This document shows, in pieces, positions 1 to 64,000 of a stretch of DNA of 64,000 nt. Numbering within the stretch: position 1 is the stretch's first letter; the number at the start of each line of letters is the position of its first letter. The DNA comes from an uncultured Eubacteriales bacterium. GTDB taxonomy: Bacteria > Bacillota > Clostridia > Christensenellales > UBA1242. The notes below the pieces were generated by a model, which did no database searches, was not told the origin of the DNA, and saw nothing but the letters and a program-made list of their open reading frames with translations. The position numbers and the translations under genes were made by a program. The DNA lies in NCBI GenBank assembly GCA_949077035.1, contig CARUPR010000002.1, positions 91,447 to 155,446 on the forward strand, given 5' to 3'.

Positions 1-321
1 GTAGTTTCAAACTCTTTAAGGGATATTCAAGATAGATGCCTTATGATAGAACAACTTGTTGAGCGAGATGAAACTCTTAAAACCATGAATATGGTGCTTG
101 CTGTTGACAACTTGGAGGATAACTGGAACAAAGATGAGTCAAAATTATGCTTTATGGTGCATCATAAAAACATTCAAGAGATAGGGCAAGAAATTGCCAA
201 AATCAAACAATACATTGCAGGTGATGATATTGAAGCATTTAGGGTTTCGATTGAATGCATCAAAATGTATTGTCATGGCTATCTTCACTTCATGGGTGCA
301 AACCTTCATAATGTTTTATAG
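1..321 (+). CDS. C-terminal part of a small DUF4363-like protein (5' end off-window)
   Basis: Frame 1 is open from base 1 with no stop before the listed ATG at 43; stop at 319-321. The tail ...YLHFMGANLHNVL resembles DUF4363-type proteins, from memory only. Confidence 0.4.
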   Translation, partial: VVSNSLRDIQDRCLMIEQLVERDETLKTMNMVLAVDNLEDNWNKDESKLCFMVHHKNIQEIGQEIAKIKQYIAGDDIEAFRVSIECIKMYCHGYLHFMGANLHNVL

Positions 322-384
322 TTTCTTTTATTTTTTAATAATAAAAATTTTTATATAAACCATAAACCATATAAAAAATTGAAT

Positions 385-420
385 AAAAAAGTCCACTTTT
401 AAAAAAGTGGATTTTTTTTT
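385..420. terminator. Bidirectional intrinsic terminator between convergent genes
   Basis: GTCCAC (391-396) pairs with GTGGAT (406-411). An A-run lies 5' and a T-run 3', so it can act on both strands. Confidence 0.6.
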
Positions 421-431
421 GTTGATTGATA

Positions 432-1526
432 TTAATAGACTTTTTCCTTCTTTTTGTGGTAGATGCCTATTCCAACGGTTATACTTATTGCAATCAAGGC
501 AACTCCTATGCTTATTAAAATAATATAAATATAATTAAATTTAACTTTGGTTTCAAGATTTGTATGTTCGCTTTCTAAAATAATGTTGGAGTCTTCTGCC
601 TGATATTCACACCAAATTTCCCATTTTCCATATTTTCCATCATCATCAAATTTAAAGGTGACTCCGGTTTGCTCTGGGTTTTCATATAGGAAAAGCATAT
701 CAGCAAATTCAGGTTTTGTTGTGTCATTTTTGCTGTAAGCATAAAGCTTTCCATCTTGTGTTTGACCTTTTGCGTGCCAAACAAGTTTTGATTTGTCTAT
801 ATATCTATATTCTTCCTCATTTATAAGAGTAAATAGATAGGCAGTCCTAAGAGAGGTATCACTTGTGGTGATTTGCATCTTAGTTTGAGGGGAGTTGTAG
901 ATAACTTTTGTTGGTTCAATAATAATAAAATCAGATTGAGTCAAAGCATCATTTATTGATAGGGTAAATTTATAAATTCCCCATTCTTTTGCAGTTTTGA
1001 TAGTCCCGCCTTCTGTCGCAGAAACACCTTTATTGATTTCAAACTCTGGTTTAAATTTGGTTGCCAGTGTCAAATGACTATCTGTGCCACGCACTGTGGT
1101 TGAAAACTTTTCAAGTCCTTCAAAGTGGACACGATGCTGGGATTCCCATTGTGCTTTTTCTTTATATCCATTTACATAGTCAATAATGATGGATACATCA
1201 TAATAAGGTTGACGGTCAGCATCATATTTAATTGGTGGATTATAACCTTCGGTGTTGATATTAAAAACAAATTTATCTACATCTTTCCAGTCATAAATAT
1301 GGGCAACTTCATTATTGAAAACGCCAGGTGTATTGTCATAGATAAGTTTGCCTTCATGATTTACCACGTCAATTGAAAAAATACCATTTGCAAGAGCAAC
1401 TTCGCCCTGTTTTGCTTCATCAGCCGCCCAAGAACTAAAAAAATTTAATGGCAAAAATGCAAATAATAGACAAGTGAGCAAAACTATTGAAACCAAATAA
1501 ATCAATTTAAATTTTTTGACCTTCAT
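432..1526 (-). CDS. Hypothetical exported type-I membrane protein
   Basis: 364-aa ORF with an N-terminal signal-like hydrophobic segment and a C-terminal TM helix followed by HKKKEKVY. GAGAGG Shine-Dalgarno upstream of the ATG. No recognisable family. Confidence 0.55.
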   Translation of the reverse strand: MKVKKFKLIYLVSIVLLTCLLFAFLPLNFFSSWAADEAKQGEVALANGIFSIDVVNHEGKLIYDNTPGVFNNEVAHIYDWKDVDKFVFNINTEGYNPPIKYDADRQPYYDVSIIIDYVNGYKEKAQWESQHRVHFEGLEKFSTTVRGTDSHLTLATKFKPEFEINKGVSATEGGTIKTAKEWGIYKFTLSINDALTQSDFIIIEPTKVIYNSPQTKMQITTSDTSLRTAYLFTLINEEEYRYIDKSKLVWHAKGQTQDGKLYAYSKNDTTKPEFADMLFLYENPEQTGVTFKFDDDGKYGKWEIWCEYQAEDSNIILESEHTNLETKVKFNYIYIILISIGVALIAISITVGIGIYHKKKEKVY

Positions 1527-1621
1527 CTTTTACCTCTCTTAAGATGATTTTAGCATAAAAATAAAAATAAAAAAAATGTTTTTAAAAGAATTTTAATTAT
1601 ATTTGAATTTTTATTATATTG

Positions 1622-1650
1622 TTGACAAAAAAATGCAAAAATTATATAAT
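1622..1650 (+). promoter_or_regulatory. Consensus sigma-A type promoter (TTGACA-17-TATAAT)
   Basis: TTGACA 1622-1627, 17-nt spacer, TATAAT 1645-1650. The first ATG (1658) is 7 nt after the -10 and has no SD. Confidence 0.6.
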
Positions 1651-1657
1651 CTTAATT

Positions 1658-2515
1658 ATGGAAACTATAGAAATGGAAACATTAGTGCTTGAAAATCAAA
1701 TAGCATTTGATTTTGAAGGCTTGGATGAAAAAGAAGAAAGTCTTATTATGACTGAGAATTTGATAAAACCCCAAAATCACGACTATGTCAAAGAAGAGGT
1801 TTTATTTGTTGTTGTCAAGGCAGACAATGATAATGTTGCAAAGGGGCTTGCAAACCTAAGATTATGTGGCAAAAAAATGATTGATTGGGTCTTGCTTGCC
1901 GGCTCTTGTTGTGAGCAACTTGTTATTGAAGATTGTGAAGATATCATAGGCAGGGTCCGAGGGGTAAACACCGATAAAAAATATATTGCAGTCTTTTATA
2001 GCGACACACCACTTTTTGACAAGGCATCATTCTTTAGGGTGATGGATTATTTTGCTTCAAAGAGCATGAATTTTCTTCAATTGTCACGTGGATTTATTGT
2101 GAAAAGTGACTTCTTAAAAAACAGCCCAAACTTTATCTCAAGTGCGACAGGTGGAAATGACATTCCTTCGCTTATAAGGTGCGATTCTGCTGCTGCTTTA
2201 TCATATGTTTATCAAGTTTTAAATGAAAGAATAATAGATTACCATATAAGAAATGGCGTTTCAATCTTTAGCAAGTCGACAGTGTTTATTGATGCAGATG
2301 TTGAAATTGACAGCACTGTTGTAATCTATCCAAATAATATTTTGCAGGGTGAAAGTGTGATATCGGCTGGCACAATTTTGGAAAGTGGAAATATCATTGA
2401 CAATAGTATATTGCTTGGTAATTGTTTTGTGAAAGGCACCATAATAAAAGACTCTAAAATAAGTGCAGGGACAAGGCTTGAATTTGAAAATAAGATTGTG
2501 GGCGAGGCTAGATAA
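1658..2515 (+). CDS. Truncated, degenerate GlmU-like protein (nucleotidyltransferase fold plus short left-handed beta-helix)
   Basis: Aligns by eye to Bacillus GlmU: ..AVFYSDTPLF.. vs ..VICGDTPLL..; NGVSIF..TVFIDADVEIDSTVVIYPNNILQGESVI vs [34 protein letters not shown]. The G-x-G-T-R-M signature is replaced by KADNDNVA and the C-terminal acetyltransferase part is missing. Position upstream of pth-mfd matches Firmicutes synteny. The TTG at 1619 lies upstream of the promoter -35, so the start is moved to ATG 1658. Confidence 0.5.
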   Translation: METIEMETLVLENQIAFDFEGLDEKEESLIMTENLIKPQNHDYVKEEVLFVVVKADNDNVAKGLANLRLCGKKMIDWVLLAGSCCEQLVIEDCEDIIGRVRGVNTDKKYIAVFYSDTPLFDKASFFRVMDYFASKSMNFLQLSRGFIVKSDFLKNSPNFISSATGGNDIPSLIRCDSAAALSYVYQVLNERIIDYHIRNGVSIFSKSTVFIDADVEIDSTVVIYPNNILQGESVISAGTILESGNIIDNSILLGNCFVKGTIIKDSKISAGTRLEFENKIVGEAR

Positions 2516-3027
2516 TGGTTATCGTAATAGGTCTTGGAAATAAAGGAAGAGAATATCAAAACACCTTTCACAACATTGGTTTTGATGTCGCTGACAGTCT
2601 TTCAAGAAGATTGAATGTAAATTTTTCAAAGGAAAAATATAAGTCAGATTTGGCTGAAGGAAGACATAATGGTTGTCCAGTTTTAATTTGCAAACCAACC
2701 ACTTTTATGAATAACAGCGGTGAGGCTGTCAGCCTTTTAAAACGCAAATATAAGGATGCAAAAATCATTGTTGCTGTTGATGATATAGACCTGCCAAAGG
2801 GTGTTGTCAGATATAGAGAACGGGGCAGTGCAGGGACACATAATGGTTTACGCTCTATAGTGTCTTATATAGGTGAAGATTTTGAAAGGGTGAGGATAGG
2901 CGTTGGCAGAGATAAATCTCTTGACCTTGCTGATTTTGTTTTGTCAAAGATTAAAACAGAAGATAGGTCAATATTAGATAAAGCTGTTGAAGAAGCGGTT
3001 GAAATTATACTTGATAAAATAAAATAA
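2515..3027 (+). CDS. pth: Peptidyl-tRNA hydrolase
   Basis: The N-terminus MVIVIGLGNKGREYQNTFHNIGF is the canonical Pth signature. ATGA overlap with the upstream stop. Confidence 0.95.
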   Translation: MVIVIGLGNKGREYQNTFHNIGFDVADSLSRRLNVNFSKEKYKSDLAEGRHNGCPVLICKPTTFMNNSGEAVSLLKRKYKDAKIIVAVDDIDLPKGVVRYRERGSAGTHNGLRSIVSYIGEDFERVRIGVGRDKSLDLADFVLSKIKTEDRSILDKAVEEAVEIILDKIK

Positions 3028-3127
3028 ATATCACAATAAAAAGAATTTTTTAAAAATAAATTGCTTAATTTTCTTTCGGTTTTAAATTCAATTTTAAATA
3101 AATTATAAAAAACAATTGGAGAAGGAT

Positions 3128-6100
3128 ATGTTTATATCTGATATAAATCCTTTAAAAAACAAAAAAATAATATCATCTTTAGGTGTGGGCGAAAAGGTTT
3201 TGTTGGCCTCAAATTCAGCGCACCTAATTTTTTTGTCTAGCAATTTTGTGTCGGCGGGAAAGCTTAAAAGGGGGCTTGAAGCTTTTGGAAAGAAGGTTGA
3301 GATTGTTTCAAATGCAAGGGAGAATGATGACGAACATGATAAAAATCTTCTTCCCTTTGTGCAAAGTTTAAATAGATATTTGGCAGGTCAAATTGATGCT
3401 CTCATCTTTTTACCATGCTCTGCTATTGTAAAATTTGACAGCAAAAAAATAGAGGCTTTTAGGCTGGAAAAAGGTCAAACAATCAATCTTGACCAGGTGC
3501 TGTCAAAGCTTGTTTCGTTTGGTTATGAAAGGACAAGCCTTGTTGAAATGGGTGGTCAATTTGCACTTCGAGGTGATATTCTTGACATATTTTCAACCAA
3601 TAGTGATAAACCTATAAGGATTGAACTTTTTGATGATTTGATAGAAAATATCTCTATTTTTGACCAAATAAGCATGAAAAACCTCGAAAAAATTGAATTT
3701 TTTGATATTTTCGCTTCATTTTTACCATTAGGCGAAGATTGTGCCTTTGATTTAGAGGGTGACAAAATTTTGGATGAGCCTAAAAAGGTCAATGATGAGA
3801 TAGAGCTTTTGATTAAAAGCTATCAGGTGTCATCAATCTATAAAAAAGAAAATTTTATACCTTTTGATTATCTTCTTAAAAAGGCTGATTTTATTTTTGA
3901 TAACTATCAAATTTTAAAACCAGAATATGTAAATCAAATGCTGCCAACAAGAAGTTATTTGACAGATTATATGGCTCTTAAATATGATATTATTGACTTT
4001 AAAAATCTAAATCAAGCAGTAATTCTTTTTGCAGGTGAAGAGCGATATAAGTTGAATCTGCAAAACTTTTTGCTAGAACAAAAGTTATCCTATAAAGATT
4101 TTGATGATGAAGAGGAAGATGAACTTGAAAGCGGAGTGATTTATCTTTCATCAAAACAAATGCCATATTCCTTTTCCTTTCTTAAAGAGGGTATTGTAGG
4201 AATAGGCAGCGATAGTCTTTTCAGAAAATCTATCACCACATTTTCAAAGAATAAACATAATGCTTTCTATCTGCCTAAAGTGGGTGAATATGTTGTTCAT
4301 ACCTTTCATGGCGTGGGAAAATGTATCAGAATTGAGAGGATGAAAATATCTGACATTGAAAAGGATTATTTTGTCATTGAATATAAAAAAGGCGATATAC
4401 TATATCTTCCAAGTGAAGAGGCAAATACCATTTCAGCCTATGTTGGAAGTGAAATTTCGCCTAAGCTTTCCTCTCTTGGCGGAGGTGAATTTTTACGTCT
4501 TGTAGAAAGGGTAAAATCAAGCATAAAAGAGATGGCAATCTCTCTTGTCGACCTGTATAATGAGCGTGAAAAATTAAAGGGTTTTAAATTTAAAAGAGAT
4601 GATTTTCTTGAAAAACAATTTGCAGATGCCTTCGCATATGGTGAAACGCCTGACCAACTTCGTGCAATAGCAGACATTGACAAAGATATGGAAAGCGACA
4701 AGGTCATGGATAGACTTGTTTGTGGTGATGTCGGCTTTGGTAAAACCGAGGTTGCCCTTCGAGGTGCTTTTAAATGTGTGTATAATGGAAGACAGGTTGC
4801 TCTTTTATGTCCGACAACAATCTTGTCAGAGCAGCATTATCGTTCTGCCAAGGAAAGGCTTGAGCCTTTTGGTGTGAGAGTTGCGGTGATAAATCGTTTC
4901 AGAACACCTCTTCAAGTTAAGGATATTTTAAGACGGGTAAAAGATGGCGAAATTGATGTTTTGATAGGCACGCATAGGCTTCTTAGTGATGACGTGATTT
5001 ATAAAGATTTGGGACTTTTAATTTTTGATGAAGAACAAAGGTTTGGGGTAGAACATAAAGAAAAAATAAAAGACAAATTTAGAAATATTGATGTTATTAC
5101 ATTGTCTGCTACACCAATTCCAAGGACTTTGAATATGTCACTTTCTGGTATACGCGATATATCGATTATTGAAACTCCACCGCGTGACAGGCTGCCAATT
5201 CAAACCTATCTTGCAGAAGAAAGTGAGCAGCTTTATAAAGATGTGATTTTAAGAGAAATGGCAAGAGGCGGTCAAAGTTTTGTTGTTTACAACAGAGTTG
5301 AAAGTATAGAAGAATTTGCAGCATATCTTCGCAGACTTTTACCAGAAGCTAAGATTGGTGTTGCACATGGTCAAATGCCTGAAAAGATGCTTGAAAATAT
5401 CATTGCAAGGCTTTATAATAATGAGTTTAACATTTTGATAGCCACTACTCTTATTGAAAATGGCATAAATCTTCCTCTTGCCAATACCATGATAATTGTT
5501 GATGCTGATAGGCTTGGATTAAGTCAGCTTTATCAGCTTCGTGGTCGAATTGGAAGAAGTGATAAACTTAGTTATGCCTATCTTACTTATACAAAAGATA
5601 AGGTGATAAATGAAGAGGCGGCAAAGCGTCTTGAAACAATGAAGGAATTTAGTCAGCTTGGAAGTGGTTTTAAGATTGCAATGCGTGACCTTGAGATAAG
5701 GGGCGCGGGCAATATATTTGGAAAAGAACAGCATGGCCATATTGAGAAGGTTGGTTATGATATGTATGTTAAACTATTGAATGAACAAGTCCAAGAGATA
5801 AAGGGTGAAACTGTCAAAAAACAGAGTGATGTTAAACTTGAGATTTCACTTTCTGCATATATCAGTGAAGATTATATTGAAGATGGCGACCAAAGAGTTG
5901 TATATTATACAAGAATAGGCGACATTCAATCAAGAGAAGAACTTGATGAACTTATGGTAAGCTTAGAAGATGGTTTTGGGGCAGTTCCTCAAGAAATTAA
6001 AAATCTTGCTCTCTTTGCATATCTTCGCAACCTTGCAGGTCAATATAAAGTTAAGAGAATTGTAATAAACAAACTTGAAAATGTAATATATCTTGAAAAG

Positions 6101-6262
6101 GAAGAAAAGATTATTGAAGAAAACTTGGCTGCAAATCTTGATAAATTTAGAGCAAGACTTTCCTTTGATAATAATATTAAAATTAAGTTTGATTGGGTGG
6201 GAAGTGTTCAAGAAAGGCTGGAAAAGGTGATAGAATTTTTTGAATGTGCTCAATTAAGTTAA
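3128..6262 (+). CDS. mfd: Transcription-repair coupling factor
   Basis: CarD-like segment, superfamily-2 helicase motifs (GDVGFGKTEVA, DEEQRFG, SATPIPRT, QLRGRIGR) and a TRG-type C-terminus. GGAGAAGG SD at 3118-3125 favours ATG 3128 over the listed TTG 3116. Confidence 0.95.
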   Translation: MFISDINPLKNKKIISSLGVGEKVLLASNSAHLIFLSSNFVSAGKLKRGLEAFGKKVEIVSNARENDDEHDKNLLPFVQSLNRYLAGQIDALIFLPCSAIVKFDSKKIEAFRLEKGQTINLDQVLSKLVSFGYERTSLVEMGGQFALRGDILDIFSTNSDKPIRIELFDDLIENISIFDQISMKNLEKIEFFDIFASFLPLGEDCAFDLEGDKILDEPKKVNDEIELLIKSYQVSSIYKKENFIPFDYLLKKADFIFDNYQILKPEYVNQMLPTRSYLTDYMALKYDIIDFKNLNQAVILFAGEERYKLNLQNFLLEQKLSYKDFDDEEEDELESGVIYLSSKQMPYSFSFLKEGIVGIGSDSLFRKSITTFSKNKHNAFYLPKVGEYVVHTFHGVGKCIRIERMKISDIEKDYFVIEYKKGDILYLPSEEANTISAYVGSEISPKLSSLGGGEFLRLVERVKSSIKEMAISLVDLYNEREKLKGFKFKRDDFLEKQFADAFAYGETPDQLRAIADIDKDMESDKVMDRLVCGDVGFGKTEVALRGAFKCVYNGRQVALLCPTTILSEQHYRSAKERLEPFGVRVAVINRFRTPLQVKDILRRVKDGEIDVLIGTHRLLSDDVIYKDLGLLIFDEEQRFGVEHKEKIKDKFRNIDVITLSATPIPRTLNMSLSGIRDISIIETPPRDRLPIQTYLAEESEQLYKDVILREMARGGQSFVVYNRVESIEEFAAYLRRLLPEAKIGVAHGQMPEKMLENIIARLYNNEFNILIATTLIENGINLPLANTMIIVDADRLGLSQLYQLRGRIGRSDKLSYAYLTYTKDKVINEEAAKRLETMKEFSQLGSGFKIAMRDLEIRGAGNIFGKEQHGHIEKVGYDMYVKLLNEQVQEIKGETVKKQSDVKLEISLSAYISEDYIEDGDQRVVYYTRIGDIQSREELDELMVSLEDGFGAVPQEIKNLALFAYLRNLAGQYKVKRIVINKLENVIYLEKEEKIIEENLAANLDKFRARLSFDNNIKIKFDWVGSVQERLEKVIEFFECAQLS

Positions 6263-6360
6263 AAATAATTGATATAAATTTAAAAACAACATCATTTTAG
6301 TTGAAATTTTATGTTTTAATATGCTAAAATATGTTCATATTCATATTATATGGAGATAAA

Positions 6361-8133
6361 ATGAAAACAAAATTTAAAGTTTTTTTAATGTGTTTTGTTC
6401 TGCTTTGTATGTCACTTTTTACAGGATGTTCTTTGGTAGAAACAAACAATGGCAAATTATATAATAAGGTGGTTGCTGAAATCTATAACAAACAGGGCAA
6501 AAAGGTGGCTCAAATTACAAATCGTGATTTGGTTGCTGGCTATGAAAGTTATGGCAGTATTTATGTGCAATACTACAATTATTCAGTTTCTCAAGCTGTT
6601 GATATGACTTTAAAACAACTTGAAAACAGAAAGATAACTATTCTTACAGCAGAGAATCTTTTTGGCATAAAATTTTCAACAGGTGAAGGCCTTGAAGAAA
6701 TTGAAAAAACCTATTTGTATGAATCTGCAGTAAGTTCTTTAAACACAAACTTAGAAAATTATTATAAAGAAATTTTGAATGAAAAAGAAGAAGAAAATAA
6801 GAGTGAAGACATTAAATTCAATGGATATGAAAAAAATGTTGCGCTTGACCGAAATGAAAATGGTGAAATCTATTTAAAGAAACTTGATAAAAAAGACAAA
6901 ATACTTGATGGTTTCCGTCCATCAAATGGTCAAAAAAGTTATTATGTAGATTCAGATAAAGCTGAAATTTATGATAATTTCCTTGACAAAGCTTTCTCAA
7001 ATGAAAATTATAAAAAGGCTTTAAGGTTATATTTAAATGACCTTAAGTCGGCAGAATATGGAATGAAGCTTTCTTCTGACACAAAATCTATCTTTGAAAG
7101 AGAGATTGAAAGACTTTATAAGATTAATTATGAAAATTATATCGTCCAAAAATATTCTGAAAACAACAAAAACAATTCTGATGTTGCCACAGTTTCAACT
7201 GATGATATTTTAAAACTATATTCAAGCAAAGTTAGGGCAGGTTATACAAAATATGTTATTGAAAATAGTGCCAATTATTCTTCTGATGTGAGTGACAAAC
7301 TCAATGAAGTATATTATTTTAGAAATGATGATGAGGCAAATAAATATTTTACTGTTGCAAATATTTTATTTCAATTTACCGATGCTCAAAAAGCCAAATA
7401 TGAAGAAATAAATAAAAAATTGTCTGGTTCAGAGCCTTATGAAGATTATGAAACAGATATGAACACTCTTTATTCACAAATTCAACCTGTAATTCGCAAA
7501 TATAATGAAGACACAAAAATTTATGAAGAGATTGAAAATGTTGATGACTTGACAGTAAATGAAATAATCTATAATAAGATTGAAATTGCTTTAAAGTCAG
7601 CACAAGCTTCAGGTGATGAAAATTTTGTAGGTGATACAATCAACAACTTTATCTATACCTATAATCAAGACCCAGGCATGTTTAATGCAGAGTCAAATTA
7701 TGTCATTGGCGTTGATAGTGAAGGTAAGGCGGTTTCAGACTTTGTTGAAGAATTTAATGATGCAGGATTAAAACTTTATAATAATGGCAAGGGTCAAATT
7801 GGTGATATGCAAGTTGCAAGAAGCTCTTTTGGAATCCATGTCCTGGTTTATACCGGAAAATGCGAAAATCTCTTTGATGGAATTGATGAAGAATTTGAAC
7901 TTAGCGGAATTGCAAATGGCAAAACTGAAAACTTGCAAACAGAAAGTGCGATAAATAAACTTGCTACCAAAAGGGTGAATCTTTTAGTTGACAAGACTTA
8001 TTTAGACCTTTTATATGACCAAATTTATCAAGACACTTTCACATATTTTGAACAGGCAAATATCAATTTCCTAAGAGAAGATTATAAGATTAAGGTTTAT
8101 AGAGGAAGATTTCCTTCAGCTTTAAAGGGTTAA
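6361..8133 (+). CDS. Lipoprotein, PrsA/SurA-like putative foldase with a parvulin-like C-terminal segment
   Basis: Signal peptide with lipobox LFTGC. GGAG SD 5 nt before ATG 6361. The C-terminal DFVEEFNDAGLKL..GQIGDMQVARSSFGIHVLVY resembles a PpiC/parvulin domain. A PPIase gene after mfd is common in Clostridia. Confidence 0.55.
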   Translation: MKTKFKVFLMCFVLLCMSLFTGCSLVETNNGKLYNKVVAEIYNKQGKKVAQITNRDLVAGYESYGSIYVQYYNYSVSQAVDMTLKQLENRKITILTAENLFGIKFSTGEGLEEIEKTYLYESAVSSLNTNLENYYKEILNEKEEENKSEDIKFNGYEKNVALDRNENGEIYLKKLDKKDKILDGFRPSNGQKSYYVDSDKAEIYDNFLDKAFSNENYKKALRLYLNDLKSAEYGMKLSSDTKSIFEREIERLYKINYENYIVQKYSENNKNNSDVATVSTDDILKLYSSKVRAGYTKYVIENSANYSSDVSDKLNEVYYFRNDDEANKYFTVANILFQFTDAQKAKYEEINKKLSGSEPYEDYETDMNTLYSQIQPVIRKYNEDTKIYEEIENVDDLTVNEIIYNKIEIALKSAQASGDENFVGDTINNFIYTYNQDPGMFNAESNYVIGVDSEGKAVSDFVEEFNDAGLKLYNNGKGQIGDMQVARSSFGIHVLVYTGKCENLFDGIDEEFELSGIANGKTENLQTESAINKLATKRVNLLVDKTYLDLLYDQIYQDTFTYFEQANINFLREDYKIKVYRGRFPSALKG

Positions 8134-8200
8134 ATTAAAGTCTTAAAAGCGAATATAAATCTATAAAAATTTAAATTTCAACTTAATTAATCTATGATTT

Positions 8201-8241
8201 AAAAAAAGATGTTTAAAACTTGACAAAAACATCTTTTTTTT
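8201..8241 (+). terminator. Intrinsic terminator of the lipoprotein gene
   Basis: AGATGTTT (8207-8214) pairs with AAACATCT (8227-8234), extended by A/T pairs and followed by a T8 run. The stem is AT-rich. Confidence 0.5.
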
Positions 8242-8257
8242 GGTAATATATATTTAT

Positions 8258-9631
8258 ATGGCTAAAAACAAAAATCAAGGTTTGACTGAAGAGTATAATA
8301 AAGACAATTTGGTTGTAGAAGAAAATAAATCTCTCAAAGATGAGGGAAAATTTTTTGATGACAAAAAAAATATACAAAATGAAGAAGAACTTAAACAACT
8401 TCAAGAAGAAACAATTATACTTCAAAAGAGAAAACTTGATGAGGTAGAGCAGTCTGTATCTAAGAGAAATAGTAAAAAAAGCAAAGTTTTAAATGGTTTG
8501 TTTTTTGTTTTAAATATCGTCATAGTTGCTGGAATTTTGGTTTATCAGCTTCTTAAAGAAGATATGCAGCCAATTGATGGACACTTTGACATTGGTGCAT
8601 TATTTGTTGTTGCTTGCTTGTTGTCACTTGTTGTTTTTACAGAAACGACTGCGATAAGTTATCTTTTAAAACAAACAACAGGGAAATGGCGTTTTGCAAC
8701 ATCATATAAAGTTTCTCAACTTGGGAAATATTATGATTGCGTAACTCCAATGGCTACAGGCGGTCAACCATTTCAAATAACTTATTTAAAATCACATGGC
8801 ACTCCAATTCATACAGCTTTATCAATCCCTCTTGCAAAATATGTTTTCTCTCAAATTGCATGGGTTATGACAAGTTTTATCTGTTTGGTGATTTCATGGT
8901 GTGATAGCAGTTATGGCACTTTTGTGTCTGTTGCAAGTATTTTAGGCTTTATTTTAAGTTCTATCATGCTTTTTGTCACATTATTCCTTTCTGTTTGTAA
9001 AACTGTTGGTAAAAAAATTGTAGTAAAAGTATTAAAGCTTCTTCATAAAATGAAGATTATCAAAAACTATGATAAACAATATGAGAAAATCACAAAATAT
9101 ATAAGTGATTTCCAAGATGTCATGAAACAATATGCAAGTTCGCCCAAGGATTTTATAGTGCTTTTGTTTTTAAGTTTGGCGAAGAATTTTATAAATTATT
9201 CGATGCCTTTCTTTGTTGCAAAATTCTTTATTCCAGACCTTGCTGGTGCAATGTATATAAAACTCTTAGTTATGACCTGTCTGGTTGACCTTTCATCTTC
9301 CTTTTTCCCTCTGCCTGGTGGAACTGGATTGAATGAAATTTCATTTACGGCTGCCTTTGCAGTGGTTGTTGGTTCAGCTCATACTGCATATCTTGCTTGG
9401 GTGTTGATTTTTTGGAGGATATGTTCTTATTACTTCTATCTTCTTCAAGGAGTGTTTATACTATCTTATGATTTTGCCTATGGCTCTAAGAAATATAAAT
9501 GGGAAGTGGTCCGTGATAATTTGGCACAGGAAAGTGCTGTTTTTAAGCAAGAACAAATCAATCGGTTTAGGGCCGAGAGGGCAAAACGAAGAAAATCTAA
9601 AAATAAATCTGGTATAAGAGAATATTTATAA
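8258..9631 (+). CDS. Flippase-like / lysylphosphatidylglycerol-synthase TM-region family (UPF0104) membrane protein
   Basis: Multi-pass membrane protein with TPMATGGQPFQI and PLPGGTGLNE motifs typical of this family. Start set to ATG 8258; the listed 8240 start lies inside the terminator and -10 region. Confidence 0.7.
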   Translation: MAKNKNQGLTEEYNKDNLVVEENKSLKDEGKFFDDKKNIQNEEELKQLQEETIILQKRKLDEVEQSVSKRNSKKSKVLNGLFFVLNIVIVAGILVYQLLKEDMQPIDGHFDIGALFVVACLLSLVVFTETTAISYLLKQTTGKWRFATSYKVSQLGKYYDCVTPMATGGQPFQITYLKSHGTPIHTALSIPLAKYVFSQIAWVMTSFICLVISWCDSSYGTFVSVASILGFILSSIMLFVTLFLSVCKTVGKKIVVKVLKLLHKMKIIKNYDKQYEKITKYISDFQDVMKQYASSPKDFIVLLFLSLAKNFINYSMPFFVAKFFIPDLAGAMYIKLLVMTCLVDLSSSFFPLPGGTGLNEISFTAAFAVVVGSAHTAYLAWVLIFWRICSYYFYLLQGVFILSYDFAYGSKKYKWEVVRDNLAQESAVFKQEQINRFRAERAKRRKSKNKSGIREYL

Positions 9632-9653
9632 TTTCTTGTTGCAAAATAAGTTT

Positions 9654-10226
9654 ATGAAGATTAAACGAGAAAATTATGGATGGCTTTTTGCTACAGTTGT
9701 TTTGGCACTGCTTCTTGCATTGTCAATATATTTGGGTGTAACCGGATGGTATTTTAAAACAGATGTTTCTTATACTACAGATTTAGAACTTGGCAAAAAT
9801 GTCCAAATTGCAGTTAAAAAAAATGAGGCTAGTTCAGCTTCTATGAATTTGGATGGCTCTTATCTCTCAGGGGATAGAATACCTCAAATAATTTCAATAA
9901 AAAACTCAGAAGATGATTCTTCTGTTTATATGCGTGCAAAAATTTTTATCTATTCTGGTGAAAATCAAACATTAAAAATGGATATGGTGGAAACTGTCAA
10001 TTGGAAATATGATGAAGCCGACGGATATTATTATTTTGATGACCTTCTTACCATGCAAAATAAAGTTGCTCTTTGTTCTCATATCATAATTGATAAAGAA
10101 ACGCATCTGCAAACTGATACAAAATATATTTTTACCATTGTGGTTGAAACTCTTGGTGAGGATGAAGATGTTGTCAAACTTTGGGGTAAAAATCCAATTC
10201 AAGAAATATCAGAAGAAGTTTTGTAA
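9654..10226 (+). CDS. Hypothetical N-terminally anchored exported protein (possibly TasA/camelysin-like beta-sandwich)
   Basis: One N-terminal TM or signal segment. The pattern VYMRAKIFI...W.YDEADGYYYFDDLL... recalls SipW-dependent matrix proteins; weak, from memory. Confidence 0.4.
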   Translation: MKIKRENYGWLFATVVLALLLALSIYLGVTGWYFKTDVSYTTDLELGKNVQIAVKKNEASSASMNLDGSYLSGDRIPQIISIKNSEDDSSVYMRAKIFIYSGENQTLKMDMVETVNWKYDEADGYYYFDDLLTMQNKVALCSHIIIDKETHLQTDTKYIFTIVVETLGEDEDVVKLWGKNPIQEISEEVL

Positions 10227-10279
10227 ATTTAAAAAAAATTTGTCATTAATTTTTTTGCAGCAAAAATTTGTTATTATAT

Positions 10280-10308
10280 TTGACAATTTTAAAAGAGAAT
10301 GTTAAAAT
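10280..10308 (+). promoter_or_regulatory. Consensus promoter with extended -10
   Basis: TTGACA 10280-10285, 17-nt spacer ending in TGt, TAAAAT 10303-10308. Confidence 0.55.
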
Positions 10309-10332
10309 AACTGAAATTTGAAGGAGAAAAAA

Positions 10333-10560
10333 ATGCAAGAAAATTTCCCACCAAGACGTCCTATTCCGCCAAGACCTGTTTTGCAAAAAGAGCAAGAAAG
10401 GTTGAATGAATTAAATCAACAAGAAAAGAAAGTTGAAATTGAAGAAAAACCAAAAAGACAACCTTTAAATGACCAATCAAAATCAATTATTTTTGGTCTT
10501 TTGGGTGGCTTTGCTCTTCTTGGTGGCATTGCAATTTTGATTGTTATGCTTGTAATATAA
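10333..10560 (+). CDS. Small proline-rich protein with C-terminal TM anchor
   Basis: AAGGAG SD before ATG 10333. PPRRPIPPRP N-terminus, a charged middle and a C-terminal hydrophobic helix. Confidence 0.5.
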   Translation: MQENFPPRRPIPPRPVLQKEQERLNELNQQEKKVEIEEKPKRQPLNDQSKSIIFGLLGGFALLGGIAILIVMLVI

Positions 10561-10602
10561 GCCAAGCTGTAAAATCAATTTTTATATTTTTTAATTTTAG
10601 AA

Positions 10603-10639
10603 ATACCAAAGTTTTAAAAACTTTGGTAATTCTTTTTTT
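10603..10639 (+). terminator. Intrinsic terminator
   Basis: TACCAAAGTTTT pairs with AAAACTTTGGTA, followed by a T-run. Confidence 0.65.
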
Positions 10640-10834
10640 AATTTATAAATTTATTTTCATTATTATTTTTATTTTAATTTAATAAGAGATTTTTGTTAAG
10701 AAAAAAGTAAACATTAAAACAATCATTAAAATATATTTTCTATAAATTAACCTTATTTATATTTTTGTTTTAAAATCGACAAATAAAAACAAATATATTT
10801 TTATTACTTTTTAATAGAAGGCAATCATTTTTAT

Positions 10835-11293
10835 ATGAAAAGGTTGATTGTTTTTATTTTTATTGCAATATTAATGCTTGGTATTGCCTTTGTCAAAGAT
10901 GCTATGCCAAAGGCAGAGGGTTATGATAGAGCGGTGATAATTTCAAAGTATGCCGGCCTTGGTCTTGAAGGTGAGGTTGTTGAAAGTGGGAATGATTTTT
11001 ATTATTTTGTCAATAAAAATGTTTGTGAAAGTGCCATGAAGAATTTGTCAAGTGAAAAGATAAGTGGGGTGGTGTTTTATTATAACAATAAATATAATTT
11101 AAATTATTTCGCTAAAAAATTTGATTATAATCTCACCAAAAAGACCATAGTCGAAAATCGTGAGGTCTATTATGGATATGATAAAAATTATTATGATTTT
11201 AGAATAATAGATGGGAAAAAGGTCAATTTTCAATTGGCTTTTGATGGAAACAACTGGATTTTGGGTTATCCAATGATTATATTAGGATTTTAA
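10835..11293 (+). CDS. Hypothetical secreted protein (possibly YwmB-like)
   Basis: Signal peptide. The C-terminal ...NWILGYPMIILGF recalls the end of YwmB/DUF1779 proteins, which often sit near spoIID/spoIIQ; weak. Confidence 0.4.
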   Translation: MKRLIVFIFIAILMLGIAFVKDAMPKAEGYDRAVIISKYAGLGLEGEVVESGNDFYYFVNKNVCESAMKNLSSEKISGVVFYYNNKYNLNYFAKKFDYNLTKKTIVENREVYYGYDKNYYDFRIIDGKKVNFQLAFDGNNWILGYPMIILGF

Positions 11294-11347
11294 AAAATTA
11301 ATGTATAAATATTTGCAAACTGTCAATAAATTTCTAGGAGGTTTACA

Positions 11348-11911
11348 ATGGAAATAGAAAAAAGAAATAGGTTTGTTGAATTTGTAAAAAAATATGGTAT
11401 GTTTGTGGTTGTTGGAATTGTTATTTTTGCAGTTGCTTTGACATTCACTTTAATGGCAACAATTGGCAAAAGTGTGCCTGCAAGCAATACTAATCTAAAC
11501 TTTAGATTGCCTATGAATGAAGCCAATATCATCAAAGACTTTTCAAATACAGAACTTCAAAATAATGAAACTCTTAATCAATGGGAAGCTCATTTGTATG
11601 TGGATTTTGCTTCTGAAAATTCAGATGTGTTTGCTGTCCTTGGTGGCACAGTTTCAAGTGTTGAAAACAAATATCTTGATGGCTATACAATCACAATCAA
11701 ACATTCTAATGGTTTTGAGTCAATTTACTCATCATTAAATGAAAATATGCTTGTGAAAGAGGGCGACAAAGTTTCGGCAGGTCAAAAGATAGGAACTGCT
11801 GACAACACTGCAGAAGGCGAACTTAAAATGGGCAATCATCTTCATTTTGCAATGAAATTAAATAATAATTTTGTTGACCCAAACAATTATTTAGATTTGC
11901 AAGAAAAATAA
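11348..11911 (+). CDS. Membrane-anchored M23 (LytM-type) peptidase, SpoIIQ-like
   Basis: N-terminal TM helix; HxxxD (HLYVD) and HxH (HLHFAM) zinc motifs; GDKVSAGQKIG loop; GGAGG SD. Lies next to spoIIID as in clostridial spoIIQ-spoIIID. Confidence 0.8.
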   Translation: MEIEKRNRFVEFVKKYGMFVVVGIVIFAVALTFTLMATIGKSVPASNTNLNFRLPMNEANIIKDFSNTELQNNETLNQWEAHLYVDFASENSDVFAVLGGTVSSVENKYLDGYTITIKHSNGFESIYSSLNENMLVKEGDKVSAGQKIGTADNTAEGELKMGNHLHFAMKLNNNFVDPNNYLDLQEK

Positions 11912-11999
11912 ATTCTGATAATTAAACTTTTAAGTTGTCATAATTACTTATACAAATTCAACTCCTAATAAATTTGCGGCAGAAATTGTCGCATTTTTA

Positions 12000-12028
12000 T
12001 TTACATATTGAATAATTTATGATATAAT
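12000..12028 (+). promoter_or_regulatory. Promoter of acpP (extended -10)
   Basis: TTTACA 12000-12005, 17-nt spacer ending in TGa, TATAAT 12023-12028. Confidence 0.55.
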
Positions 12029-12044
12029 TGTTTATGGAGGTAAT

Positions 12045-12281
12045 ATGAAAACTATCGACACAGTAAAAAAAATAATCGCTGAACAACTTTGTATATCAAC
12101 AGATGATATAAAAGATGATGCAAATATTCTTGAAGATTTGGGCGCTGATTCTCTCGATGTTGTTGAGCTTTTAATGACTTTTGAAGATGAATTTAATGTT
12201 TCAATTCCTGATGATAGACTTGAAGAATTGAAGACCATTCCTCAAATTGTCAAAATAATAGATGAAAATGTTAAAAAGTAA
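12045..12281 (+). CDS. acpP: Acyl carrier protein
   Basis: LGADSLDVVELLMTFEDEF with the phosphopantetheine-attachment serine motif (DSLD); 78 aa; GGAGG SD. Confidence 0.9.
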   Translation: MKTIDTVKKIIAEQLCISTDDIKDDANILEDLGADSLDVVELLMTFEDEFNVSIPDDRLEELKTIPQIVKIIDENVKK

Positions 12282-12305
12282 GCTAATAAAGGCTTACTTT
12301 TTTTA
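12273..12305 (+). terminator. Intrinsic terminator of acpP
   Basis: GTAAGC (12278-12283) pairs with GCTTAC (12292-12297), followed by T7. The stop codon lies inside the stem. Confidence 0.7.
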
Positions 12306-12380
12306 AAGATAGAAGAAATGTATGAATAAATTTTTATGGCTGCAATAAAGACAGCAAAGAAATAATTGTTTCTTTATGTT
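12305..12380 (+). repeat. Terminator-adjacent dispersed repeat, degenerate (2 units)
   Basis: AAGATAGAAGAAATGTATGAATAAATTTTT and GCAATAAAGACAGCAAAGAAATAATTGTTTCTTT resemble the CAAGATAGGCA..GTG(C)TTTTTT units at 56053-56205 and 38568-38640. Confidence 0.4.
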
Positions 12381-12458
12381 TCCACTTGAATACAAATTTC
12401 TACAAATTATGACATAATTCTTTTTGCCTACACATAGATTTAAAGGGTGGAGGCAGAT

Positions 12459-12707
12459 ATGAAAGAAGATTTAGTTGAAAGGGTGCTTGAGGCATCAGAA
12501 CATATCATAAAAACTCATGATACAATAAGAAAGACGGCTGAAATTTTGGGTTATAGTAAAAGCACCATTCATAATGATGTTTCAATAAAACTTAAATCCA
12601 TCGATTATGATTTATATTTGACAACAAAAAAAGTCCTTGAAGAAAACTTTGCTCAAAAGCACATTAGGGGTGGGCAGGCAACAAAACTTAAGTATTTGCA
12701 TGAATAG
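12459..12707 (+). CDS. spoIIID: Sporulation transcriptional regulator SpoIIID
   Basis: Strong match to B. subtilis SpoIIID: ..IRKTAEILGYSKSTIHNDV.. (HTH) and ..KHIRGGQATKLKY. GGTGGAGG SD before ATG 12459. Confidence 0.9.
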   Translation: MKEDLVERVLEASEHIIKTHDTIRKTAEILGYSKSTIHNDVSIKLKSIDYDLYLTTKKVLEENFAQKHIRGGQATKLKYLHE

Positions 12708-12789
12708 ACCTTAAGATTATAAAAAACTTAAGTGATAGAAATTTTAATAATTTAGTTTTATAAAGCATAGATATAAAAAGAGGTGTTTA

Positions 12790-13440
12790 ATGAAAAAATT
12801 TCTTTTGGTATTTATGCTTGCAATTTTATCTATATCAATGGTGGGCTGCAATAAAAAAATTAAGATTGAAGATTGTTTGAGCGAACAAACAAAGGTTTAC
12901 TTTAAAGCTCAAACAGATGATGTCAAAGGCACAATCTGCATTGGTCAGAGGGAGGAAAACTTTATTTATGATGGCAATCACACAAAGAATGTTGATTTTA
13001 CTTTGATTACTTTAAAATTTAAAGTTCAACCAACAACCAATCAAATAGATGTGAAATTGAAGGTGAATGAGCAAGAAAAGAATGTGTTGTTGGAATTAAA
13101 TCCAATGGACCATTCCTATATGGCAGATTTAGGTTATGCTTTGAATGAAAATGACAAAATTGCACTAAGCTATCAAGATTTAAACTTAAATTTTGAAAAT
13201 TTAAGCAAAAACTTTAAAATTCAATACAATGATGCAATAAAAATAGCCATAGATGAATTTGGTGATGATTTAGACAGTTTTTATGGCAAAGGAAACTTTG
13301 AAGGTGAATGTTATTTGCAGGTTTATGATTTTAATAAAGACGGAAACCTTTATTGGCTTTTTACAATAATTGGCAAAAATAAAAAGGTTAAGAATGTTGT
13401 AATTGATGTAAAAGATGGCTCGATTTATTTAAAATTTTAA
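12790..13440 (+). CDS. Hypothetical lipoprotein
   Basis: Signal peptide with lipobox SMVGC; AAGAGGTG SD. No recognisable family. Confidence 0.6.
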   Translation: MKKFLLVFMLAILSISMVGCNKKIKIEDCLSEQTKVYFKAQTDDVKGTICIGQREENFIYDGNHTKNVDFTLITLKFKVQPTTNQIDVKLKVNEQEKNVLLELNPMDHSYMADLGYALNENDKIALSYQDLNLNFENLSKNFKIQYNDAIKIAIDEFGDDLDSFYGKGNFEGECYLQVYDFNKDGNLYWLFTIIGKNKKVKNVVIDVKDGSIYLKF

Positions 13441-13554
13441 CAATAGATAGAAAACAAAAAATAAACTAAATTAGACTAAAAACACAGAAAATTTGCAAAA
13501 AAATAAGATTTTTAATTAAATTCTTATAATTTTGGATATTTTTTGTGTTTTTTT

Positions 13555-13654
13555 TAACATAAGATAGGCAAACGCAATGTGAGTGCTTTATTATGTGCGC
13601 AAGAAATAAAATGTTCTTTTTGTGAAACATTGCGAGAACTTTCTTTTTTAATTT
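13555..13654 (+). repeat. Dispersed repeat family, 1 good unit plus 2 degenerate units
   Basis: AACATAAGATAGGCAAACGCAATGTGAGTGCTTTATT (13561-13590 core) closely matches the units at 41416-41460 and 60071-60118. It is followed by ..GCGCAAGAAATAAAATGTTCTTTTT and ..GCGAGAACTTTCTTTTTT. Confidence 0.65.
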
Positions 13655-13665
13655 TGCTTAAAAGG

Positions 13666-13693
13666 TTGACATTTTATCGGGGGGGGGTATAAT
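13666..13693 (+). promoter_or_regulatory. Consensus promoter with a G9 homopolymer in the spacer
   Basis: TTGACA 13666-13671, 16-nt spacer whose last 9 nt are G (13679-13687), TATAAT 13688-13693. Confidence 0.55.
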
Positions 13694-13728
13694 ATAGGAA
13701 ATGAAAGTAAAGGAGCAAAAGAGAAGAA

Positions 13729-14256
13729 ATGAAAAAAGCACTTAATGTAATGTTGGTTTTATGTTTAATTTGTTGCGGTTTTATGCTTTCTGCGTGCGGT
13801 GGCAGTCAACCTGGAAAACTTAATTTTAATTATGAATCAAATAGGACAAAGATGGATTCTAATGCTGAACTTGATTTGTATTGTGATGCTGAAATATTTT
13901 TAAATGTAAAAAACGATACAAAAGATACTGTTACAATAGTTAAAGACAAATTTACATTGAGTTTTATTGCACCTCATTGGGTAAGTTATGGCCTATATAA
14001 TGTAAATTTTATGGATGTTGTCTATGTCGACCAATCAATTATAATGAAAGATAGCATGGGAACTGAAATTTCATCGTATATAGATTTAGAATCAGGGAAA
14101 CAAATATCTGTTCTTTTAAAATTTACAGATGATAAATTAATTTATGATTCTTTTTATACTGTGAATAGTCCACACATTGAAGAAATGTATAGGACAAAAT
14201 TTGAATTGCGATATGGAGAAAAAGTGATTTGGGAAGGCCTATTGAATAAAATATAA
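13729..14256 (+). CDS. Hypothetical lipoprotein (candidate phase-variable)
   Basis: Signal peptide with the canonical lipobox LSAC followed by GGS. No recognisable family. Confidence 0.6.
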   Translation: MKKALNVMLVLCLICCGFMLSACGGSQPGKLNFNYESNRTKMDSNAELDLYCDAEIFLNVKNDTKDTVTIVKDKFTLSFIAPHWVSYGLYNVNFMDVVYVDQSIIMKDSMGTEISSYIDLESGKQISVLLKFTDDKLIYDSFYTVNSPHIEEMYRTKFELRYGEKVIWEGLLNKI

Positions 14257-14276
14257 AAAAAATACAAAAATAAAAA

Positions 14277-14320
14277 GCATTTGAAGTTTTGAGGTGTACC
14301 TCAGTTTTGAATGTTTTTTT
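14277..14320 (+). terminator. Intrinsic terminator (imperfect stem)
   Basis: TGAGG/CCTCA core stem plus an outer CATT/AATG pairing, followed by T7 (14314-14320). Confidence 0.5.
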
Positions 14321-14341
14321 GTTGTTTATTGTGATTAATAT

Positions 14342-14370
14342 TTGCGCTATACGAAATTATATGTTATAAT
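14342..14370 (+). promoter_or_regulatory. hflX promoter (extended -10)
   Basis: TTGCGC 14342-14347, 17-nt spacer ending in TGt, TATAAT 14365-14370. ATG 14377 is 6 nt downstream with no SD. Confidence 0.5.
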
Positions 14371-14376
14371 AACATC

Positions 14377-15480
14377 ATGAAAAGTAATATTATAGAAAAA
14401 GAAAACGCAATAGTTGTTGTGGTTGCAGTCAAGAAAGAAGATAATATTGAAAGAAAAACAAAGGAGATAAATCGCCTTTGTTATTCTGCCGACCTTAATG
14501 TGATTGATAATTTTTATCAAAAGGTGAAAGATTTTAATAAGAGGACTGTTATTGGGACGGGAAAAGTTGAGGAAATAAAAGAGTATATTGCTTCTTGTGA
14601 GGAAATAGTCGATGTTGTGATTGTTGACTATCCGCTCACAGGTTCTCAAATGAAAAATCTTGCCGATGAATTTAAAACAAAGGTCATTGATAGGGTTGGG
14701 CTTATCATTGATATTTTTGCACGAGGTGCTAGGTCAAGAGAGGCAAAATTGCAGGTTAAACTTGCACAAGACCTCTATCTTTTGCCAAGGCTTTCTCAAA
14801 TGCAGGGGACAAGTGGCAGGTTTGGAAGCGCTGGTGTGGGCATGAGAGGTCCGGGTGAAACCAAGCTTGAGCTTAATAGGCGAATATTAGAACGTGAAAT
14901 GGATAATTTAAAAGCACAAATTGAAAAAATAAAAACACAAAGGCAGTCAACGCGAAGAGAAAGACTGAAATCAAATCTTCCTAAAATAGCCTTGGTAGGT
15001 TATACAAACTCTGGTAAATCATCACTTCTCAACACTTTGGTAAAAGAGAATATATATGCTGATGACAAGTTTTTTGCCACCTTAGATACAACCACAAGAA
15101 AGCTCTATTTAGGGGATGGCAAATATGCCGTGCTTACAGACACTGTTGGTTTTATTTCTGACCTTCCTCATCAACTTGTTGACGCATTTTCTTCAACTCT
15201 TGAAGAGGCAGCTGATGCCGATTTATTATTGCATGTTGTGGATGTTTCCCTTGACAAAAATATTGACGGAAAGAAGGAATTTGAAATCAATATGGCGGTT
15301 ACAAACAAGCTTCTTGATGAGCTTGGTGCAACACAAAATAGAATAGTAATTTTAAACAAATGTGACTTGTTGGCAAAGCCAACGGAAATAAAGGAAAACC
15401 AAATTTTATTATCAGCAAAAAAAGGGCAGGGATTAAATCGTCTGCTTGATATGGTGAAAAATAGACTTAATTTAGATTAA
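14377..15480 (+). CDS. hflX: GTPase HflX
   Basis: HflX N-domain (DRVGLIIDIFARGARSREAKLQV, GPGETKLE) and G-domain motifs GYTNSGKSS, DTVGF, NKCD. Confidence 0.9.
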   Translation: MKSNIIEKENAIVVVVAVKKEDNIERKTKEINRLCYSADLNVIDNFYQKVKDFNKRTVIGTGKVEEIKEYIASCEEIVDVVIVDYPLTGSQMKNLADEFKTKVIDRVGLIIDIFARGARSREAKLQVKLAQDLYLLPRLSQMQGTSGRFGSAGVGMRGPGETKLELNRRILEREMDNLKAQIEKIKTQRQSTRRERLKSNLPKIALVGYTNSGKSSLLNTLVKENIYADDKFFATLDTTTRKLYLGDGKYAVLTDTVGFISDLPHQLVDAFSSTLEEAADADLLLHVVDVSLDKNIDGKKEFEINMAVTNKLLDELGATQNRIVILNKCDLLAKPTEIKENQILLSAKKGQGLNRLLDMVKNRLNLD

Positions 15481-15490
15481 TTAAATTAAA

Positions 15491-15721
15491 TCATTTCTTA
15501 TTTAAATTATTGTAAGTTTCATTTAATTTTTCAATTAAGAAATCAACATCAACTTGGTGCACATATGCGGCTTCTTCAATTGTTTCTTCCATTCCTAAAT
15601 GGCAAAAAATACAATGCATACCAAAGCCCATAAAGATATCACCCAAACTTTCATCAAGTTTGATGACATCATCAATTATCATATCTTTGGTGATTGGTTG
15701 TTTTAATTTATTCTTTTTCAT
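15491..15721 (-). CDS. DUF1858 / hybrid-cluster-protein-associated redox disulfide domain protein
   Basis: FGMHCIFCHLGMEETIEEAAYVH motif typical of DUF1858. Start moved to ATG 15721 because the listed TTG 15739 lies upstream of the -10 box inside the promoter. Confidence 0.65.
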   Translation of the reverse strand: MKKNKLKQPITKDMIIDDVIKLDESLGDIFMGFGMHCIFCHLGMEETIEEAAYVHQVDVDFLIEKLNETYNNLNKK

Positions 15722-15727
15722 AGTTTG

Positions 15728-15756
15728 ATTATAGGACAAAATTTAAAAATTGTCAA
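15728..15756 (-). promoter_or_regulatory. Perfect consensus promoter (TTGACA-17-TATAAT) on the minus strand
   Basis: On the minus strand: TTGACA 15756-15751, 17-nt spacer, TATAAT 15733-15728, then 6 nt and ATG 15721. No SD. Confidence 0.6.
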
Positions 15757-15817
15757 AAAAAATAAATAAATTTTTAAAATAAGTTCTAAATCAAAAATTA
15801 TAAAATAAATTATTACT

Positions 15818-16519
15818 ATGGAAAAGATAAGCAATATAATTTCAAAAAAAGTAATATCACTTGATAATGCAAATCAGGTGGGATATGTTGTCAATGTAAT
15901 TTTTGACGAACGTGTAAAATTTTTCACAGGTCTAATCATTATTGATGATGAAAGTGAAAATTCTTTTGTGCTGCAAAGGGAAGATATTTATTCAATGGGT
16001 GATGAAACCATAATGATTAAATCGGCAGATTGTCTGCAATATAATATTTCAAGCACATCAAACAATCCAGTTGGTAAAACTGTTTATGATAGTCATGGAA
16101 ATTGTTTGGGCAGGGTTTGTGATGTTGAATTAAGTGGAAAGGTGGTGAAAAAGATTATCACAAACTTTTGTGAATTTCCTCAGCGTTTTGTCAGAAAATC
16201 TGGTGATAATTTTCTGATTTATGGAATTTATAAAAAGGAAAAAGAAAAATCATTTAAAGAAAAAGTTGAAATTGCAGGTGCGGCAAATTTGCCAAAAGCC
16301 ACTATTGCTCAAACTTTAAATGGTGAATTTGTCAGACCAGAAAGCCCAACCAGAATTTTTGTCAACTCAAATCTTTTGCTTGGAAAGGTGATAACAAGTG
16401 ATATTTTTGGGTTTAATAATGAGTTGGTTGCCAAGAAAAATGATGTTATAAGTAAAAAAATTATAAGCAAAGCTAAAGCACATAATAAGCTAAATTTGCT
16501 CAGTTATTATAGTAAATAG
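15818..16519 (+). CDS. PRC-barrel domain protein (two PRC-like segments)
   Basis: ISKKVISLDNANQVGYVVNVIFDE and PVGKTVYDSHGNCLGRVCDVEL resemble YlmC/YmxH-type PRC barrels. Confidence 0.45.
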   Translation: MEKISNIISKKVISLDNANQVGYVVNVIFDERVKFFTGLIIIDDESENSFVLQREDIYSMGDETIMIKSADCLQYNISSTSNNPVGKTVYDSHGNCLGRVCDVELSGKVVKKIITNFCEFPQRFVRKSGDNFLIYGIYKKEKEKSFKEKVEIAGAANLPKATIAQTLNGEFVRPESPTRIFVNSNLLLGKVITSDIFGFNNELVAKKNDVISKKIISKAKAHNKLNLLSYYSK

Positions 16520-16530
16520 ACAAAAATATT

Positions 16531-16570
16531 AAAAAAAACAGCGATTTTATTGAATTTTCGTTGTTTTTTT
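16531..16570 (+). terminator. Intrinsic terminator
   Basis: AACAGCGA (16537-16544) pairs with TCGTTGTT (16558-16565) with one G-U pair. Flanked by an A-run and T7. Confidence 0.6.
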
Positions 16571-16809
16571 ATTTAATTTTGCTTTTATTTAATTTAAAAA
16601 ATTCAAATTTTAATTGTCAAACTTTTTTGTCTGTTTATTAATTATTATATTTATATATAAATAATTATATTTTTTATTAAAATATTTGTTTAATCGTTTG
16701 TATTTTTGATGTGATTTGTAGTAAAATAAATGTGAAAGAAATTTTGAAAACTTTATTACTATTTTACTGAGTTAATTTTCTTTGCATTGTTTGGTTAAGT
16801 GAGGTGGAA

Positions 16810-19491
16810 ATGGTTAGAATTATTCCAAGAAGAACAAAAGTTAAACTTGAATTTGTTAGAGGATTTACAGGTATTGACTTATTGATAGCTGTTGTTGCTG
16901 TTGCCATTTTAGTTGTGCTTGCTGCTTCAAACTTTCCTGGACATATTTGGATTGCAATGGTTTGGGCTATTTTTGCGCTTTCATTGTTTTTTAAAATTGC
17001 TGATAGTGATAGATTTTATGTGACAATGGTGCATCTTGCCAGATATTCTCTTCAAAAGAAAAAATATGAAAAGGCCCCTAAAAATGGAAAAGCCAATATG
17101 AAAGATATCATTCCTTTTGAGTCAATTCATGAAGATAGATTTATTTCTTATGGAAGTTATTATGCAGGTGTTTTAGAGGTCAGCCCAATCCTATTTGGGC
17201 TTTTGAATGAATATAGCCAAAACAATGTAATTGATGTTGGTTTTGGAAATGCTCTGAGAAGAATTGAAGAGTCGCAGGTTTGTGAACTTATCAAAATCAA
17301 TAAAGCAATGGTGCTTGACAACTATGCATATCTTGAAAATAAAAAATACGACAGGCTTTTGGACCAACTTTATGAAAAACAGATGTCACAAAAAGAAATT
17401 GATGCCAGAGCCCCAATCTTTGAAGAAAGGGTAAATTTTATTGAAAACAAAAACAGAGATGAAAAAATTTATAAGGACTTTTTCTATCTTGTTGTTATGG
17501 GCAAAGATTTAGAGGCAATTGACAATACTTTAAGTGGTATGGCAAGCAATTTTATTTCCTGCCTCACTCCAGTTGTGACAAAAAGATTGACAGGTGCAGA
17601 CCTTGCAATCTTCTTAAAGGCAAATTACAATAGAGAGTTTAATGAAAGAGAACTTGAAAATATCCCATATTCTGATTATGTAAAATGGGCGACACCAGAC
17701 ACAATCAAATTTTCATCAGCAAAATACAAAGTTGATGGTGTGGGATACAGGACTTTTGCTTTAAATGAATATCCTTTGCAGGTAGGCAATGCTTGGGGTG
17801 CATCATTCTTCCTTCTTGATAAAACCAAAGTGGTAATGAAATTTCAAAAGGCTCCAAAATTTCAATCTGAGAAAAAGATTGATAAGGCCATCATGGATAT
17901 GGAAACAAAACTTTATAGAACTGGAAAAAGCAGTACCAGAATTGAAATTGAAACACATCTTGATACTTTAAGAAATCTTCTTCAAGAACTTAAAACTTCA
18001 AACCAACAATTATTTGACGTAAACACATTTGTCACTTGTGAAGATTCTGCAAGAAAGGAAATTAAATCAATGCTTAAGCAGGAAGGTTTCCGCTATACAG
18101 AATTGTTTGCAAGACAAATTGACGCCTTTATCAGCACTGGTATTTCAATGAGAGATAATATTAAAGAGCTTCAAAGAGGTATTCCAACTTATACTCTTGC
18201 AGGTGCATTCCCATTTATTTCATCAGAACTTCAAGATGAGGGTGGTGTTTATATTGGTGACAATATTTATCCGGTATTTGTAGACTTCTTTGCAAGAAAT
18301 GCTCAACGTGTCAATTCAAACATGATGATTATTGGAAAGTCTGGTTCTGGTAAATCGTTTGCGACAAAGACACTTCTTGCAAACTTTGCAGCCGATAATA
18401 CAAAGATTTTCATTGTTGACCCTGAAAAGGAATATGCAGAACTATCAGAAAGTCTTCATGGAAAGATGATTGATGTAGGTTCTTCATTGCAGGGTATCAT
18501 CAATCCTTTCAATATCATTCGTGCTCTTGATAAAGATGATGATGAAGAAATGCCAATTGAGCTTAATCAGGCCGAGGCAATAAAAGTCAAGAAAGATGAT
18601 TCATTTAATCAGCACCTTCAATTCCTTGAACAATTTTTCAGAACAATCTTGCAAGGTATTTCATCAGATGCTTTTGAAATGATTAATACATTGATTCTTG
18701 AAATGTATGAAAACTTTAATATCAATGAATATACCGACCTTAAGAAATTGAAACCAACAGATTATCCAACCTTTGATGACCTTTATAAACTTCTTACAAA
18801 AAAACTTGAGGAAGCAAAAGAAGAGTTTGTGCTAAACAATTTGAGAGTTGCTCAGGCATATATTAGAAAATTTGCCAAAGGCGGAAGAAATGCCAACCTT
18901 TGGAATGGTCCAACTTCTATTGAAACCAATGAAAACTTTGTATGTTTCAACTTCCAATCATTGATTGCTGGAAATAATGAAATGCTTACAAATGCGCAGA
19001 TGCTTTTGGTATTTAAGTATATTGAAAGTGAAGTTATAAACAATAAAGATTATAATGAAATTCATGCAACCAATCGTAAAATTATCGTAGTTGTCGATGA
19101 AGCCCACTTATTTATCAACCCTCGATATCCAATCGCTTTAAACTTTATGACAAGCATGGCAAAACGTATCCGTAAGTATGGCGGTATGCAGATTGTTATT
19201 ACACAGAATATTAATGACTTTGTTGGTTCTGAAGAAATTAAACGTCAGTCAACAGCGGTTATTAATGCCTGTCAATATTCATTGATTTTTTCGCTTTCAC
19301 CAAATGACGTAAACGACCTTATCGAGCTTTATAAAAACTCTGGTGGTATAAACAAAGCGGAAAGAAATAGTATTGTAAGTGCAGGGGTTGGTCAGGCATT
19401 TGTTATCACTTCTCCAACAGCAAGAACAATGGTGCAAATTAGACCTCTTCCTTATGTTTATTCAATTATTGAAAAGAGAAAAAAGAAATAA
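16810..19491 (+). CDS. Membrane-anchored VirB4/TraE-type (AAA_10/DUF87-like) secretion ATPase
   Basis: Two N-terminal TM helices; Walker A IGKSGSGKS (about 18332-18358); Walker B VVVDEAH (about 19084-19107); then ITQN and a VirB4-like C-terminal region. GAGGTGG SD before ATG 16810. Confidence 0.75.
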   Translation: MVRIIPRRTKVKLEFVRGFTGIDLLIAVVAVAILVVLAASNFPGHIWIAMVWAIFALSLFFKIADSDRFYVTMVHLARYSLQKKKYEKAPKNGKANMKDIIPFESIHEDRFISYGSYYAGVLEVSPILFGLLNEYSQNNVIDVGFGNALRRIEESQVCELIKINKAMVLDNYAYLENKKYDRLLDQLYEKQMSQKEIDARAPIFEERVNFIENKNRDEKIYKDFFYLVVMGKDLEAIDNTLSGMASNFISCLTPVVTKRLTGADLAIFLKANYNREFNERELENIPYSDYVKWATPDTIKFSSAKYKVDGVGYRTFALNEYPLQVGNAWGASFFLLDKTKVVMKFQKAPKFQSEKKIDKAIMDMETKLYRTGKSSTRIEIETHLDTLRNLLQELKTSNQQLFDVNTFVTCEDSARKEIKSMLKQEGFRYTELFARQIDAFISTGISMRDNIKELQRGIPTYTLAGAFPFISSELQDEGGVYIGDNIYPVFVDFFARNAQRVNSNMMIIGKSGSGKSFATKTLLANFAADNTKIFIVDPEKEYAELSESLHGKMIDVGSSLQGIINPFNIIRALDKDDDEEMPIELNQAEAIKVKKDDSFNQHLQFLEQFFRTILQGISSDAFEMINTLILEMYENFNINEYTDLKKLKPTDYPTFDDLYKLLTKKLEEAKEEFVLNNLRVAQAYIRKFAKGGRNANLWNGPTSIETNENFVCFNFQSLIAGNNEMLTNAQMLLVFKYIESEVINNKDYNEIHATNRKIIVVVDEAHLFINPRYPIALNFMTSMAKRIRKYGGMQIVITQNINDFVGSEEIKRQSTAVINACQYSLIFSLSPNDVNDLIELYKNSGGINKAERNSIVSAGVGQAFVITSPTARTMVQIRPLPYVYSIIEKRKKK

Positions 19492-19516
19492 AATAAGGTT
19501 GAAAAAATTAATTAAA

Positions 19517-19577
19517 AATTGTTTACATTCAGTCAAAATTATAAGTTTTTATTAAATTTTGACTGAAATTGTAAATT
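19517..19577 (+). other. Long AT-rich inverted repeat between the ATPase and giant-protein genes
   Basis: TTCAGTCAAAATT (19528-19540) is perfectly complementary to AATTTTGACTGAA (19555-19567). The outer TTTACA/TGTAAA pairing has a 2-nt bulge. 14-nt loop and no T-run. Confidence 0.45.
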
Positions 19578-19586
19578 ATCTGAAAT

Positions 19587-19601
19587 TTGATAATTTATCA
19601 A
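19587..19601. promoter_or_regulatory. Perfect 7-1-7 palindrome, operator-like
   Basis: TTGATAA-T-TTATCAA lies 66 nt upstream of the giant ORF start. Confidence 0.3.
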
Positions 19602-19666
19602 GTTTTACAAAAAAAATAAGAAAAAACATTGATTTTTTGATAAAAAAACAAAAAAAGGATATGTAA

Positions 19667-22600
19667 ATGGTAAAATCAAGAAAACTTAGTATTTTAATAT
19701 TTAGTTTATTACTTGTTTTGGCAAGTCTTATTTTTGCGTCTTGTGGAAAATTGGATTATTCAAAAACATATCTCTCTTCTTCAAATGGTGATTATATAGA
19801 ACTTTTTGTTGAAGAAGAAAAAGAATTGTCCATAACAATAAATAATCCTGTTGATAAAATGAACAGGGGAATCACATTCTCTCAATCAAACCCTTTGGTT
19901 GCAAATGTGACGCAGATTGCAAATCAAAACAATACCACTACATATTCAATTGTTGGACTTTCAGGCGGAAAAACTATTGTTGATTTTGTTTCAATAGAGG
20001 GCAGAAAGTCACTATCAATCACAATAAATGTCAAAGAATTTTCAAATACTTTAGAGAAAGGCGAAAACAGTCTTTATCTTTCAAAAACTAAACAATTAAA
20101 ACCTACTTCCAATGATTTCAAATTTAAAGATAGTGCAACTGAAAGAAATCTTGAATTTTACTTTTATGGAAAAACCTCAAATAGCGGGTTGTTGACAGAA
20201 GAAGATATCTTATCAAGTGATGGCTATTTAAATAATTTTGTAAACATACAAATCTATTCAATTGAAAATAATGATTATCTCATCTTTACAGATAAAGATG
20301 GGTTTTTGCATACTTTGGGCGAAGAGATTTTGGTTCTTGGTTCAAACAATGTCAGATATGAATTTATAGATGTGAGTATGGATGAAGAAGGTTTCTCTTT
20401 TGATACCACAAGGGCATCTGCGATTAATTATGGAAATAAATTTGCATTTTTGGCAAAATATGAAAACGCTAAGCTTGAAGAGGGCGAAGGAAATGGAAGG
20501 ATATTTTGCGAAAGTGAATTTCATGTATTAAAGGATATTGTTGCAGAAGATTTTAAACATGAATATGGTTATAAAATTGATGATGTGCCTTTCAAAGCAG
20601 GTGATGAAACCTCATTATATAAATTGGACAATCTTAAAGATGGCAAAATTACATTAATACCTCAATATAAAACTACAATCTTAGACAATCCAATTCTTAT
20701 TGGAAAAAGTGCAAACTATTTGACAGCTTATCTGCAATTAGAATTGCCAACTAATGAACTTTTAGAATTTGATTTTAATACAAAAGATAAAGATTTTGTA
20801 AATACAAACCTTATAGAAATTTTAAAAAATGGCGATAAGACAATTTATTATTTTGAAATTAATTGCAGCATAGGAAATCCAAGAAAGACTAAAATAGATT
20901 TCAATTTTTGGTATGATGGTTTTAAAAATAGTGATGATTCAAAAGTGAATTTCACTTATAGTATTGATGTTGATATCCGCATCATTCCAATGACACTGCT
21001 TATAAACAACATAGATTTTGCTCAATTAAATAAGGTTTATAAATTTTATGATTATTATGCTTCAGAAAATTCAGGTTGGCAGGCTTTTAATTTCTCGGTT
21101 GTTCCTGAAGGTGCTGAGTATAATGTTTTAAAACTTGACCTTACAAATTCAAATCTTCAAATTAAATATAAAAATATAGTTTATAGTGATACAATTGTTG
21201 AAATTAATGATTTGAAAGAACCTGTCTATGTAAAAGGGGTTGATAATGCCCAATTGACAGAGGCGGTGCAAAATCTTCCTGTGCAAATGGAATTTAATAT
21301 CATTCAACAGGATAGACTTGAAACAAATATTCAATATGAAATTTTAAAGGGTGTGAGAGCTTTAAATTTTGAAACAGAAAATTTTAAAGAACTTATTTCT
21401 CTTGAGCGATACTCTGGTGAAAAACTTTTTGATGACATTTATGCTGATGCTGAATTCAATGGCATGACATTCACACTTGAATCGGGTAAGGATGTTGTAA
21501 AATTTGCTTATGATGAAGCAAACTTGTTTAATAAAGTTGGTGATAAGTATTATTTAAATATCAATTTAATGCCTCGTGACGTTGGTTCTGGCACATACTT
21601 GATTACTCTTGACAATGGCACAAGCACTCTTTTGACAATTGATGTCAGAGAAGGGCTTAATAGTTTAAGTTTGACAACAAAGAATGAAGACAATTCTATT
21701 AAATTCAAAGAAGATAGCGAGAATTATTCATTAATATATCTTTTAAATAGAAATGCTCAATCTTATTTTGATGCAAAACTTATTGCAAATGATGAAATCA
21801 ATTCAACTGCTATTGTTGATATTGACATTATAAATGATTCTTCTTCAATTTTTACTAGACTTCAAGAAGATGGAAGATATTTAATCTATTCATCATTAAG
21901 TGGTCAAAACAACATTGTTTTCAAGGTGAAAGGTTATAAAATTGAAAACTTTGTTAAAAGAGAAATATTCTTTGAATATATAGTCAATCTTGTGACTTAT
22001 GAGCTTGCCGAGAATTTGTTTGTCTATAAATTATCTGATGCTTATAATGATTCATATCCAATGCAGACCAATGCAAAATATGTAAATGTTTATGCGGGAA
22101 CAAATAATCTTGATATAAGACAGGCAAAATTTGAGGTGAGATTAAAAAATCAAAACGCTTTGCTTTTCCAAAGTCAAAATCATGATGAATCAAGACGTGG
22201 ATTTGTTGCAGAGAAATTTAAACAAGAATTTTTATATTTTGAAAGCGACACTCCAATTACTAAAGATGGTGTGCCTGTAGATAGAATTTTTTATTCACAA
22301 TATCAAAGCAATATTTATACAATAGGAAGGCTTGGCACTTTTGATGCTGAAAGGTTGATTTTTACATCATTAGGCAGCGGCGAGGTAAAACTTATTGCTC
22401 ATGTTATGCAATTTAACAAGCTTTATTCTGAAACAATAAATATAAACATTTTGCCTTATGAAGAGGTGCAAAAGGTTTCACTTCAAGATACTGTAGATGA
22501 ACTTGAATTTTCTGCATTTAAAAAAGAACGCAGCGTAATTGCCTTTCCTACAAATTCAACTGCAACAAACAGTGAGCTTGTCGCACTTGTTGAAGGCGGG

Positions 22601-25600
22601 CAGATTATCAGAAATGAACAAGTTTTTAAAGTGCTTGATAAAAATTCTATTAATTATATAGAAAGTGATGGCAAAACACATATTACTTTTAAAGTAAATG
22701 AAGATTTCTTAAAAGCAGTTGTCCTTGCAGATGATAAAACCTATGAAGAAGAGGTTATTGCCGGAAATATTCGTATTGTTGCAAAAGACTGGCTTGACTC
22801 TAATGGTGATTTAAGACCTGGATATATTGAATATGCTTCTATAAGATTTGAGTTTGCAAAAGGGACTGAAAAGAGCAGATATACCATTGAAAATGCTGAT
22901 GATTTAAATATGGTTAGAAACAATCTTTCATCTCATTTTAAGATAAACACAACCATTGATGCTTCAAATCTTTCATTGCCTTTGGGAGAACTTTCTGGCT
23001 CTATTATAGGCACAAGTTCTTATGCTGAAATCACTGGTTTAAATATATCTCAAGCTTGGAACAATGAGGCTGAGGGATTGGCTTATTATGGTTTATTTAC
23101 ATCTATAGCCAAAGGTGGATATTTAGAATATATCCAATTTAGCGGTAAGTTTTCTGTAAAAACTGACAGCAATTCTTTTATCGGTTTAGTAGCCGGCAAA
23201 AATAATGGTCGATTAACTAATATTGGTGCTTCTATTTCAACTTCAAATATTTCAATTGCAGAAAATTTCAATGCCTATTTTGGCGGACTTGTTGGTGAAA
23301 ACAATGGGCAAATCATACAAGACTTTACCAAGTTTGAAAGCGGAAAAGCTTATGCAGGATTTACACCAAACATTGTTATGATGAATGATTTTGTAAACAT
23401 TAAATATGCTTTAAGCAACAACTTTGAAAGAAGTTTTGGCGGAATAGCTGGTGTAAATACCGGTGAAATAAGAAAGATAGATAGTGAAAATGTTTCATTT
23501 AGTGGTTATTCAAACTATATGGCTTTTGCTCGCATAAAAGCTTCTTATGAAGGCACTATTGCAGTAGGTCATAACTATTTGGTAAATATTGGCGGTCTGG
23601 TTGGAAGAAATCAGCAGGGGCAGTATAGCCAATTAGATAAAAACACACAACAAGACGTCAAATATGACGCAAGAATTGTTGGTGGATACATCAACAGTGA
23701 AGATGATTTCATTCCTTACTTAAACAATGATAATTTTAAGGACGGAAAAGGTATAATTGTTGGTGGTGAAGTTTGGGGAGATGGTTTTGTAGGCGGAGTT
23801 GTTGGAAACAACGATGAAAGCTCTTTAAACAATTTCTGCGGAATTACCACAAGGACTTTTGTCCGCTGTTATAAGCAGTTTGGAGAAAATTCTCAGTTGA
23901 CACTTCTTGCCTTTATGAGTGCAAATAAAGGTGACTCAGGTTCTGCAATGAGTGATACCGAAAACACAGCATACGCTATTCAAGCTGTTGATGATGGCAA
24001 GGTTTTAGAGGAAAGTGCTATGGGCATTTTATATAGCAGTGAAAAACCTCAAAACAGCCAGCTTTCATTAAGCAATATTGGTTTTGGAACTAAAAACGGC
24101 AATGAAATTTCTGTTTTAAGTGACATAAATGATGAAAACAATGAAGCAAATGTATTATCTTATTTGCAAAGAAATCTGTTGACAAATTCAAATCCAGATT
24201 CTGATTTTATTGTTTCAAGTTCAAATAGGGCAAATTATTATGGTGATTTCTTGGTGGTAGGTGAAAACAACAATCATCAAAAAATCATTCTTTACAGCAA
24301 AACCTTTGCAGAAGGAAATTTGGATGACTTATCAATCACTCAGAAATTTAACAATGCTTTATTAAGTAAAAACAATAATACTCAGATTTTCTATACATAC
24401 TATTTTAATGTTGCTTCAGCTGCAGGTGAAGATATAGCAAACTTGCAATCACAACTTGATTTAGAATTAAATAAACACACCTCTCAAAGCAATTTCTATC
24501 CATTTATTGCAAAGGGTGAAATGAACTTTGTTTCAAAGTCACCTGACATTTTGACAATTGACCAAATGGGTAAAATTACTATTAAAAATACAGGCCGTGC
24601 TTTGATAACAGCTTCAAGTATATTAAATTCAAATGAAGCTTTGAATTTCTATATCTATGTTGTAAATTATTTTAATTCTCAATCTGAAATGAATGATGAA
24701 GAAAAAGTTTCTGTTGTATATCCAACAATTTCTTCTTTAGATGCTGTAAATCAAACAACAATAGAACTTCGCGGAAATAATTCTGCAACGCTTTATATCA
24801 TACCAAATTATCAAGCTGATATAAAAATTGACCAAAAGACAAGTTTTGTATCTGACCAAAGAGGTTTTGCAAGTTTCAGAAACGTCCGTTTCTATCTTGC
24901 TCAAAATTCTGACTTGACTGCAAGAGTGAGGGTATTTAAAGATAATGGTCTTACCCCAGCAAATGAAGTCACTAATGATGATTTCTATGATGAAGAAAAC
25001 AATCCACTTGATATAAGTGTTGTAGGTCAAATTATCACTATAAGAAGAAAAGATAGGACTGAAGAAAATCAATATCGACTTTATATAGAGCCTATTTTGA
25101 CTCAAACAATTGATGGTGAAATTTATACAATTTCGACAAATAAAACCATTGATGAAGCTTTTGTAGACTATAAATATGGTGCTTTAAGCTTAAGTAATAA
25201 AAATTATAATGAAGTTCCTATCAGGACAAGTAAGATGGTTGCTGATGAAATTACTTTGATTTCAACAGATGAAAACGAAACTGCAGAAGACTTATTATAT
25301 TATATTATAGGTCTTAAAAATCAGCACCTGCAGGGGAATGTAAATCCTGAAAAAATTGATTATCAGCTTAGTGGTGATGAAAGATTATTCTTTGTTGTAT
25401 TTAATAAAATTTCAAAGGAACCTCTTGGAAATGGAACATTTAAGCATAAGTTTAGTTTGGAAATTACTATAAATACAAATTGCCAACTTTACAAAAATAG
25501 ATATAATGAAGATATCTATGGCACATACCTGCTTCATATTCAGTCTTCAAGTAATTCGGCAGTTTCAAGAGATATTGAAATTAATTTTGAAAAGACTGGC

Positions 25601-28600
25601 GTGCAGTCAGTTGTAATTGACAACTATACATCTCTTAAAGATAACCAATCAGGGTTGTCAACATCATCTGATTTGGCTTATCCAGGAGAAGCTGGCTTGC
25701 TTATCTTGACAATAAGACCATCTGATAGCGATTTTGACTATTTGATTATTGAAAATGATGAATCAAATTTGACAAATAATCGTGCGATTGCTACTTTCAG
25801 TTTAGTTGCAAGAGTTGAAGGAATAGATGGAAATCTCTTTGATGAGAGCATTATTATCGGCTCAACTGTAGGCAATGGTTATAAAATTACCTTGCAAGAA
25901 ATTTTAGATGCCTATTCAAGGACAGGAAATAATTTAAAATATAAAAATTATGATGGTGTCATCTATATTAAATATAATTTAAGTTCAAGCGGTGTTGATG
26001 ATTTAAGCAAGACAATCATAAATGTTTCAACTTGGAAAGATGGTGCAGTTTCTTATAAGTCAAGTAAGGAATTGACTGTAAAATTGCAAAATTATGCTGC
26101 CGTTGAAATTGATGGAAAAGAGCCAATTTCGATAAATCAGAATGGTATATATCATACTTATGAAGTTGCTCGCGGATTAAAATACAAACTTAATATCAAT
26201 TCTTATGGCTTTAGACAGGATAGTATTTCTATTACATCAAACAATTCAATAGGAAAGATTACTTATGAAAATGGAAATTATTATTTGACCATTTCTGAGG
26301 GCACAATTGATTATACCGATGGCAACAATCAGATTATCCTTACAACAAGGGCAAGTCAAGGTGATGGCGATGGTGTCAGAACTGCTGAAAGTCAAACTAA
26401 GGTTATCGTTTTTGAATATGTCTTTAATTACAACAATGAGTCAGATAAAAACTCTGACATTGTAAAAGGCATGGGTGACGGAATAATCAATGTTCAAGTC
26501 GGCTCAAAAATTACTCTTGGACTTGATATCTATGATTATATTGAATACAATTCATCGATAAGTGGAGTAAGAAATAAAATTGAAGAATTTATTTCAACTC
26601 TTGAAAGAAAAGGTGAGTGGAAGACAATAACAAATCTTATTTCTGATGACCAACCTGATTATAAAATGGCTGACTCTTCAAACGAAGATAGAAAAAGATA
26701 TATTTTGGGTGTGGACTCAAATAATGAAGTTTTGAAACATAGCAATTATTATTTTAATTCTGATGGATTAAGCTTGATTCCAAAGAGGACTCATTATCCT
26801 GTTGAAAAATTCTATTTCTTTGAATATAAGGTAAGATATGATTCTTCAAATGGTGTTTATGTAGTCAAAGATGGCAATGATAGTGATAGTGCAAGAGATT
26901 TGCAAACAACTTTCATCTTCAGTGTTTATTCTTCAAGCAGTGAAGAAAGCCCAGTTCCTATCTATACCTATTCAGACCTTACAAATATGCAAGCTGGTGG
27001 TTATTATATATTGCTTAATGATATCACTCTTCCATCTGTTGCTGATGAAGAGGGTGGCGTAAAAGCATTTACACCTTTAAAAGGTGACTTTGCTTCATTT
27101 GACGGAAATGGTCACGCGATAAATTTTGCTGGAATTTATGATATGGGAAATGCAACTGAAATAGGACTTTTCCAATCATTAAACAATGGCTCTATAATCA
27201 AAAATCTTATTGTCAATTATACAACACTTAATGATGGGTCTGACCTTAACACAGACGCAAATGATTCTGTTTATGCTTGGTATGGTTTGAAGACTGTTAA
27301 GTTTATTACCACAGCAGACAACTTTGTTTTTGGCAGTATCGTTGCACAGAATATGGGAACGATTACAAACTGCAGAGTTTATTCAGATGTTTTATCAGAT
27401 GAAAAATACTATTTGGCAATTAAAGCAGATAATGCAATAAATAATAATAGTTATGTAGGCGGACTTGCCGGCTATAACAATGGATTTATCACCAATTGCG
27501 GTGTAAGCATAAATGCAAAAGTTCCATTCAATTTGGCAGGTGTTGTTGCACAAAACAATGGTAAGATTGCAGGATGTTATTTTGAAAATGGAAATTTGAT
27601 AAACAATTCTCAATATGACCAGCATATTGCAGGGCTTGCGATTTTAAATTCTGCCGATGCAAAGATAATTACAAGTTATGTATCTGGCAAACAGACAAAC
27701 ACAAATCTATTCAGCAAGGACAATCAAAGTCAAATTTCTTCAACTCTTGCTGGTGCAGGATTTATTTATAACAATGCAGGTCTTATCAAAGATTGTTATT
27801 CTGATATCGACCTTTCAAAGACTTCCTCTGATATGGCAGGTTTTGCTTATAGAAATGGTGGCTCGATAAGAAATTCATTCTCACTTTCAATTTTAAGAAG
27901 CAATACAACAGCTTCTGCAGGCTTTGTAAAAGAAAATTCTTTTGAAGGAAATGAAGGTCAGTTTGAAAATTGCTATTATCTATACAATTTAATGGCTCCT
28001 GCAAGCTCAAATAGCTCAAATAGTGCTGAAATAGAGGCAGAAAGAGAAAGATTGAGAAAGGAAGGGCATTATGTTGATGGAGAAAACAATATAAACATCA
28101 ATGTGTCTTTATACGATGTTTCCTTTGATGGTGTTAAGAGATTGACTCAAGGTCAATTTGCCGATGCGGAAACTTACTTTAAGCATTATTCTTATGATGA
28201 GAATATGAGCACAAGGTCAGTTTGGTTCTTCTCACGAGGATATACTTCTAATGAATTTATAGATTATATTCCAACAACAGAAAAGATTATTCTTCCTGGT
28301 GATGAAGGAAACAATCAAAGTAATACCGTTTATAGAGAAGAGCTTATGACATTTGGTCGAAATCGTTTGACATTGGTTGCTCCAAATGTTAGGGTGCTTT
28401 CTGTGCGAAACTTTGACCGCTCGGAAGTAGATGAAGAGACCGAAAATATCACATATTTCTATACCGATGATATGAACGCTCCAGAGAGAGGTTCAATCCA
28501 TAATCCAAGACTTATTTATAATGCTCAGACTATGGAAAATGAAATTTTAAATCAGACATCTTTAAATCATATTAATACAACAAATTATCGTATGATAAGC

Positions 28601-30700
28601 GATGTCAATTATAATGATTTTGCAGGTCATTCAAACCTCTATACAGTTATTTATGCAGGAAACTTTGAAGGAAATGGAATGGAGGTTGCAAATATCTCTC
28701 TTGTTTATATGAAAAACCGCACAAATGGTGGTATGTTTTCACAAATTGGTTTTTCTGCAGGAAGAATTGGCGCTGTGAAAAACCTTACAATTTCACCAAA
28801 AGAGGTGGTTTTTAATAATACCAATAATGTAGGAACTTTGGCAGGGGCATTAAAATATGGATATATTTATGATATCACAATTGATGCTTCAAAAAATAAT
28901 CTTACCTCTGTTTCTGGATTAAACTTTGTTGGTGGTGTTATTGGAAAGGCGACCACAGCTTTTGAAGCAAAAGACCTATACAGCGACGCCGATATCTGGT
29001 CTGTTTATACACCTTTCTCTGATATGACTTATATTGAAAATTCTTCAAATGATACCGGCCATTCTTATGCCGGTGGCTTGATTGGTTTTGTTGGAAAAGG
29101 AATAGTTCATAATGCTCATGCTGAGAATATAACAACTATCACAGGCAGCAAGACAGGTCTTGCGTTTGGTGGTATTGGTAATGGCGCAAATGTAGAATAT
29201 GTCTTTGCAAATGTAATTGAAGGTCTTAAATTAAAGGCAAACTTCTATGCGGGATATATTGTAGGTGAACAGGCAGGCAATTTGGGATATGCTTATGTTT
29301 CAGATAATGGTAAAATAGAATCCTCTTTTGTAGGCTCTCCAAAGGCAGCTTTTGCAGTCGGTGGTATTGCTGGCAAATTTGGCGGTGGAAAAATCTATAA
29401 TGTTTTAAATGAACAAAGATTTAGGGTGACAAGTGGTGAAAATCAGGCAACTGTCGAAAACGTAGGCGGATTAGTTGGCTATGTTGATGCTGCGGCAGGT
29501 AGAATTTCTGTGCTTGAAGATAGTGTTTTAAATGCAGATATTACAGCTTCTCTAAATCTAGGTGGTGCTGTAGGAACAGTTAATACTGCTTTAAGAATTG
29601 ATGGTGTTGCTGTTAAGTCACAAACTCTGTCAATATTAGGTATGCAAGAAAATCCAAGAGTTGGCGGTATTGTGGGCTATGTCAAAGATAGCAAATATTC
29701 TGCAATAGAGATTAGAAATAGTTATTGCACATCCAACATCGAAATTGATACCTATACCATGGGTATAAGTTCTGTTGCAAATGTCGGTGGTCTTATTGGG
29801 GTCTCTTCTAAGACACCTGCACTTTCATATTGCTATACAACATCACAAATAAAAGCACAAGTTTATGATGTCAGAGCTTTGGGCTCAAACAAAGAATTTA
29901 ATGAAATACCTTATATTGAAGGAAATAAGGATTTGTATTCATTTAATCATAAAATTGTAGGTAGTCCTGTCAATGATGATAACATAAACTATAACAATGT
30001 TTATTATTGGGGCTCAAACACAGAAGGAACTGATAATCCTTATCAAAATCCAAATACGGAAGATGAATATCCAACTTATAAAATAAATAGACCTTATGTA
30101 AAGTTCTATACAAGGGCAAAAGGTGCAAAGATGGGACTGCAACTTAACAATTATGGTGCATCTTCTCAATATTATATTTCAAGTATTTTAGCTGTGGATA
30201 ATGTGTCTAATAATTCTGTTGATAGACTTAAAAATGTTTTTGGAAATATCTATCAAATTAAAGCTAGATTAGATAAAGTTGTAGGTGCTGCAGATGCCAC
30301 CTATCCAACAGGAATCGATATTGGGACTTATCTTTATTACAATACATTAAGGAATAAATTTACAACAGGTGCTAATGGTGTTAATATTTTAAAAAATGAT
30401 AACACAACCGAGACTTATATTTATACAAAAGATGATAACAATATTTATTCAATGACTATCACTGGCAATCTTATTCAAAACATATTGTTTAAGGGTAGTG
30501 ACGGAGAAAGTTATCGTCATGAAGTAAGAAAGAATGGTAATAATGCCGAAATTGGTTATTTAAGAATAAAAGATAATGTATTTATTTCTGAAAATGATTT
30601 CGATTCAAGGATTACTTTGTATGAAGTTTGGAATACAAATTTTGATAAATTTACTACTTTGTGCATTGAAGACACATTCACATGGGTGAGAAAGTTGTAA
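19667..30700 (+). CDS. Giant (3677 aa) surface lipoprotein with Ig-like (Big_2-type) modules and two blocks of GLUG-type repeats
   Basis: Uninterrupted 11,034-nt ORF. Signal peptide with lipobox-like IFASC. Big_2-like segments near 19.8-20.0 kb and 24.5-24.7 kb. Repeated G-G-[LIV]-[VA]-G-x-N-x-G-x-I motifs (FGGLVGENNGQI, FGGIAGVNTGEI, VGGLAGYNNGFI, LAGVVAQNNGKI, ...) at about 23.1-23.9 kb and 27.2-29.9 kb. Confidence 0.85.
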   Translation: MVKSRKLSILIFSLLLVLASLIFASCGKLDYSKTYLSSSNGDYIELFVEEEKELSITINNPVDKMNRGITFSQSNPLVANVTQIANQNNTTTYSIVGLSGGKTIVDFVSIEGRKSLSITINVKEFSNTLEKGENSLYLSKTKQLKPTSNDFKFKDSATERNLEFYFYGKTSNSGLLTEEDILSSDGYLNNFVNIQIYSIENNDYLIFTDKDGFLHTLGEEILVLGSNNVRYEFIDVSMDEEGFSFDTTRASAINYGNKFAFLAKYENAKLEEGEGNGRIFCESEFHVLKDIVAEDFKHEYGYKIDDVPFKAGDETSLYKLDNLKDGKITLIPQYKTTILDNPILIGKSANYLTAYLQLELPTNELLEFDFNTKDKDFVNTNLIEILKNGDKTIYYFEINCSIGNPRKTKIDFNFWYDGFKNSDDSKVNFTYSIDVDIRIIPMTLLINNIDFAQLNKVYKFYDYYASENSGWQAFNFSVVPEGAEYNVLKLDLTNSNLQIKYKNIVYSDTIVEINDLKEPVYVKGVDNAQLTEAVQNLPVQMEFNIIQQDRLETNIQYEILKGVRALNFETENFKELISLERYSGEKLFDDIYADAEFNGMTFTLESGKDVVKFAYDEANLFNKVGDKYYLNINLMPRDVGSGTYLITLDNGTSTLLTIDVREGLNSLSLTTKNEDNSIKFKEDSENYSLIYLLNRNAQSYFDAKLIANDEINSTAIVDIDIINDSSSIFTRLQEDGRYLIYSSLSGQNNIVFKVKGYKIENFVKREIFFEYIVNLVTYELAENLFVYKLSDAYNDSYPMQTNAKYVNVYAGTNNLDIRQAKFEVRLKNQNALLFQSQNHDESRRGFVAEKFKQEFLYFESDTPITKDGVPVDRIFYSQYQSNIYTIGRLGTFDAERLIFTSLGSGEVKLIAHVMQFNKLYSETININILPYEEVQKVSLQDTVDELEFSAFKKERSVIAFPTNSTATNSELVALVEGGQIIRNEQVFKVLDKNSINYIESDGKTHITFKVNEDFLKAVVLADDKTYEEEVIAGNIRIVAKDWLDSNGDLRPGYIEYASIRFEFAKGTEKSRYTIENADDLNMVRNNLSSHFKINTTIDASNLSLPLGELSGSIIGTSSYAEITGLNISQAWNNEAEGLAYYGLFTSIAKGGYLEYIQFSGKFSVKTDSNSFIGLVAGKNNGRLTNIGASISTSNISIAENFNAYFGGLVGENNGQIIQDFTKFESGKAYAGFTPNIVMMNDFVNIKYALSNNFERSFGGIAGVNTGEIRKIDSENVSFSGYSNYMAFARIKASYEGTIAVGHNYLVNIGGLVGRNQQGQYSQLDKNTQQDVKYDARIVGGYINSEDDFIPYLNNDNFKDGKGIIVGGEVWGDGFVGGVVGNNDESSLNNFCGITTRTFVRCYKQFGENSQLTLLAFMSANKGDSGSAMSDTENTAYAIQAVDDGKVLEESAMGILYSSEKPQNSQLSLSNIGFGTKNGNEISVLSDINDENNEANVLSYLQRNLLTNSNPDSDFIVSSSNRANYYGDFLVVGENNNHQKIILYSKTFAEGNLDDLSITQKFNNALLSKNNNTQIFYTYYFNVASAAGEDIANLQSQLDLELNKHTSQSNFYPFIAKGEMNFVSKSPDILTIDQMGKITIKNTGRALITASSILNSNEALNFYIYVVNYFNSQSEMNDEEKVSVVYPTISSLDAVNQTTIELRGNNSATLYIIPNYQADIKIDQKTSFVSDQRGFASFRNVRFYLAQNSDLTARVRVFKDNGLTPANEVTNDDFYDEENNPLDISVVGQIITIRRKDRTEENQYRLYIEPILTQTIDGEIYTISTNKTIDEAFVDYKYGALSLSNKNYNEVPIRTSKMVADEITLISTDENETAEDLLYYIIGLKNQHLQGNVNPEKIDYQLSGDERLFFVVFNKISKEPLGNGTFKHKFSLEITINTNCQLYKNRYNEDIYGTYLLHIQSSSNSAVSRDIEINFEKTGVQSVVIDNYTSLKDNQSGLSTSSDLAYPGEAGLLILTIRPSDSDFDYLIIENDESNLTNNRAIATFSLVARVEGIDGNLFDESIIIGSTVGNGYKITLQEILDAYSRTGNNLKYKNYDGVIYIKYNLSSSGVDDLSKTIINVSTWKDGAVSYKSSKELTVKLQNYAAVEIDGKEPISINQNGIYHTYEVARGLKYKLNINSYGFRQDSISITSNNSIGKITYENGNYYLTISEGTIDYTDGNNQIILTTRASQGDGDGVRTAESQTKVIVFEYVFNYNNESDKNSDIVKGMGDGIINVQVGSKITLGLDIYDYIEYNSSISGVRNKIEEFISTLERKGEWKTITNLISDDQPDYKMADSSNEDRKRYILGVDSNNEVLKHSNYYFNSDGLSLIPKRTHYPVEKFYFFEYKVRYDSSNGVYVVKDGNDSDSARDLQTTFIFSVYSSSSEESPVPIYTYSDLTNMQAGGYYILLNDITLPSVADEEGGVKAFTPLKGDFASFDGNGHAINFAGIYDMGNATEIGLFQSLNNGSIIKNLIVNYTTLNDGSDLNTDANDSVYAWYGLKTVKFITTADNFVFGSIVAQNMGTITNCRVYSDVLSDEKYYLAIKADNAINNNSYVGGLAGYNNGFITNCGVSINAKVPFNLAGVVAQNNGKIAGCYFENGNLINNSQYDQHIAGLAILNSADAKIITSYVSGKQTNTNLFSKDNQSQISSTLAGAGFIYNNAGLIKDCYSDIDLSKTSSDMAGFAYRNGGSIRNSFSLSILRSNTTASAGFVKENSFEGNEGQFENCYYLYNLMAPASSNSSNSAEIEAERERLRKEGHYVDGENNININVSLYDVSFDGVKRLTQGQFADAETYFKHYSYDENMSTRSVWFFSRGYTSNEFIDYIPTTEKIILPGDEGNNQSNTVYREELMTFGRNRLTLVAPNVRVLSVRNFDRSEVDEETENITYFYTDDMNAPERGSIHNPRLIYNAQTMENEILNQTSLNHINTTNYRMISDVNYNDFAGHSNLYTVIYAGNFEGNGMEVANISLVYMKNRTNGGMFSQIGFSAGRIGAVKNLTISPKEVVFNNTNNVGTLAGALKYGYIYDITIDASKNNLTSVSGLNFVGGVIGKATTAFEAKDLYSDADIWSVYTPFSDMTYIENSSNDTGHSYAGGLIGFVGKGIVHNAHAENITTITGSKTGLAFGGIGNGANVEYVFANVIEGLKLKANFYAGYIVGEQAGNLGYAYVSDNGKIESSFVGSPKAAFAVGGIAGKFGGGKIYNVLNEQRFRVTSGENQATVENVGGLVGYVDAAAGRISVLEDSVLNADITASLNLGGAVGTVNTALRIDGVAVKSQTLSILGMQENPRVGGIVGYVKDSKYSAIEIRNSYCTSNIEIDTYTMGISSVANVGGLIGVSSKTPALSYCYTTSQIKAQVYDVRALGSNKEFNEIPYIEGNKDLYSFNHKIVGSPVNDDNINYNNVYYWGSNTEGTDNPYQNPNTEDEYPTYKINRPYVKFYTRAKGAKMGLQLNNYGASSQYYISSILAVDNVSNNSVDRLKNVFGNIYQIKARLDKVVGAADATYPTGIDIGTYLYYNTLRNKFTTGANGVNILKNDNTTETYIYTKDDNNIYSMTITGNLIQNILFKGSDGESYRHEVRKNGNNAEIGYLRIKDNVFISENDFDSRITLYEVWNTNFDKFTTLCIEDTFTWVRKL

Positions 30701-30737
30701 AAAAAGAGTGCTAGGAATTTCCTAGTGCTTTTTTTTG
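30699..30737 (+). terminator. Intrinsic terminator of the giant gene
   Basis: AGTGCTAGG pairs with CCTAGTGCT (some G-U pairs), followed by T8. Starts at the stop codon. Confidence 0.75.
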
Positions 30738-30740
30738 TTT

Positions 30741-30850
30741 TTAATAAGAAGCAAAAGTTTTATTCAGCAATACAAAAACCAAGATAAAGAGTGAGTTTTT
30801 TGGAAATAAAGAAAGAGGCAGATAAAGAAAGGTGTTTTATTTTTATTATA
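30741..30850 (+). repeat. Terminator-adjacent dispersed repeat, degenerate units
   Basis: ..ACCAAGATAAAGAGTGAGTTTTTTGG.. and ..AGAGGCAGATAAAGAAAGGTGTTTTATTTTT.. resemble the CAAGATAGGCA..GAGTGCTTTTTT family. Confidence 0.45.
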
Positions 30851-30975
30851 AAATATTTAAGATATAAAATTTATCAAAAACTTATTGTGAAAATATAAAT
30901 TCGACAAAATATTGCATTTTAAATAATTTAATTTCAAAAAAAATGTATAATCTTTAAAAAATTGTAAAAAAATTA

Positions 30976-31005
30976 TTGACATATATTAAAAAAGTTTGAT
31001 ATAAT
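30976..31005 (+). promoter_or_regulatory. rpoB promoter (extended -10)
   Basis: TTGACA 30976-30981, 18-nt spacer ending in TGa, TATAAT 31000-31005, about 125 nt upstream of the rpoB ATG. Confidence 0.6.
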
Positions 31006-31061
31006 AATACATATTCGTGACAGTGAAGCAAAAAATGAGTAAATAATTGAATAGGTTATGG

Positions 31062-31099
31062 GCTATTATGGACTTTTTCGTGCCATAAAGGCTTTTTTT
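31062..31099 (+). terminator. Terminator-like hairpin in the rpoB leader (possible attenuator)
   Basis: GCTATTATGG (31062-31071) pairs with CCATAAAGGC (31083-31092) at 8 of 10 positions, followed by T7 (31093-31099). It lies between the promoter and the rpoB SD. Confidence 0.4.
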
Positions 31100-31131
31100 G
31101 TGTATATAAGTCACTTAGTAAGGAGAGATAA

Positions 31132-34100
31132 ATGTCTGTCAATGTAAGAAAAGTTAAACAAGGCAAAGTAGAAAGAATGACCTTTGGTCAATGTGAAGAG
31201 CTTATCAAAGTTCCACCACTTCTTGAAATTCAAAAAAAATCGTATAAAGACTTTTTAATGAAGGGCATCAAGAAAACTCTTGATGAATTTTTCCCTGTCA
31301 CCGATTATTCTGGCAAGGCAAAATTGTATATAACCGAAATTTTACCTTTTCAAGAACCAAATTATGACATCAAAGAATGTAAAAGAAGGGGTGCAACTTA
31401 TTCATCACCTTTAAAAGTTAAGGCACGTTTTGTTGTTGAAGAAACTGGACAAGCTGTTGAGCAAGAAGTTTTTATGGGCGATGTGCCAATGATGACCGAA
31501 CAGGGTTCTTTCATCTTCAATGGTATTGAAAGGGTTGTTATCAACCAAATTGTCCGTGCTCCAAGTGTTTATCTTACAAGAGAAAAAGAAAATAATGCAA
31601 CTTTAAAAGCACAGATGATTCCTGTCCACGGAACTTGGATTGAAATTAAACAGGGTGCAAATGAAAACCTTAAGATTGTTTTAGAGCGTAAAAATGTAAT
31701 CAGTCTTGGTGTATTTTTGAAATGTTTTGGTTTCTCAAATGAAGAAATTATCAAACTTTTTGGCGACAACCGCTATATCAAGTATGTAATTGATAAAGAA
31801 ACTCAAACAACTCAAGATGAATGTTTGCTTGAATTCTCAAGAAAAACAAGACCAACAGACGTTCCTTCAGTTGAAAGCACTAGAAGTTTCTTAAATGCTT
31901 CTTTCTTTACCGATGCTTATTACAACCTTTCAAAAGTTGGTAGATATAAAGTAAACAAAAAACTTGCTTTAAGAGAACGTTTACCAGGTCTTATCAATGC
32001 TGATAATATCGTTTCAGAAGGCGAAATTCTTGTTAAAGCTGGTGAAGAATTTACCGCTCAATCTGCTGACCTTGTTCAAAATGCTGGTATTAATGAAGTT
32101 TGGATTCAATTTAATGGCAAACGTCATCTTATTAGAGGAAACAATCGTGTTACTCTTTCTAAAGTGCTTGATTGCAATCAAGAAGAACTTGGAATTTTTG
32201 AAGATGTATATTATCCAGTGCTTAAACAAATTTTAAGTGAAGCAGCATCTAAAGAAGAAGCTTTGAAGACAATTAAGGAAAATGTGAAAGAGCTTATCAT
32301 CACAACACTTACTATGGATGATATTCTTGCCACAGTTTCTGCATATCTTGATGTTTTGGAAGGTTTTGCTGGTATTGATAAGATTGAGCACCTTTCAAAC
32401 AAACGTGTTGCTACTGTTGGAGAACTTACTTGCAACGCATTCAGAACTGGTGTGACAAAGCTTTCTGTAAATGTAAAGGAAGTTTTGCAAGGAAGAGAAT
32501 TTGTTGAAGTTACACCTTCTCAAATTATGAATCCTAAAGCTGTAAATAAGGCACTTCGTGATTTCTTCTCTCAATCACAATTGTCACAAATTATGGACCA
32601 AAAGAATCCACTTTCAGGTATCACTCAAAAACGTCGTGTATCTGCTATTGGACCTGGAGGTATTAAAAAGGAGAGAGCTGACCCTGAAATTCGTGATATT
32701 CACTATACACATTATGGAAGAATTTGTCCTATTGAAACTCCTGAAGGACAATCAATCGGTCTTTTAAACACTCTTGCAAGTTATGTTAGGGTAAATGACT
32801 ATGGCTTCTTGGAAACTCCTTATAGGGTTGTTGACAAGGAAAGAGGGGTTGTTACAAATGATGTTGTTTATAAAATGGCTGATGTTGAAAATGAAAGTTA
32901 TATCGCTCAGGCTATCGAGCCTTTGGATGCTGAAGGACATTTCATAAATTCACATATTATTTGCCGTCATGGTTCAACTAATATCGATGTGCCAGCAAGC
33001 AAAGTTGATTATATGGATGTTTCACCAAAACAACTTGTTTCTGTTGCTACAAGTTTGATTCCTTTTGTAGGCAGTGATGAAGCTAACCGTGCACTTATGG
33101 GTGCAAACATGCAACGTCAGGCTGTGCCTGTAATTAAACCTGAAGCACCTATTGTAGGAACTGGTATGGAAGCAGTTGCTGCCCATGATAGCGGTTGCGT
33201 AATTCTTGCAAAACGTGCAGGTAAGGTGACCTATGTTTCAGCTGATGAAATTAGAGTTCTTACCGAAAAGGGTGATGAAGATATCTATTCTCTTACCAAA
33301 TTTGCAAAAGCAAACGATGATGTTTGCTTCAATCAAAGACCTTGCGTTGTAAAAGGTGAAATGGTAAGTGAAGGCGATGTTTTGACAGACGGTTATTCTA
33401 CTGATAGAGGAGAACTTGCCGTTGGTAAGAATGTTCTTATCGGTTATATGAACTGGGAAGGTCAAAACTTTGAAGACGCGATTTTAATCAATGAAAGACT
33501 TGTAAAAGAAGATGTTTATACATCAATTACACTTTATGACCATGAAATTAAGTGCAGAACTACCAAACTTGGTGACGAAGCAATCACTCGTGATATTCCA
33601 AACCTTGGTGAAGATGCTCTGAAAGACCTTGATGAAAATGGTATTATAAGAATTGGTGCAGAAGTGCATCCAAATGATATCTTGGTTGGTAAGGTTACAC
33701 CTAAGGGTGAAACTGACCTTACTCCTGAAGAAAGACTTCTTCGTGCCATCTTTGGTGACAAAGCCAGAGATGTCAGAGATACCTCTCTTAGAGTTCAACA
33801 TGGTAAGGGTGGTGTTGTTGTCGATGTTCAAGTATTCTCTAAGAAAAACAAAGATGACCTTGAGCCTGGCGTAAACATGATGGTTCGTGTTACTGTTGCT
33901 CAAAAGCGTAAAATTTCTGTTGGTGATAAAATGTCTGGTCGTCACGGAAACAAGGGTGTTGTTTCTATCGTATTACCAGAAGCTGATATGCCATATATGG
34001 CAAATGGTCAACCAATTGACATTGTGCTAAGCCCTCTTGGTATTCCATCTCGTATGAATATCGGTCAGGTTATGGAAGTGCATCTTGGTCTTGTTGCAAA

Positions 34101-34836
34101 AACTCTTGGTTGGAAGGTTGCAACTCCTGCCTTTGATGGTGCAACAATGCAAGATATAAAAGAACTTTTGGTTGAAAATAATTTCCGTGAAGATGGAAAA
34201 ATTCAATTATATGATGGTAGAACTGGTGAACCTTTTGATAACCTTTCTACTGTTGGTGTAAAATATATGCTTAAACTTGAACACATGGTAGACTCAAAAA
34301 TACATGCTCGTTCAATTGGACCATATGCTCTTATTACTCAACAACCTCTTGGAGGAAAATCATTGTTTGGTGGTCAGAGATTTGGTGAAATGGAAGTTTG
34401 GGCTCTTGAAGCTTATGGTGCAAGCCATATCTTACAAGAAATGCTTACTGTAAAATCGGATGACCTAAATGGACGTCTTAGAACTTATGAATCTATTATT
34501 AAAGGTCTTCCTATAGCAGAACCTGGTATTCCTGAATCATTTAAAGTTCTTGTAAAAGAATTGCAGGCATTAGGACTTGATGTCAAGATTTTGGCTGAGG
34601 GTGAAAAGGAAATTTTACTTTCAGAACTTAGTCAAGATGAACAGGACCAACCAAATAATGCAATGGCTCAAGATACAGAAAAAGACCTTGCAGAAAGTAT
34701 ATTTGACTTTGATGAACATATAAGTAGCATTTCAGATGAACAGTCAGAAGAAGTCAAGGAAGTCTATGAAGAAACTACTAAAAACGAACTCGATAATCTT
34801 GATTTGTTTGATGATTTCGGTGACTTTGATGATTAA
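31132..34836 (+). CDS. rpoB: DNA-directed RNA polymerase subunit beta
   Basis: Full-length match to bacterial RpoB motifs (e.g. [34 protein letters not shown]). AAGGAGAG SD. Acidic C-terminal tail. Confidence 0.98.
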
Positions 34837-34853
34837 TAAAAAGGGGATTTGAT

Positions 34854-37800
34854 ATGTTTGAATTAAATAATTTTGATTCTATTAAAATAGGAATTGCCTC
34901 ACCAGAGAAGATTAGAGAATGGTCTCATGGTGAGGTCACCAAACCTGAAACTATCAATTACAGAACTCAAAAGCCTGAAAGAGATGGTCTTTTTTGCGAA
35001 AAGATTTTTGGACCTAGAAAGGACTGGGAATGTCAATGCGGAAGATACAAAAGAGTTCGATACAAAGGCGTTGTATGTGACAAGTGTGGTGTTGAAGTTA
35101 CCAGAGCTAAAGTAAGACGTGAGAGAATGGGACACATAGAGCTTGCTGCCCCATGTACTCATATCTGGTATTTCAGAAATGTTCCATCAAAGATTGGCAC
35201 TCTTTTGGAAATGACTCCAAAGGTGCTTGAACAGGTTGTTTATTATGTATGTTATGTTGTCCTTGACCCAAAACGCACAGAACTTGCCTATAAACAAGTT
35301 ATCACTGATAAAGAATATCATGAAGCTTGTGAAAAGTATGGTTATGATGCTTTTGAAGTGGGAATGGGTGCATCTGCAATTAAGAGATTGCTTTCAGAAG
35401 TAGACCTTGAAAAAGAGGCTAAAGTTCTTAAAGAGGCTCTTGTAAACATGAAAGGTCAAAGAAGGATAAAGGCTATCAAGAAACTTGATGTTGTTGAATC
35501 TTTTATTAAAAGTGGCAACAATCCTACTTGGATGGTTCTTGATGTTATCCCTGTTCTTCCACCTGACCTTAGACCTATGGTTCCTATCGATGGTGGTAGA
35601 TATGCAACAAGTGACTTAAACGACCTTTATAGACGTGTTATAAACAGAAACAATCGTCTTAAAAAGCTTATGGAACTTGGTGCTCCTGATGTAATTGTAA
35701 GAAATGAAAAGAGAATGCTTCAAGAAGCAGTCGACAATCTTATCGATAATGGTAAGAGAGGAAAGGCTGTTCAAAGCTCAAAACAACGTGACCTTAAATC
35801 ACTTACAGCAATGCTTGGTGGAAAGCAAGGTCGCTTTAGACTTAACCTTTTGGGTAAACGTGTTGACTATTCAGGTCGTTCAGTTATCGTTGTTGGACCA
35901 GAACTTAAGATGTATCAATGCGGTGTGCCAAAAGAAATGGCGCTAGAACTTTTTAAGCCTTTCATTATGAACAGACTTGTAGACCTTAATAAATCTCATA
36001 ATATAAAGTCTGCCAAGAGAATGATTGAAAAAGAAAAGGCGGTTGTTTGGGATATACTTGCAGAGGTTATTAAAGACCATCCAGTATTCTTAAACCGTGC
36101 TCCAACACTTCACAGACTTTCTGTTCAGGCATTTGAACCTGTCCTTGTTGAAGGAAGGGCGATTAAGCTTCACCCATCAGTGTGTGCTGCCTTCAACGCC
36201 GACTTCGATGGTGACCAGATGTCAATTCACGTTCCACTTTCTCTAGATGCAAGAACTGAGGCAAGAACTCTTATGCTTGCTTCAAACAACATCTTAAAAC
36301 CTTCTGATGGTGACCCAATTGTTACTCCATCTCAAGATATTATTTTGGGTTGTGCATATATGACAATTCAAAAGGATGGCGTTTTAGGTGAGGGCGGAAT
36401 ATTCGCTTCAAAAGATGAAGCAATTATCGCTTATCAAACACAAAAACTTCATCTTCAAGCTAAAATTAAAGTTAGACTTGAAAAGGAAGTTGATGGCAAA
36501 AAATATTCAAAACTTATTGAAACAACAGTTGGAAGAATTTTGTTTAATGACCAAATACCTCAAGACTTGGGTTATGTAGATAGAACTAATCCTGAAAACT
36601 ATTGTGAGCTTGAACTTAATCGTGCAATCGTGAAGAAAGATTTGGGCAATATTTTGGCTAAAGCTTATGATATTCATGGCACAAGCGAGTGTGCTAAACT
36701 TGTTGATAGAATAAAAGCAACAGGTTATAAGTATGCTACATTAGGTGCTCTTACTGTTAATGCTTTTGATATTTCAGAGCCAAAAGAAAAATATGATATT
36801 ATCTCAGAAACTGAAGATAAAATCAGAGAAAATGAAAAACTCTTCAGAAGAGGTTTGATTACAAACGAAGAAAAAATAAAAATCAATAATGAATATTGGG
36901 CTGATACAAAATCTAAAGTGGTTGAGGCTGTTGTTGCAAGTATGGCAGACGATAATCCATTTAAAATCATGTATGTTTCAGGTGCCCGTGGTGATACAAA
37001 CCAGATTAACTCTCTTTGTGGTATGATTGGTTTGAAAACAACTGCTTCAGGCGAAATGGTTGGACCTATTAAATCATCATTTGTTAAGGGTCTTACTCCA
37101 ATCGAATACTTTATTACTGCTCGTGGTATTAGAAAATCTCTTTCAGATACCGCTCTTAAAACAGCCGATTCAGGTTATTTGACACGTCGTCTTGTTGATA
37201 TCTCTCAAGATGTTGTTGTGACTACTGAAGACTGCTTTGCTGATTTAGATGAAAAGGTTAAAGGTGTTTGGGTGAGCGACCTCGTTGTTGATGGTGCCGT
37301 TCAAGAAACCTTAGCTGAAAGAATTTATGGCAGAGTAAGTGTTGAAGATATCATAGACCCAAAAACACAAGAACTTATCGTTCCTGCAAATACTATGATA
37401 ACAACAGAACAAGCTAGCAAGATTACCAAAGCTGGCATCACCAAAGTTCAAATCAGGTCACTCTTTACCTGCCGTTGCAAACATGGCGTTTGTGCAAAAT
37501 GTTATGGCAGAGATTTAAGTAATAAGAGTATGGTAAACATTGGTGAAGCTGTCGGCATTGTTGCTGCACAATCTATTGGTGAACCTGGAACTCAGCTTAC
37601 CATGAGAACTTTCCACTCTGGTGGTGTTGCTTCCGCTCTTGATATTACACAAGGTCTTCCTCGTGTTGAAGAAATCTTTGAAGCAAGAAAACCAAAGGGT
37701 GAAGCTCTTATTTCTGAAGTTGCCGGAAAAATCACAATCAAACAAGATGCAAAATATTATTATTTCACAGTTACTTCACGTGAAGGTGAAATTGAATATG

Positions 37801-38387
37801 AAGCTAAAAAACCAGTTGTGTTGCTTGTAAAAAATGGTGACACTGTTGAACCAGGCACTCAGATTACAGCCGGTGCAATCAATCCTGCAGACCTTCTCAG
37901 AATGAGAGGTGTAAAAGGTCTTCAAGAATATCTTTTATCTCAAGTTATTGACACATATAGAGGTCAAGGTGTTAAGGTAAATGATAAACACGTAGAACTT
38001 ATTATCAGACAAATGCTTAAGAAAGTTAAGGTAGAATCTTCTGGTGATACATCACTTCTTCCTGGTGAAATTGTTGATGTTTTCAAATGTGATGAAGAAA
38101 ATGAACGTATTTTACAAGAAGGCGGCGTTCCTGCCACTGTTAAGAGAGTATTGCTTGGTATTACCAAGGCTTCACTTTCAACAGAAAGCTTCCTTTCAGC
38201 TGCATCTTTCCAAGAAACTTCAAGGACTCTTACAGATGCTTCTGTAAAAGGAAAGGTTGACAATCTTCTTGGTCTTAAGGAAAATGTCATAATTGGTAAG
38301 CTTATTCCTGCGGGAACTGGTCTTAAAAATTATAGGTCAGTTTTACCAGTTGTAATTAAGGATGAAGAAGACGCTATTGCAGAATAA
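34854..38387 (+). CDS. rpoC: DNA-directed RNA polymerase subunit beta'
   Basis: Zinc-finger CQCGRYK..CDKCG, catalytic NADFDGDQM, and trigger-loop and bridge-helix regions. Confidence 0.98.
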
Positions 38388-38473
38388 CAAAATTTTACTT
38401 TTGTTTGAAAAATATCATTTTTGAATAATAAGACATTAAGAAAATTAAATTAATAAATCTTCTTAATAAATTA

Positions 38474-38511
38474 AAAAAAGACACTATCCATTTGCGAAAG
38501 TGTCTTTTTTT
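38474..38511 (+). terminator. Intrinsic terminator of rpoBC
   Basis: AAAGACACT (38477-38485) pairs with AGTGTCTTT (38499-38507), followed by a T-run. Confidence 0.8.
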
Positions 38512-38535
38512 GAATGCAAAATAAACATGAATGAA

Positions 38536-38640
38536 ATTAAGATATGCTGTAAAGAAATGAGGTTAGGGAGGCAAGATAGACAGAAATGAAAAGAGTGTTT
38601 TTTTTTAGAAACACAAGATAAGCAAAGAAGAGTTTTTTAT
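38536..38640 (+). repeat. Terminator-adjacent dispersed repeat (2-3 tandem units)
   Basis: GAGGCAAGATAGACAGAAATGAAAAGAGTGTTTTTTTTTAGAA and ACACAAGATAAGCAAAGAAGAGTTTTTTATGG, preceded by a weaker unit. Confidence 0.6.
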
Positions 38641-38759
38641 GGAGATAAAATGGGCGATTTCTTATTTTATTATTACATTTTTTTTTATTTTTGAAAAATG
38701 TTTTAAAATTTTCATTAAAAAGTAGGGTGGTTATGCTATAATAAACATAGGAGAAGGAC

Positions 38760-39347
38760 ATGAACATAGGATTAGACATTGATAATGTTATTACAGCATT
38801 TGATAGTGGCATTTTTAAGGAGTTTTTATTGGAAGATAAAAACAAAAGAAACTCTGGCATTATTAATAAAAACGCAAGACATATCAATTTGGGAATGTTT
38901 GACTGGTCACAAGAAGAAATTGACGAGTTTTACAACAATAATATGGAGCGTATAGCAAAAAATCTAAAACCTAGAAGAAATTGCAAGAAATATATGGACA
39001 AACTTTTAAAAGATGGTCATAATCTTATTTTAATATCACATAGAGCATATCCACATTATAAAACACCAGAGCAAACAACCCTTGATTGGCTTAAAAAGAA
39101 TAAGATAAACTTTACAAAACTTATTTTATCGGATTCTCCTGACAAAACAAAGGAATGCAGAGAAAACAATATTGATATCATGATAGATGACCGAGCAGGT
39201 CAATGTAAAAAAATGACGGCAAATGGTGTTTATTGTATGCTTATGTTTACAAAATTCAATCGCAAAGAGGTTGAAAATCTGCCATTTGCAACAAGTTGGG
39301 AAAATTTATATAAGGAGATTAATAAATTATGCAAAAAAGAAATGTAA
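38760..39347 (+). CDS. HAD-superfamily 5'(3')-deoxyribonucleotidase-like (NT5C-type) protein
   Basis: N-terminal DIDNV (DxDxV, HAD motif I), a late IDD motif, and size and layout like YorS/NT5C. GGAGAAGG SD. Confidence 0.55.
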   Translation: MNIGLDIDNVITAFDSGIFKEFLLEDKNKRNSGIINKNARHINLGMFDWSQEEIDEFYNNNMERIAKNLKPRRNCKKYMDKLLKDGHNLILISHRAYPHYKTPEQTTLDWLKKNKINFTKLILSDSPDKTKECRENNIDIMIDDRAGQCKKMTANGVYCMLMFTKFNRKEVENLPFATSWENLYKEINKLCKKEM

Positions 39348-40216
39348 TTTTAGACACAGATATATCTAATGAAGTTGATGACCAGTTTGCATTGGCTTAT
39401 CTTATCAAGTCACTTGACAATATAAATTTGCAGGCCATAACAATTGCACCATTTAAGAAAAGTGGTTATGCACCAGTTGAAACTCTTGCAGAAGGGACTG
39501 ATTTATCTTTCAATACTGCAGGAAAAATTTTAGATTTATTAAATGTTAGCAAATATAAAGAAATCCTTTATAAAGGTGCAATATCCTATTTCTTTGAAAG
39601 CAAGGAGCTTAATCCTGCGACAACTAAAATCATAGAGCTTGCAAAGGCAAATAATCATATAACTATAGTTGCTATTGGAGCTATCACAAATGTTGCTTTA
39701 GCACTTTATCATGCACCAGAGATTGCAGACAAAGTCGATATTATTTGGCTTGGCGGAAATAGCTTTTTATCCAGCAAAAACAATGAATTCAATTTTAGGC
39801 AGGATGTGAAAGCGGTAAGAATTGTTTTTAATTCTAAGGCTAAATTAGTGGTTATTCCTTGCAGAAATGTCGCTTCTCATCTTTCGACTACTATATATGA
39901 ATTAGAGCATTATTTGGCACCTCAAGGCGAAATAGGGCAATATCTATGCGAAGCTTTTAGAAATTGCAAATTAGCTTATAGAAAAACTACTGAAGATATA
40001 ATTGGCGAAAATAAAACTTTGTGGGATTTAAGTGCGATAGCCTATCTATTAAATAAAGATTGGTTTAATACCACAGAGGTAAGTTGTCCAAAAATTCTTG
40101 ATGACACCTCTTATAAAAACACAAAGTTTAAACATAAAATCACCTTTGTAAATGACTTGAATAGACACGAGATATACAAAGATTTCTTTATTAAAATGGG
40201 ATATAAAATTAAATAA
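39329..40216 (+). CDS. Nucleoside hydrolase (IUNH family)
   Basis: N-terminal ILDTDISNEVDDQFAL aspartate cluster and AIGAITNVALAL segment typical of inosine-uridine nucleoside hydrolases. Overlaps the upstream gene by 19 nt. Confidence 0.75.
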   Translation: MQKRNVILDTDISNEVDDQFALAYLIKSLDNINLQAITIAPFKKSGYAPVETLAEGTDLSFNTAGKILDLLNVSKYKEILYKGAISYFFESKELNPATTKIIELAKANNHITIVAIGAITNVALALYHAPEIADKVDIIWLGGNSFLSSKNNEFNFRQDVKAVRIVFNSKAKLVVIPCRNVASHLSTTIYELEHYLAPQGEIGQYLCEAFRNCKLAYRKTTEDIIGENKTLWDLSAIAYLLNKDWFNTTEVSCPKILDDTSYKNTKFKHKITFVNDLNRHEIYKDFFIKMGYKIK

Positions 40217-40374
40217 ATTTCTCATTTTCTATTTGTTAAATAGTTGCATTAACTCTTTTTACAATGTTTTTATGCAAACTTTTTTGGTGCAATTTTTCAT
40301 TTGATATATTTAAAAGCTTCAACTTTAACAAATTTAAAAAAACAAAATATAAATTAATTTATAAATAAAAATAA

Positions 40375-40403
40375 TTTACTTTTTTATCAAAAATTGCTAT
40401 AAT
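40375..40403 (+). promoter_or_regulatory. Extended -10 promoter
   Basis: TTTACT 40375-40380, 17-nt spacer ending in TGc, TATAAT 40398-40403. ATG 40411 is 7 nt downstream with no SD. Confidence 0.5.
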
Positions 40404-40410
40404 TAAATAT

Positions 40411-41070
40411 ATGAACAAAAGAATAATTTCTATTCTAGTAAGTTTGGTTATACTGGCAATTTCTGTGACCTTATTGCTTGTATTTATGCTAGGTAAAAAG
40501 AATGATGCGCCCGATTATCAACCATCTTTATCTTGCATAGTAAAAGATTTAAAAATTTCTGTGGGCGAAAGATTGACAAATTTTTATCAAACCAATGATA
40601 AAAATGCTCAAGTTTATTTTGAATATGATAAAACTGACATTATTGATATCAATGAAAATGAAATTATTGGAAAGAAAGCAGGAAAGGTAAGTATTACAAT
40701 AAAAATTGCAAATTCAAAAGAGGAGATAAGCAAAAATTTTATTGTTGAAGTTTATGCAGAAGGATACAAATTTAAAATAGATACTCTTGAATATTGCGAT
40801 TTTGATGAAAATTCTAATACCTTGATTGTTTATGAAGAAAATGCACTGTTTGAAATCAAAGTTTTTGATTTGAAAGGAAATAAAGTTGAAACATTAAAAC
40901 CTGTTTGTAGATTTGATAATAATTTAATTAATATCAGCTTTAATTATGGAAATTATTGTATTTATAACATAACCGGTGATTGTAAGGTGGATTTTATATT
41001 CTCTGATTTAGACTTTGCGATATCTTTAAATTTTGTTTGTCAAATTGATTCTTTAAAAAACCTAGATTAA
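40411..41070 (+). CDS. Hypothetical N-terminally anchored protein with Ig-like segment
   Basis: N-terminal TM helix. GKKAGKVSITIKIANSKEEISKNFIVEVY resembles a Big_2-type strand pattern. Confidence 0.45.
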   Translation: MNKRIISILVSLVILAISVTLLLVFMLGKKNDAPDYQPSLSCIVKDLKISVGERLTNFYQTNDKNAQVYFEYDKTDIIDINENEIIGKKAGKVSITIKIANSKEEISKNFIVEVYAEGYKFKIDTLEYCDFDENSNTLIVYEENALFEIKVFDLKGNKVETLKPVCRFDNNLINISFNYGNYCIYNITGDCKVDFIFSDLDFAISLNFVCQIDSLKNLD

Positions 41071-41090
41071 TTCAATCTAGGTTTTATATT
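41055..41090 (+). terminator. Intrinsic terminator
   Basis: CCTAGAT (41061-41067) pairs with ATCTAGG (41075-41081), followed by TTTTATATT. The stop codon lies in the loop. Confidence 0.55.
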
Positions 41091-41186
41091 AAAAAAAAGA
41101 CCTTAAAAATATTAAGGTCTTCCAGACGGTGATTTAACTTAGGAGAAAAACCGTCTGTATGTATCTGATTTTCATCAGCTACGAAT
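41091..41186 (-). ncRNA. Candidate small RNA (about 95 nt) with its own extended -10 promoter and terminator
   Basis: On the minus strand: TGtTATAAT (41199-41191); then hairpins CTGAtgaaaaTCAG and CAGACGGT(19-nt loop containing UCUCCU)ACCGTCTG; then AAGACCTTAA/TTAAGGTCTT followed by T8. There is no minus-strand CDS upstream that this terminator could serve. Confidence 0.3.
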
Positions 41187-41415
41187 ATATATTATAACAA
41201 ATAAATTTACAAGTAAAGCAAATTTTTGTATTTTTACAAAATCTTTTAATTTTCATACAAAAATAATGTCGAAAATTGTAAATTAATGTTAAAATAAAAT
41301 TATTCAACATTTTGACAATTAAGTATTTTGAATGTAGAAAAAATAAAATTTAAACCAAGATAAAAAATTATTCAAGTATGGGAAAAGCAAGTATATTTTT
41401 TCAATCAGTTTGAAT

Positions 41416-41460
41416 ATAAAAAGAAAGCACTCACTTTGTTTGTGCCTATCTTGCGTTCCT
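41416..41460 (-). repeat. Dispersed repeat, best-conserved copy (minus orientation)
   Basis: Minus strand reads AGGAACGCAAGATAGGCACAAACAAAGTGAGTGCTTTCTTTTT. 37 of 40 core positions are identical to the copy at 60071-60118. It abuts the tRNA-Glu terminator. Confidence 0.8.
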
Positions 41461-41491
41461 AAAAAAAATAACAGGCTAAAATACTGTTATT
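41461..41491 (-). terminator. Intrinsic terminator of tRNA-Glu
   Basis: On the minus strand, ATAACAG pairs with CTGTTAT and is followed by T8. Confidence 0.65.
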
Positions 41492-41492
41492 A

Positions 41493-41567
41493 TGGTAGCC
41501 TCAAGGAGAATCGAACTCCTGATTCCGCCGTGAGAGGGCGGCGTCTTAACCGCTTGACCATGAGGCC
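41493..41567 (-). tRNA. tRNA-Glu (anticodon CTC), CCA encoded
   Basis: Minus strand: GGCCTCATGGTCAAGCGGTTAAGACGCCGCCCTCTCACGGCGGAATCAGGAGTTCGATTCTCCTTGAGGCTACCA. It folds as a cloverleaf with anticodon stem CCGCC/GGCGG and loop CTCTCAC, and is close to Bacillus tRNA-Glu. Confidence 0.9.
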
Positions 41568-41708
41568 ATATTTTTTAATCTTTTATAGTATAACAAAGCT
41601 TTTTACAAAAATCAAGCATTTTATTGAATTTTTATTTTTAAATTATTTTGTTTTTAGCAGCTTTTGGGTTATACTAAAAAGGTGATATTAAATTGAGGTG
41701 CAATTAAT

Positions 41709-42536
41709 ATGTTTGGACGTAAAGTGAAAATAGGCATCGCCTTTGGTGGAGGTGGTGCAAGAGGCTTTTGTCATTTAGGTGCAATAAAGGCTTTTGAAGA
41801 GTTTGGCCTTAAGTTTGATTTTGTGGCGGGGACAAGTGCTGGCAGTATAGCAGGTGCTTTTTATTCTGCAGGTTATTCATATAAGCAGATGTATAATATA
41901 ATCAAAGATTTAAAAGAAAAAGATATAAGAAAAAATATAATTCCATTTACTCCATCAAAGATTGATGGCGTTGGCGAAATTGTCACAAGTGAGTTGGGAG
42001 ATATCAATATAGAAGATTTGCCAACACCATTTGCAGCAGTTGCTGTTGATATCAAATCCACAAAAGAAGTTTGTTTTGCAAAAGGAAATTTAGCTAAGGC
42101 TGTTATGGGCAGTTGTGCGGTGCCAGGTGTCTTTCAGCCGGTTGTTTATGATGATATGATTTTGTGTGATGGTGGTTTGCAAAACACTATTCCAGCCGAT
42201 ATACCGAGATATTTTGGTTGTGATTATGTGATTTCAGTTGATGTAAATAAATCAAGGACTTATGGCACTGACAGCACTAAATTTTTAGATGTTATCACCT
42301 GTTCTATTCGTATTCTTATGAAAAGTAATGCAGTTAGAGGGTATGTAAATTCCGATTTGGTGATTGCGCCTGAAACAAAAAGATTTAAGTCTACTAAGAC
42401 TGCTGGCATGGAAGAGATGATTGAAGAAGGTTATAAAGCTGCAATCGATGTTATGCCGCAAATTATGGAAATTTTTAGAAAAAGACGTGGTAATAAGTTT
42501 AAATCTTCAAACAAAGATATTATATTTATAAGATAA
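41709..42536 (+). CDS. Patatin-like phospholipase (RssA-type)
   Basis: Oxyanion GGGGARG, nucleophile GTSAGS (GxSxG) and the catalytic-aspartate DGG motif. Confidence 0.85.
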   Translation: MFGRKVKIGIAFGGGGARGFCHLGAIKAFEEFGLKFDFVAGTSAGSIAGAFYSAGYSYKQMYNIIKDLKEKDIRKNIIPFTPSKIDGVGEIVTSELGDINIEDLPTPFAAVAVDIKSTKEVCFAKGNLAKAVMGSCAVPGVFQPVVYDDMILCDGGLQNTIPADIPRYFGCDYVISVDVNKSRTYGTDSTKFLDVITCSIRILMKSNAVRGYVNSDLVIAPETKRFKSTKTAGMEEMIEEGYKAAIDVMPQIMEIFRKRRGNKFKSSNKDIIFIR

Positions 42537-42540
42537 AATT

Positions 42541-43653
42541 ATGATGAAAACACAAAAGAGTTTTAAAGAAAAAATTGCTGATTCAATATTTGCAAAGGGA
42601 GAATTTTATATAAAACTTGCCTTTACAATATTTTTTATAGCAATTTACATAGTTTTATTTATCGCTTTTGATGGAATAACATTTTTTGAGAAAGAAAATT
42701 ATACAAAAGCTTTTAAAAATAATTCATTTCAAATTCATGTAATTGATGTTGAAAATGGTGATGCCATTTTTATTAAGTTTCCAAATAATAAAACTATGCT
42801 TATTGACACAGGAGAAGAAAGATATTATTCACGACTTTCCTCCTATCTTCGTCAATATAATCATTATGAAAAGAATAGTGGAATTGATTATTTGGTTTTG
42901 ACACATGAAGATTCTGACCATATAGGAAGTGCAGATAAAATCATAAAAAACTTTGATGTAAAAAATATTTTCAGACCAAAGCTTTATTCAATGTATGAAT
43001 TGGATAATATTTTAAATGAGTTTGATTATGATATTTCTTCAAGTATTTTATATAATAATATTATTAAAAGTGCCTATCAAAACAATTGCAAGTTGAATTT
43101 TTCAGATAGCGGTATTATATTAAATGAAGGTGGCTGTGAAATTGAATTTTTATCGCCTTCTGATGAACTCTTTTATAATTCAAACAATGATAGTGCAGTG
43201 ATTATGATTACATATCAATCTAAAAAGTTTTTATTTACAGGCGATATTGAAATTGAAGGTGAAGAAAAACTTATACAAAAATATGGCAATAAATTAAAGG
43301 CAGATGTTTTGAAGGTTGCACATCATGGTTCATATACCTCAACAACGCAAAGTTTTTTAAATTGTGTTATGCCAAGCAAAGCGATAATATCTTCAAGTGG
43401 AAATTCGTCTATATTGCCAAATTTTGATGTTTTAGAAAGACTGAAAAACAATAATATTGAAATATTTGCTACCGGAAATATTGGGCATTTTGCTTTCAGC
43501 ATAGAAAACGGTCAAATAGTATTTGCAAAAGCAGCTAAAAGTGACAATTTTCTTGCTTTAATATTTGCTATTTTTATTATTTTGCTGCTGATTATATGGC
43601 ATTGTTCTTTTTATAAGACAAATATTTCACCATTTAAAATAAAAAATCAATAA
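42541..43653 (+). CDS. ComEC/Rec2-related metallo-beta-lactamase domain membrane protein
   Basis: HVIDVENGDAIFI, LVLTHEDSDHIGS and LKVAHHGS motifs, with N- and C-terminal TM helices. It lacks the competence channel domain. Confidence 0.7.
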   Translation: MMKTQKSFKEKIADSIFAKGEFYIKLAFTIFFIAIYIVLFIAFDGITFFEKENYTKAFKNNSFQIHVIDVENGDAIFIKFPNNKTMLIDTGEERYYSRLSSYLRQYNHYEKNSGIDYLVLTHEDSDHIGSADKIIKNFDVKNIFRPKLYSMYELDNILNEFDYDISSSILYNNIIKSAYQNNCKLNFSDSGIILNEGGCEIEFLSPSDELFYNSNNDSAVIMITYQSKKFLFTGDIEIEGEEKLIQKYGNKLKADVLKVAHHGSYTSTTQSFLNCVMPSKAIISSSGNSSILPNFDVLERLKNNNIEIFATGNIGHFAFSIENGQIVFAKAAKSDNFLALIFAIFIILLLIIWHCSFYKTNISPFKIKNQ

Positions 43654-43657
43654 TTTA

Positions 43658-43686
43658 TTGAACATTATTAAATTTTATGATAATAT
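43658..43686 (+). promoter_or_regulatory. Promoter with extended -10
   Basis: TTGAAC 43658-43663, 17-nt spacer ending in TGa, TAATAT 43681-43686. ATG 43693 is 6 nt downstream with no SD. Confidence 0.5.
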
Positions 43687-43692
43687 ATAACT

Positions 43693-44169
43693 ATGAATGA
43701 GAATTGCGACAAGATTAATATATTAATAATTTCACTTAATGATAAATTTAGCAATAATGTTGCTACACTTTTAGCGGACAAGCTAGAAATGTTTGTCATT
43801 AATTGCCATCAAATGATTGTTTACGATTTAATTAATCCTAAACAAGTGCTTGAAAAATGCGGAATTGATTATTTTAAACAAAGAGAACGAGGAGTGCTAA
43901 AACGTTGTGCAGATTTTTACAATACAGTAATTTCAATTGATTTTGACCTTTTTAAAGAAAATTATGCTTTGTTTGATAAATCTTTCATTATTTATTTAAG
44001 TCTGCCTGAAGAAAAAACCAATAAGGTTACAAATCAAATTGATTTTGAAAATAGAAACAATTTTATCATCAAATATGCAAATCAAATCATTTATCAAGAT
44101 AAATGCATGGTTGCTCAATCGGTGAAGAAAATAATTACAAGATTAGGAGAATTATATGAAAATAGCTGA
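43693..44169 (+). CDS. Hypothetical protein, shikimate/nucleoside-kinase-like fold with degenerate P-loop
   Basis: The layout INILIISLNDKFSNNVATLLADKLEMFVI parallels I.LIG.MGSGKST.G..LA..L...F.D of small P-loop kinases, but the GxxGxGKS motif is absent. Confidence 0.3.
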   Translation: MNENCDKINILIISLNDKFSNNVATLLADKLEMFVINCHQMIVYDLINPKQVLEKCGIDYFKQRERGVLKRCADFYNTVISIDFDLFKENYALFDKSFIIYLSLPEEKTNKVTNQIDFENRNNFIIKYANQIIYQDKCMVAQSVKKIITRLGELYENS

Positions 44170-46114
44170 TAAAACTTTAAATTATGTTAAGTCCTTGACA
44201 GCACAAGCCATTTCCAATTCAGGAAGTGGTCATACTGGTGCATCTTTAGGGGTCAGTGCAATGATGCTTGCATTATTTAAAGACCATTATAATTTTGATA
44301 TTTCTGATACCGATTATCTTAATAGAGATAGATTTGTGCTTTCTGCCGGTCATGCCTGTCCTGTTTATTATACATTATTATCTTTATTTGGTTTTGATGT
44401 GTCCTTGCAAGATTTAAAAAACTTGAGGGTTTTAGGCTCAAAAACACCAGGTCATCCAGAAACCAAAACTACTGATGGTGTTGAAGTTTCAACAGGTTTA
44501 TCAGGTCAGGGCGTTGCTAATGCTGTTGGTATGGCTATTGCTCAGACTATTATGGCTGAAAGGTTTAATAGTGTTGGTTTTCCAATAATCAATCATTATA
44601 CCTATTGTCTTGCTGGTGACGGATGTCTTATGGAAGGGGTTGCGCAGGAAGCGTGTTCGCTTGCAGGAAATCTTAATTTGAATAAACTTATTTTGTTTTA
44701 TGATGCAAATGATGTGACTATGGATGGAAGTATATCACTAGTTAATCGTGAAAATGTGGCAAAGAAATTTAAAGCAATGGGCTGGAGGGTGGTTCATTGT
44801 TATAATGGCAACAATTTCAAAGCTTGTTCAAAAGCTATCGCAAGAGCAAAAGCGTCCAATAAACCTTGCATTATAATATTCAAAACAACAAGTGGAATAG
44901 GGACTGCTAAAGAGGGCACCTCTGCCATTCATGGAATAGCACTTTCTCAAGAAGAGCTGAAAGTTTTTAATAAAAAGATGGGTGTGTATGAAAATTTTTA
45001 TGTGCCAAATGATGTCAGAGATTGGTGCATGGCAAGTTCTCGAATTGGCAAACTAAATCACGAAAAATGGAATCAAGATTTGGCTGTTTATGCCAATTCA
45101 AATCCAGATTTATATCGTCAATTTACAAACTTTTTTGATAAAAAGAAGCTTGATATAGATAAATTGTCAAGAAACGCATATAAATGGGAAGGCTTGTCAG
45201 GCAGAGAAATAAATAAAATAATTTTAAATGAAATCTGCGAAAAGTTATATCAGGTTGTTGGCGGAACAGCAGATGTAACACAGCAAAGTTCTACCTTTAT
45301 TGAGAATGTTGGAAACTATAACATTGGGAATAGAAGGGGAAGAAATATTCACTTTGGCGTGCGAGAACACGCAATGGGTGCAATCATAAATGGAATCAGT
45401 TTGTATGAAGATTTTATCCCATTTTGTGCAACCTTCTTAAGTTTTTCAAGTTATATGTTGCCATCAATTCGTATGGCTGCACTTATGAGGTGCAATTCTC
45501 TTTTCATTTTTACACATGATAGTATTTTTGTAGGAAAAGATGGCCCAACTCATCAGCCTATAGAAGAACTTGGTCAGCTTAGGTCTATAATTGGTCTTAC
45601 AACTTTCAGACCTTGTGATGGCAATGAAATGCTTGCAGGATATAAATACTTTTTAAGGGATGGAGGACCATTTGCCTTTATTCTTTCAAAACAAAAAATC
45701 GATGTTGTTGATGGAAAATATAAGGAAGCTGAGTTTGGTGGTTATATCTTAAAACCTGCAAGAAAAGATGCAGATGTTGTAATTTATGCAAGTGGAAGTG
45801 AAGTTTCTCTCGCGCTTATGGTTGCAAAAGAGCTTGAAAAGAAATGTGACGTAAGTGTTGTATCAATGCCAAGCTTTGAATTATTTGAAAAACAATCTAC
45901 TTTATATAAAAATAAAGTCCTTCAAAAAAGTGCCTCTCTTAGAGTTGCGATTGAGGCTTCAAATGATGAAAGATGGTATAAATATATAGGCGAAAATGGT
46001 CTTTTTGTCGGTGTCGAAGATTATCAGACAAGCGGTGAAGGAAAAGATGTATATTCTAAAGCTGGCTTTAATGTAAAAGAAATTGTCAGAAAAATAAACA
46101 AAAAAATGAATTAA
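44156..46114 (+). CDS. tkt: Transketolase
   Basis: SGHTGASLG, RDRFVLSAGH, GDGCLMEG (TPP motif), the pyrimidine-binding FGVREHAM segment and the C-terminal domain. Confidence 0.92.
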   Translation: MKIADKTLNYVKSLTAQAISNSGSGHTGASLGVSAMMLALFKDHYNFDISDTDYLNRDRFVLSAGHACPVYYTLLSLFGFDVSLQDLKNLRVLGSKTPGHPETKTTDGVEVSTGLSGQGVANAVGMAIAQTIMAERFNSVGFPIINHYTYCLAGDGCLMEGVAQEACSLAGNLNLNKLILFYDANDVTMDGSISLVNRENVAKKFKAMGWRVVHCYNGNNFKACSKAIARAKASNKPCIIIFKTTSGIGTAKEGTSAIHGIALSQEELKVFNKKMGVYENFYVPNDVRDWCMASSRIGKLNHEKWNQDLAVYANSNPDLYRQFTNFFDKKKLDIDKLSRNAYKWEGLSGREINKIILNEICEKLYQVVGGTADVTQQSSTFIENVGNYNIGNRRGRNIHFGVREHAMGAIINGISLYEDFIPFCATFLSFSSYMLPSIRMAALMRCNSLFIFTHDSIFVGKDGPTHQPIEELGQLRSIIGLTTFRPCDGNEMLAGYKYFLRDGGPFAFILSKQKIDVVDGKYKEAEFGGYILKPARKDADVVIYASGSEVSLALMVAKELEKKCDVSVVSMPSFELFEKQSTLYKNKVLQKSASLRVAIEASNDERWYKYIGENGLFVGVEDYQTSGEGKDVYSKAGFNVKEIVRKINKKMN

Positions 46115-46279
46115 AAATTTTTAAAATTTTCTTTAAATCAAATGACAATTTTGTTATTATTCTTGCGTTTATACTATAATAAAATTTCGATTTAATTAGA
46201 CAAAATAAACTCTTTCTTGACATAATAATAAATTCATCAAAAATCATCTCTTAGTATAATATATTAAGAGGTGATTTTT

Positions 46280-47230
46280 ATGTTTATAAAGAAAAATATT
46301 GTGCTTAGTGGAGTAAACAATCCATCACAAAGAGCGGTGCTGACTTTGGAATGTGATGGCAAAATGGCAAAGGGAAGGTTGAGGCTTTATAACTTTGGAG
46401 TTGAGCCAAAAGGCATTATAAGTTTAGGATTATATTATGGCGGAAATGTTGTGAAAGCGGGGCTAATTAGAAGCTCGCAAATGCTTTATACTTTTGCTTG
46501 TCAGTCTGAAAACATAAGCGATGATTTTTCATGTGCTGTGATAAATTTTGTCAATGGTGAGCCAAGCCCTATTCTTTATGGAAAGGGTGAAGGTTATTCT
46601 GATAAAGATAAGATTTTTAGTCAGGTCATTGACCAGATAAAATCTTCTAATAATATGGAAGAAGTTGAAAACACTCTTGATAGATTTGGTGTTGATTTTG
46701 AGGAAGAACTTAAAGAGGAAATAGAAGAAGAAATCGATAAATGTATGGCAAAAGAGGAATGTGGAGATTGCGAAAATTGTGTCTATAAAAAATTTTATTT
46801 AGAAAATGCACAAACCAAACAACTGGATGCAACTTCAAATGCTCATGATGAGCTTGTTGCCTCTCTATCTGATGAAGAGGAGGGTGAGATTGATAACTTT
46901 TATTTTGAGCTTAAACCGCAACTTGATAATTTGTTTGCAAACAATCCAAGCGAAGACTATCTTGAAAAGCTTGTTCCAAATTCAAAATGGGTGAAGGTAA
47001 ACATTGATGATAATGGAAATTATTATGTTTTAGGGCTTATATATGAAGATGATAAACTTCTTTACATTTGTTATGGTGTGCCAGGGGTTTATCAAAAAAA
47101 TTCACCTAGAGAACTTTCTGGTTATCCTGTATGGTTTCCTCTTGATGAATCTAAACCACAAGGTTTTGGATATTGGCTTTCATATCAAGATGCCCAAAGT
47201 GGAGAGAGTGTAAAAGCTGTTGTAGTATAG
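46280..47230 (+). CDS. Hypothetical acidic protein with conserved ICYGVPG...GFGYW C-terminal domain
   Basis: AAGAGGTGA SD before ATG 46280; the listed GTG 46271 overlaps the SD. No confident family. Confidence 0.45.
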   Translation: MFIKKNIVLSGVNNPSQRAVLTLECDGKMAKGRLRLYNFGVEPKGIISLGLYYGGNVVKAGLIRSSQMLYTFACQSENISDDFSCAVINFVNGEPSPILYGKGEGYSDKDKIFSQVIDQIKSSNNMEEVENTLDRFGVDFEEELKEEIEEEIDKCMAKEECGDCENCVYKKFYLENAQTKQLDATSNAHDELVASLSDEEEGEIDNFYFELKPQLDNLFANNPSEDYLEKLVPNSKWVKVNIDDNGNYYVLGLIYEDDKLLYICYGVPGVYQKNSPRELSGYPVWFPLDESKPQGFGYWLSYQDAQSGESVKAVVV

Positions 47231-47239
47231 AAGGTTTTT

Positions 47240-48151
47240 ATGAAGATATTTTTATTTGTTTGTTTAGCATTGTTGATTTTAATGCTTGTAATTTTAGCTG
47301 TATATTTGGTTGTAGGCAATGTTTTTTATCGTTTAATTTTGACTAGAAAGGGAAGAATGGTAAAAAAAATAGTCAAATATTTTGATTGTGATGAAGAATA
47401 TCACATATTTGATGATTTTGAAAAGATTGAAATAACAAGTGAGGATGATTTGAAACTTTGTGGATATTATAAGGACAATAATCATCCTAAACTTGCAATC
47501 TTAGTCCATGGATATGGCGGAAATCATACTCATACTGCAAAATTTGCCAATTATTTTATTAAAAGAGGATATGATATCTTGGCAATAGACCAAAGATGTC
47601 ATGGTGAAAGTCAAGGACGTGATATAACAATGGGAAGGCAGGAAAGTCAGGATTTGTTGCTTTGGATAAATAAAATGCTTGAATTAAAACCAGCTTATAA
47701 AATTCTTTTATTTGGTGTTTCTATGGGTGCAAGCACTGTTTGTATAACCTGTGGCAAAAACCTGCCTAGTAATGTGGTAATCGCTGTAGAAGACAGTGGT
47801 TATGACAATGCTGATAGAGAACTTAGATATATGTTTTTGCAGCATAAAATTTTATCAAAATTGTGTTATAAAATTTTTTATAATTACACACTTAAAACAC
47901 AGGAATTAGATTTGAAAAAGGTGGATGCCATTTCTTCATTAAAGTCATCAAAAATCCCGATGATGTTTATCCATGGTGATAGTGATAAAATTGTGCCAAC
48001 TGAAATGGTATATAATCTCTCTTCTCAAATTCCTCAAACGCGAAGAGGATTGTTTATTGGCTCTGGTGCAGGTCATGTCGGCTCTTATAATGAAAATGCC
48101 AGAGATTATGAAAGGGCTTTGAATGAATTTTTATCTAAATTTAATATGTAA
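47240..48151 (+). CDS. Membrane-anchored alpha/beta hydrolase
   Basis: N-terminal TM helix, HGYGGN oxyanion region, GVSMGAS nucleophile elbow, and late D and H (GDSD, GAGHV). Confidence 0.75.
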   Translation: MKIFLFVCLALLILMLVILAVYLVVGNVFYRLILTRKGRMVKKIVKYFDCDEEYHIFDDFEKIEITSEDDLKLCGYYKDNNHPKLAILVHGYGGNHTHTAKFANYFIKRGYDILAIDQRCHGESQGRDITMGRQESQDLLLWINKMLELKPAYKILLFGVSMGASTVCITCGKNLPSNVVIAVEDSGYDNADRELRYMFLQHKILSKLCYKIFYNYTLKTQELDLKKVDAISSLKSSKIPMMFIHGDSDKIVPTEMVYNLSSQIPQTRRGLFIGSGAGHVGSYNENARDYERALNEFLSKFNM

Positions 48152-48166
48152 ATATAAAACCGCTTA

Positions 48167-48236
48167 ATTTAAAATTCAATATTTAAAATTCATTACTTAA
48201 AATTTATTATTTAAAATTCAATATTTAAAATTCTCT
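48167..48236. repeat. 14-nt tandem repeat x5
   Basis: ATTTAAAATTCAAT / ATTTAAAATTCATT / ACTTAAAATTTATT / ATTTAAAATTCAAT / ATTTAAAATTCTCT, head to tail. Confidence 0.9.
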
Positions 48237-48285
48237 TTTAATAAAAAAACCAATTTTTCTGAAAATTTAAAAAATAAAATATACT

Positions 48286-48318
48286 AAAAAAAAGACACTA
48301 AAATTGTGTCTTTTTTTT
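48286..48318. terminator. Bidirectional intrinsic terminator between the hydrolase gene and nifJ
   Basis: A8-GACAC (48294-48298), loop, GTGTC (48306-48310)-T8. Confidence 0.75.
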
Positions 48319-48320
48319 AT

Positions 48321-48359
48321 GAAGGCAAGCTAGGCAAGAAGGCGAGTGCTTTCTTTTTT
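48321..48359 (+). repeat. Dispersed repeat copy
   Basis: GAAGGCAAGCTAGGCAAGAAGGCGAGTGCTTTCTTTTTT immediately after the terminator. Confidence 0.65.
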
Positions 48360-48412
48360 AATTGTTTTTCAAATTCAAAATCATTCAGATTTTGATTTGT
48401 TTTAAATTAGAA

Positions 48413-51400
48413 TCACTCAGATTTTGATTTGTTTTCAAGTTTTGAATATTCATAAATCGCCTGATTTTTTTGTTTTTCCAAAAGTTCTTGCATACCTTTT
48501 TCCATGGTAATTTGAAATCTTCTTTCGCCTTTAAGAAAATCAAAATAATTGTCGCTGTTCATATTGCTTGAAAGCTCTAATTTATCTGATGCAGGGTCAT
48601 ATTTAAATAATGGCCAGAATCCACAATCAACAGCTTTTTTGGTTTCTAGCATCATGTTTGAAAGTTCAAAACCTTGATTAATGCAAGGGGCATATGCAAT
48701 TACGATACTTACACCTTGATAATTTTGTGCATCACTTAATGTTTTTATTGCATGATTCATATTTCCGCCAAGAGCGATTTGACCTACAAATACATCTTTA
48801 TACGCTAGTGCGATTTGACCTAAATTTTTCTTTGCGACCTTTTTCCCGCTGTCAGCAAATTTGACACTTGCTCCAGTTGGAGTTGCCTTGCTTGCTTGAC
48901 CGCCTGTATTTGAATAACTTTGATTGTCAAGCACTAAAATATTTACATTTTCGCCACTTGCAAGAACATGGTCAAGTCCACCAAAGCCGATATCGTCAGC
49001 CCATCCATCGCCACCAATAATCCAAATTTTTTTGTCTTTGTTTATATTGTTAAATTGGCTGCCAAGTTTTATTCCAAGACCAAATTCTGCATTATCTTCA
49101 AACAAACTATTTGCCCAGAAAACACCACCATTTTCATCTTTTCCATAAGGGCAGGCACCAAAAGTTCCGCCATAAATTGATGAGCAACCTGTAGCATTTG
49201 CAATCATCATATTGCTTCCATTAAGCATGGTCAATATTTTGATATAAGGTGTTTCACCGCAGCCAGCACAAGCACCAGAAAATTCAAATAAACTATCATT
49301 AAATTGAAGACCTTTTGTCATTGCAGAAGAGAATAATGTTTGTTTTTCACGTTTAAGCACATTTTCTTCTTTGTATTCTTTTGCTTTGTCTTCATAAACT
49401 TCCTCTGTGCCAACCATTTCAAGAGCCTTGTTGATGGCAGGGCAGGTTTTTGCACACACACCGCAGCCTGTGCAATCGTCTGGTGAAAGTAAGATTTTAT
49501 ACAATTTATCATTAAGACCAATAGCCTTGACAAAATCTTCTTTTTCCATTTTGTTGTCAATAAGCATTGCTTTCAGTGCAGAGTGAGGGCAGGCGATTAC
49601 GCATTGACCACATTGAATACAATTTTCTTTTATCCAGTTTGGAAGCCTTGATGCAATGCCTCTCTTTTCATATTGACTGGTTGCAAGAGGTGTTGAGCCA
49701 TCAGCCTCAAATTTTGATACTTTGATTGTGTTTCCCTGTAAGTTTTTGATTGGAAGCATGATATCATTATAAAATTTATTGTCATACTGTGCGCTGTTTG
49801 CATTATAAACTTTGCCTGTCAAACTTGCAACATTAACTTCATCAGCATACTCAAGTGCAGCTTTCATTGCATTTATGTTTTTTTCTACAACTTCTTTTCC
49901 TTTGATTGCAAAAGTGTTTTCGATTGCTTTTGAAATGTTTTTAATAATTTCTTCATCGCTTAACAGGTTTGAGCATTTAAATAGGGCAGTTTGCATTATT
50001 ATATTAATCTTGCTTCCTAAATTATTTTCGCGAGCAAGTTTTTGTCCATCAATTACAAAAAGTTTTGAATTTGTTTTTTGTAGTTTTTCGACATAATTTT
50101 TTGGTAAAACTTTGCCTATTTCATCTTTATTGAAGATTGTATTTAATAAAACAACACCATTATCTTTAAGGCCGTCAAGACAATCATATCTTGTGACGAA
50201 AGAGAAATTGTTGATTGAAATTAAATTTGCATCTTTGACTAGATATTCGCTTTTAATTGGAGCATCAGAAAGTCTAAGGTGAGATATGGTCAAACTTCCC
50301 GATTTTTTAGAGTCATATTCAAAATATCCCTGCACATATTTATCATAATTTTCACCTAAAATTTTGATGGTAGATTTGCTTGCCGAAACAGAGCCGTCAG
50401 AGCCAAGACCAAATATCTTGATAGCAAAACTATCATCTTGATAAGGGTCTTCTGATAAAGGCAATGAAGAATTAAACATATCATCATCAATACCAATTGT
50501 GAAATCATCCTTTTGATTTTTTGACATATTATCAAAGACCGCTTTGATACAAGCAGGGGTAAAATCCTTTCCGCCTAAACCATATCTGCCTGATAAAATG
50601 TTTGCTGATATATTAAAACTTCTTAAAGCGGCAGCAACATCAAGATAGAGAGGTGGTTTAGAGCCATTTTCCTTAGTTCTGTCAAGAATAGTAATATTTT
50701 TTACACTTTTTGGAAGTGCATCAATAAAGAGATGTGAAAGGAATGGTCTATAAAGTCTGACTTTGATTAAACCTATCTTTTTATCATTATTTTTTTCTAT
50801 ATATTCTTCAATAGATTGACAAGAAGAGCCCATTGAAACGATTATGTCTTCAGCATCCTTTGCACCAACATATTCAAAAGCTTTGAAGTTTGAGTTTGTA
50901 ATTTTATTGATTTGCTCAAAAACTTCTTCAAGGTTTTTCTCAATGCTATTATAATTGCCGCTGTTTCTTTCACGATTTTGGAAAAATACATCAGGGTTTT
51001 GTGCTGTCCCAAATTGTTTATCTTGATATGAAGATATAAATTGTTCTGGCAAATCTTTCACCAAATTTTTGATTTCGTCATCTTCAAACACCTTAATCTT
51101 TTGATATTCATGACTTGTTCTAAAACCATCAAAATGATGAAGAACTGGCAAAGAACACTTTAAAGCAAGCATATGTGATGCAAGTGCCATATAAACTGAT
51201 TCTTGGACTGAAAAAGAGCCAAGCATGATAAAGCCAGTGCTTCTTACAGCCATGATGTCAGAATGGTCACAGAATATTGAAAGTGCGTGTGAAGCAACAG
51301 CTCTTGAAGCAACATGAATAACAGCAGGCAAACATTCTCCCGCCAATTTAAACATATTTGGAATCATAAGAAGCAGACCTTGGCTTGATGTGAATGTGCT

Positions 51401-51637
51401 TGATAATGAATGTGATGAAAGAGCACCATGTAAAAGTCCGGCAACTCCGCCTTCAGATTGCATTTCAATTATTTTTACATCTTGCCCCAAAATATTCTTT
51501 TGACCCTTGCTGCTTAAAGAGGAAGCATGTTCTGCCATAGGGCTTGAAGGTGTGATTGGATAGATTGGTATAACCTGTGATAATTTATAAGCAATGCTGC
51601 CAACTGCTGAGCAGGCATCGGTAATGATTGTTTTCAT
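48413..51637 (-). CDS. nifJ: Pyruvate:ferredoxin (flavodoxin) oxidoreductase
   Basis: Single-polypeptide PFOR layout: two 4Fe-4S motifs (CIQCGQCVIACP, CTGCGVCAKTCP) and the TPP motif GGDGWADDIGFGGLDH. AGGAG SD. Confidence 0.92.
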   Translation of the reverse strand: MKTIITDACSAVGSIAYKLSQVIPIYPITPSSPMAEHASSLSSKGQKNILGQDVKIIEMQSEGGVAGLLHGALSSHSLSSTFTSSQGLLLMIPNMFKLAGECLPAVIHVASRAVASHALSIFCDHSDIMAVRSTGFIMLGSFSVQESVYMALASHMLALKCSLPVLHHFDGFRTSHEYQKIKVFEDDEIKNLVKDLPEQFISSYQDKQFGTAQNPDVFFQNRERNSGNYNSIEKNLEEVFEQINKITNSNFKAFEYVGAKDAEDIIVSMGSSCQSIEEYIEKNNDKKIGLIKVRLYRPFLSHLFIDALPKSVKNITILDRTKENGSKPPLYLDVAAALRSFNISANILSGRYGLGGKDFTPACIKAVFDNMSKNQKDDFTIGIDDDMFNSSLPLSEDPYQDDSFAIKIFGLGSDGSVSASKSTIKILGENYDKYVQGYFEYDSKKSGSLTISHLRLSDAPIKSEYLVKDANLISINNFSFVTRYDCLDGLKDNGVVLLNTIFNKDEIGKVLPKNYVEKLQKTNSKLFVIDGQKLARENNLGSKINIIMQTALFKCSNLLSDEEIIKNISKAIENTFAIKGKEVVEKNINAMKAALEYADEVNVASLTGKVYNANSAQYDNKFYNDIMLPIKNLQGNTIKVSKFEADGSTPLATSQYEKRGIASRLPNWIKENCIQCGQCVIACPHSALKAMLIDNKMEKEDFVKAIGLNDKLYKILLSPDDCTGCGVCAKTCPAINKALEMVGTEEVYEDKAKEYKEENVLKREKQTLFSSAMTKGLQFNDSLFEFSGACAGCGETPYIKILTMLNGSNMMIANATGCSSIYGGTFGACPYGKDENGGVFWANSLFEDNAEFGLGIKLGSQFNNINKDKKIWIIGGDGWADDIGFGGLDHVLASGENVNILVLDNQSYSNTGGQASKATPTGASVKFADSGKKVAKKNLGQIALAYKDVFVGQIALGGNMNHAIKTLSDAQNYQGVSIVIAYAPCINQGFELSNMMLETKKAVDCGFWPLFKYDPASDKLELSSNMNSDNYFDFLKGERRFQITMEKGMQELLEKQKNQAIYEYSKLENKSKSE

Positions 51638-51659
51638 ATAATAAACTCCTAACTATAAA

Positions 51660-51688
51660 AGTATATATATTTTATATATATAAGTCAA
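51660..51688 (-). promoter_or_regulatory. nifJ promoter
   Basis: On the minus strand: TTGACT 51688-51683, 17-nt spacer, TATACT 51665-51660. Confidence 0.5.
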
Positions 51689-51755
51689 TTATATTTGGGT
51701 GATGATTAAATTTAAAAATACTTTTTTATAGAATTTATTTTCCTCCCTAAAAAAT

Positions 51756-51784
51756 TTGACATGGATAAGATAATTTTATAAAAT
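51756..51784 (+). promoter_or_regulatory. truA promoter
   Basis: TTGACA 51756-51761, 17-nt spacer, TAAAAT 51779-51784. ATG 51792 is 7 nt downstream with no SD. Confidence 0.55.
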
Positions 51785-51791
51785 ATCTTCT

Positions 51792-52526
51792 ATGAAAAGA
51801 ATATTACTTACAATTGAATATGATGGAACAGGTTATTGCGGCTGGCAAAAACAGCCAAACCAGAAAACGGTGCAGGGCGAGATTGAGGATGCAATTTTAA
51901 GAAGCATTGGTGAAAGGGTGGAAATTTTTGGAAGTGGTAGGACTGATGCAGGGGTGCATGGCTTAAATCAAACTGCACACTTTGACTTGAAAGCACCTGT
52001 CCCAATATCTAAAATGGCAGAAGTTTTAAATAATGCACTTCCTTCTGACATTTCAATAAAAAAAGCAGTTATTGTAGATGATGATTTTCACGCACGATTT
52101 TCAATCAAGAAAAAACAATATCTTTACAAAATTTACAACAGCAAAGATAAAGATGTTTTTTTAGCAAATAGGGCAGCTTGGATAAAAAAAGAACTTGATA
52201 TTGATAAAATGCGTGAGGCTGCACAAATGCTTGTAGGCACCCATGATTTTCATGGCTATTGCTCTGCAAACACCTCGGTAGAAAATTTTGTGAGAACAAT
52301 TTATGAGATAAATCTTGAAAAAGTTGATGATTTTATCCTTATTTCAGTCACTGGAAGTGGTTTTTTGTATAATATGGTGAGGATAATCGTTGGCACTCTT
52401 GTTGATTATGCTTTGGACAAGATAAGCAAAGAGGATATTGAAACTGCATTATCGCAGGGGCTGCGCTGCCATTCTGGTCAAACAATGCCAGCTTGTGGAC
52501 TTTATCTTAAAGAAACCTTTTATTGA
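51792..52526 (+). CDS. truA: tRNA pseudouridine(38-40) synthase
   Basis: YDGTGYCGWQKQ and the catalytic GSGRTDAGVHG motif. Confidence 0.92.
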   Translation: MKRILLTIEYDGTGYCGWQKQPNQKTVQGEIEDAILRSIGERVEIFGSGRTDAGVHGLNQTAHFDLKAPVPISKMAEVLNNALPSDISIKKAVIVDDDFHARFSIKKKQYLYKIYNSKDKDVFLANRAAWIKKELDIDKMREAAQMLVGTHDFHGYCSANTSVENFVRTIYEINLEKVDDFILISVTGSGFLYNMVRIIVGTLVDYALDKISKEDIETALSQGLRCHSGQTMPACGLYLKETFY

Positions 52527-52591
52527 TTGTTTTGTTTATAGATGAATTGTAGTTTATAAAATATTTTTTATATTTTTTGATTTACTTTTGA

Positions 52592-52620
52592 TTGATTTTT
52601 TAACTTTGATATGATAAAAT
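52592..52620 (+). promoter_or_regulatory. alaS promoter (extended -10)
   Basis: TTGATT 52592-52597, 17-nt spacer ending in TGa, TAAAAT 52615-52620. ATG 52628 is 7 nt downstream. An alternative ATG at 52640 follows GGAG. Confidence 0.55.
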
Positions 52621-52627
52621 ACATTCC

Positions 52628-54457
52628 ATGGAGAAAATTATGTTGACAGATGACTATTTAAAAGAATTATGGTTTAAATTTTTTACAGAACATGGGTTTA
52701 AAAAGATTGATGGCTATTCAATCATTCCAGAAAATGACCCAACTGTTCTTTTCACTACAGCAGGAATGCATCCTTTAGTGCCTTATCTTTTGGGTGAGCC
52801 TCATCCAGCAGGCAATAGGATTTGTGATGTCCAAAGATGTATAAGGACAAATGATATAGACAGTGTTGGTGATGACTGGCATTTGACTTGTTTTGAAATG
52901 CTTGGAAATTGGTTTTTGGGTGATTGCCCAAAAGAAGAAATGATAAAACTTTCTTTTGAATTTTTGACAAGTCCTAAATATTTAGGTCTAAACAAAGATA
53001 ATCTTGCAACCACTGTTTTTGCAGGTGATGAAACAGCACCTCGCGATGATAGTGCCTGCAAAACTTGGAAAGATTGTGGAATTAAAGAGGTATTCTTCTG
53101 TGGTAAAGATGACAACTGGTGGGCTCTTGGTGGCGGTGTTGGCCCATGCGGTCCTGATAGCGAGATGTTTCTTGACACTGGCAAACCAAAATGCAGTCAG
53201 ACCTGCTCACCATCATGCAGTTGTGGCAAATATGTTGAAATTTGGAATGATGTTTTCATGCAATATAATGTCAAAAATAATGGCGAAAAAGCTGAAAAAC
53301 TTGCTAGACCAAATATCGATACAGGAATGGGACTTGAAAGAACTATCGCAATATTAAACAATGCAAAAAGTGTCTATGATACAGGTTGTTTAAAAGATGT
53401 TATAGATTTTATTTCAGCTCATGCTGGAAAAGGCTATAAAGAAGACGAAAAGTCAACCAAGTATTATAGAATTATCACCGACCATTTGCGTTCATCTGTG
53501 TTTATCTTAGGTGATGCAAGAGGGGTTACACCTTCAAATGTGGGTCAAGGTTATATATTAAGAAGATTCATTCGTAGGGCGATTAATTGTGCAAGAAATA
53601 TAAATCTTGATTGTGCTTTCTTTGCAGACATTGCTGATATCTATGTCAATAAGTATGGAAAATATTATGATGACATTGCTTCAAAGAGAGATTTTATCAA
53701 GGAAGAAATTTCAAAAGAGGTAGAAAAATTTTCAAAAGCTCTTGAAGAGGGACATAAAGAATTTGAAAAGGTGATTGCCGGAATTGAAAAACATAAACTT
53801 TTTGCTGCAAAAACAGGTGAGATAGTTGAAAATAAGATAAGCGGAAAATCGGCTTTCAGACTTTATGACACCTTTGGTTTTCCTTTTGAGCTGACAAAAG
53901 AGTTGGCATTAGAGAGAGGATACAGCGTTGACCAAATTGAATTTGATGAGAAGTTTAAAGAGCATCAAGAGAAATCTCGTCAGGCTGCTGCAGGTCAATT
54001 TAAGGGTGGGCTTGCCGACACTTCAAAACAAAGTGCATATCTTCATACAGCAACACATCTGCTTTTAGCAGGTCTTCAAAAGAAGTTTGGTTTTGATGTG
54101 AAACAAAGGGGCTCTAATATTACTCCAGAACGTCTACGTTTTGATTTCAATCTTGACCATAAAATGACAAAAGAAGAGATTGATGAAATAGAAAATTTTG
54201 TAAATGATGCAATAAAAAAATCTATTCCTGTTGTATGTGAAATTATGAGTTTGGAAGAGGCTAAAAACAGCGGTGCAGAAGGTATTTTTGCAAGCAAATA
54301 TGGTCAAGAAGTCAAGGTTTATACCATTGGTGATATAAGCAAAGAAATTTGCGGTGGTCCTCATGCCGAAAACACAAGCGACCTTCATCATTTTAAAATA
54401 ATCAAAGAAGAGTCATCTTCAAGTGGTATAAGAAGGATTAAGGCAATTCTTGATTAA
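52628..54457 (+). CDS. alaS: Alanine--tRNA ligase, short form lacking the C-Ala (DHHA1-like) domain
   Basis: Class II catalytic motifs (TTAGMHPL, QRCIRTNDIDSVGD..HLTCFEMLGNW, EIWNDVFMQY) and editing-domain metal motifs HTATHLL and CGGPH. The protein ends shortly after SSSGIRRIKAIL. Confidence 0.8.
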   Translation: MEKIMLTDDYLKELWFKFFTEHGFKKIDGYSIIPENDPTVLFTTAGMHPLVPYLLGEPHPAGNRICDVQRCIRTNDIDSVGDDWHLTCFEMLGNWFLGDCPKEEMIKLSFEFLTSPKYLGLNKDNLATTVFAGDETAPRDDSACKTWKDCGIKEVFFCGKDDNWWALGGGVGPCGPDSEMFLDTGKPKCSQTCSPSCSCGKYVEIWNDVFMQYNVKNNGEKAEKLARPNIDTGMGLERTIAILNNAKSVYDTGCLKDVIDFISAHAGKGYKEDEKSTKYYRIITDHLRSSVFILGDARGVTPSNVGQGYILRRFIRRAINCARNINLDCAFFADIADIYVNKYGKYYDDIASKRDFIKEEISKEVEKFSKALEEGHKEFEKVIAGIEKHKLFAAKTGEIVENKISGKSAFRLYDTFGFPFELTKELALERGYSVDQIEFDEKFKEHQEKSRQAAAGQFKGGLADTSKQSAYLHTATHLLLAGLQKKFGFDVKQRGSNITPERLRFDFNLDHKMTKEEIDEIENFVNDAIKKSIPVVCEIMSLEEAKNSGAEGIFASKYGQEVKVYTIGDISKEICGGPHAENTSDLHHFKIIKEESSSSGIRRIKAILD

Positions 54458-54531
54458 ATAATTTGATTTTGTCTTAAAATATATTGTATTTTTACAAAAT
54501 GTATGATACAATATTTAAAAGGGAGGAATAA

Positions 54532-55983
54532 ATGGCAAAAAAGGGAAATGTTAAAAAAGGTTTTGCAAATTATTTGCTTATTCTGTTTATTGCGATAATT
54601 GCTGCATTTTTTATAATTGTTACAATAATGCTTTTTACTCCATTCAAAAGTATTTTAGGATTCAAATATTTTGTATATTATGGGGATGCTAAACAAATTT
54701 CCTCAATAAAAAGCGCAGGGCAAGATATTGGTATAAATTTTTCAAATATAGAAAATGTTGATATAGAGTGTGGTTTTTCTAATGTCATTATCAAAAGAGC
54801 AGGCTCTAAGATTGATAGTGGTAAGATTGTTATTGAAAATAAATGTTCTGGTTTTGCTCGTGAAGACCAAGATACAGATTTTAAATATGATATCAATTTT
54901 ACCGATAACACTTTCAAAAATCTTAAAATAAAAGTTACCGAACCTGAAGGATTTTTGTTTTTTAAGAAGGATATAACTATCTCTCTTTTAACAACAATTT
55001 ATCAAAAAGATTCTTTCAATAATACAAAGATAAATATAAACAGCACAAAGGGAAATGTCTTTGTTGGAAACAATGAAGTTTTAAATCAAAGTCCAGAAGC
55101 TTTCAATGACACTTCTATAAAATCTTTGGATGTAAAAAATACCGATGGTGATATATTTATATTTGAAAAAACATCAAAAATCTCTGATTTAATGATTAAA
55201 ACAAATAAAGGTTATATTGATGCAAGGGCAAACTTTGAAATAAACAATTTAAAGTTGAATGCTTTAAAATCAAAAATAAATTTCAATGGTTTGACTTTAG
55301 ATGATGCAAAATTCAATATAAACAATTCTGATTTGAATATCAATAATTTAAATGCAAAAAATCAGGCAGAACTTGATGTAAAATCAGGTTATATCACAGT
55401 CAATAATTTGGAAGGGACAATAACTTCAAATTCAATGATAAGCGATATGGGAAAGGCAACTATTACTATAAATAATGTAAAAAACGGCAATGTTGTTTTC
55501 CCAAATGCTAATGATTCTGTTATAAAATTGGGAAGTGTTGATGAAAATTCTCAAGTATATTTGAGAGGAAAGGATTGTGACGCAAAAATCAATAAATTAG
55601 CTGGGGTAGCTTTTATTGAAACAACTGGTGGAAATGTTGCAATAACTACTAAAGGAAAAGAAAAGGAAACTGATATAGAAGCTTCACCACGCCTAGAAGT
55701 TAAGACTGGGTCTGGAAATATAAATTTAAAATATAAAGAAAAAAATATCAAAAATAATTATGTAAATTTAAAGACCAATTCAGGCAGTATAAATGTTGAT
55801 TTAAGTCAAGAACTTGCGTTTGTCCTTAATGTTTTTAATACAAAAAATGAGGTAAGAGATAATAAAAACATTTCTATTGAAGGTTATGGCAATGAATTTG
55901 TTATTCCATTGGTAAGAAATGGCGGAACAAATAATCTTAATATCACTTCTGATGGAAAGATTGCAGTAAATTTTATTAAATAA
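54532..55983 (+). CDS. N-terminally anchored DUF4097-like beta-strand repeat protein
   Basis: TM helix followed by repeated short strands (KTGSGNINLKY, LKTNSGSINVDL, TNKGYIDARANF) typical of DUF4097 putative adhesins. GGGAGG SD. Confidence 0.45.
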   Translation: MAKKGNVKKGFANYLLILFIAIIAAFFIIVTIMLFTPFKSILGFKYFVYYGDAKQISSIKSAGQDIGINFSNIENVDIECGFSNVIIKRAGSKIDSGKIVIENKCSGFAREDQDTDFKYDINFTDNTFKNLKIKVTEPEGFLFFKKDITISLLTTIYQKDSFNNTKININSTKGNVFVGNNEVLNQSPEAFNDTSIKSLDVKNTDGDIFIFEKTSKISDLMIKTNKGYIDARANFEINNLKLNALKSKINFNGLTLDDAKFNINNSDLNINNLNAKNQAELDVKSGYITVNNLEGTITSNSMISDMGKATITINNVKNGNVVFPNANDSVIKLGSVDENSQVYLRGKDCDAKINKLAGVAFIETTGGNVAITTKGKEKETDIEASPRLEVKTGSGNINLKYKEKNIKNNYVNLKTNSGSINVDLSQELAFVLNVFNTKNEVRDNKNISIEGYGNEFVIPLVRNGGTNNLNITSDGKIAVNFIK

Positions 55984-56011
55984 TTAAAATATAAATCATT
56001 TTAATTAAATT

Positions 56012-56050
56012 AAAAAGAGAATTTCAAAAATGAAATTCTCTTTATTTTTA
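56012..56050. terminator. Intrinsic terminator (bidirectional architecture)
   Basis: AGAGAATTTCA (56016-56026) pairs with TGAAATTCTCT (56031-56041). An A-run lies 5' and a T-rich tract 3'. Confidence 0.75.
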
Positions 56051-56052
56051 TT

Positions 56053-56205
56053 AACTCAAGATAGGTGTAAACAACAAGTATGTTTTTTAGTGACGCAAGA
56101 TAGGAATGATTGAAATGAGTGCTTTTTTAGTGATGCAAGACATAGGCAAAGAGGGTGCTTTTTTTAGAAATAAGAAAGATTGAGCATGAGAGTTTTCATT
56201 TGCGA
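56053..56205 (+). repeat. Array of 4 tandem units of the dispersed repeat family
   Basis: CTCAAGATAGGTGTAAACAACAAGTATGTTTTTTAGTG / ACGCAAGATAGGAATGATTGAAATGAGTGCTTTTTTAGTG / ATGCAAGACATAGGCAAAGAGGGTGCTTTTTTTAGAA / ATAAGAAAGATTGAGCATGAGAGTTTTCATTTGCG. Confidence 0.75.
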
Positions 56206-56238
56206 TAATGAAAATTTGAATTTATACAAATTTGAAGC

Positions 56239-57477
56239 TTAACTTATTGGTTTTTCTTGGTTGTCTGAAATATCTGTTTTTAATTTGACCTTTCTTTCCA
56301 AACTTCCTTCTTTGTTGAGTTTGAAATTTTTAAATCGCAGCAGCAAGAATAAGGTTATTCCAAAGGCACCGCCAACGATTTGGGCAATATCTGTATTAAA
56401 TGGAGAAAATATTGCTATAGACAATATTATTCTTATCAGCTTTGTCGAAAAATGAATTATCGTTGATTTAGTCGCAGAGTATTCAAGTTGTAAAAATGTT
56501 GAAATGTTTGCTTTTACACTATTTATGATTAAATCAGCGATTTGAATGGACAAATAAATTATACCAATTTTCAAAACTACATGATATAAGCTGAATAGAG
56601 AGAAAAATAATATTAATCCAATAATTATATAAAAAGCGGTGATTATTGCCGAATTTTTTAGCGATTTTTTATAATTATATACCGACTGAGATATATCTAT
56701 TTTTGCAATTCTGTTTATGACAACAACTGCATCCCAAAGAGGGTCGGTGGTTAAGTTTATAAAAGTTATTGCAATATAATATTCCTCACCAAAGCTAAAT
56801 GCAATTTTAAAGCCAACAAGGTATATTACAAGCATTAGCAAGTCGCCAAGAATATTTAAAGATTCATATTTGAAATTTTTTATGATATTAAAGGCAAACT
56901 TAAATTTATTTATGTTAAAACCAAACCAAACACAAACATATATAAATAAAGCAGAGAGATTGACTATCAAGATTATAAGTTGATTTTTTGTTATAAGTGC
57001 GGTTATTGTCACCGATAATAAATTTAAGATAATAAATCCAATACTACATAAATTGCCAGGTTTATCTTTATTCTCAAAATACAATTTTTCTGTTATAATA
57101 TTATTTACATAACTAAAAAACAGTTGGCCAATAGCCATTAATGTGAAGATTTTATAAATTTTAGCATCCATATTCATAAAAGTAATATAGTCTTCTACAA
57201 AAATTCCAACTAAACTAAATATTAATAATCCGAATATAATACCCAAAATCATGCCGGTATTTACACAATCTTTATTATTTTCTTTATTCGCTCTTATATT
57301 AGATGCTGATGAAAAGAAACTCAACAAAACATAAACTGCAAATTGAAGGGGATAGGTTATAGAAAAAATCCCAGAAAAAGCAGTATTTCCGGTTATTAAA
57401 CCAAGTAAAAAATATGTCATCACATTGAGAATAGAAAAAGCAAAAGCAGTCATCGACATTGTAAAATAGCGTTTCAT
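56239..57477 (-). CDS. Polytopic membrane protein (about 12 TM, possibly MOP/MATE-like transporter)
   Basis: Highly hydrophobic multi-helix ORF. Start set to ATG 57477 because the listed TTG 57513 coincides with the -35 box. Confidence 0.5.
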   Translation of the reverse strand: MKRYFTMSMTAFAFSILNVMTYFLLGLITGNTAFSGIFSITYPLQFAVYVLLSFFSSASNIRANKENNKDCVNTGMILGIIFGLLIFSLVGIFVEDYITFMNMDAKIYKIFTLMAIGQLFFSYVNNIITEKLYFENKDKPGNLCSIGFIILNLLSVTITALITKNQLIILIVNLSALFIYVCVWFGFNINKFKFAFNIIKNFKYESLNILGDLLMLVIYLVGFKIAFSFGEEYYIAITFINLTTDPLWDAVVVINRIAKIDISQSVYNYKKSLKNSAIITAFYIIIGLILFFSLFSLYHVVLKIGIIYLSIQIADLIINSVKANISTFLQLEYSATKSTIIHFSTKLIRIILSIAIFSPFNTDIAQIVGGAFGITLFLLLRFKNFKLNKEGSLERKVKLKTDISDNQEKPIS

Positions 57478-57484
57478 AAAAATT

Positions 57485-57513
57485 ATGATACCATATTTTC
57501 TTGTCTTTGTCAA
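57485..57513 (-). promoter_or_regulatory. Promoter of the membrane protein gene
   Basis: On the minus strand: TTGACA 57513-57508, 17-nt spacer, TATCAT 57490-57485, then 7 nt and ATG 57477. No SD. Confidence 0.55.
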
Positions 57514-57558
57514 GATTGTGAGTATTGCTTAAGAGTTTAAGCTTATTAAAAAAGATGG

Positions 57559-59034
57559 TTATAAATTTATAATTTTGTTTGAAAGATTTTTGACGAAAGC
57601 TGAATCGTGCTCTACAAAAATAAGTGTTATTTGAGAATTTTTAAGAAGCTGCTCTATCTGGATTCTGGTTATCACATCAATATAATTTAAGGGCTCATCC
57701 CAAACATAAAGATTTGCTTCTTCACATAAGCTTTTTGCAATTAAAACTTTTTTCTTTTGACCTGCACTGAAATTATCAATTTCAATATCAAATTGTTCTC
57801 TTTTGAAACCAAGTTTATAAAGCATTGTCAAAAATTTTGTTTGGTCAATATTGTTTTCCCTTGCAAAATCAAATAAATTTCCTTTCAACCAATCATATCT
57901 TTGGCTAATATACGAAATTTTGATTTTTTTTGATATATTTAAAATTCCTTTATATTTTATCGCTTGACCGCAAATAAGTTTTAATAAGCTTGATTTGCCG
58001 CATCCATTTTTGCCGCAAATTGCAACCTTATCACCACATTCTACATTAAAATTAATACCATTTGCAATTTCTTTGTTATCATAATAGATTGATAAGTCTT
58101 TTATTGAAACAATGGTATCTTCCTTTAAATTTTGTGAATTTAAAAATAATTCATCTTGTTTTTCTATATTTTTCAGTAATTTTTGTTTGTCTTCAATTGC
58201 CTTGTTTTGTCTATTTTCAATTACTTTGCCTCTTTTTGCCATCTTAGCTGCTTTATGACCAATTGCACCTTTATCGGGTTTTAAACCAGCGACCTTTACA
58301 TTTTTTGTTTTTTCTACCTTGTCAGACCAAAGCATTTTTTCTCTTGAACTTTCTTGCAATCTTGATATTTCCTTTCGCGATTGCTGATTTTTTAAAAGTT
58401 CTAAATTGTCTTGATTTTGTTTGTTTGCCCACCATGTGGTGAAATTACCTTTTTGAATTTCTATATCCTTTTTGTTTATAGAAATGATATGGTCAACACA
58501 TTCATCAATAAAATCTCTGTCATGAGAAACAACAATGAAACCTTTTTGTTTATTTAAAAATTTTTTGACACAATCTCGACTGTTATAGTCAAGGTGATTT
58601 GTTGGTTCGTCAATCAGTAAAAAATTATTTTCTATAGAAAACAAAATTGCAAGCAACAACTTTGTTTGCTGACCATTGGAAAGTGTATCAAAAGATTGAT
58701 ATAAACAGCTTTCCTCTAATTGTAAATCCTTAAATTTTTTCATTACTTCCCAAATTTCTATATTTTGGTTTATATCATAAATAAGTTCAATTGCCGGTTT
58801 GTTTTTATTTTCAATCTCAAAAGGGAAGTAATTAAAATTAGAAGAACTTATTATTTTTCCTTGAAATTCAAATTTGTTTAAAAGTAAGTTTAGCAGGGTG
58901 GTTTTGCCACGTCCATTTCTTCCAATAAGTCCAATTTTCCAATCTGTATCAAAGGATAAGTTTACATTTTCAAAGACATTTTCGCTGTTTCCTTCATAAG
59001 CAAAAGTTAAATTTTTAATTATTATTTGTGCCAT
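57559..59034 (-). CDS. ABC-F ATPase, Lsa-like (antibiotic-resistance/ribosome-protection type)
   Basis: Two ABC domains (GLIGRNGRGKTTLL, LSNGQQTK, LIDEPTNHLD; GKNGCGKSSLL, FSAGQKKK, VWDEPLNYID) joined by a K/Q/E-rich linker, with no TM domain. Strong resemblance to Lsa(A) along the N-terminal domain. AGGAGG SD. Confidence 0.8.
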   Translation of the reverse strand: MAQIIIKNLTFAYEGNSENVFENVNLSFDTDWKIGLIGRNGRGKTTLLNLLLNKFEFQGKIISSSNFNYFPFEIENKNKPAIELIYDINQNIEIWEVMKKFKDLQLEESCLYQSFDTLSNGQQTKLLLAILFSIENNFLLIDEPTNHLDYNSRDCVKKFLNKQKGFIVVSHDRDFIDECVDHIISINKKDIEIQKGNFTTWWANKQNQDNLELLKNQQSRKEISRLQESSREKMLWSDKVEKTKNVKVAGLKPDKGAIGHKAAKMAKRGKVIENRQNKAIEDKQKLLKNIEKQDELFLNSQNLKEDTIVSIKDLSIYYDNKEIANGINFNVECGDKVAICGKNGCGKSSLLKLICGQAIKYKGILNISKKIKISYISQRYDWLKGNLFDFARENNIDQTKFLTMLYKLGFKREQFDIEIDNFSAGQKKKVLIAKSLCEEANLYVWDEPLNYIDVITRIQIEQLLKNSQITLIFVEHDSAFVKNLSNKIINL

Positions 59035-59084
59035 TTTTACCTCCTAATCAAATATCTTCAAGGTGTTGTGATATATTAATTTTT

Positions 59085-59123
59085 AAAAAAATAGGTCATA
59101 AGAAAGTTGTCTTATGACCTATT
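59085..59123 (-). terminator. Leader (attenuator) terminator upstream of the ABC-F gene
   Basis: On the minus strand, TAGGTCATAAG pairs with CTTATGACCTA (11 bp) and is followed by T7, about 45 nt before the ABC-F SD. Confidence 0.7.
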
Positions 59124-59218
59124 AAAAAATATATCCTCAATAAGAACTAATTTGTCAACTTTCTTGTTTTGCACAACAAAAAAAGAAAGACAAAAAGTTT
59201 CAATTATAATTGTGCAAT

Positions 59219-59245
59219 TTAATTGTTAGCAATTTTAATTCTCAT
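59219..59245 (-). CDS. Putative 8-codon leader peptide MRIKIANN
   Basis: On the minus strand: AGGAG, 6 nt, then ATG AGA ATT AAA ATT GCT AAC AAT TAA. It sits between the promoter and the attenuator structures. Confidence 0.5.
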   Translation of the reverse strand: MRIKIANN

Positions 59246-59263
59246 TGGTATCTCCTTTTTATA

Positions 59264-59292
59264 ATAATAAATGAAAATTTTTAAAATGTCAA
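59264..59292 (-). promoter_or_regulatory. Promoter of the ABC-F leader
   Basis: On the minus strand: TTGACA 59292-59287, 17-nt spacer, TATTAT 59269-59264. Confidence 0.5.
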
Positions 59293-59421
59293 TATTTTTA
59301 TTTAAATATTTAATTTGTTTTGGCTGTTTAATAGATTTTTATGATTGTATATAAAATCTTTAATACAATAAATTATTACATAGGGTGAGTTTGCTCTTTT
59401 TTTGGTAGGTGAGTTATCAAT

Positions 59422-59973
59422 TTAAAGCTGCGATTTAATCCATATTTCAGCATGGCAAGAAAAACAATTTTTATTTCTATTTACACAAGAAACGCAATAA
59501 CCTTTATCCTTATAATATGTATTTCCCAAGTCTTTCAATAAATGAAAATCGCTTCTTTCTAATAAAAACTTTGAATTGACATATTCGCCATCACCCCAAG
59601 CTTCATAGATAATAGGCTCTTTTATGTTTTCGCAAGTTATATTTAATAATTTGTTTCCAATTCCTTTTCTTTGAAAGTTTTTGTCAACAACTAGATATAA
59701 AATCTCTCTAAAATTAGGTAAATTTTCAAGTCCATAAGCATTTTCATGCATTATTTCACTGATTCCGCATAATCCAATAACTTTTTCATTAAAACTGCAA
59801 ACAAAATACTTTTCAATATTATTTTGTATATGACAAAGATTTCTTTTTAAAATGCTTTCTCTGTTGTCATTTTGATTATTATTTAAATCACAAGTCCCAA
59901 GCAAATCGGTTATGAGGATTGCCATTTGCTTTGCATCATCAATTTCGCCTTTACGAAAAATATATTTTTCCAT
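59422..59973 (-). CDS. GNAT family N-acetyltransferase with Cys-rich C-terminus
   Basis: Acetyl-CoA motif A VVDKNFQRKGIGNKLL. C-terminal CVSCVNRNKNCFSCH cluster. Confidence 0.8.
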   Translation of the reverse strand: MEKYIFRKGEIDDAKQMAILITDLLGTCDLNNNQNDNRESILKRNLCHIQNNIEKYFVCSFNEKVIGLCGISEIMHENAYGLENLPNFREILYLVVDKNFQRKGIGNKLLNITCENIKEPIIYEAWGDGEYVNSKFLLERSDFHLLKDLGNTYYKDKGYCVSCVNRNKNCFSCHAEIWIKSQL

Positions 59974-60070
59974 ATAATTACCTTTAAAATATTATATCAT
60001 AAATAATTAAAAATTTATATATAAAATTGAAAATTTAAAAGAATTTTAATAAAACTTTAAAATGTTTTAT

Positions 60071-60118
60071 CAAAAAAGAAGAAAGCACTCACAATGTTCG
60101 TGCCTATCTTGCGTTCCT
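60071..60118 (-). repeat. Dispersed repeat, well-conserved copy (minus orientation)
   Basis: Minus strand reads AGGAACGCAAGATAGGCACGAACATTGTGAGTGCTTTCTTCTTTTTT, directly after the NUDIX gene terminator. Confidence 0.8.
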
Positions 60119-60120
60119 AA

Positions 60121-60150
60121 ATAAAAAACAATTCATTTCGGATTGTTTTT
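60121..60150 (-). terminator. Weak intrinsic terminator of the NUDIX gene
   Basis: On the minus strand, ACAAT pairs with ATTGT (5-bp stem) and is followed by T6. Confidence 0.4.
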
Positions 60151-60202
60151 GTTTGGTGCAAAAAACTTAATTTTTTAGAATTTAGCAACTTTGATTATTG
60201 TT

Positions 60203-60664
60203 TTAAATATTCCAAACGCGCTTAGCGGAATTTAATTGTTCGCTAAAAACTTTACCTTTACTCCATTTTATATATTTAGGCAAATCTTCAATATCTATAA
60301 ACAATCTTTCTGATATTTCCCATTCTTTAACAAAGGGGAATTCGTCTTTTACTTTAGCAGTATATCTAAGTTGATAATACACATCATTATTTTCTACAAC
60401 TTCAACTGCTCCTAGATATTTTGCTTCTTTAATTGTTATACAAGCTTCTTCCATTATTTCTCGATTTAGGGTTTCCAAAAATGTTTCGTTTGTTTCTGGA
60501 TGCCCGCCAGGTATTGTCCAAGTATCCTTATTTCTTACTATCAACAACTGATTTTTGCTGTTAAAAATATAACCACTTACTTGTGTATATTTTTGATTTT
60601 TTATTTTAAAACTTTCGCACCATAAAATCTTGCAATTATCTGATAAAATTTCATAATTTTTCAT
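60203..60664 (-). CDS. NUDIX hydrolase
   Basis: Nudix box GGHPETNETFLETLNREIMEEACI (Gx5Ex7REuxEExGu). Confidence 0.85.
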   Translation of the reverse strand: MKNYEILSDNCKILWCESFKIKNQKYTQVSGYIFNSKNQLLIVRNKDTWTIPGGHPETNETFLETLNREIMEEACITIKEAKYLGAVEVVENNDVYYQLRYTAKVKDEFPFVKEWEISERLFIDIEDLPKYIKWSKGKVFSEQLNSAKRVWNI

Positions 60665-60761
60665 ATTGATTCCTTTTTAATTAAATTTCTGTAATATGTT
60701 ATTAAAATAAAATTTATTTTATTTGTTGTTTTTTAATGTTATATATTAATGAAAGTAAATT

Positions 60762-60798
60762 AAAAAATGCCTATATGTTTTTTCAACTAGGCATTTTT
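60762..60798. terminator. Bidirectional terminator downstream of the tRNA cluster
   Basis: A6-ATGCCTA (60767-60773), loop, TAGGCAT (60788-60794)-T6. Confidence 0.65.
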
Positions 60799-60884
<86 letters not shown>

Positions 60885-60998
60885 ATATTTTTTATTATCA
60901 AATTTATTTTTAAAACCTTTATCCTTTATTGAACTATTTCTTTTAAAAAATACCTCAATATTAAAAACGACCGTCACAGGTGGTCGCTTTGGTCATAT

Positions 60999-61073
60999 TG
61001 GAGGTACCACCCGGATTTGAACCGGGGAATAAAGGTTTTGCAGACCTTTGCCTTACCGCTTGGCGATGGTACC
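60999..61073 (-). tRNA. tRNA-Cys (anticodon GCA), CCA encoded
   Basis: Minus strand: GGTACCATCGCCAAGCGGTAAGGCAAAGGTCTGCAAAACCTTTATTCCCCGGTTCAAATCCGGGTGGTACCTCCA. Anticodon loop CTGCAAA. Confidence 0.9.
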
Positions 61074-61077
61074 ATTA

Positions 61078-61152
61078 TGGAGCGGAAGACGGGATTCGAA
61101 CCCGCGACATTTGCCTTGGCAAGGCAACGCTCTACCACTGAGCCACTCCCGC
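61078..61152 (-). tRNA. tRNA-Gly (anticodon GCC), CCA encoded
   Basis: Minus strand: GCGGGAGTGGCTCAGTGGTAGAGCGTTGCCTTGCCAAGGCAAATGTCGCGGGTTCGAATCCCGTCTTCCGCTCCA. Anticodon loop TTGCCAA. Confidence 0.9.
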
Positions 61153-61348
61153 ATATCTTTATATATGCACCATTCAAGGTTTGCTCTAATACTATAACAA
61201 ATTTTTTTTAAAAAATCAACTATTTTTTCAAACTTTTTTAAATTTTCTCATATTGTATAATGTTTGGCATCATATTTTTTATTATTTTTATTTTTTTTAT
61301 TCCAAAAATTTTATATAAAATATCTTATTATTTATTTTATTAATTTCG

Positions 61349-61377
61349 TTGACATATAAAAATTAAAGTGATAAAAT
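61349..61377 (+). promoter_or_regulatory. Promoter of the nfeD-SPFH operon (extended -10)
   Basis: TTGACA 61349-61354, 17-nt spacer ending in TGa, TAAAAT 61372-61377. Confidence 0.6.
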
Positions 61378-61410
61378 TTATTGTGTAAATATTTAAAAGG
61401 AGGGGGAATT

Positions 61411-62031
61411 TTGGAAACAATGTTTTGGATATGGCTTGGATTGCTTGTCCTTGCTGTGATAATTGAAATTGCTACGCTTGATTTAGTTTCTGTCTGGTTT
61501 GCCGTTGGCGCAATTATTCCTTTAATATTGTCAGGTATTGGCGGAATAATGATAGAAATTCAAGTTGTGGTGTTTGTTGTTGTTTCTGCACTTTTAATTA
61601 TTTTCTTGAGAAAATATGCTCAAAAGTGGTTGTTTAAAAACATGAATTCAAAAACCAACATGGATATGCAGATTGGCAAGGTTTATAGGCTTCTTGAAAA
61701 TGCAGATTTTGAAAAAAATGGTTCGGTAAAAATCAATGATGTTGTTTGGACGGCTGTGAGTGAAAAAGGGCAGCTTATTGAAAAAGGTCAGCTTGTTGAA
61801 ATCGTGAAAATCGAAGGCAATAAAATGATTGTTAAGCCTGCAAAAGAAAATGCTGATAAGATTTCTCAGGATGATAATTCAATCAAGAATGAAAGTGAAG
61901 AAAATAAACAAATTTCAGATGAAAATTCTACTAAAATAAAATCTGAAAATTTAGAAGGCAAAATAAAAATTGATTCTGAAAAAGCAGATGAAGAAAAAAA
62001 TATAAAAAAGATTGAGGAGGAACAAAAATGA
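61411..62031 (+). CDS. NfeD family membrane protein with K/E-rich C-terminal extension
   Basis: N-terminal TM helices, a C-terminal OB-like segment (GKVYRLLE..GSVKINDVVWTAVSE..GQLVEIVKIEGNKMIV) and an ATGA overlap with the SPFH gene. GGAGGGGG SD favours TTG 61411 or ATG 61420 over the listed 61381. Confidence 0.7.
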   Translation: METMFWIWLGLLVLAVIIEIATLDLVSVWFAVGAIIPLILSGIGGIMIEIQVVVFVVVSALLIIFLRKYAQKWLFKNMNSKTNMDMQIGKVYRLLENADFEKNGSVKINDVVWTAVSEKGQLIEKGQLVEIVKIEGNKMIVKPAKENADKISQDDNSIKNESEENKQISDENSTKIKSENLEGKIKIDSEKADEEKNIKKIEEEQK

Positions 62032-62990
62032 GTGCGTGGGCAATTGTTTTAATTATTTTAGGTGTTTTACTATTAGTTACTCTTTGCTTGTCTATAAGAA
62101 TCGTAAGACAGGCAACAGCTGTTATTGTTGAAAGATTGGGAAAATATAGAAAGACTTTAGAAACTGGTGTGCATATGATTATTCCTTTCTTTGACAGAAC
62201 AAGCAAAGCTATTTCTTTGAAAGAAATTGTTGCGGACTTTAAGCCACAACCAGTTATTACAAAAGATAATGTTACTATGCAAATTGATACAGTAGTTTAT
62301 TTCCAAATTACTGATGCAAAACTATTTACTTATGGTGTTGATGCTCCAATTAAGGCCATCGAAAACCTTACAGCTACAACTCTTCGTAATATAGTTGGAG
62401 AACTTGAACTTGATGAAACTCTTACTTCAAGAGATACAGTTAATACAAAAATGAGAGTTATTCTTGATGAAGCGACAGACCCATGGGGTATTAAAATAAA
62501 TCGTGTAGAACTTAAAAATATCCTTCCACCAAAAGACATTCAAGAGGCCATGGAAAAACAAATGAGGGCTGAAAGAGAACGTCGTGAACAAATTTTGCGT
62601 GCAGAAGGTGAGAAAAAATCAAGCATTTTGGTTGCAGAAGGTGAAAAACAAGCTCAAATTTTAAAGGCAGAAGCTGATAAGCAATCAAAAATAATGGAAG
62701 CAGAAGCTAAAAAGGCTGCTCTTATCGCAATTGCAGAAGGTGAAAGCACAGCTATTAATTTGATAAACAATGCATCTCCAAATGCTGCTTACATTACTTT
62801 GCAAGGTTATGAAGCATTAAAGGCTCTTGCTGATGGTAATTCTACAAAAATAATCGTTCCAAGTGAAATTCAAAATGTTGCAGGATTATTTTCAAGTGTA
62901 AGTGAAGTTATCAAAAAAGATACTGATATTATGTCACAACAAAAAAATGAAAAGACTTCAAAAAACAAAAATGAATTAAAGAAAGATTAA
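62028..62990 (+). CDS. SPFH/band-7 (stomatin-like) protein
   Basis: N-terminal TM helix; RIVRQATAVIVERLGKY...; PPKDIQEAMEKQMRAERERR and a coiled-coil AEGE repeat typical of the SPFH family. Classic pairing with NfeD. Confidence 0.9.
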   Translation: MSAWAIVLIILGVLLLVTLCLSIRIVRQATAVIVERLGKYRKTLETGVHMIIPFFDRTSKAISLKEIVADFKPQPVITKDNVTMQIDTVVYFQITDAKLFTYGVDAPIKAIENLTATTLRNIVGELELDETLTSRDTVNTKMRVILDEATDPWGIKINRVELKNILPPKDIQEAMEKQMRAERERREQILRAEGEKKSSILVAEGEKQAQILKAEADKQSKIMEAEAKKAALIAIAEGESTAINLINNASPNAAYITLQGYEALKALADGNSTKIIVPSEIQNVAGLFSSVSEVIKKDTDIMSQQKNEKTSKNKNELKKD

Positions 62991-63117
62991 TTTTCTTAAT
63001 ATTATCTTTATATGTTTTTCTATGTAAAAACTATATTATTATGGCATTAAGTGTAAAGATTTTATATTATGTGTAAGATTTTGCAACTTTTGCATATAAC
63101 TAAGAAAGGAGGGAAAC

Positions 63118-63639
63118 ATGAAAAAGTTTGGAGCTATTATTACAAATATTGCATTACTTTTGTTGGGTGTTTTGGCTTTTATCTTTATGTCACAAGCATA
63201 TATAACTGCAAAAGCAACTGTTTTAGGTCATACTACAACTACTTCAACAAATGGTTATGATATGATTGAATTCAATGAAAACAATACTGACAAAGCTAAT
63301 TTGATTGCAATTTCAAATGTATTTGTATGCGTATTTGTTGCTTTAATTATGCTGATAGCAATTGTAAACTTGCTTGTAAAATTTGGTGTTATTAAAAATG
63401 CAAAATTTTATAAGGGTATGCAGATAGTAAACATTGTTTTAACTGTGCTTACTATTGTGTTTGCAATTTGTGCTGTTGGTGCAATTTCAAGCATTGCGTC
63501 AGATCTTAATGGATTAATTGGAATGTCAGTTACAAATGTTGGTTGGGCTGCTATTTTAAATATAATTGTCCCAGTAGCAATGTTTATATTGGCACTTTTG
63601 AATTTGCTTTTTCCCAAAAAATCAAAAGCAGCTAAATAA
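63118..63639 (+). CDS. Hypothetical 4-5 TM membrane protein
   Basis: AAGGAGGG SD and a hydrophobic profile. The N-terminal region is similar to the next ORF (63794-). Confidence 0.55.
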   Translation: MKKFGAIITNIALLLLGVLAFIFMSQAYITAKATVLGHTTTTSTNGYDMIEFNENNTDKANLIAISNVFVCVFVALIMLIAIVNLLVKFGVIKNAKFYKGMQIVNIVLTVLTIVFAICAVGAISSIASDLNGLIGMSVTNVGWAAILNIIVPVAMFILALLNLLFPKKSKAAK

Positions 63640-63650
63640 AAGTTTTATTT

Positions 63651-63683
63651 AAAAAAAAGATGGGTTTATCCTGTCTTTTTTTT
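63651..63683 (+). terminator. Intrinsic terminator
   Basis: AGATGGG pairs with CCTGTCT (two G-U pairs), followed by T8. Confidence 0.5.
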
Positions 63684-63711
63684 CTTTAAATTTTTAATTT
63701 TTTTAAAAAAA

Positions 63712-63750
63712 TGTTGTTAAATCAACAAAAAAATTGTTGACAAATCAACA
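63712..63750. promoter_or_regulatory. Two tandem 16-nt inverted repeats (operator-like)
   Basis: TGTTGTTAAATCAACA (63712-63727) and TGTTGACAAATCAACA (63735-63750). Each is TGTTG-N6-CAACA, 23 bp apart. The second overlaps the -35 box. Confidence 0.35.
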
Positions 63751-63765
63751 TATTTGTGTTATATT
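63737..63765 (+). promoter_or_regulatory. Promoter (extended -10)
   Basis: TTGACA 63737-63742, 17-nt spacer ending in TGt, TATATT 63760-63765. Confidence 0.5.
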
Positions 63766-63793
63766 AATCATATCTTAACAAAAGGAGGGGAAA

Positions 63794-64000
63794 ATGAGAA
63801 ACTTAAAAAATTTACTTACAAACGGAGTTTTAATGCTTTTAAGTGTGTTAGGGTTGGTATTTATATCTCAACCATATTCTGTTGTTAATTTGCCTGCTCA
63901 AATGGGTGGAAAACAAGTTACAAATGGTTTTGATTTTATAAAAAATCTTGACTTAATAGAATCATCTAATGATAAATTAATCGCAGCTTCTATCATACTT
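63794..64000 (+). CDS. Hypothetical membrane protein, paralog of 63118-63639 (3' end off-window)
   Basis: AAGGAGGGG SD and an ORF open to the window end. LTNGVLMLLSVLGLVFISQPY...TNGFDFI parallels ITNIALLLLGVLAFIFMSQAY...TNGYDMI of the previous gene. Confidence 0.5.
   Translation, partial: MRNLKNLLTNGVLMLLSVLGLVFISQPYSVVNLPAQMGGKQVTNGFDFIKNLDLIESSNDKLIAASIIL

Follow-up and report, generated by a model that had tools for sequence, protein, structure and literature searches.

The locus considered here raises the question of whether a run of G residues, placed between the two hexamers of a promoter, could serve to vary the expression of the lipoprotein gene that lies downstream of it. An earlier note on this DNA had suggested as much, describing TTGACA and TATAAT hexamers separated by a 16-nt spacer that ends in nine Gs, and on rereading the sequence of the window (the whole stretch of DNA that was analysed, 64 kb in length) we found each of these elements at the same positions. 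On the + strand the -35 hexamer TTGACA (13666-13671) is followed by the 16-nt spacer TTTTATCGGGGGGGGG (13672-13687; TTTTATC and then G9) and by the -10 hexamer TATAAT (13688-13693), all three read directly from the sequence, and a weaker -10 candidate, TAATAT (13690-13695, +), overlaps the last of these. The G9 homopolymer itself, the putative slippage tract, occupies positions 13679-13687 (+) and is G10 in another assembly of the species, GCA_949902715.1. The window has a GC content of 31.5%, and a census of its homopolymers recovered two G runs of 5 nt, one of 9 nt and no C run longer than 4; hence the tract is, as had been claimed, the only long G/C homopolymer present, being the sole G/C run above 5 nt in 64 kb. 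The number of G runs of at least 9 nt expected under a first-order Markov model is 0.024. Across 46 loci of the related clade, amounting to 440 kb, the longest G/C run is of 6 nt (10 cases), and none of at least 7 nt was found. The tract is a strong compositional outlier for both the genome and the clade. The search for further G/C tracts that had been proposed in the same context yielded none in the 64-kb window, which therefore gives no hint of a genome-wide set of contingency loci. Perfect TTGACA-N15-19-TATAAT sites number 5 in the window as against 0.25 expected from shuffled sequences, indicating that the organism clearly uses this type of promoter, and within the 12-15 kb region the G-tract promoter alone matches at 12 of the 12 hexamer positions.

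The window is chromosomal, containing pth, mfd, rpoB/rpoC, hflX, pyruvate:ferredoxin oxidoreductase and tRNA genes. The relatives of its HflX place it among uncultured gut Clostridia, with the nearest species showing 90-93% HflX identity and the metagenome-assembled genomes (MAGs) concerned coming from mouse, rabbit, deer and human guts. Common to the related species is the gene order M23 peptidase, ACP, SpoIIID, lipo1, hflX, DUF1858 and PRC-barrel, in which lipo1 is a lipoprotein gene (12790-13440) whose product has a signal peptide and the lipobox M-V-G-C20. The gene under the G-tract promoter, lipo2 (13729-14256, +), encodes an orphan lipoprotein of 175 aa. Upstream of it an intrinsic terminator of lipo1 (13478..13555, +), with 35-nt AT-rich hairpin arms ending in T8, folds with -23.8 kcal/mol (z = -6.6; none of 200 shuffled sequences was as stable), and an equivalent hairpin with a T-run is also seen 3' of lipo1 in the related species L010 (discussed below). 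Downstream, lipo2 has an intrinsic terminator of its own (14272..14321, +; -16.8 kcal/mol, z = -4.6), beyond which the hflX promoter (14342..14379, +), comprised of TTGCGC, 17 nt, TGnTATAAT, 6 nt and the ATG at 14377 in a leaderless layout, sets the downstream limit of the lipo2 cassette. A search of Rfam returned nothing in 13300-14400. lipo2 is a monocistronic insert and, given the terminators on both sides, its transcription should depend on the G-tract promoter, which appears to be the only plausible driver and the sole evident promoter of the gene.

Two other sequence elements were seen in the vicinity of the promoter. The first is a 29-nt intergenic motif, AAGATAGGCA-N8-GTGAGTGCTTT, one copy of which (13561-13589, +) lies 77 nt upstream of the -35 hexamer, with the others at 41424-41452 (-), 56097-56125 (+) and 60082-60110 (-). 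These 4 copies in the window, against 0 expected from shuffles, are each situated directly 3' of a hairpin and T-run terminator, namely those of lipo1, tRNA-Glu and the genes at 54532-55983 and 60203-60664. The motif has no Rfam match and is absent from the related-species loci examined, and its copy at 13561-13589 may not belong to the promoter switch. The second is an 8-bp inverted repeat (CGCAATGT at 13573-13580 and ACATTGCG at 13627-13634), which we set aside as being within chance, the fold of the region having a z of -0.47. A further inverted repeat brackets the promoter itself (13650-13670 and 13805-13825; 71% complementary, with the 8-bp perfect core AGGTTGAC/GTCAACCT) and might be taken to indicate an inverton, i.e. 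an invertible promoter instead of a slippage switch. However, this repeat is short (21 nt) and imperfect, its right arm falls within the coding sequence of lipo2, there is no recombinase gene next to it, and the promoter has the same orientation in all four assemblies of the species. We rejected the inverton on account of the weak inverted repeat and the single orientation, and regard it as scarcely credible.

To what extent the length of the tract might matter can be gauged from the promoters of the clade itself. In the window and the 46 related loci we counted the TTGACA-Nk-TATAAT sites with at most 1 mismatch, and obtained 63 sites for k=17, 24 for k=16 and 22 for k=18, over a background of ~15 sites per length (k = 11-15 and 19-23). 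Near-consensus promoters in this clade strongly prefer a 17-nt spacer, a result in keeping with the prior assertion that a G10 tract would give the optimal spacing. Judged by this census, G9 (16 nt) would be a tolerated but less-used geometry and G10 (17 nt) the one preferred in the clade, whereas the spacing in a G8 or a G12 variant would drop to the census background. The overlapping TAATAT (13690-13695) would stand at 17-nt spacing in a G8 variant, and would thereby be expected to leave G7-G8 variants partly active. This second, weaker -10 candidate speaks for a dial that can take several positions and not for a clean on/off switch. It must be set against such tuning that, with perfect hexamers, the 16- and 17-nt spacers may differ in strength by just a few-fold.

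We then compared four assemblies of the species, namely the window, SRR36216081, GCA_948653375.1 and GCA_949902715.1, of which the last three were recovered by exact-protein look-ups. The tract is G9 in the first three and G10 in the last, and the 300 nt of intergenic DNA are otherwise identical in all four. Over 5955 nt the contig of GCA_949902715.1 shows 0 mismatches to the window and a single indel, that in the tract, which is also the only indel in ~25 kb of same-species comparisons. The chance that a single random difference in 5955 nt would fall in the 10-nt tract is ~0.002, implying that the tract either mutates unusually often in vivo or is prone to sequencing errors. Since the two observed lengths are adjacent, and activity is predicted for the spacers of both (of 16 and 17 nt), they too fit a dial better than an on/off switch; none of the lengths predicted to be OFF (G7 or less, G12 or more) occurs among the four assemblies. 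Inspection of tract length had been recommended in the earlier note, and on these assemblies it did bring out a difference (G9 in three, G10 in one), in consensus sequences only, in which a miscall is possible; it constitutes a weak sign of length variation within a clone.

Three of the four assemblies are essentially one clone, as 4.9 kb of GCA_948653375.1 match the window with 100% identity and the G10 MAG differs from the window in the tract alone. The remaining one, SRR36216081 (L077), represents a divergent strain with 27 SNPs relative to the window in 8.5 kb, all of which lie at or beyond 15042; as it has no SNPs in 12012-15041, its G9 cannot be counted as separate evidence of conservation. 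At the density of the flank (15042-18606) about 15 SNPs would be expected in 12012-15041 as against the 0 seen, which suggests a recent recombination or sweep of the segment. This SNP-free stretch of 3 kb holds SpoIIID, lipo1, the lipo2 cassette and the 5' part of hflX. An exact pattern scan of the GTDB representative genomes with the flanks of the tract returned nothing, and two matches from a scan of JGI metagenomes were rejected as unrelated promoters with ordinary AT-rich spacers and no G-tract. An exact look-up with the HflX protein gave no record, and one of cluster members contributed no new accessions. Look-ups of the ACP, PRC-barrel and M23 proteins led to same-sample contigs and to a 920-nt contig of SRR36216082 that stops short of the tract. 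The contig of GCA_949902715.1 diverges from the window after 16683 (L001 5956-6183), at an AT-rich tandem repeat (16634-16684). The other assemblies have the gene of an 895-aa DUF87/VirB4-like ATPase after the PRC-barrel gene, and a conserved peptide of this ATPase is likewise found downstream of the PRC-barrel gene in several related species; the tail of L001 is thus a rearrangement or a misassembly. The corresponding part of the window (16804-30700) encodes this DUF87/AAA_10/TraG-like ATPase (895 aa) and then a 3677-aa protein with a lipoprotein signal peptide (LIFASCGK); in SRR36216081 the 895-aa ATPase is followed by a 3674-aa gene, and related species seem to have retained the ATPase.

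Taking the promoter, its spacing and its variants together, we consider it on balance probable that the locus is a homopolymer contingency locus of the porA/TP0126 type, which would tune the transcription of an orphan lipoprotein gene. The structural hallmarks of phase variation by a homopolymer in a promoter spacer, as in those two systems, are all found here, and the tract is both over-represented with respect to the composition of the genome and uninterrupted where the gene is intact. Under this proposal a slippage-prone G9/G10 run would lie between the -35 and the -10 of a strong promoter of the SigA type, which alone would drive the monocistronic, species-specific lipo2. The gain or loss of one G in replication would shift the spacer by 1 nt, such that G8 would give 15 nt, G9 a sub-optimal 16 nt, G10 the optimal 17 nt and G11 18 nt, and each shift would alter the contact of RNA polymerase with both hexamers. 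A clonal gut population would consequently come to contain cells with differing amounts of lipo2, as phase variation of a graded or 'volume-control' kind. Of the phase-variation switch originally put forward, the tract in the spacer, the isolated gene and the G9/G10 difference are retained, whereas its on/off form gives way to the graded dial, which fits better. The origin of the G9/G10 polymorphism by slippage in vivo, its effect on transcription, its reversibility and its selection are what we infer from these observations.

The main rival to the contingency-locus reading is a static promoter, with a fixed if unusual spacer, in which the G9/G10 difference would be a sequencing or assembly error or a rare neutral polymorphism and expression would be invariant within populations. 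Such a promoter would accommodate the restriction of G10 to one of the four assemblies, where it is on a 6.2-kb contig from a fragmented MAG, with probably low coverage, for which a homopolymer assembly error is plausible; the agreement of the other three on G9, the location of both lengths within the active 16-17-nt range and the lack of any other contingency-like tract in the window are equally compatible with it. However, it does not sit well with the tract being an outlier in a clade that has no G/C run above 6 in 440 kb, nor with our account of the ~25 kb compared, in which besides the tract no A/T or G/C homopolymer nor any other position differs. Runs of 9-10 Gs are intrinsically slippage-prone in every bacterium in which they have been measured. 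This behaviour, a matter of general knowledge and also illustrated by porA (PMC3639595), speaks against a static tract as well, and we hold the static promoter to be possible but rather unlikely.

The nature of the product has a bearing on what such a contingency locus would vary. The N-terminus of lipo2, MKKALNVMLVLCLICCGFMLSAC, displays a basic n-region, a hydrophobic core and an LSAC lipobox, from which a signal peptide spanning residues 1-22 and a lipidated Cys23 (codon 13795-13797) are predicted, and the protein is accordingly predicted to be surface-exposed. Its only relative among 5.8 billion clustered proteins is lipo2 itself, a HMMER search against 1.84 billion representatives returned lipo2 itself and three giant repetitive proteins, and as a full gene it is absent from all the related-species loci. 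Neither lipo1 nor lipo2 has a significant match in Pfam, and AlphaFold2 run on lipo2 alone gave an unusable model (mean pLDDT 37.9). The initial description of both lipoproteins as lacking a recognisable family hence stands for lipo2, a true orphan, but not for lipo1, which despite having no Pfam match belongs to a family that is conserved beside hflX across the clade. The possibility that lipo2 is a paralogue of lipo1 was rejected on sequence comparison. We found no second copy of the promoter and signal-peptide region of lipo2 in the 64-kb window or in the other loci of the species that were examined, and Tandem Repeats Finder detected no tandem repeats in 13729-14256. A family of the Mycoplasma Vlp type was likewise rejected, as there is no paralogue in the 64 kb of the genome covered and there are no coding repeats.

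A glimpse of a different fate of this cassette is provided by L010 (CAOJSF010000002.1), a related species with 93% HflX identity. What is left of the cassette there, at the same site (L010 4545-4682; also L079 3788-3925), is a promoter and the beginning of a gene that are homologous to those of the window (71% over 132 nt, E 1.6e-9). Here the promoter reads TTGACA-TTTTTCGAGGGGG-TATAAT, with a 13-nt spacer in which the run is interrupted and shorter (GAGGGGG), and the ORF, MKILKKSLVLLFLLCCISCGFIFTARRNI*, meets a stop after 29 codons and encodes the signal peptide only; ~300 nt of non-coding DNA separate this short ORF from hflX. The sequence of the remnant recurs in an independent Logan assembly of the same sample. 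Look-ups with relatives of lipo1 led again to the sample of L010 and to one contig that extends no further than 128 nt beyond lipo1. The cassette is entirely absent from L008 and L009. The coexistence of an intact tract with an intact gene, and of a broken tract, at a spacing that is unusable, with a dead gene, indicates that the integrity of the two goes together. Since the distances separating the window species, L008 and L010 are all roughly equal, gain and loss of the cassette cannot be placed in order. These relatives could also be read as evidence that the locus is either decaying or very young, with lipo2 being a recent or dying orphan and its G-run an accidental, non-adaptive feature that is to be lost as in L010. 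The lack of a homologue of lipo2 anywhere in the protein searches, the promoter and signal-peptide remnant with its 13-nt spacer and early stop, the empty sites of L008 and L009 and the poor spacing of the SD-like element of lipo2 (13 nt) would all agree with such a history. Nevertheless, it is countered by the lipo2 ORF being intact and identical in all four assemblies, by the perfect -35 and -10 hexamers, the terminator and the canonical lipobox of the cassette, and by the persistence of an uninterrupted run of 9-10 Gs in a clade that avoids G-runs. We accordingly view an accidental run in a decaying or newborn gene as improbable.

Beyond the promoter, the leader of lipo2 has features that might add a translational layer to the contingency locus. 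The earlier note had pointed to an out-of-frame mini-ORF that opens with an ATG at 13701 and ends at 13745, and to an AAAGGAG as far as 13 nt from the start of lipo2, both of which we could verify in the sequence. The mini-ORF (13701..13745, +) is of 14 codons, MKVKEQKRRNEKST*, as read directly from the sequence, with its translation being putative; it spans both the SD-like AAAGGAG (13709..13715, +; 13 nt before the ATG at 13729) and the start of lipo2. Its ATG is 7 nt after the TATAAT, i.e. in the position of a leaderless start. Several genes in the window have no SD but a -10 box that precedes the ATG by 6-7 nt. One of these is hflX, which lacks an SD and has the arrangement TGnTATAAT-N6-ATG not only in the window but also in nine related species (L008-L011, L013, L022, L024, L029 and L030), and this conservation indicates that leaderless translation is evidently used in the clade. 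The genes at 40411 and 43693 have a similar leaderless look. The segments 13684-13706 and 13712-13734 form an imperfect direct repeat (74% over 23 nt), by virtue of which the start of the mini-ORF (GGAAATGAAAG) resembles that of lipo2 (AGAAATGAAAA); this may be a small duplication or chance.

One may envisage from this layout a two-layer control, in which transcripts would begin with a leaderless AUG at or next to A13701 and translation of the mini-ORF would either couple to that of lipo2 by termination-reinitiation or block it. The position of the ATG 7 nt after the TATAAT, the leaderless hflX layout without an SD in the window and 9 related species, and the 13 nt between the SD and the ATG of lipo2, as against 4-8 nt for most genes of the window, are consistent with it. 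The 5' UTR of lipo2 is unstructured by RNA folding, which can be read in its favour but also against it, there being no structure to unfold. Moreover, an ATG would occur by chance in the 3-nt window after the -10 in ~6% of cases in such AT-rich DNA, the homologous leader of L010 has no such ATG, which means that the mini-ORF is not conserved, and the mini-ORF peptide has no relatives. We accordingly propose this translational add-on only tentatively, and deem it unlikely.

Precedents for the transcriptional part, i.e. for the homopolymer contingency locus itself, come from several bacterial lineages. Among the closest is porA of Neisseria meningitidis, in which 9-11 Gs lie between the -35 and the -10, with 11G, 10G and 9G resulting in graded expression (PMC3639595); its poly-G promoter has also been described elsewhere (PMC7864442). 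The present locus resembles it in the length range and the placement of its G homopolymer, within a sigma-70-type promoter of a surface protein gene, and in that steps of one G move the spacer around 17 nt. It differs in that N. meningitidis, a Gram-negative pathogen, possesses dozens of contingency loci, whereas here there is a single tract in 64 kb of an uncultured commensal of the Clostridia; further, the protein is a porin there and an orphan lipoprotein here, whose graded expression and switching are putative. In Treponema pallidum the length of poly-G tracts modulates the activity of the TP0126, tprE/G/J and tprL promoters, that of TP0126 setting the distance between -35 and -10 to 17 nt, and in the sister taxon T. 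p. pertenue a deletion has removed the promoter of tprL along with part of the gene (PMC7864442). This deletion resembles the decayed locus of L010, but T. pallidum is a GC-rich spirochaete in which poly-G is common, unlike the present genome of 31.5% GC with its unique tract. The vlp genes of Mycoplasma hyorhinis, studied by Yogev, Citti, Wise and colleagues, reportedly have a poly-A tract in the -35/-10 spacer and encode variable lipoproteins. These genes belong to a multigene family whose members have 5' regions in common and coding regions that are repetitive. While lipo2 has in common with them the homopolymer in the promoter spacer, the surface lipoprotein and the low-GC Bacillota/Mollicutes lineage, the vlp system, with its poly-A tract, multiple genes and coding repeats, stands in contrast to lipo2, which has a poly-G tract, no paralogue that we could find and no coding repeats. 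Another precedent is Bifidobacterium breve, in which intragenic G-tracts occur in sortase-dependent pilus genes and their heterogeneity has been observed by error-corrected sequencing (PMC9187656). Both are Gram-positive gut commensals in which G-tract slippage varies, or in our case would vary, a surface structure; the tract of B. breve, however, is in coding sequence and acts by frameshift as an ON/OFF switch, in contrast to the promoter spacer here.

In gut Bacillota, most of what is known of phase variation concerns invertible promoters, such as those of Clostridioides difficile (reviewed in PMC11868660). Our literature search, which was not exhaustive, turned up SSR switches from Gram-negative bacteria, spirochaetes, mycoplasmas and Bifidobacterium, whereas for Clostridia, where the literature is dominated by invertible promoters, it brought to light no switch based on a homopolymer in a promoter spacer. 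The most far-reaching version of our proposal would have a contingency locus in which the birth and death of an orphan or de novo lipoprotein track the tract and a leaderless mini-ORF gates its translation, and which would be the first of its kind in uncultured commensal Clostridia; this combination we consider doubtful. The mechanism as such is a textbook one, and the advance would be in its taxonomic and ecological reach rather than in the concept. If the contingency-locus reading is true, the count of Gs would offer a simple marker in metagenomic reads for expression states in vivo, and uncultured commensal Clostridia would join the bacteria that diversify their surface via slippage tracts.

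Follow-up and report, generated by a model that had tools for sequence, protein, structure and literature searches.

The window analysed here, a 64,000-nucleotide stretch of DNA (G+C content 31.5%) from an uncultured Eubacteriales bacterium, contains three head-to-tail copies of a short repeat at 56048–56165, immediately behind the bidirectional terminator of a DUF4097 gene (Table 1). Each of these copies, or units, consists of TTAG or TTAT, the sequence NNANN-CAAGATAGG, a variable stretch of 10–12 nt, the sequence (G)AGTGCTTT and a T-run. The preliminary description of this stretch had counted four units in the array; three are supported by a profile search, whereas the fourth has no profile match. 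The array was not reported by Tandem Repeats Finder, because the units are only about 60–70% alike.

Table 1. Repeat units and associated terminators in the window and in same-genome flanks (window positions unless a flank is named)
Feature	Position	Strand	Remarks
Unit 13a	13555..13594	+	31.1 bits; after T8 run, downstream of gene 12790..13440
Decayed or indel-bearing unit(s) 13b/c, GTGCGCAAGAAATAAAATG...AACATTGCGAGAACTTTCTTTTTT	13595..13654	+	no profile match
rpoC intrinsic terminator	38479..38505	+	unit-like debris in 38506-38562 up to unit 38b
Unit 38b	38563..38606	+	30.9 bits; compensatory variant AGACA/TGTTT
Unit 38c, shortened	38605..38640	+	14.2 bits, E 5.7e-4 (intergenic DNA only)
Unit 41, best-preserved copy	41419..41462	-	47.4 bits; fold -8.9 kcal/mol
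tRNA-Glu terminator (ATAACAG-N9-CTGTTAT then T8)	41461..41490	-	tRNA at 41493-41567
Bidirectional terminator, hydrolase gene (+) / PFOR gene (-)	48291..48313	.	terminator scan
Unit 48	48317..48357	+	31.2 bits; sole unit passing simple terminator scan (48336-48355)
Bidirectional intrinsic terminator, DUF4097 gene (54532..55983, +) / convergent gene 56239..57513 (-)	56012..56045	.	array begins at its T-run
Unit 56a, first, degenerate	56048..56088	+	24.7 bits; missing in strain SRR36216081
Unit 56b (TTAGTGACGCAAGATAGGAATGATTGAAATGAGTGCTTTTTT)	56087..56128	+	34.9 bits; 4 positions differ from strain B copy
Unit 56c	56127..56165	+	26.9 bits
Claimed fourth unit, at best a decayed relic	56166..56205	+	no profile match, E up to 100, intergenic DNA only
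Unit 60	60077..60120	-	44.6 bits; 90% identity to unit 41
NUDIX gene (60203..60664, -) terminator	60126..60148	-	terminator scan and sequence
Flank units beyond window	L084 3021-3106	+	2 units, nhmmer
Flank unit beyond window	L131 17799-17834	-	1 unit, nhmmer
Flank units beyond window	L131 19388-19512	+	3 units, nhmmer

An nhmmer profile made from the clear units was run against the window and about 21 kb of flanking sequence from the same genome (L087, 2.6 kb, to the left; L084 and L131, 18.8 kb, to the right), 85.5 kb in total. The search confirms a repeat family with units of 41–46 nt, arranged head-to-tail right behind terminator T-runs, and with the consensus TTAGGAACGCAAGATAGGCAC-N9-GAGTGCTTTCTT(T)n. 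The census is small in the number of loci, with 15 units at nine loci: nine units at six loci in the window and six further units at three loci in the flanks. All 15 units are intergenic and none overlaps a coding sequence, as the preliminary description had stated. Unit scores range from 10.7 to 47 bits overall and from 14 to 47 bits in the window, whereas shuffling the intergenic DNA 20 times gave at most 8 bits. A comparison of the motif frequency with chance, which had been proposed earlier, gave 17 occurrences of the core CAAGATAGGYA (at most one mismatch) against 1.7 expected, and a count of 17 was reached in none of 100 shuffles. Nine loci had originally been proposed within the window itself; those at 13555, 38563, 41419, 48317, 56048 and 60077 are retained, but 12305–12380, 30741–30850 and 59378–59420 score no better than shuffles. 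By eye, these three stretches and the claimed fourth focal unit are purine-rich and end in T-runs, and they are possibly old relics.

The units are preserved to very different degrees. Units 41 and 60, the best two copies, come from unlinked loci yet agree at 90% over 51 nt (repeat family D12), and from this pair the series runs down to units scoring 14 and 10.7 bits and to debris; 13624–13656 and 48334–48366 share 76% identity (repeat family D9). The AAGATAGG and GAGTGCTTT blocks are conserved across units and the spacing between them is variable. Four units start with GTGAC, GTGAT or GTGCG, and the two best-preserved start with GGAAC. Units of one array also have private variants in common, namely AGGAA...GTTCTATCTT in uS2/uS3, GAAAGATAGG in uR1/uR2 and AGTGAYG in 56b/56c, which indicates that arrays grow by local duplication as well.

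At all nine loci the repeats begin after a T-run following a hairpin, usually ending ...TTTTTTAG, and they have the orientation of that hairpin and T-run (six loci on the plus strand and three on the minus strand). The earlier observation that units begin after a T-run of the same orientation thus holds at every confirmed locus. In a strict automatic test, four of the first seven loci start 3–6 nt past the stem of a same-strand terminator (2.4% for random positions; binomial P ∼ 1e-5). Behind tRNA-Glu, a fifth locus comes after a 7-bp hairpin and T8 that were seen by eye, the automatic scan having missed this terminator because a spurious ORF masked it. At the sixth locus, behind rpoC, unit 38b lies 58 nt past the terminator and unit-like debris fills the gap, and the two loci found later lie behind the terminators of an SDR gene and an sRNA-like gene. 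TTAG precedes eight of 11 units, with TTAT or TTAA before the remainder. The resident terminators are mutually unrelated, with stems such as GACAC, GAGAATTTC, ATAACAG, CAATTC and AAGGA, and the genes upstream of the units are a mixed set (rpoC, tRNA-Glu, NUDIX, DUF4097, SDR and the sRNA-like gene). The GC skew is positive over the entire window, which therefore lies in one replichore, yet three of the nine loci are on the minus strand; the polarity thus tracks the terminator and not replication.

The preliminary description allowed the units a hairpin of at most 6 bp. This has to be corrected to 10 bp with one bulge, AAGA(T)AGGCAC / GTGCTT-TCTT, although the structure is energetically weak. 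Well-preserved units fold as AAGA(U)AGGCAC / GUGCUU-UCUU at −9 to −13 kcal/mol, but set against shuffled sequences the folding energies give z −2.2 to +2.1, and those of degenerate units are no better than shuffles. Owing to G·U pairs, folding favours the sense over the antisense strand in 10 of 11 units. A first covariation test with 11 units was null (89.7% paired versus 89.6% in column shuffles). With 16 sequences, after addition of uS, uQ and strain B copies, 88% of pair cells are paired compared with 48–66% in slid controls, and the covariation score is 0.217 versus 0.163 ± 0.019 in shuffles, a value reached by three of 500 shuffles, although kinship among the rows inflates such counts. 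A search for compensatory changes, also proposed in the preliminary description, identified two events: in unit 38b, pair 20–38 is A-U in place of G-C, and the uS array, where the units (AAGATAGGAAC...GAGTTCTATCTT) form 9–10 Watson–Crick pairs, has A-U in place of C-G. The original statement that the units are not ordinary terminators stands in so far as a single unit passes a scan for a G+C stem of at least 5 bp, a loop of 3–8 nt and an immediate U-tract; the unit hairpin has a loop of 9–11 nt, and its full stem consumes most of the T-tract. The accompanying lack of structure was somewhat overstated, given the 10-bp bulged hairpin of the consensus and the two compensatory changes. The alignment of units gives modest evidence for constraint on the hairpin among propagating copies, but none for a conserved RNA gene; the compensatory changes show that the hairpin matters to something, which could be a host function.

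Comparison with relatives was possible at the syntenic rpoB–rpoC–tRNA-Glu–transketolase–hydrolase loci, in stretches of up to 23.5 kb, from lineages with RpoC identities of 98% (P0133; L128–130), 94% (L078, L081–083), 89% (L079) and 88% (L080). These loci contain zero units, even at E values of up to 10, and the orthologous terminators are bare, with ordinary AT-rich spacer directly after them. The matching segment of the window carries three supported loci (38563, 41419 and 48317). In the sister lineage with 98% RpoC identity the rpoC DNA is 89% identical and four-fold sites are 33% different, so that it represents a separate species with time enough for neutral decay of early insertions.

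Database searches were likewise negative. Rfam 15 (4227 families) gave no match on the units at gathering or permissive thresholds, its matches in the window being four tRNAs only; a permissive scan of 55950–56260 matched only the resident terminator hairpin, and a scan of 41050–41480 found nothing on unit 41. The pattern AAGATAGGCA-N6-16-GAGTGCTTT gave 36 single matches in 185,579 GTDB species genomes and 38 in JGI metagenomes, in unrelated taxa, and a looser pattern gave 33 IMG/VR matches, also in unrelated taxa. When rescored with the profile, these matches were at chance level, the best being a single site of 23.5 bits. A blastn search of unit 41 against phages and plasmids returned short chance matches only, and neither the motif nor any similar Clostridia repeat came up in a full-text literature search. 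Proteins of the window match exactly in the MAG GCA_949902715.1 and in two Logan runs. As far as these tools can test, the family appears to be previously undescribed, as first proposed, restricted to one species and absent from its closest relatives.

Strain SRR36216081 (strain B) is 99.3–100% identical to the window over ∼42 kb and has the same units at five loci. Unit 56a is missing from it, the difference being a 42-nt indel with T-runs (TTT) at either end, and the remaining 118 nt of the focal array contain five substitutions or indels, compared with an overall divergence of ∼0.2%. This is the one presence/absence polymorphism found and it affects the most degenerate unit, so that it resembles a slippage deletion and not a fresh insertion; the sequences compared include no clean pair of filled and empty sites. 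Some units show more decay than would be expected of a family younger than the divergence from the sister lineage; the family may have arisen earlier and disappeared from other lineages, or mutation in this region may be fast.

The reading that best accommodates these data, and one that is somewhat favoured here, is that the units belong to a terminator-like, non-autonomous small interspersed repeat specific to this lineage, which inserts one-way at terminator T-tracts, stacks and then decays. Each unit resembles a terminator in combining an imperfect hairpin with a T-rich tail. A trans-acting enzyme, encoded outside the 85 kb examined, would insert copies in a single orientation into the T-tract just 3′ of an intrinsic-terminator hairpin, typically at ...TTTTTTA^G. 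This site, lying between the terminator and whichever promoter or gene end comes next, would be a mostly untranscribed safe haven. The hairpin and T-tract of the unit itself would recreate the target, leading to head-to-tail stacking; local duplication and deletion between T-runs would also reshape the arrays, and copies would decay roughly neutrally after insertion. Among the possibilities listed in the preliminary description, a miniature mobile element fits best with the bare terminators of relatives, the stages of decay and the one strain polymorphism. A selfish or neutral repeat is favoured over a regulatory RNA or protein site because the ends are constant and sharp behind unrelated terminators, the polarity is strict, the family occurs in one species, the copies form a spectrum of decay and the arrays are unstable. 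The data establish the family itself, the position of its units next to terminators and in their orientation, its restriction to one species, the different stages of decay, one polymorphism between strains and a retained hairpin potential; active transposition is inferred, as are the precise point of cleavage and the class of enzyme. The best guess for the last is a single-strand HUH/Y1-type enzyme as in REP/RAYT or IS200/IS605, with a group-IIC-like RNP as the alternative; an HUH/Y1 single-strand route would explain self-stacking as well as the one-way insertion of a hairpin unit 3′ of a short motif. The Pfam-annotated genes in the 85 kb include neither a transposase nor a reverse transcriptase, nor any other candidate for mobilizing the units.

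Among described elements, the closest analogue is the pneumococcal SPRITE, a species-restricted ‘Rho-independent terminator-like element’ that is enriched at CDS 3′ ends (2011, PMC3049150). Both are small interspersed repeats of Firmicutes, the SPRITE being AT-rich with a predicted stem followed by a U-rich tract, and the present family likewise consists of multiple copies of a stem with a T-rich tail at gene 3′ ends in a narrow lineage. SPRITEs are strongly enriched near CDS 3′ ends and between convergent genes, are confined to one species and its nearest relative, and have no known transposase or target duplication (PMC3049150). The two differ in stem length and termini when compared by published description: the SPRITE has an 18-bp duplex with AAAA/TTTT termini, whereas the units are of 41–46 nt with a 10-bp bulged stem and termini TTAG.../...CTTTCTT. 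Unlike SPRITEs, the units lie right behind a resident T-run in head-to-tail arrays of 1–3 or more, and their polarity is uniform at nine of nine loci, in contrast to a SPRITE strand bias of ∼60%.

REP/BIME/REPIN elements, which are mobilized by RAYT (Y1 HUH transposases), are also short (REP ∼20–40 nt), extragenic, imperfect palindromes that are dense downstream of genes, non-autonomous and lineage-specific in sequence. The candidate palindrome in the present units is the 10-bp bulged hairpin, possible in 88% of pair cells, with two compensatory events and weak thermodynamic support. REPs carry GTAG at the 5′ foot of the hairpin, whereas the units have GATAG or AACGC there and no conserved GTAG. 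REPs typically occur as inverted pairs (REPINs), whereas 15 of 15 units are direct and head-to-tail, with no inverted partner in a profile search of both strands. REPs also persist vertically across related species together with a single-copy RAYT gene that they flank, whereas the units are absent from the sister lineages and no gene in the 85.5 kb has a transposase Pfam match. IS200/IS605-family elements and their ORF-less derivatives insert with a set orientation 3′ of a short specific tetra- or pentanucleotide, produce no target duplication and recognize hairpins in single-stranded DNA; in the present family the insertion motif may have its counterpart in the TTAG found before eight of 11 units. 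These elements need one hairpin at the left end and another at the right, whereas a unit has only one in all. They are also oriented according to the lagging-strand template, and a replication-linked orientation of this style is unsupported here, with three of nine loci opposite within one replichore. The arms of a unit form an imperfect inverted repeat and a T-run followed by A, a candidate target-site duplication, occurs on both sides, but a DDE-type MITE has terminal inverted repeats and a target-site duplication and no orientation preference, so that the polarity of the units would be unexpected for a MITE. In the uS array, neighbouring units are separated by no more than CTT|TAGG, leaving almost no T-run.

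Among the rival explanations, the one that survives best is that the units are functional RNA, acting as weak back-up terminators or as 3′-end stabilizing or processing hairpins that catch read-through. Their co-orientation with the upstream gene at all nine loci, a consensus of a hairpin followed by a U-rich tail (with one unit passing the terminator scan), the better folding of the sense strand and a hairpin kept by two compensatory changes are all consistent with such a role, and SPRITEs have been proposed as co-opted terminators (PMC3049150). However, the same terminators are unit-free in all relatives examined, including the sister with 98% RpoC identity, whereas a conserved RNA function would be expected in relatives. 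Most units are decayed and fold no better than shuffles, and a complete stem would use up most of the U-tract. The resident terminators upstream are already strong and the genes served are a mixed set; units downstream of good terminators are expected to be rarely transcribed. The 3′-UTR or transcript-end RNA motif put forward in the preliminary description is therefore disfavoured, and a functional RNA is considered unlikely, although not negligibly so.

A bolder form of the mobile-element reading, and one to be held only as a rather unlikely proposal, is that the units are the footprint of a new terminator-homing system. What moves, either a hairpin element of 45 nt or a retroelement's 5′ end, would be copied to T-tracts behind intrinsic terminators by an RNP or an HUH enzyme recognizing ‘hairpin + T-run + TTAG’, the signal of group IIC introns, and would stack on itself because every copy restores that signal. 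No smaller site-specific mobile element would then be known, and the family would be a natural case of terminators serving as genomic safe-harbour addresses.

Group IIC introns themselves also suggest an explanation, in which the units are relics or derivatives of an intron-type retroelement, either 5′ intron fragments or an RNP-mobilized mini-element at terminator homing sites. These introns home downstream of terminator hairpins, inserting a few nucleotides past the hairpin and T's in terminator orientation (PMC1702495), and thus the target, a terminator stem-loop with T's, and the oriented insertion are shared between introns such as B.h.I1 and the units. In addition, the 5′ exon end of B.h.I1, ...TTTTTTAG|GTGTG (from a primer sequence), matches the unit junction TTTTTTAG. 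The GTG starts of several units recall an intron 5′ end, and GTGACGCAAGATAGGCAC agrees with the Ll.LtrB 5′ end GTGCGCCCAGATAGGGTG at 11 of 18 positions. An internal stem-loop with IBS1 at +68 in B.h.I1 is usable as a cryptic exon, offering a route to nested head-to-tail 5′ fragments. However, the likeness in sequence is short and possibly due to chance, and the two best units start with GGAAC rather than GUGYG. A group IIC intron has this 5′ GUGYG, domains I–VI and usually a reverse transcriptase ORF, forming a structured ribozyme of more than 400 nt, whereas units of ∼45 nt are much too short for ribozymes. Rfam identifies no introns (Intron_gpII, group-II-D1D4) or intron domains in the window, flanks or relatives, a reverse transcriptase gene is absent from the 85 kb, and incomplete retrotransposition should leave 3′ rather than 5′ fragments. 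A derivation from group IIC introns is thus distinctly unlikely.

The pattern could also have arisen without transposition, by local duplication or slippage at terminators combined with gene conversion or template switching between T-runs. The strain B indel bounded by T-runs is of the type expected from such events, and the private variants within arrays point to duplication in situ. The occurrence of the same 45-nt sequence at nine unlinked loci, next to unrelated hairpins, nevertheless requires a dispersal step, and switching of templates at random would not account for a single specific sequence whose boundaries stay sharp and constant; as a complete account this is improbable. A DNA-level site for a host protein, of the nucleoid, segregation or uptake-sequence type, would suit two conserved blocks at variable spacing but is very improbable for a fast-decaying, species-specific family that keeps strict polarity to terminators rather than to replication, never lies within genes and clusters in tandem. 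Promoter, small-ORF, CRISPR, uptake-sequence and att-site readings were dropped on the basis of unit size, degeneracy, polarity and position.

Small interspersed repeats have been much studied in Proteobacteria (REP/REPIN) and in pneumococci (BOX, RUP and SPRITE), but hardly in uncultured gut Clostridia. The present family is an unusual variant of such bacterial repeats, with very short units, strict polarity and stacking behind resident terminators. On the favoured reading as a terminator-targeting repeat, its strict polarity, T-tract insertion and self-stacking would make it a compact system for studying target choice by short non-autonomous elements, and it bears on two views of terminators, as safe havens or as sites that mobile terminator-like DNA itself renews. 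The repeat also affects assembly and may be of use in typing. Two independent Logan contigs end at 60108, inside unit 60, so that the repeat breaks short-read assemblies, and these breaks suggest that another near-identical copy of the unit is present elsewhere in the genome. Since the units vary among strains that are ∼99.8% identical, they could serve as a strain marker.

Several of the resident terminators, namely that of rpoC (38479-38505), the bidirectional hydrolase/PFOR terminator (48291-48313) and one at about 2990-3020 in L084 (same-genome DNA on the right flank of the window), have in common the stem AAAAAGACA(C/T)...(G/A)TGTCTTTTTTT. Given this common stem, the terminators themselves may form a loose repeat family, or the likeness may merely reflect a strong compositional preference.

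The 48.3 kb terminator and the repeat unit behind it are flanked by two other tandem repeats (48157-48243 and 48367-48435), one made up of a 14-nt unit, ATTTAAAATTCAAT, in about 4.8 copies, and the other of a 32-nt unit in about 2.1 copies, overlapping the PFOR gene at its 3' end. The hydrolase-PFOR spacer totals about 260 nt in the window, compared with about 20-35 nt in the relatives L079 and L080. Behind the acetyltransferase gene, on its downstream side, the spacer holds 11 differences between the window and strain SRR36216081 clustered within 94 nt (59322-59415), the overall divergence being about 0.2%. This cluster overlaps the doubtful repeat locus at 59378-59420; either recombination has left a tract here or the spacer is hypervariable.

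A multi-copy family of sRNA-like genes has one copy in the window and further copies in L131, also from the right flank. In every copy a TATAAT-like box is followed by a hairpin, a conserved and anti-Shine-Dalgarno-like UUCUCCUAA(G/A)U stretch and an intrinsic terminator. No Rfam family was matched, the top hit being PrrF (28 bits versus a gathering score of 90). Conservation between the window copy and its counterpart in the sister species (L128 14493-14671) is 83.5% across 188 nt, and a similar sequence is found in the relative L078.

Location of the sRNA-like gene copies
Sequence	Position	Strand
Window	41091-41217	-
L131	about 16860-16935	-
L131	17838-17915 (approximate)	-
L131	18325-18400 (approximate)	-

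Six clustered tRNA genes lie just outside the window (L131 15130-15890), and after them comes a strong terminator with no repeat unit behind it. This terminator is separated from a DUF4180 gene by about 300 nt of DNA that is atypical and richer in G+C. Possibly an integrated element has its edge here.

A sigma-70-type promoter (TTGACA-TTTTATC-G9-TATAAT, 13666-13694) upstream of the gene at 13729..14256 has a poly-G tract within its spacer. It consists of nine G residues in the window, L089 and L092 but of ten in L090 and L091, the last being from the same MAG, so that the spacer toggles between 16 and 17 nt. Either the promoter is a candidate for phase variation, or the length difference is a homopolymer assembly error.

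Immediately upstream of rpoB is a giant ORF of 3677 amino acids (19667-30700), with no Pfam domain on record. It is conserved and syntenic in all relatives, with lengths of 3702-3756 amino acids, and in the sister species (L128) a 748-amino-acid LRR protein is inserted between it and rpoB.
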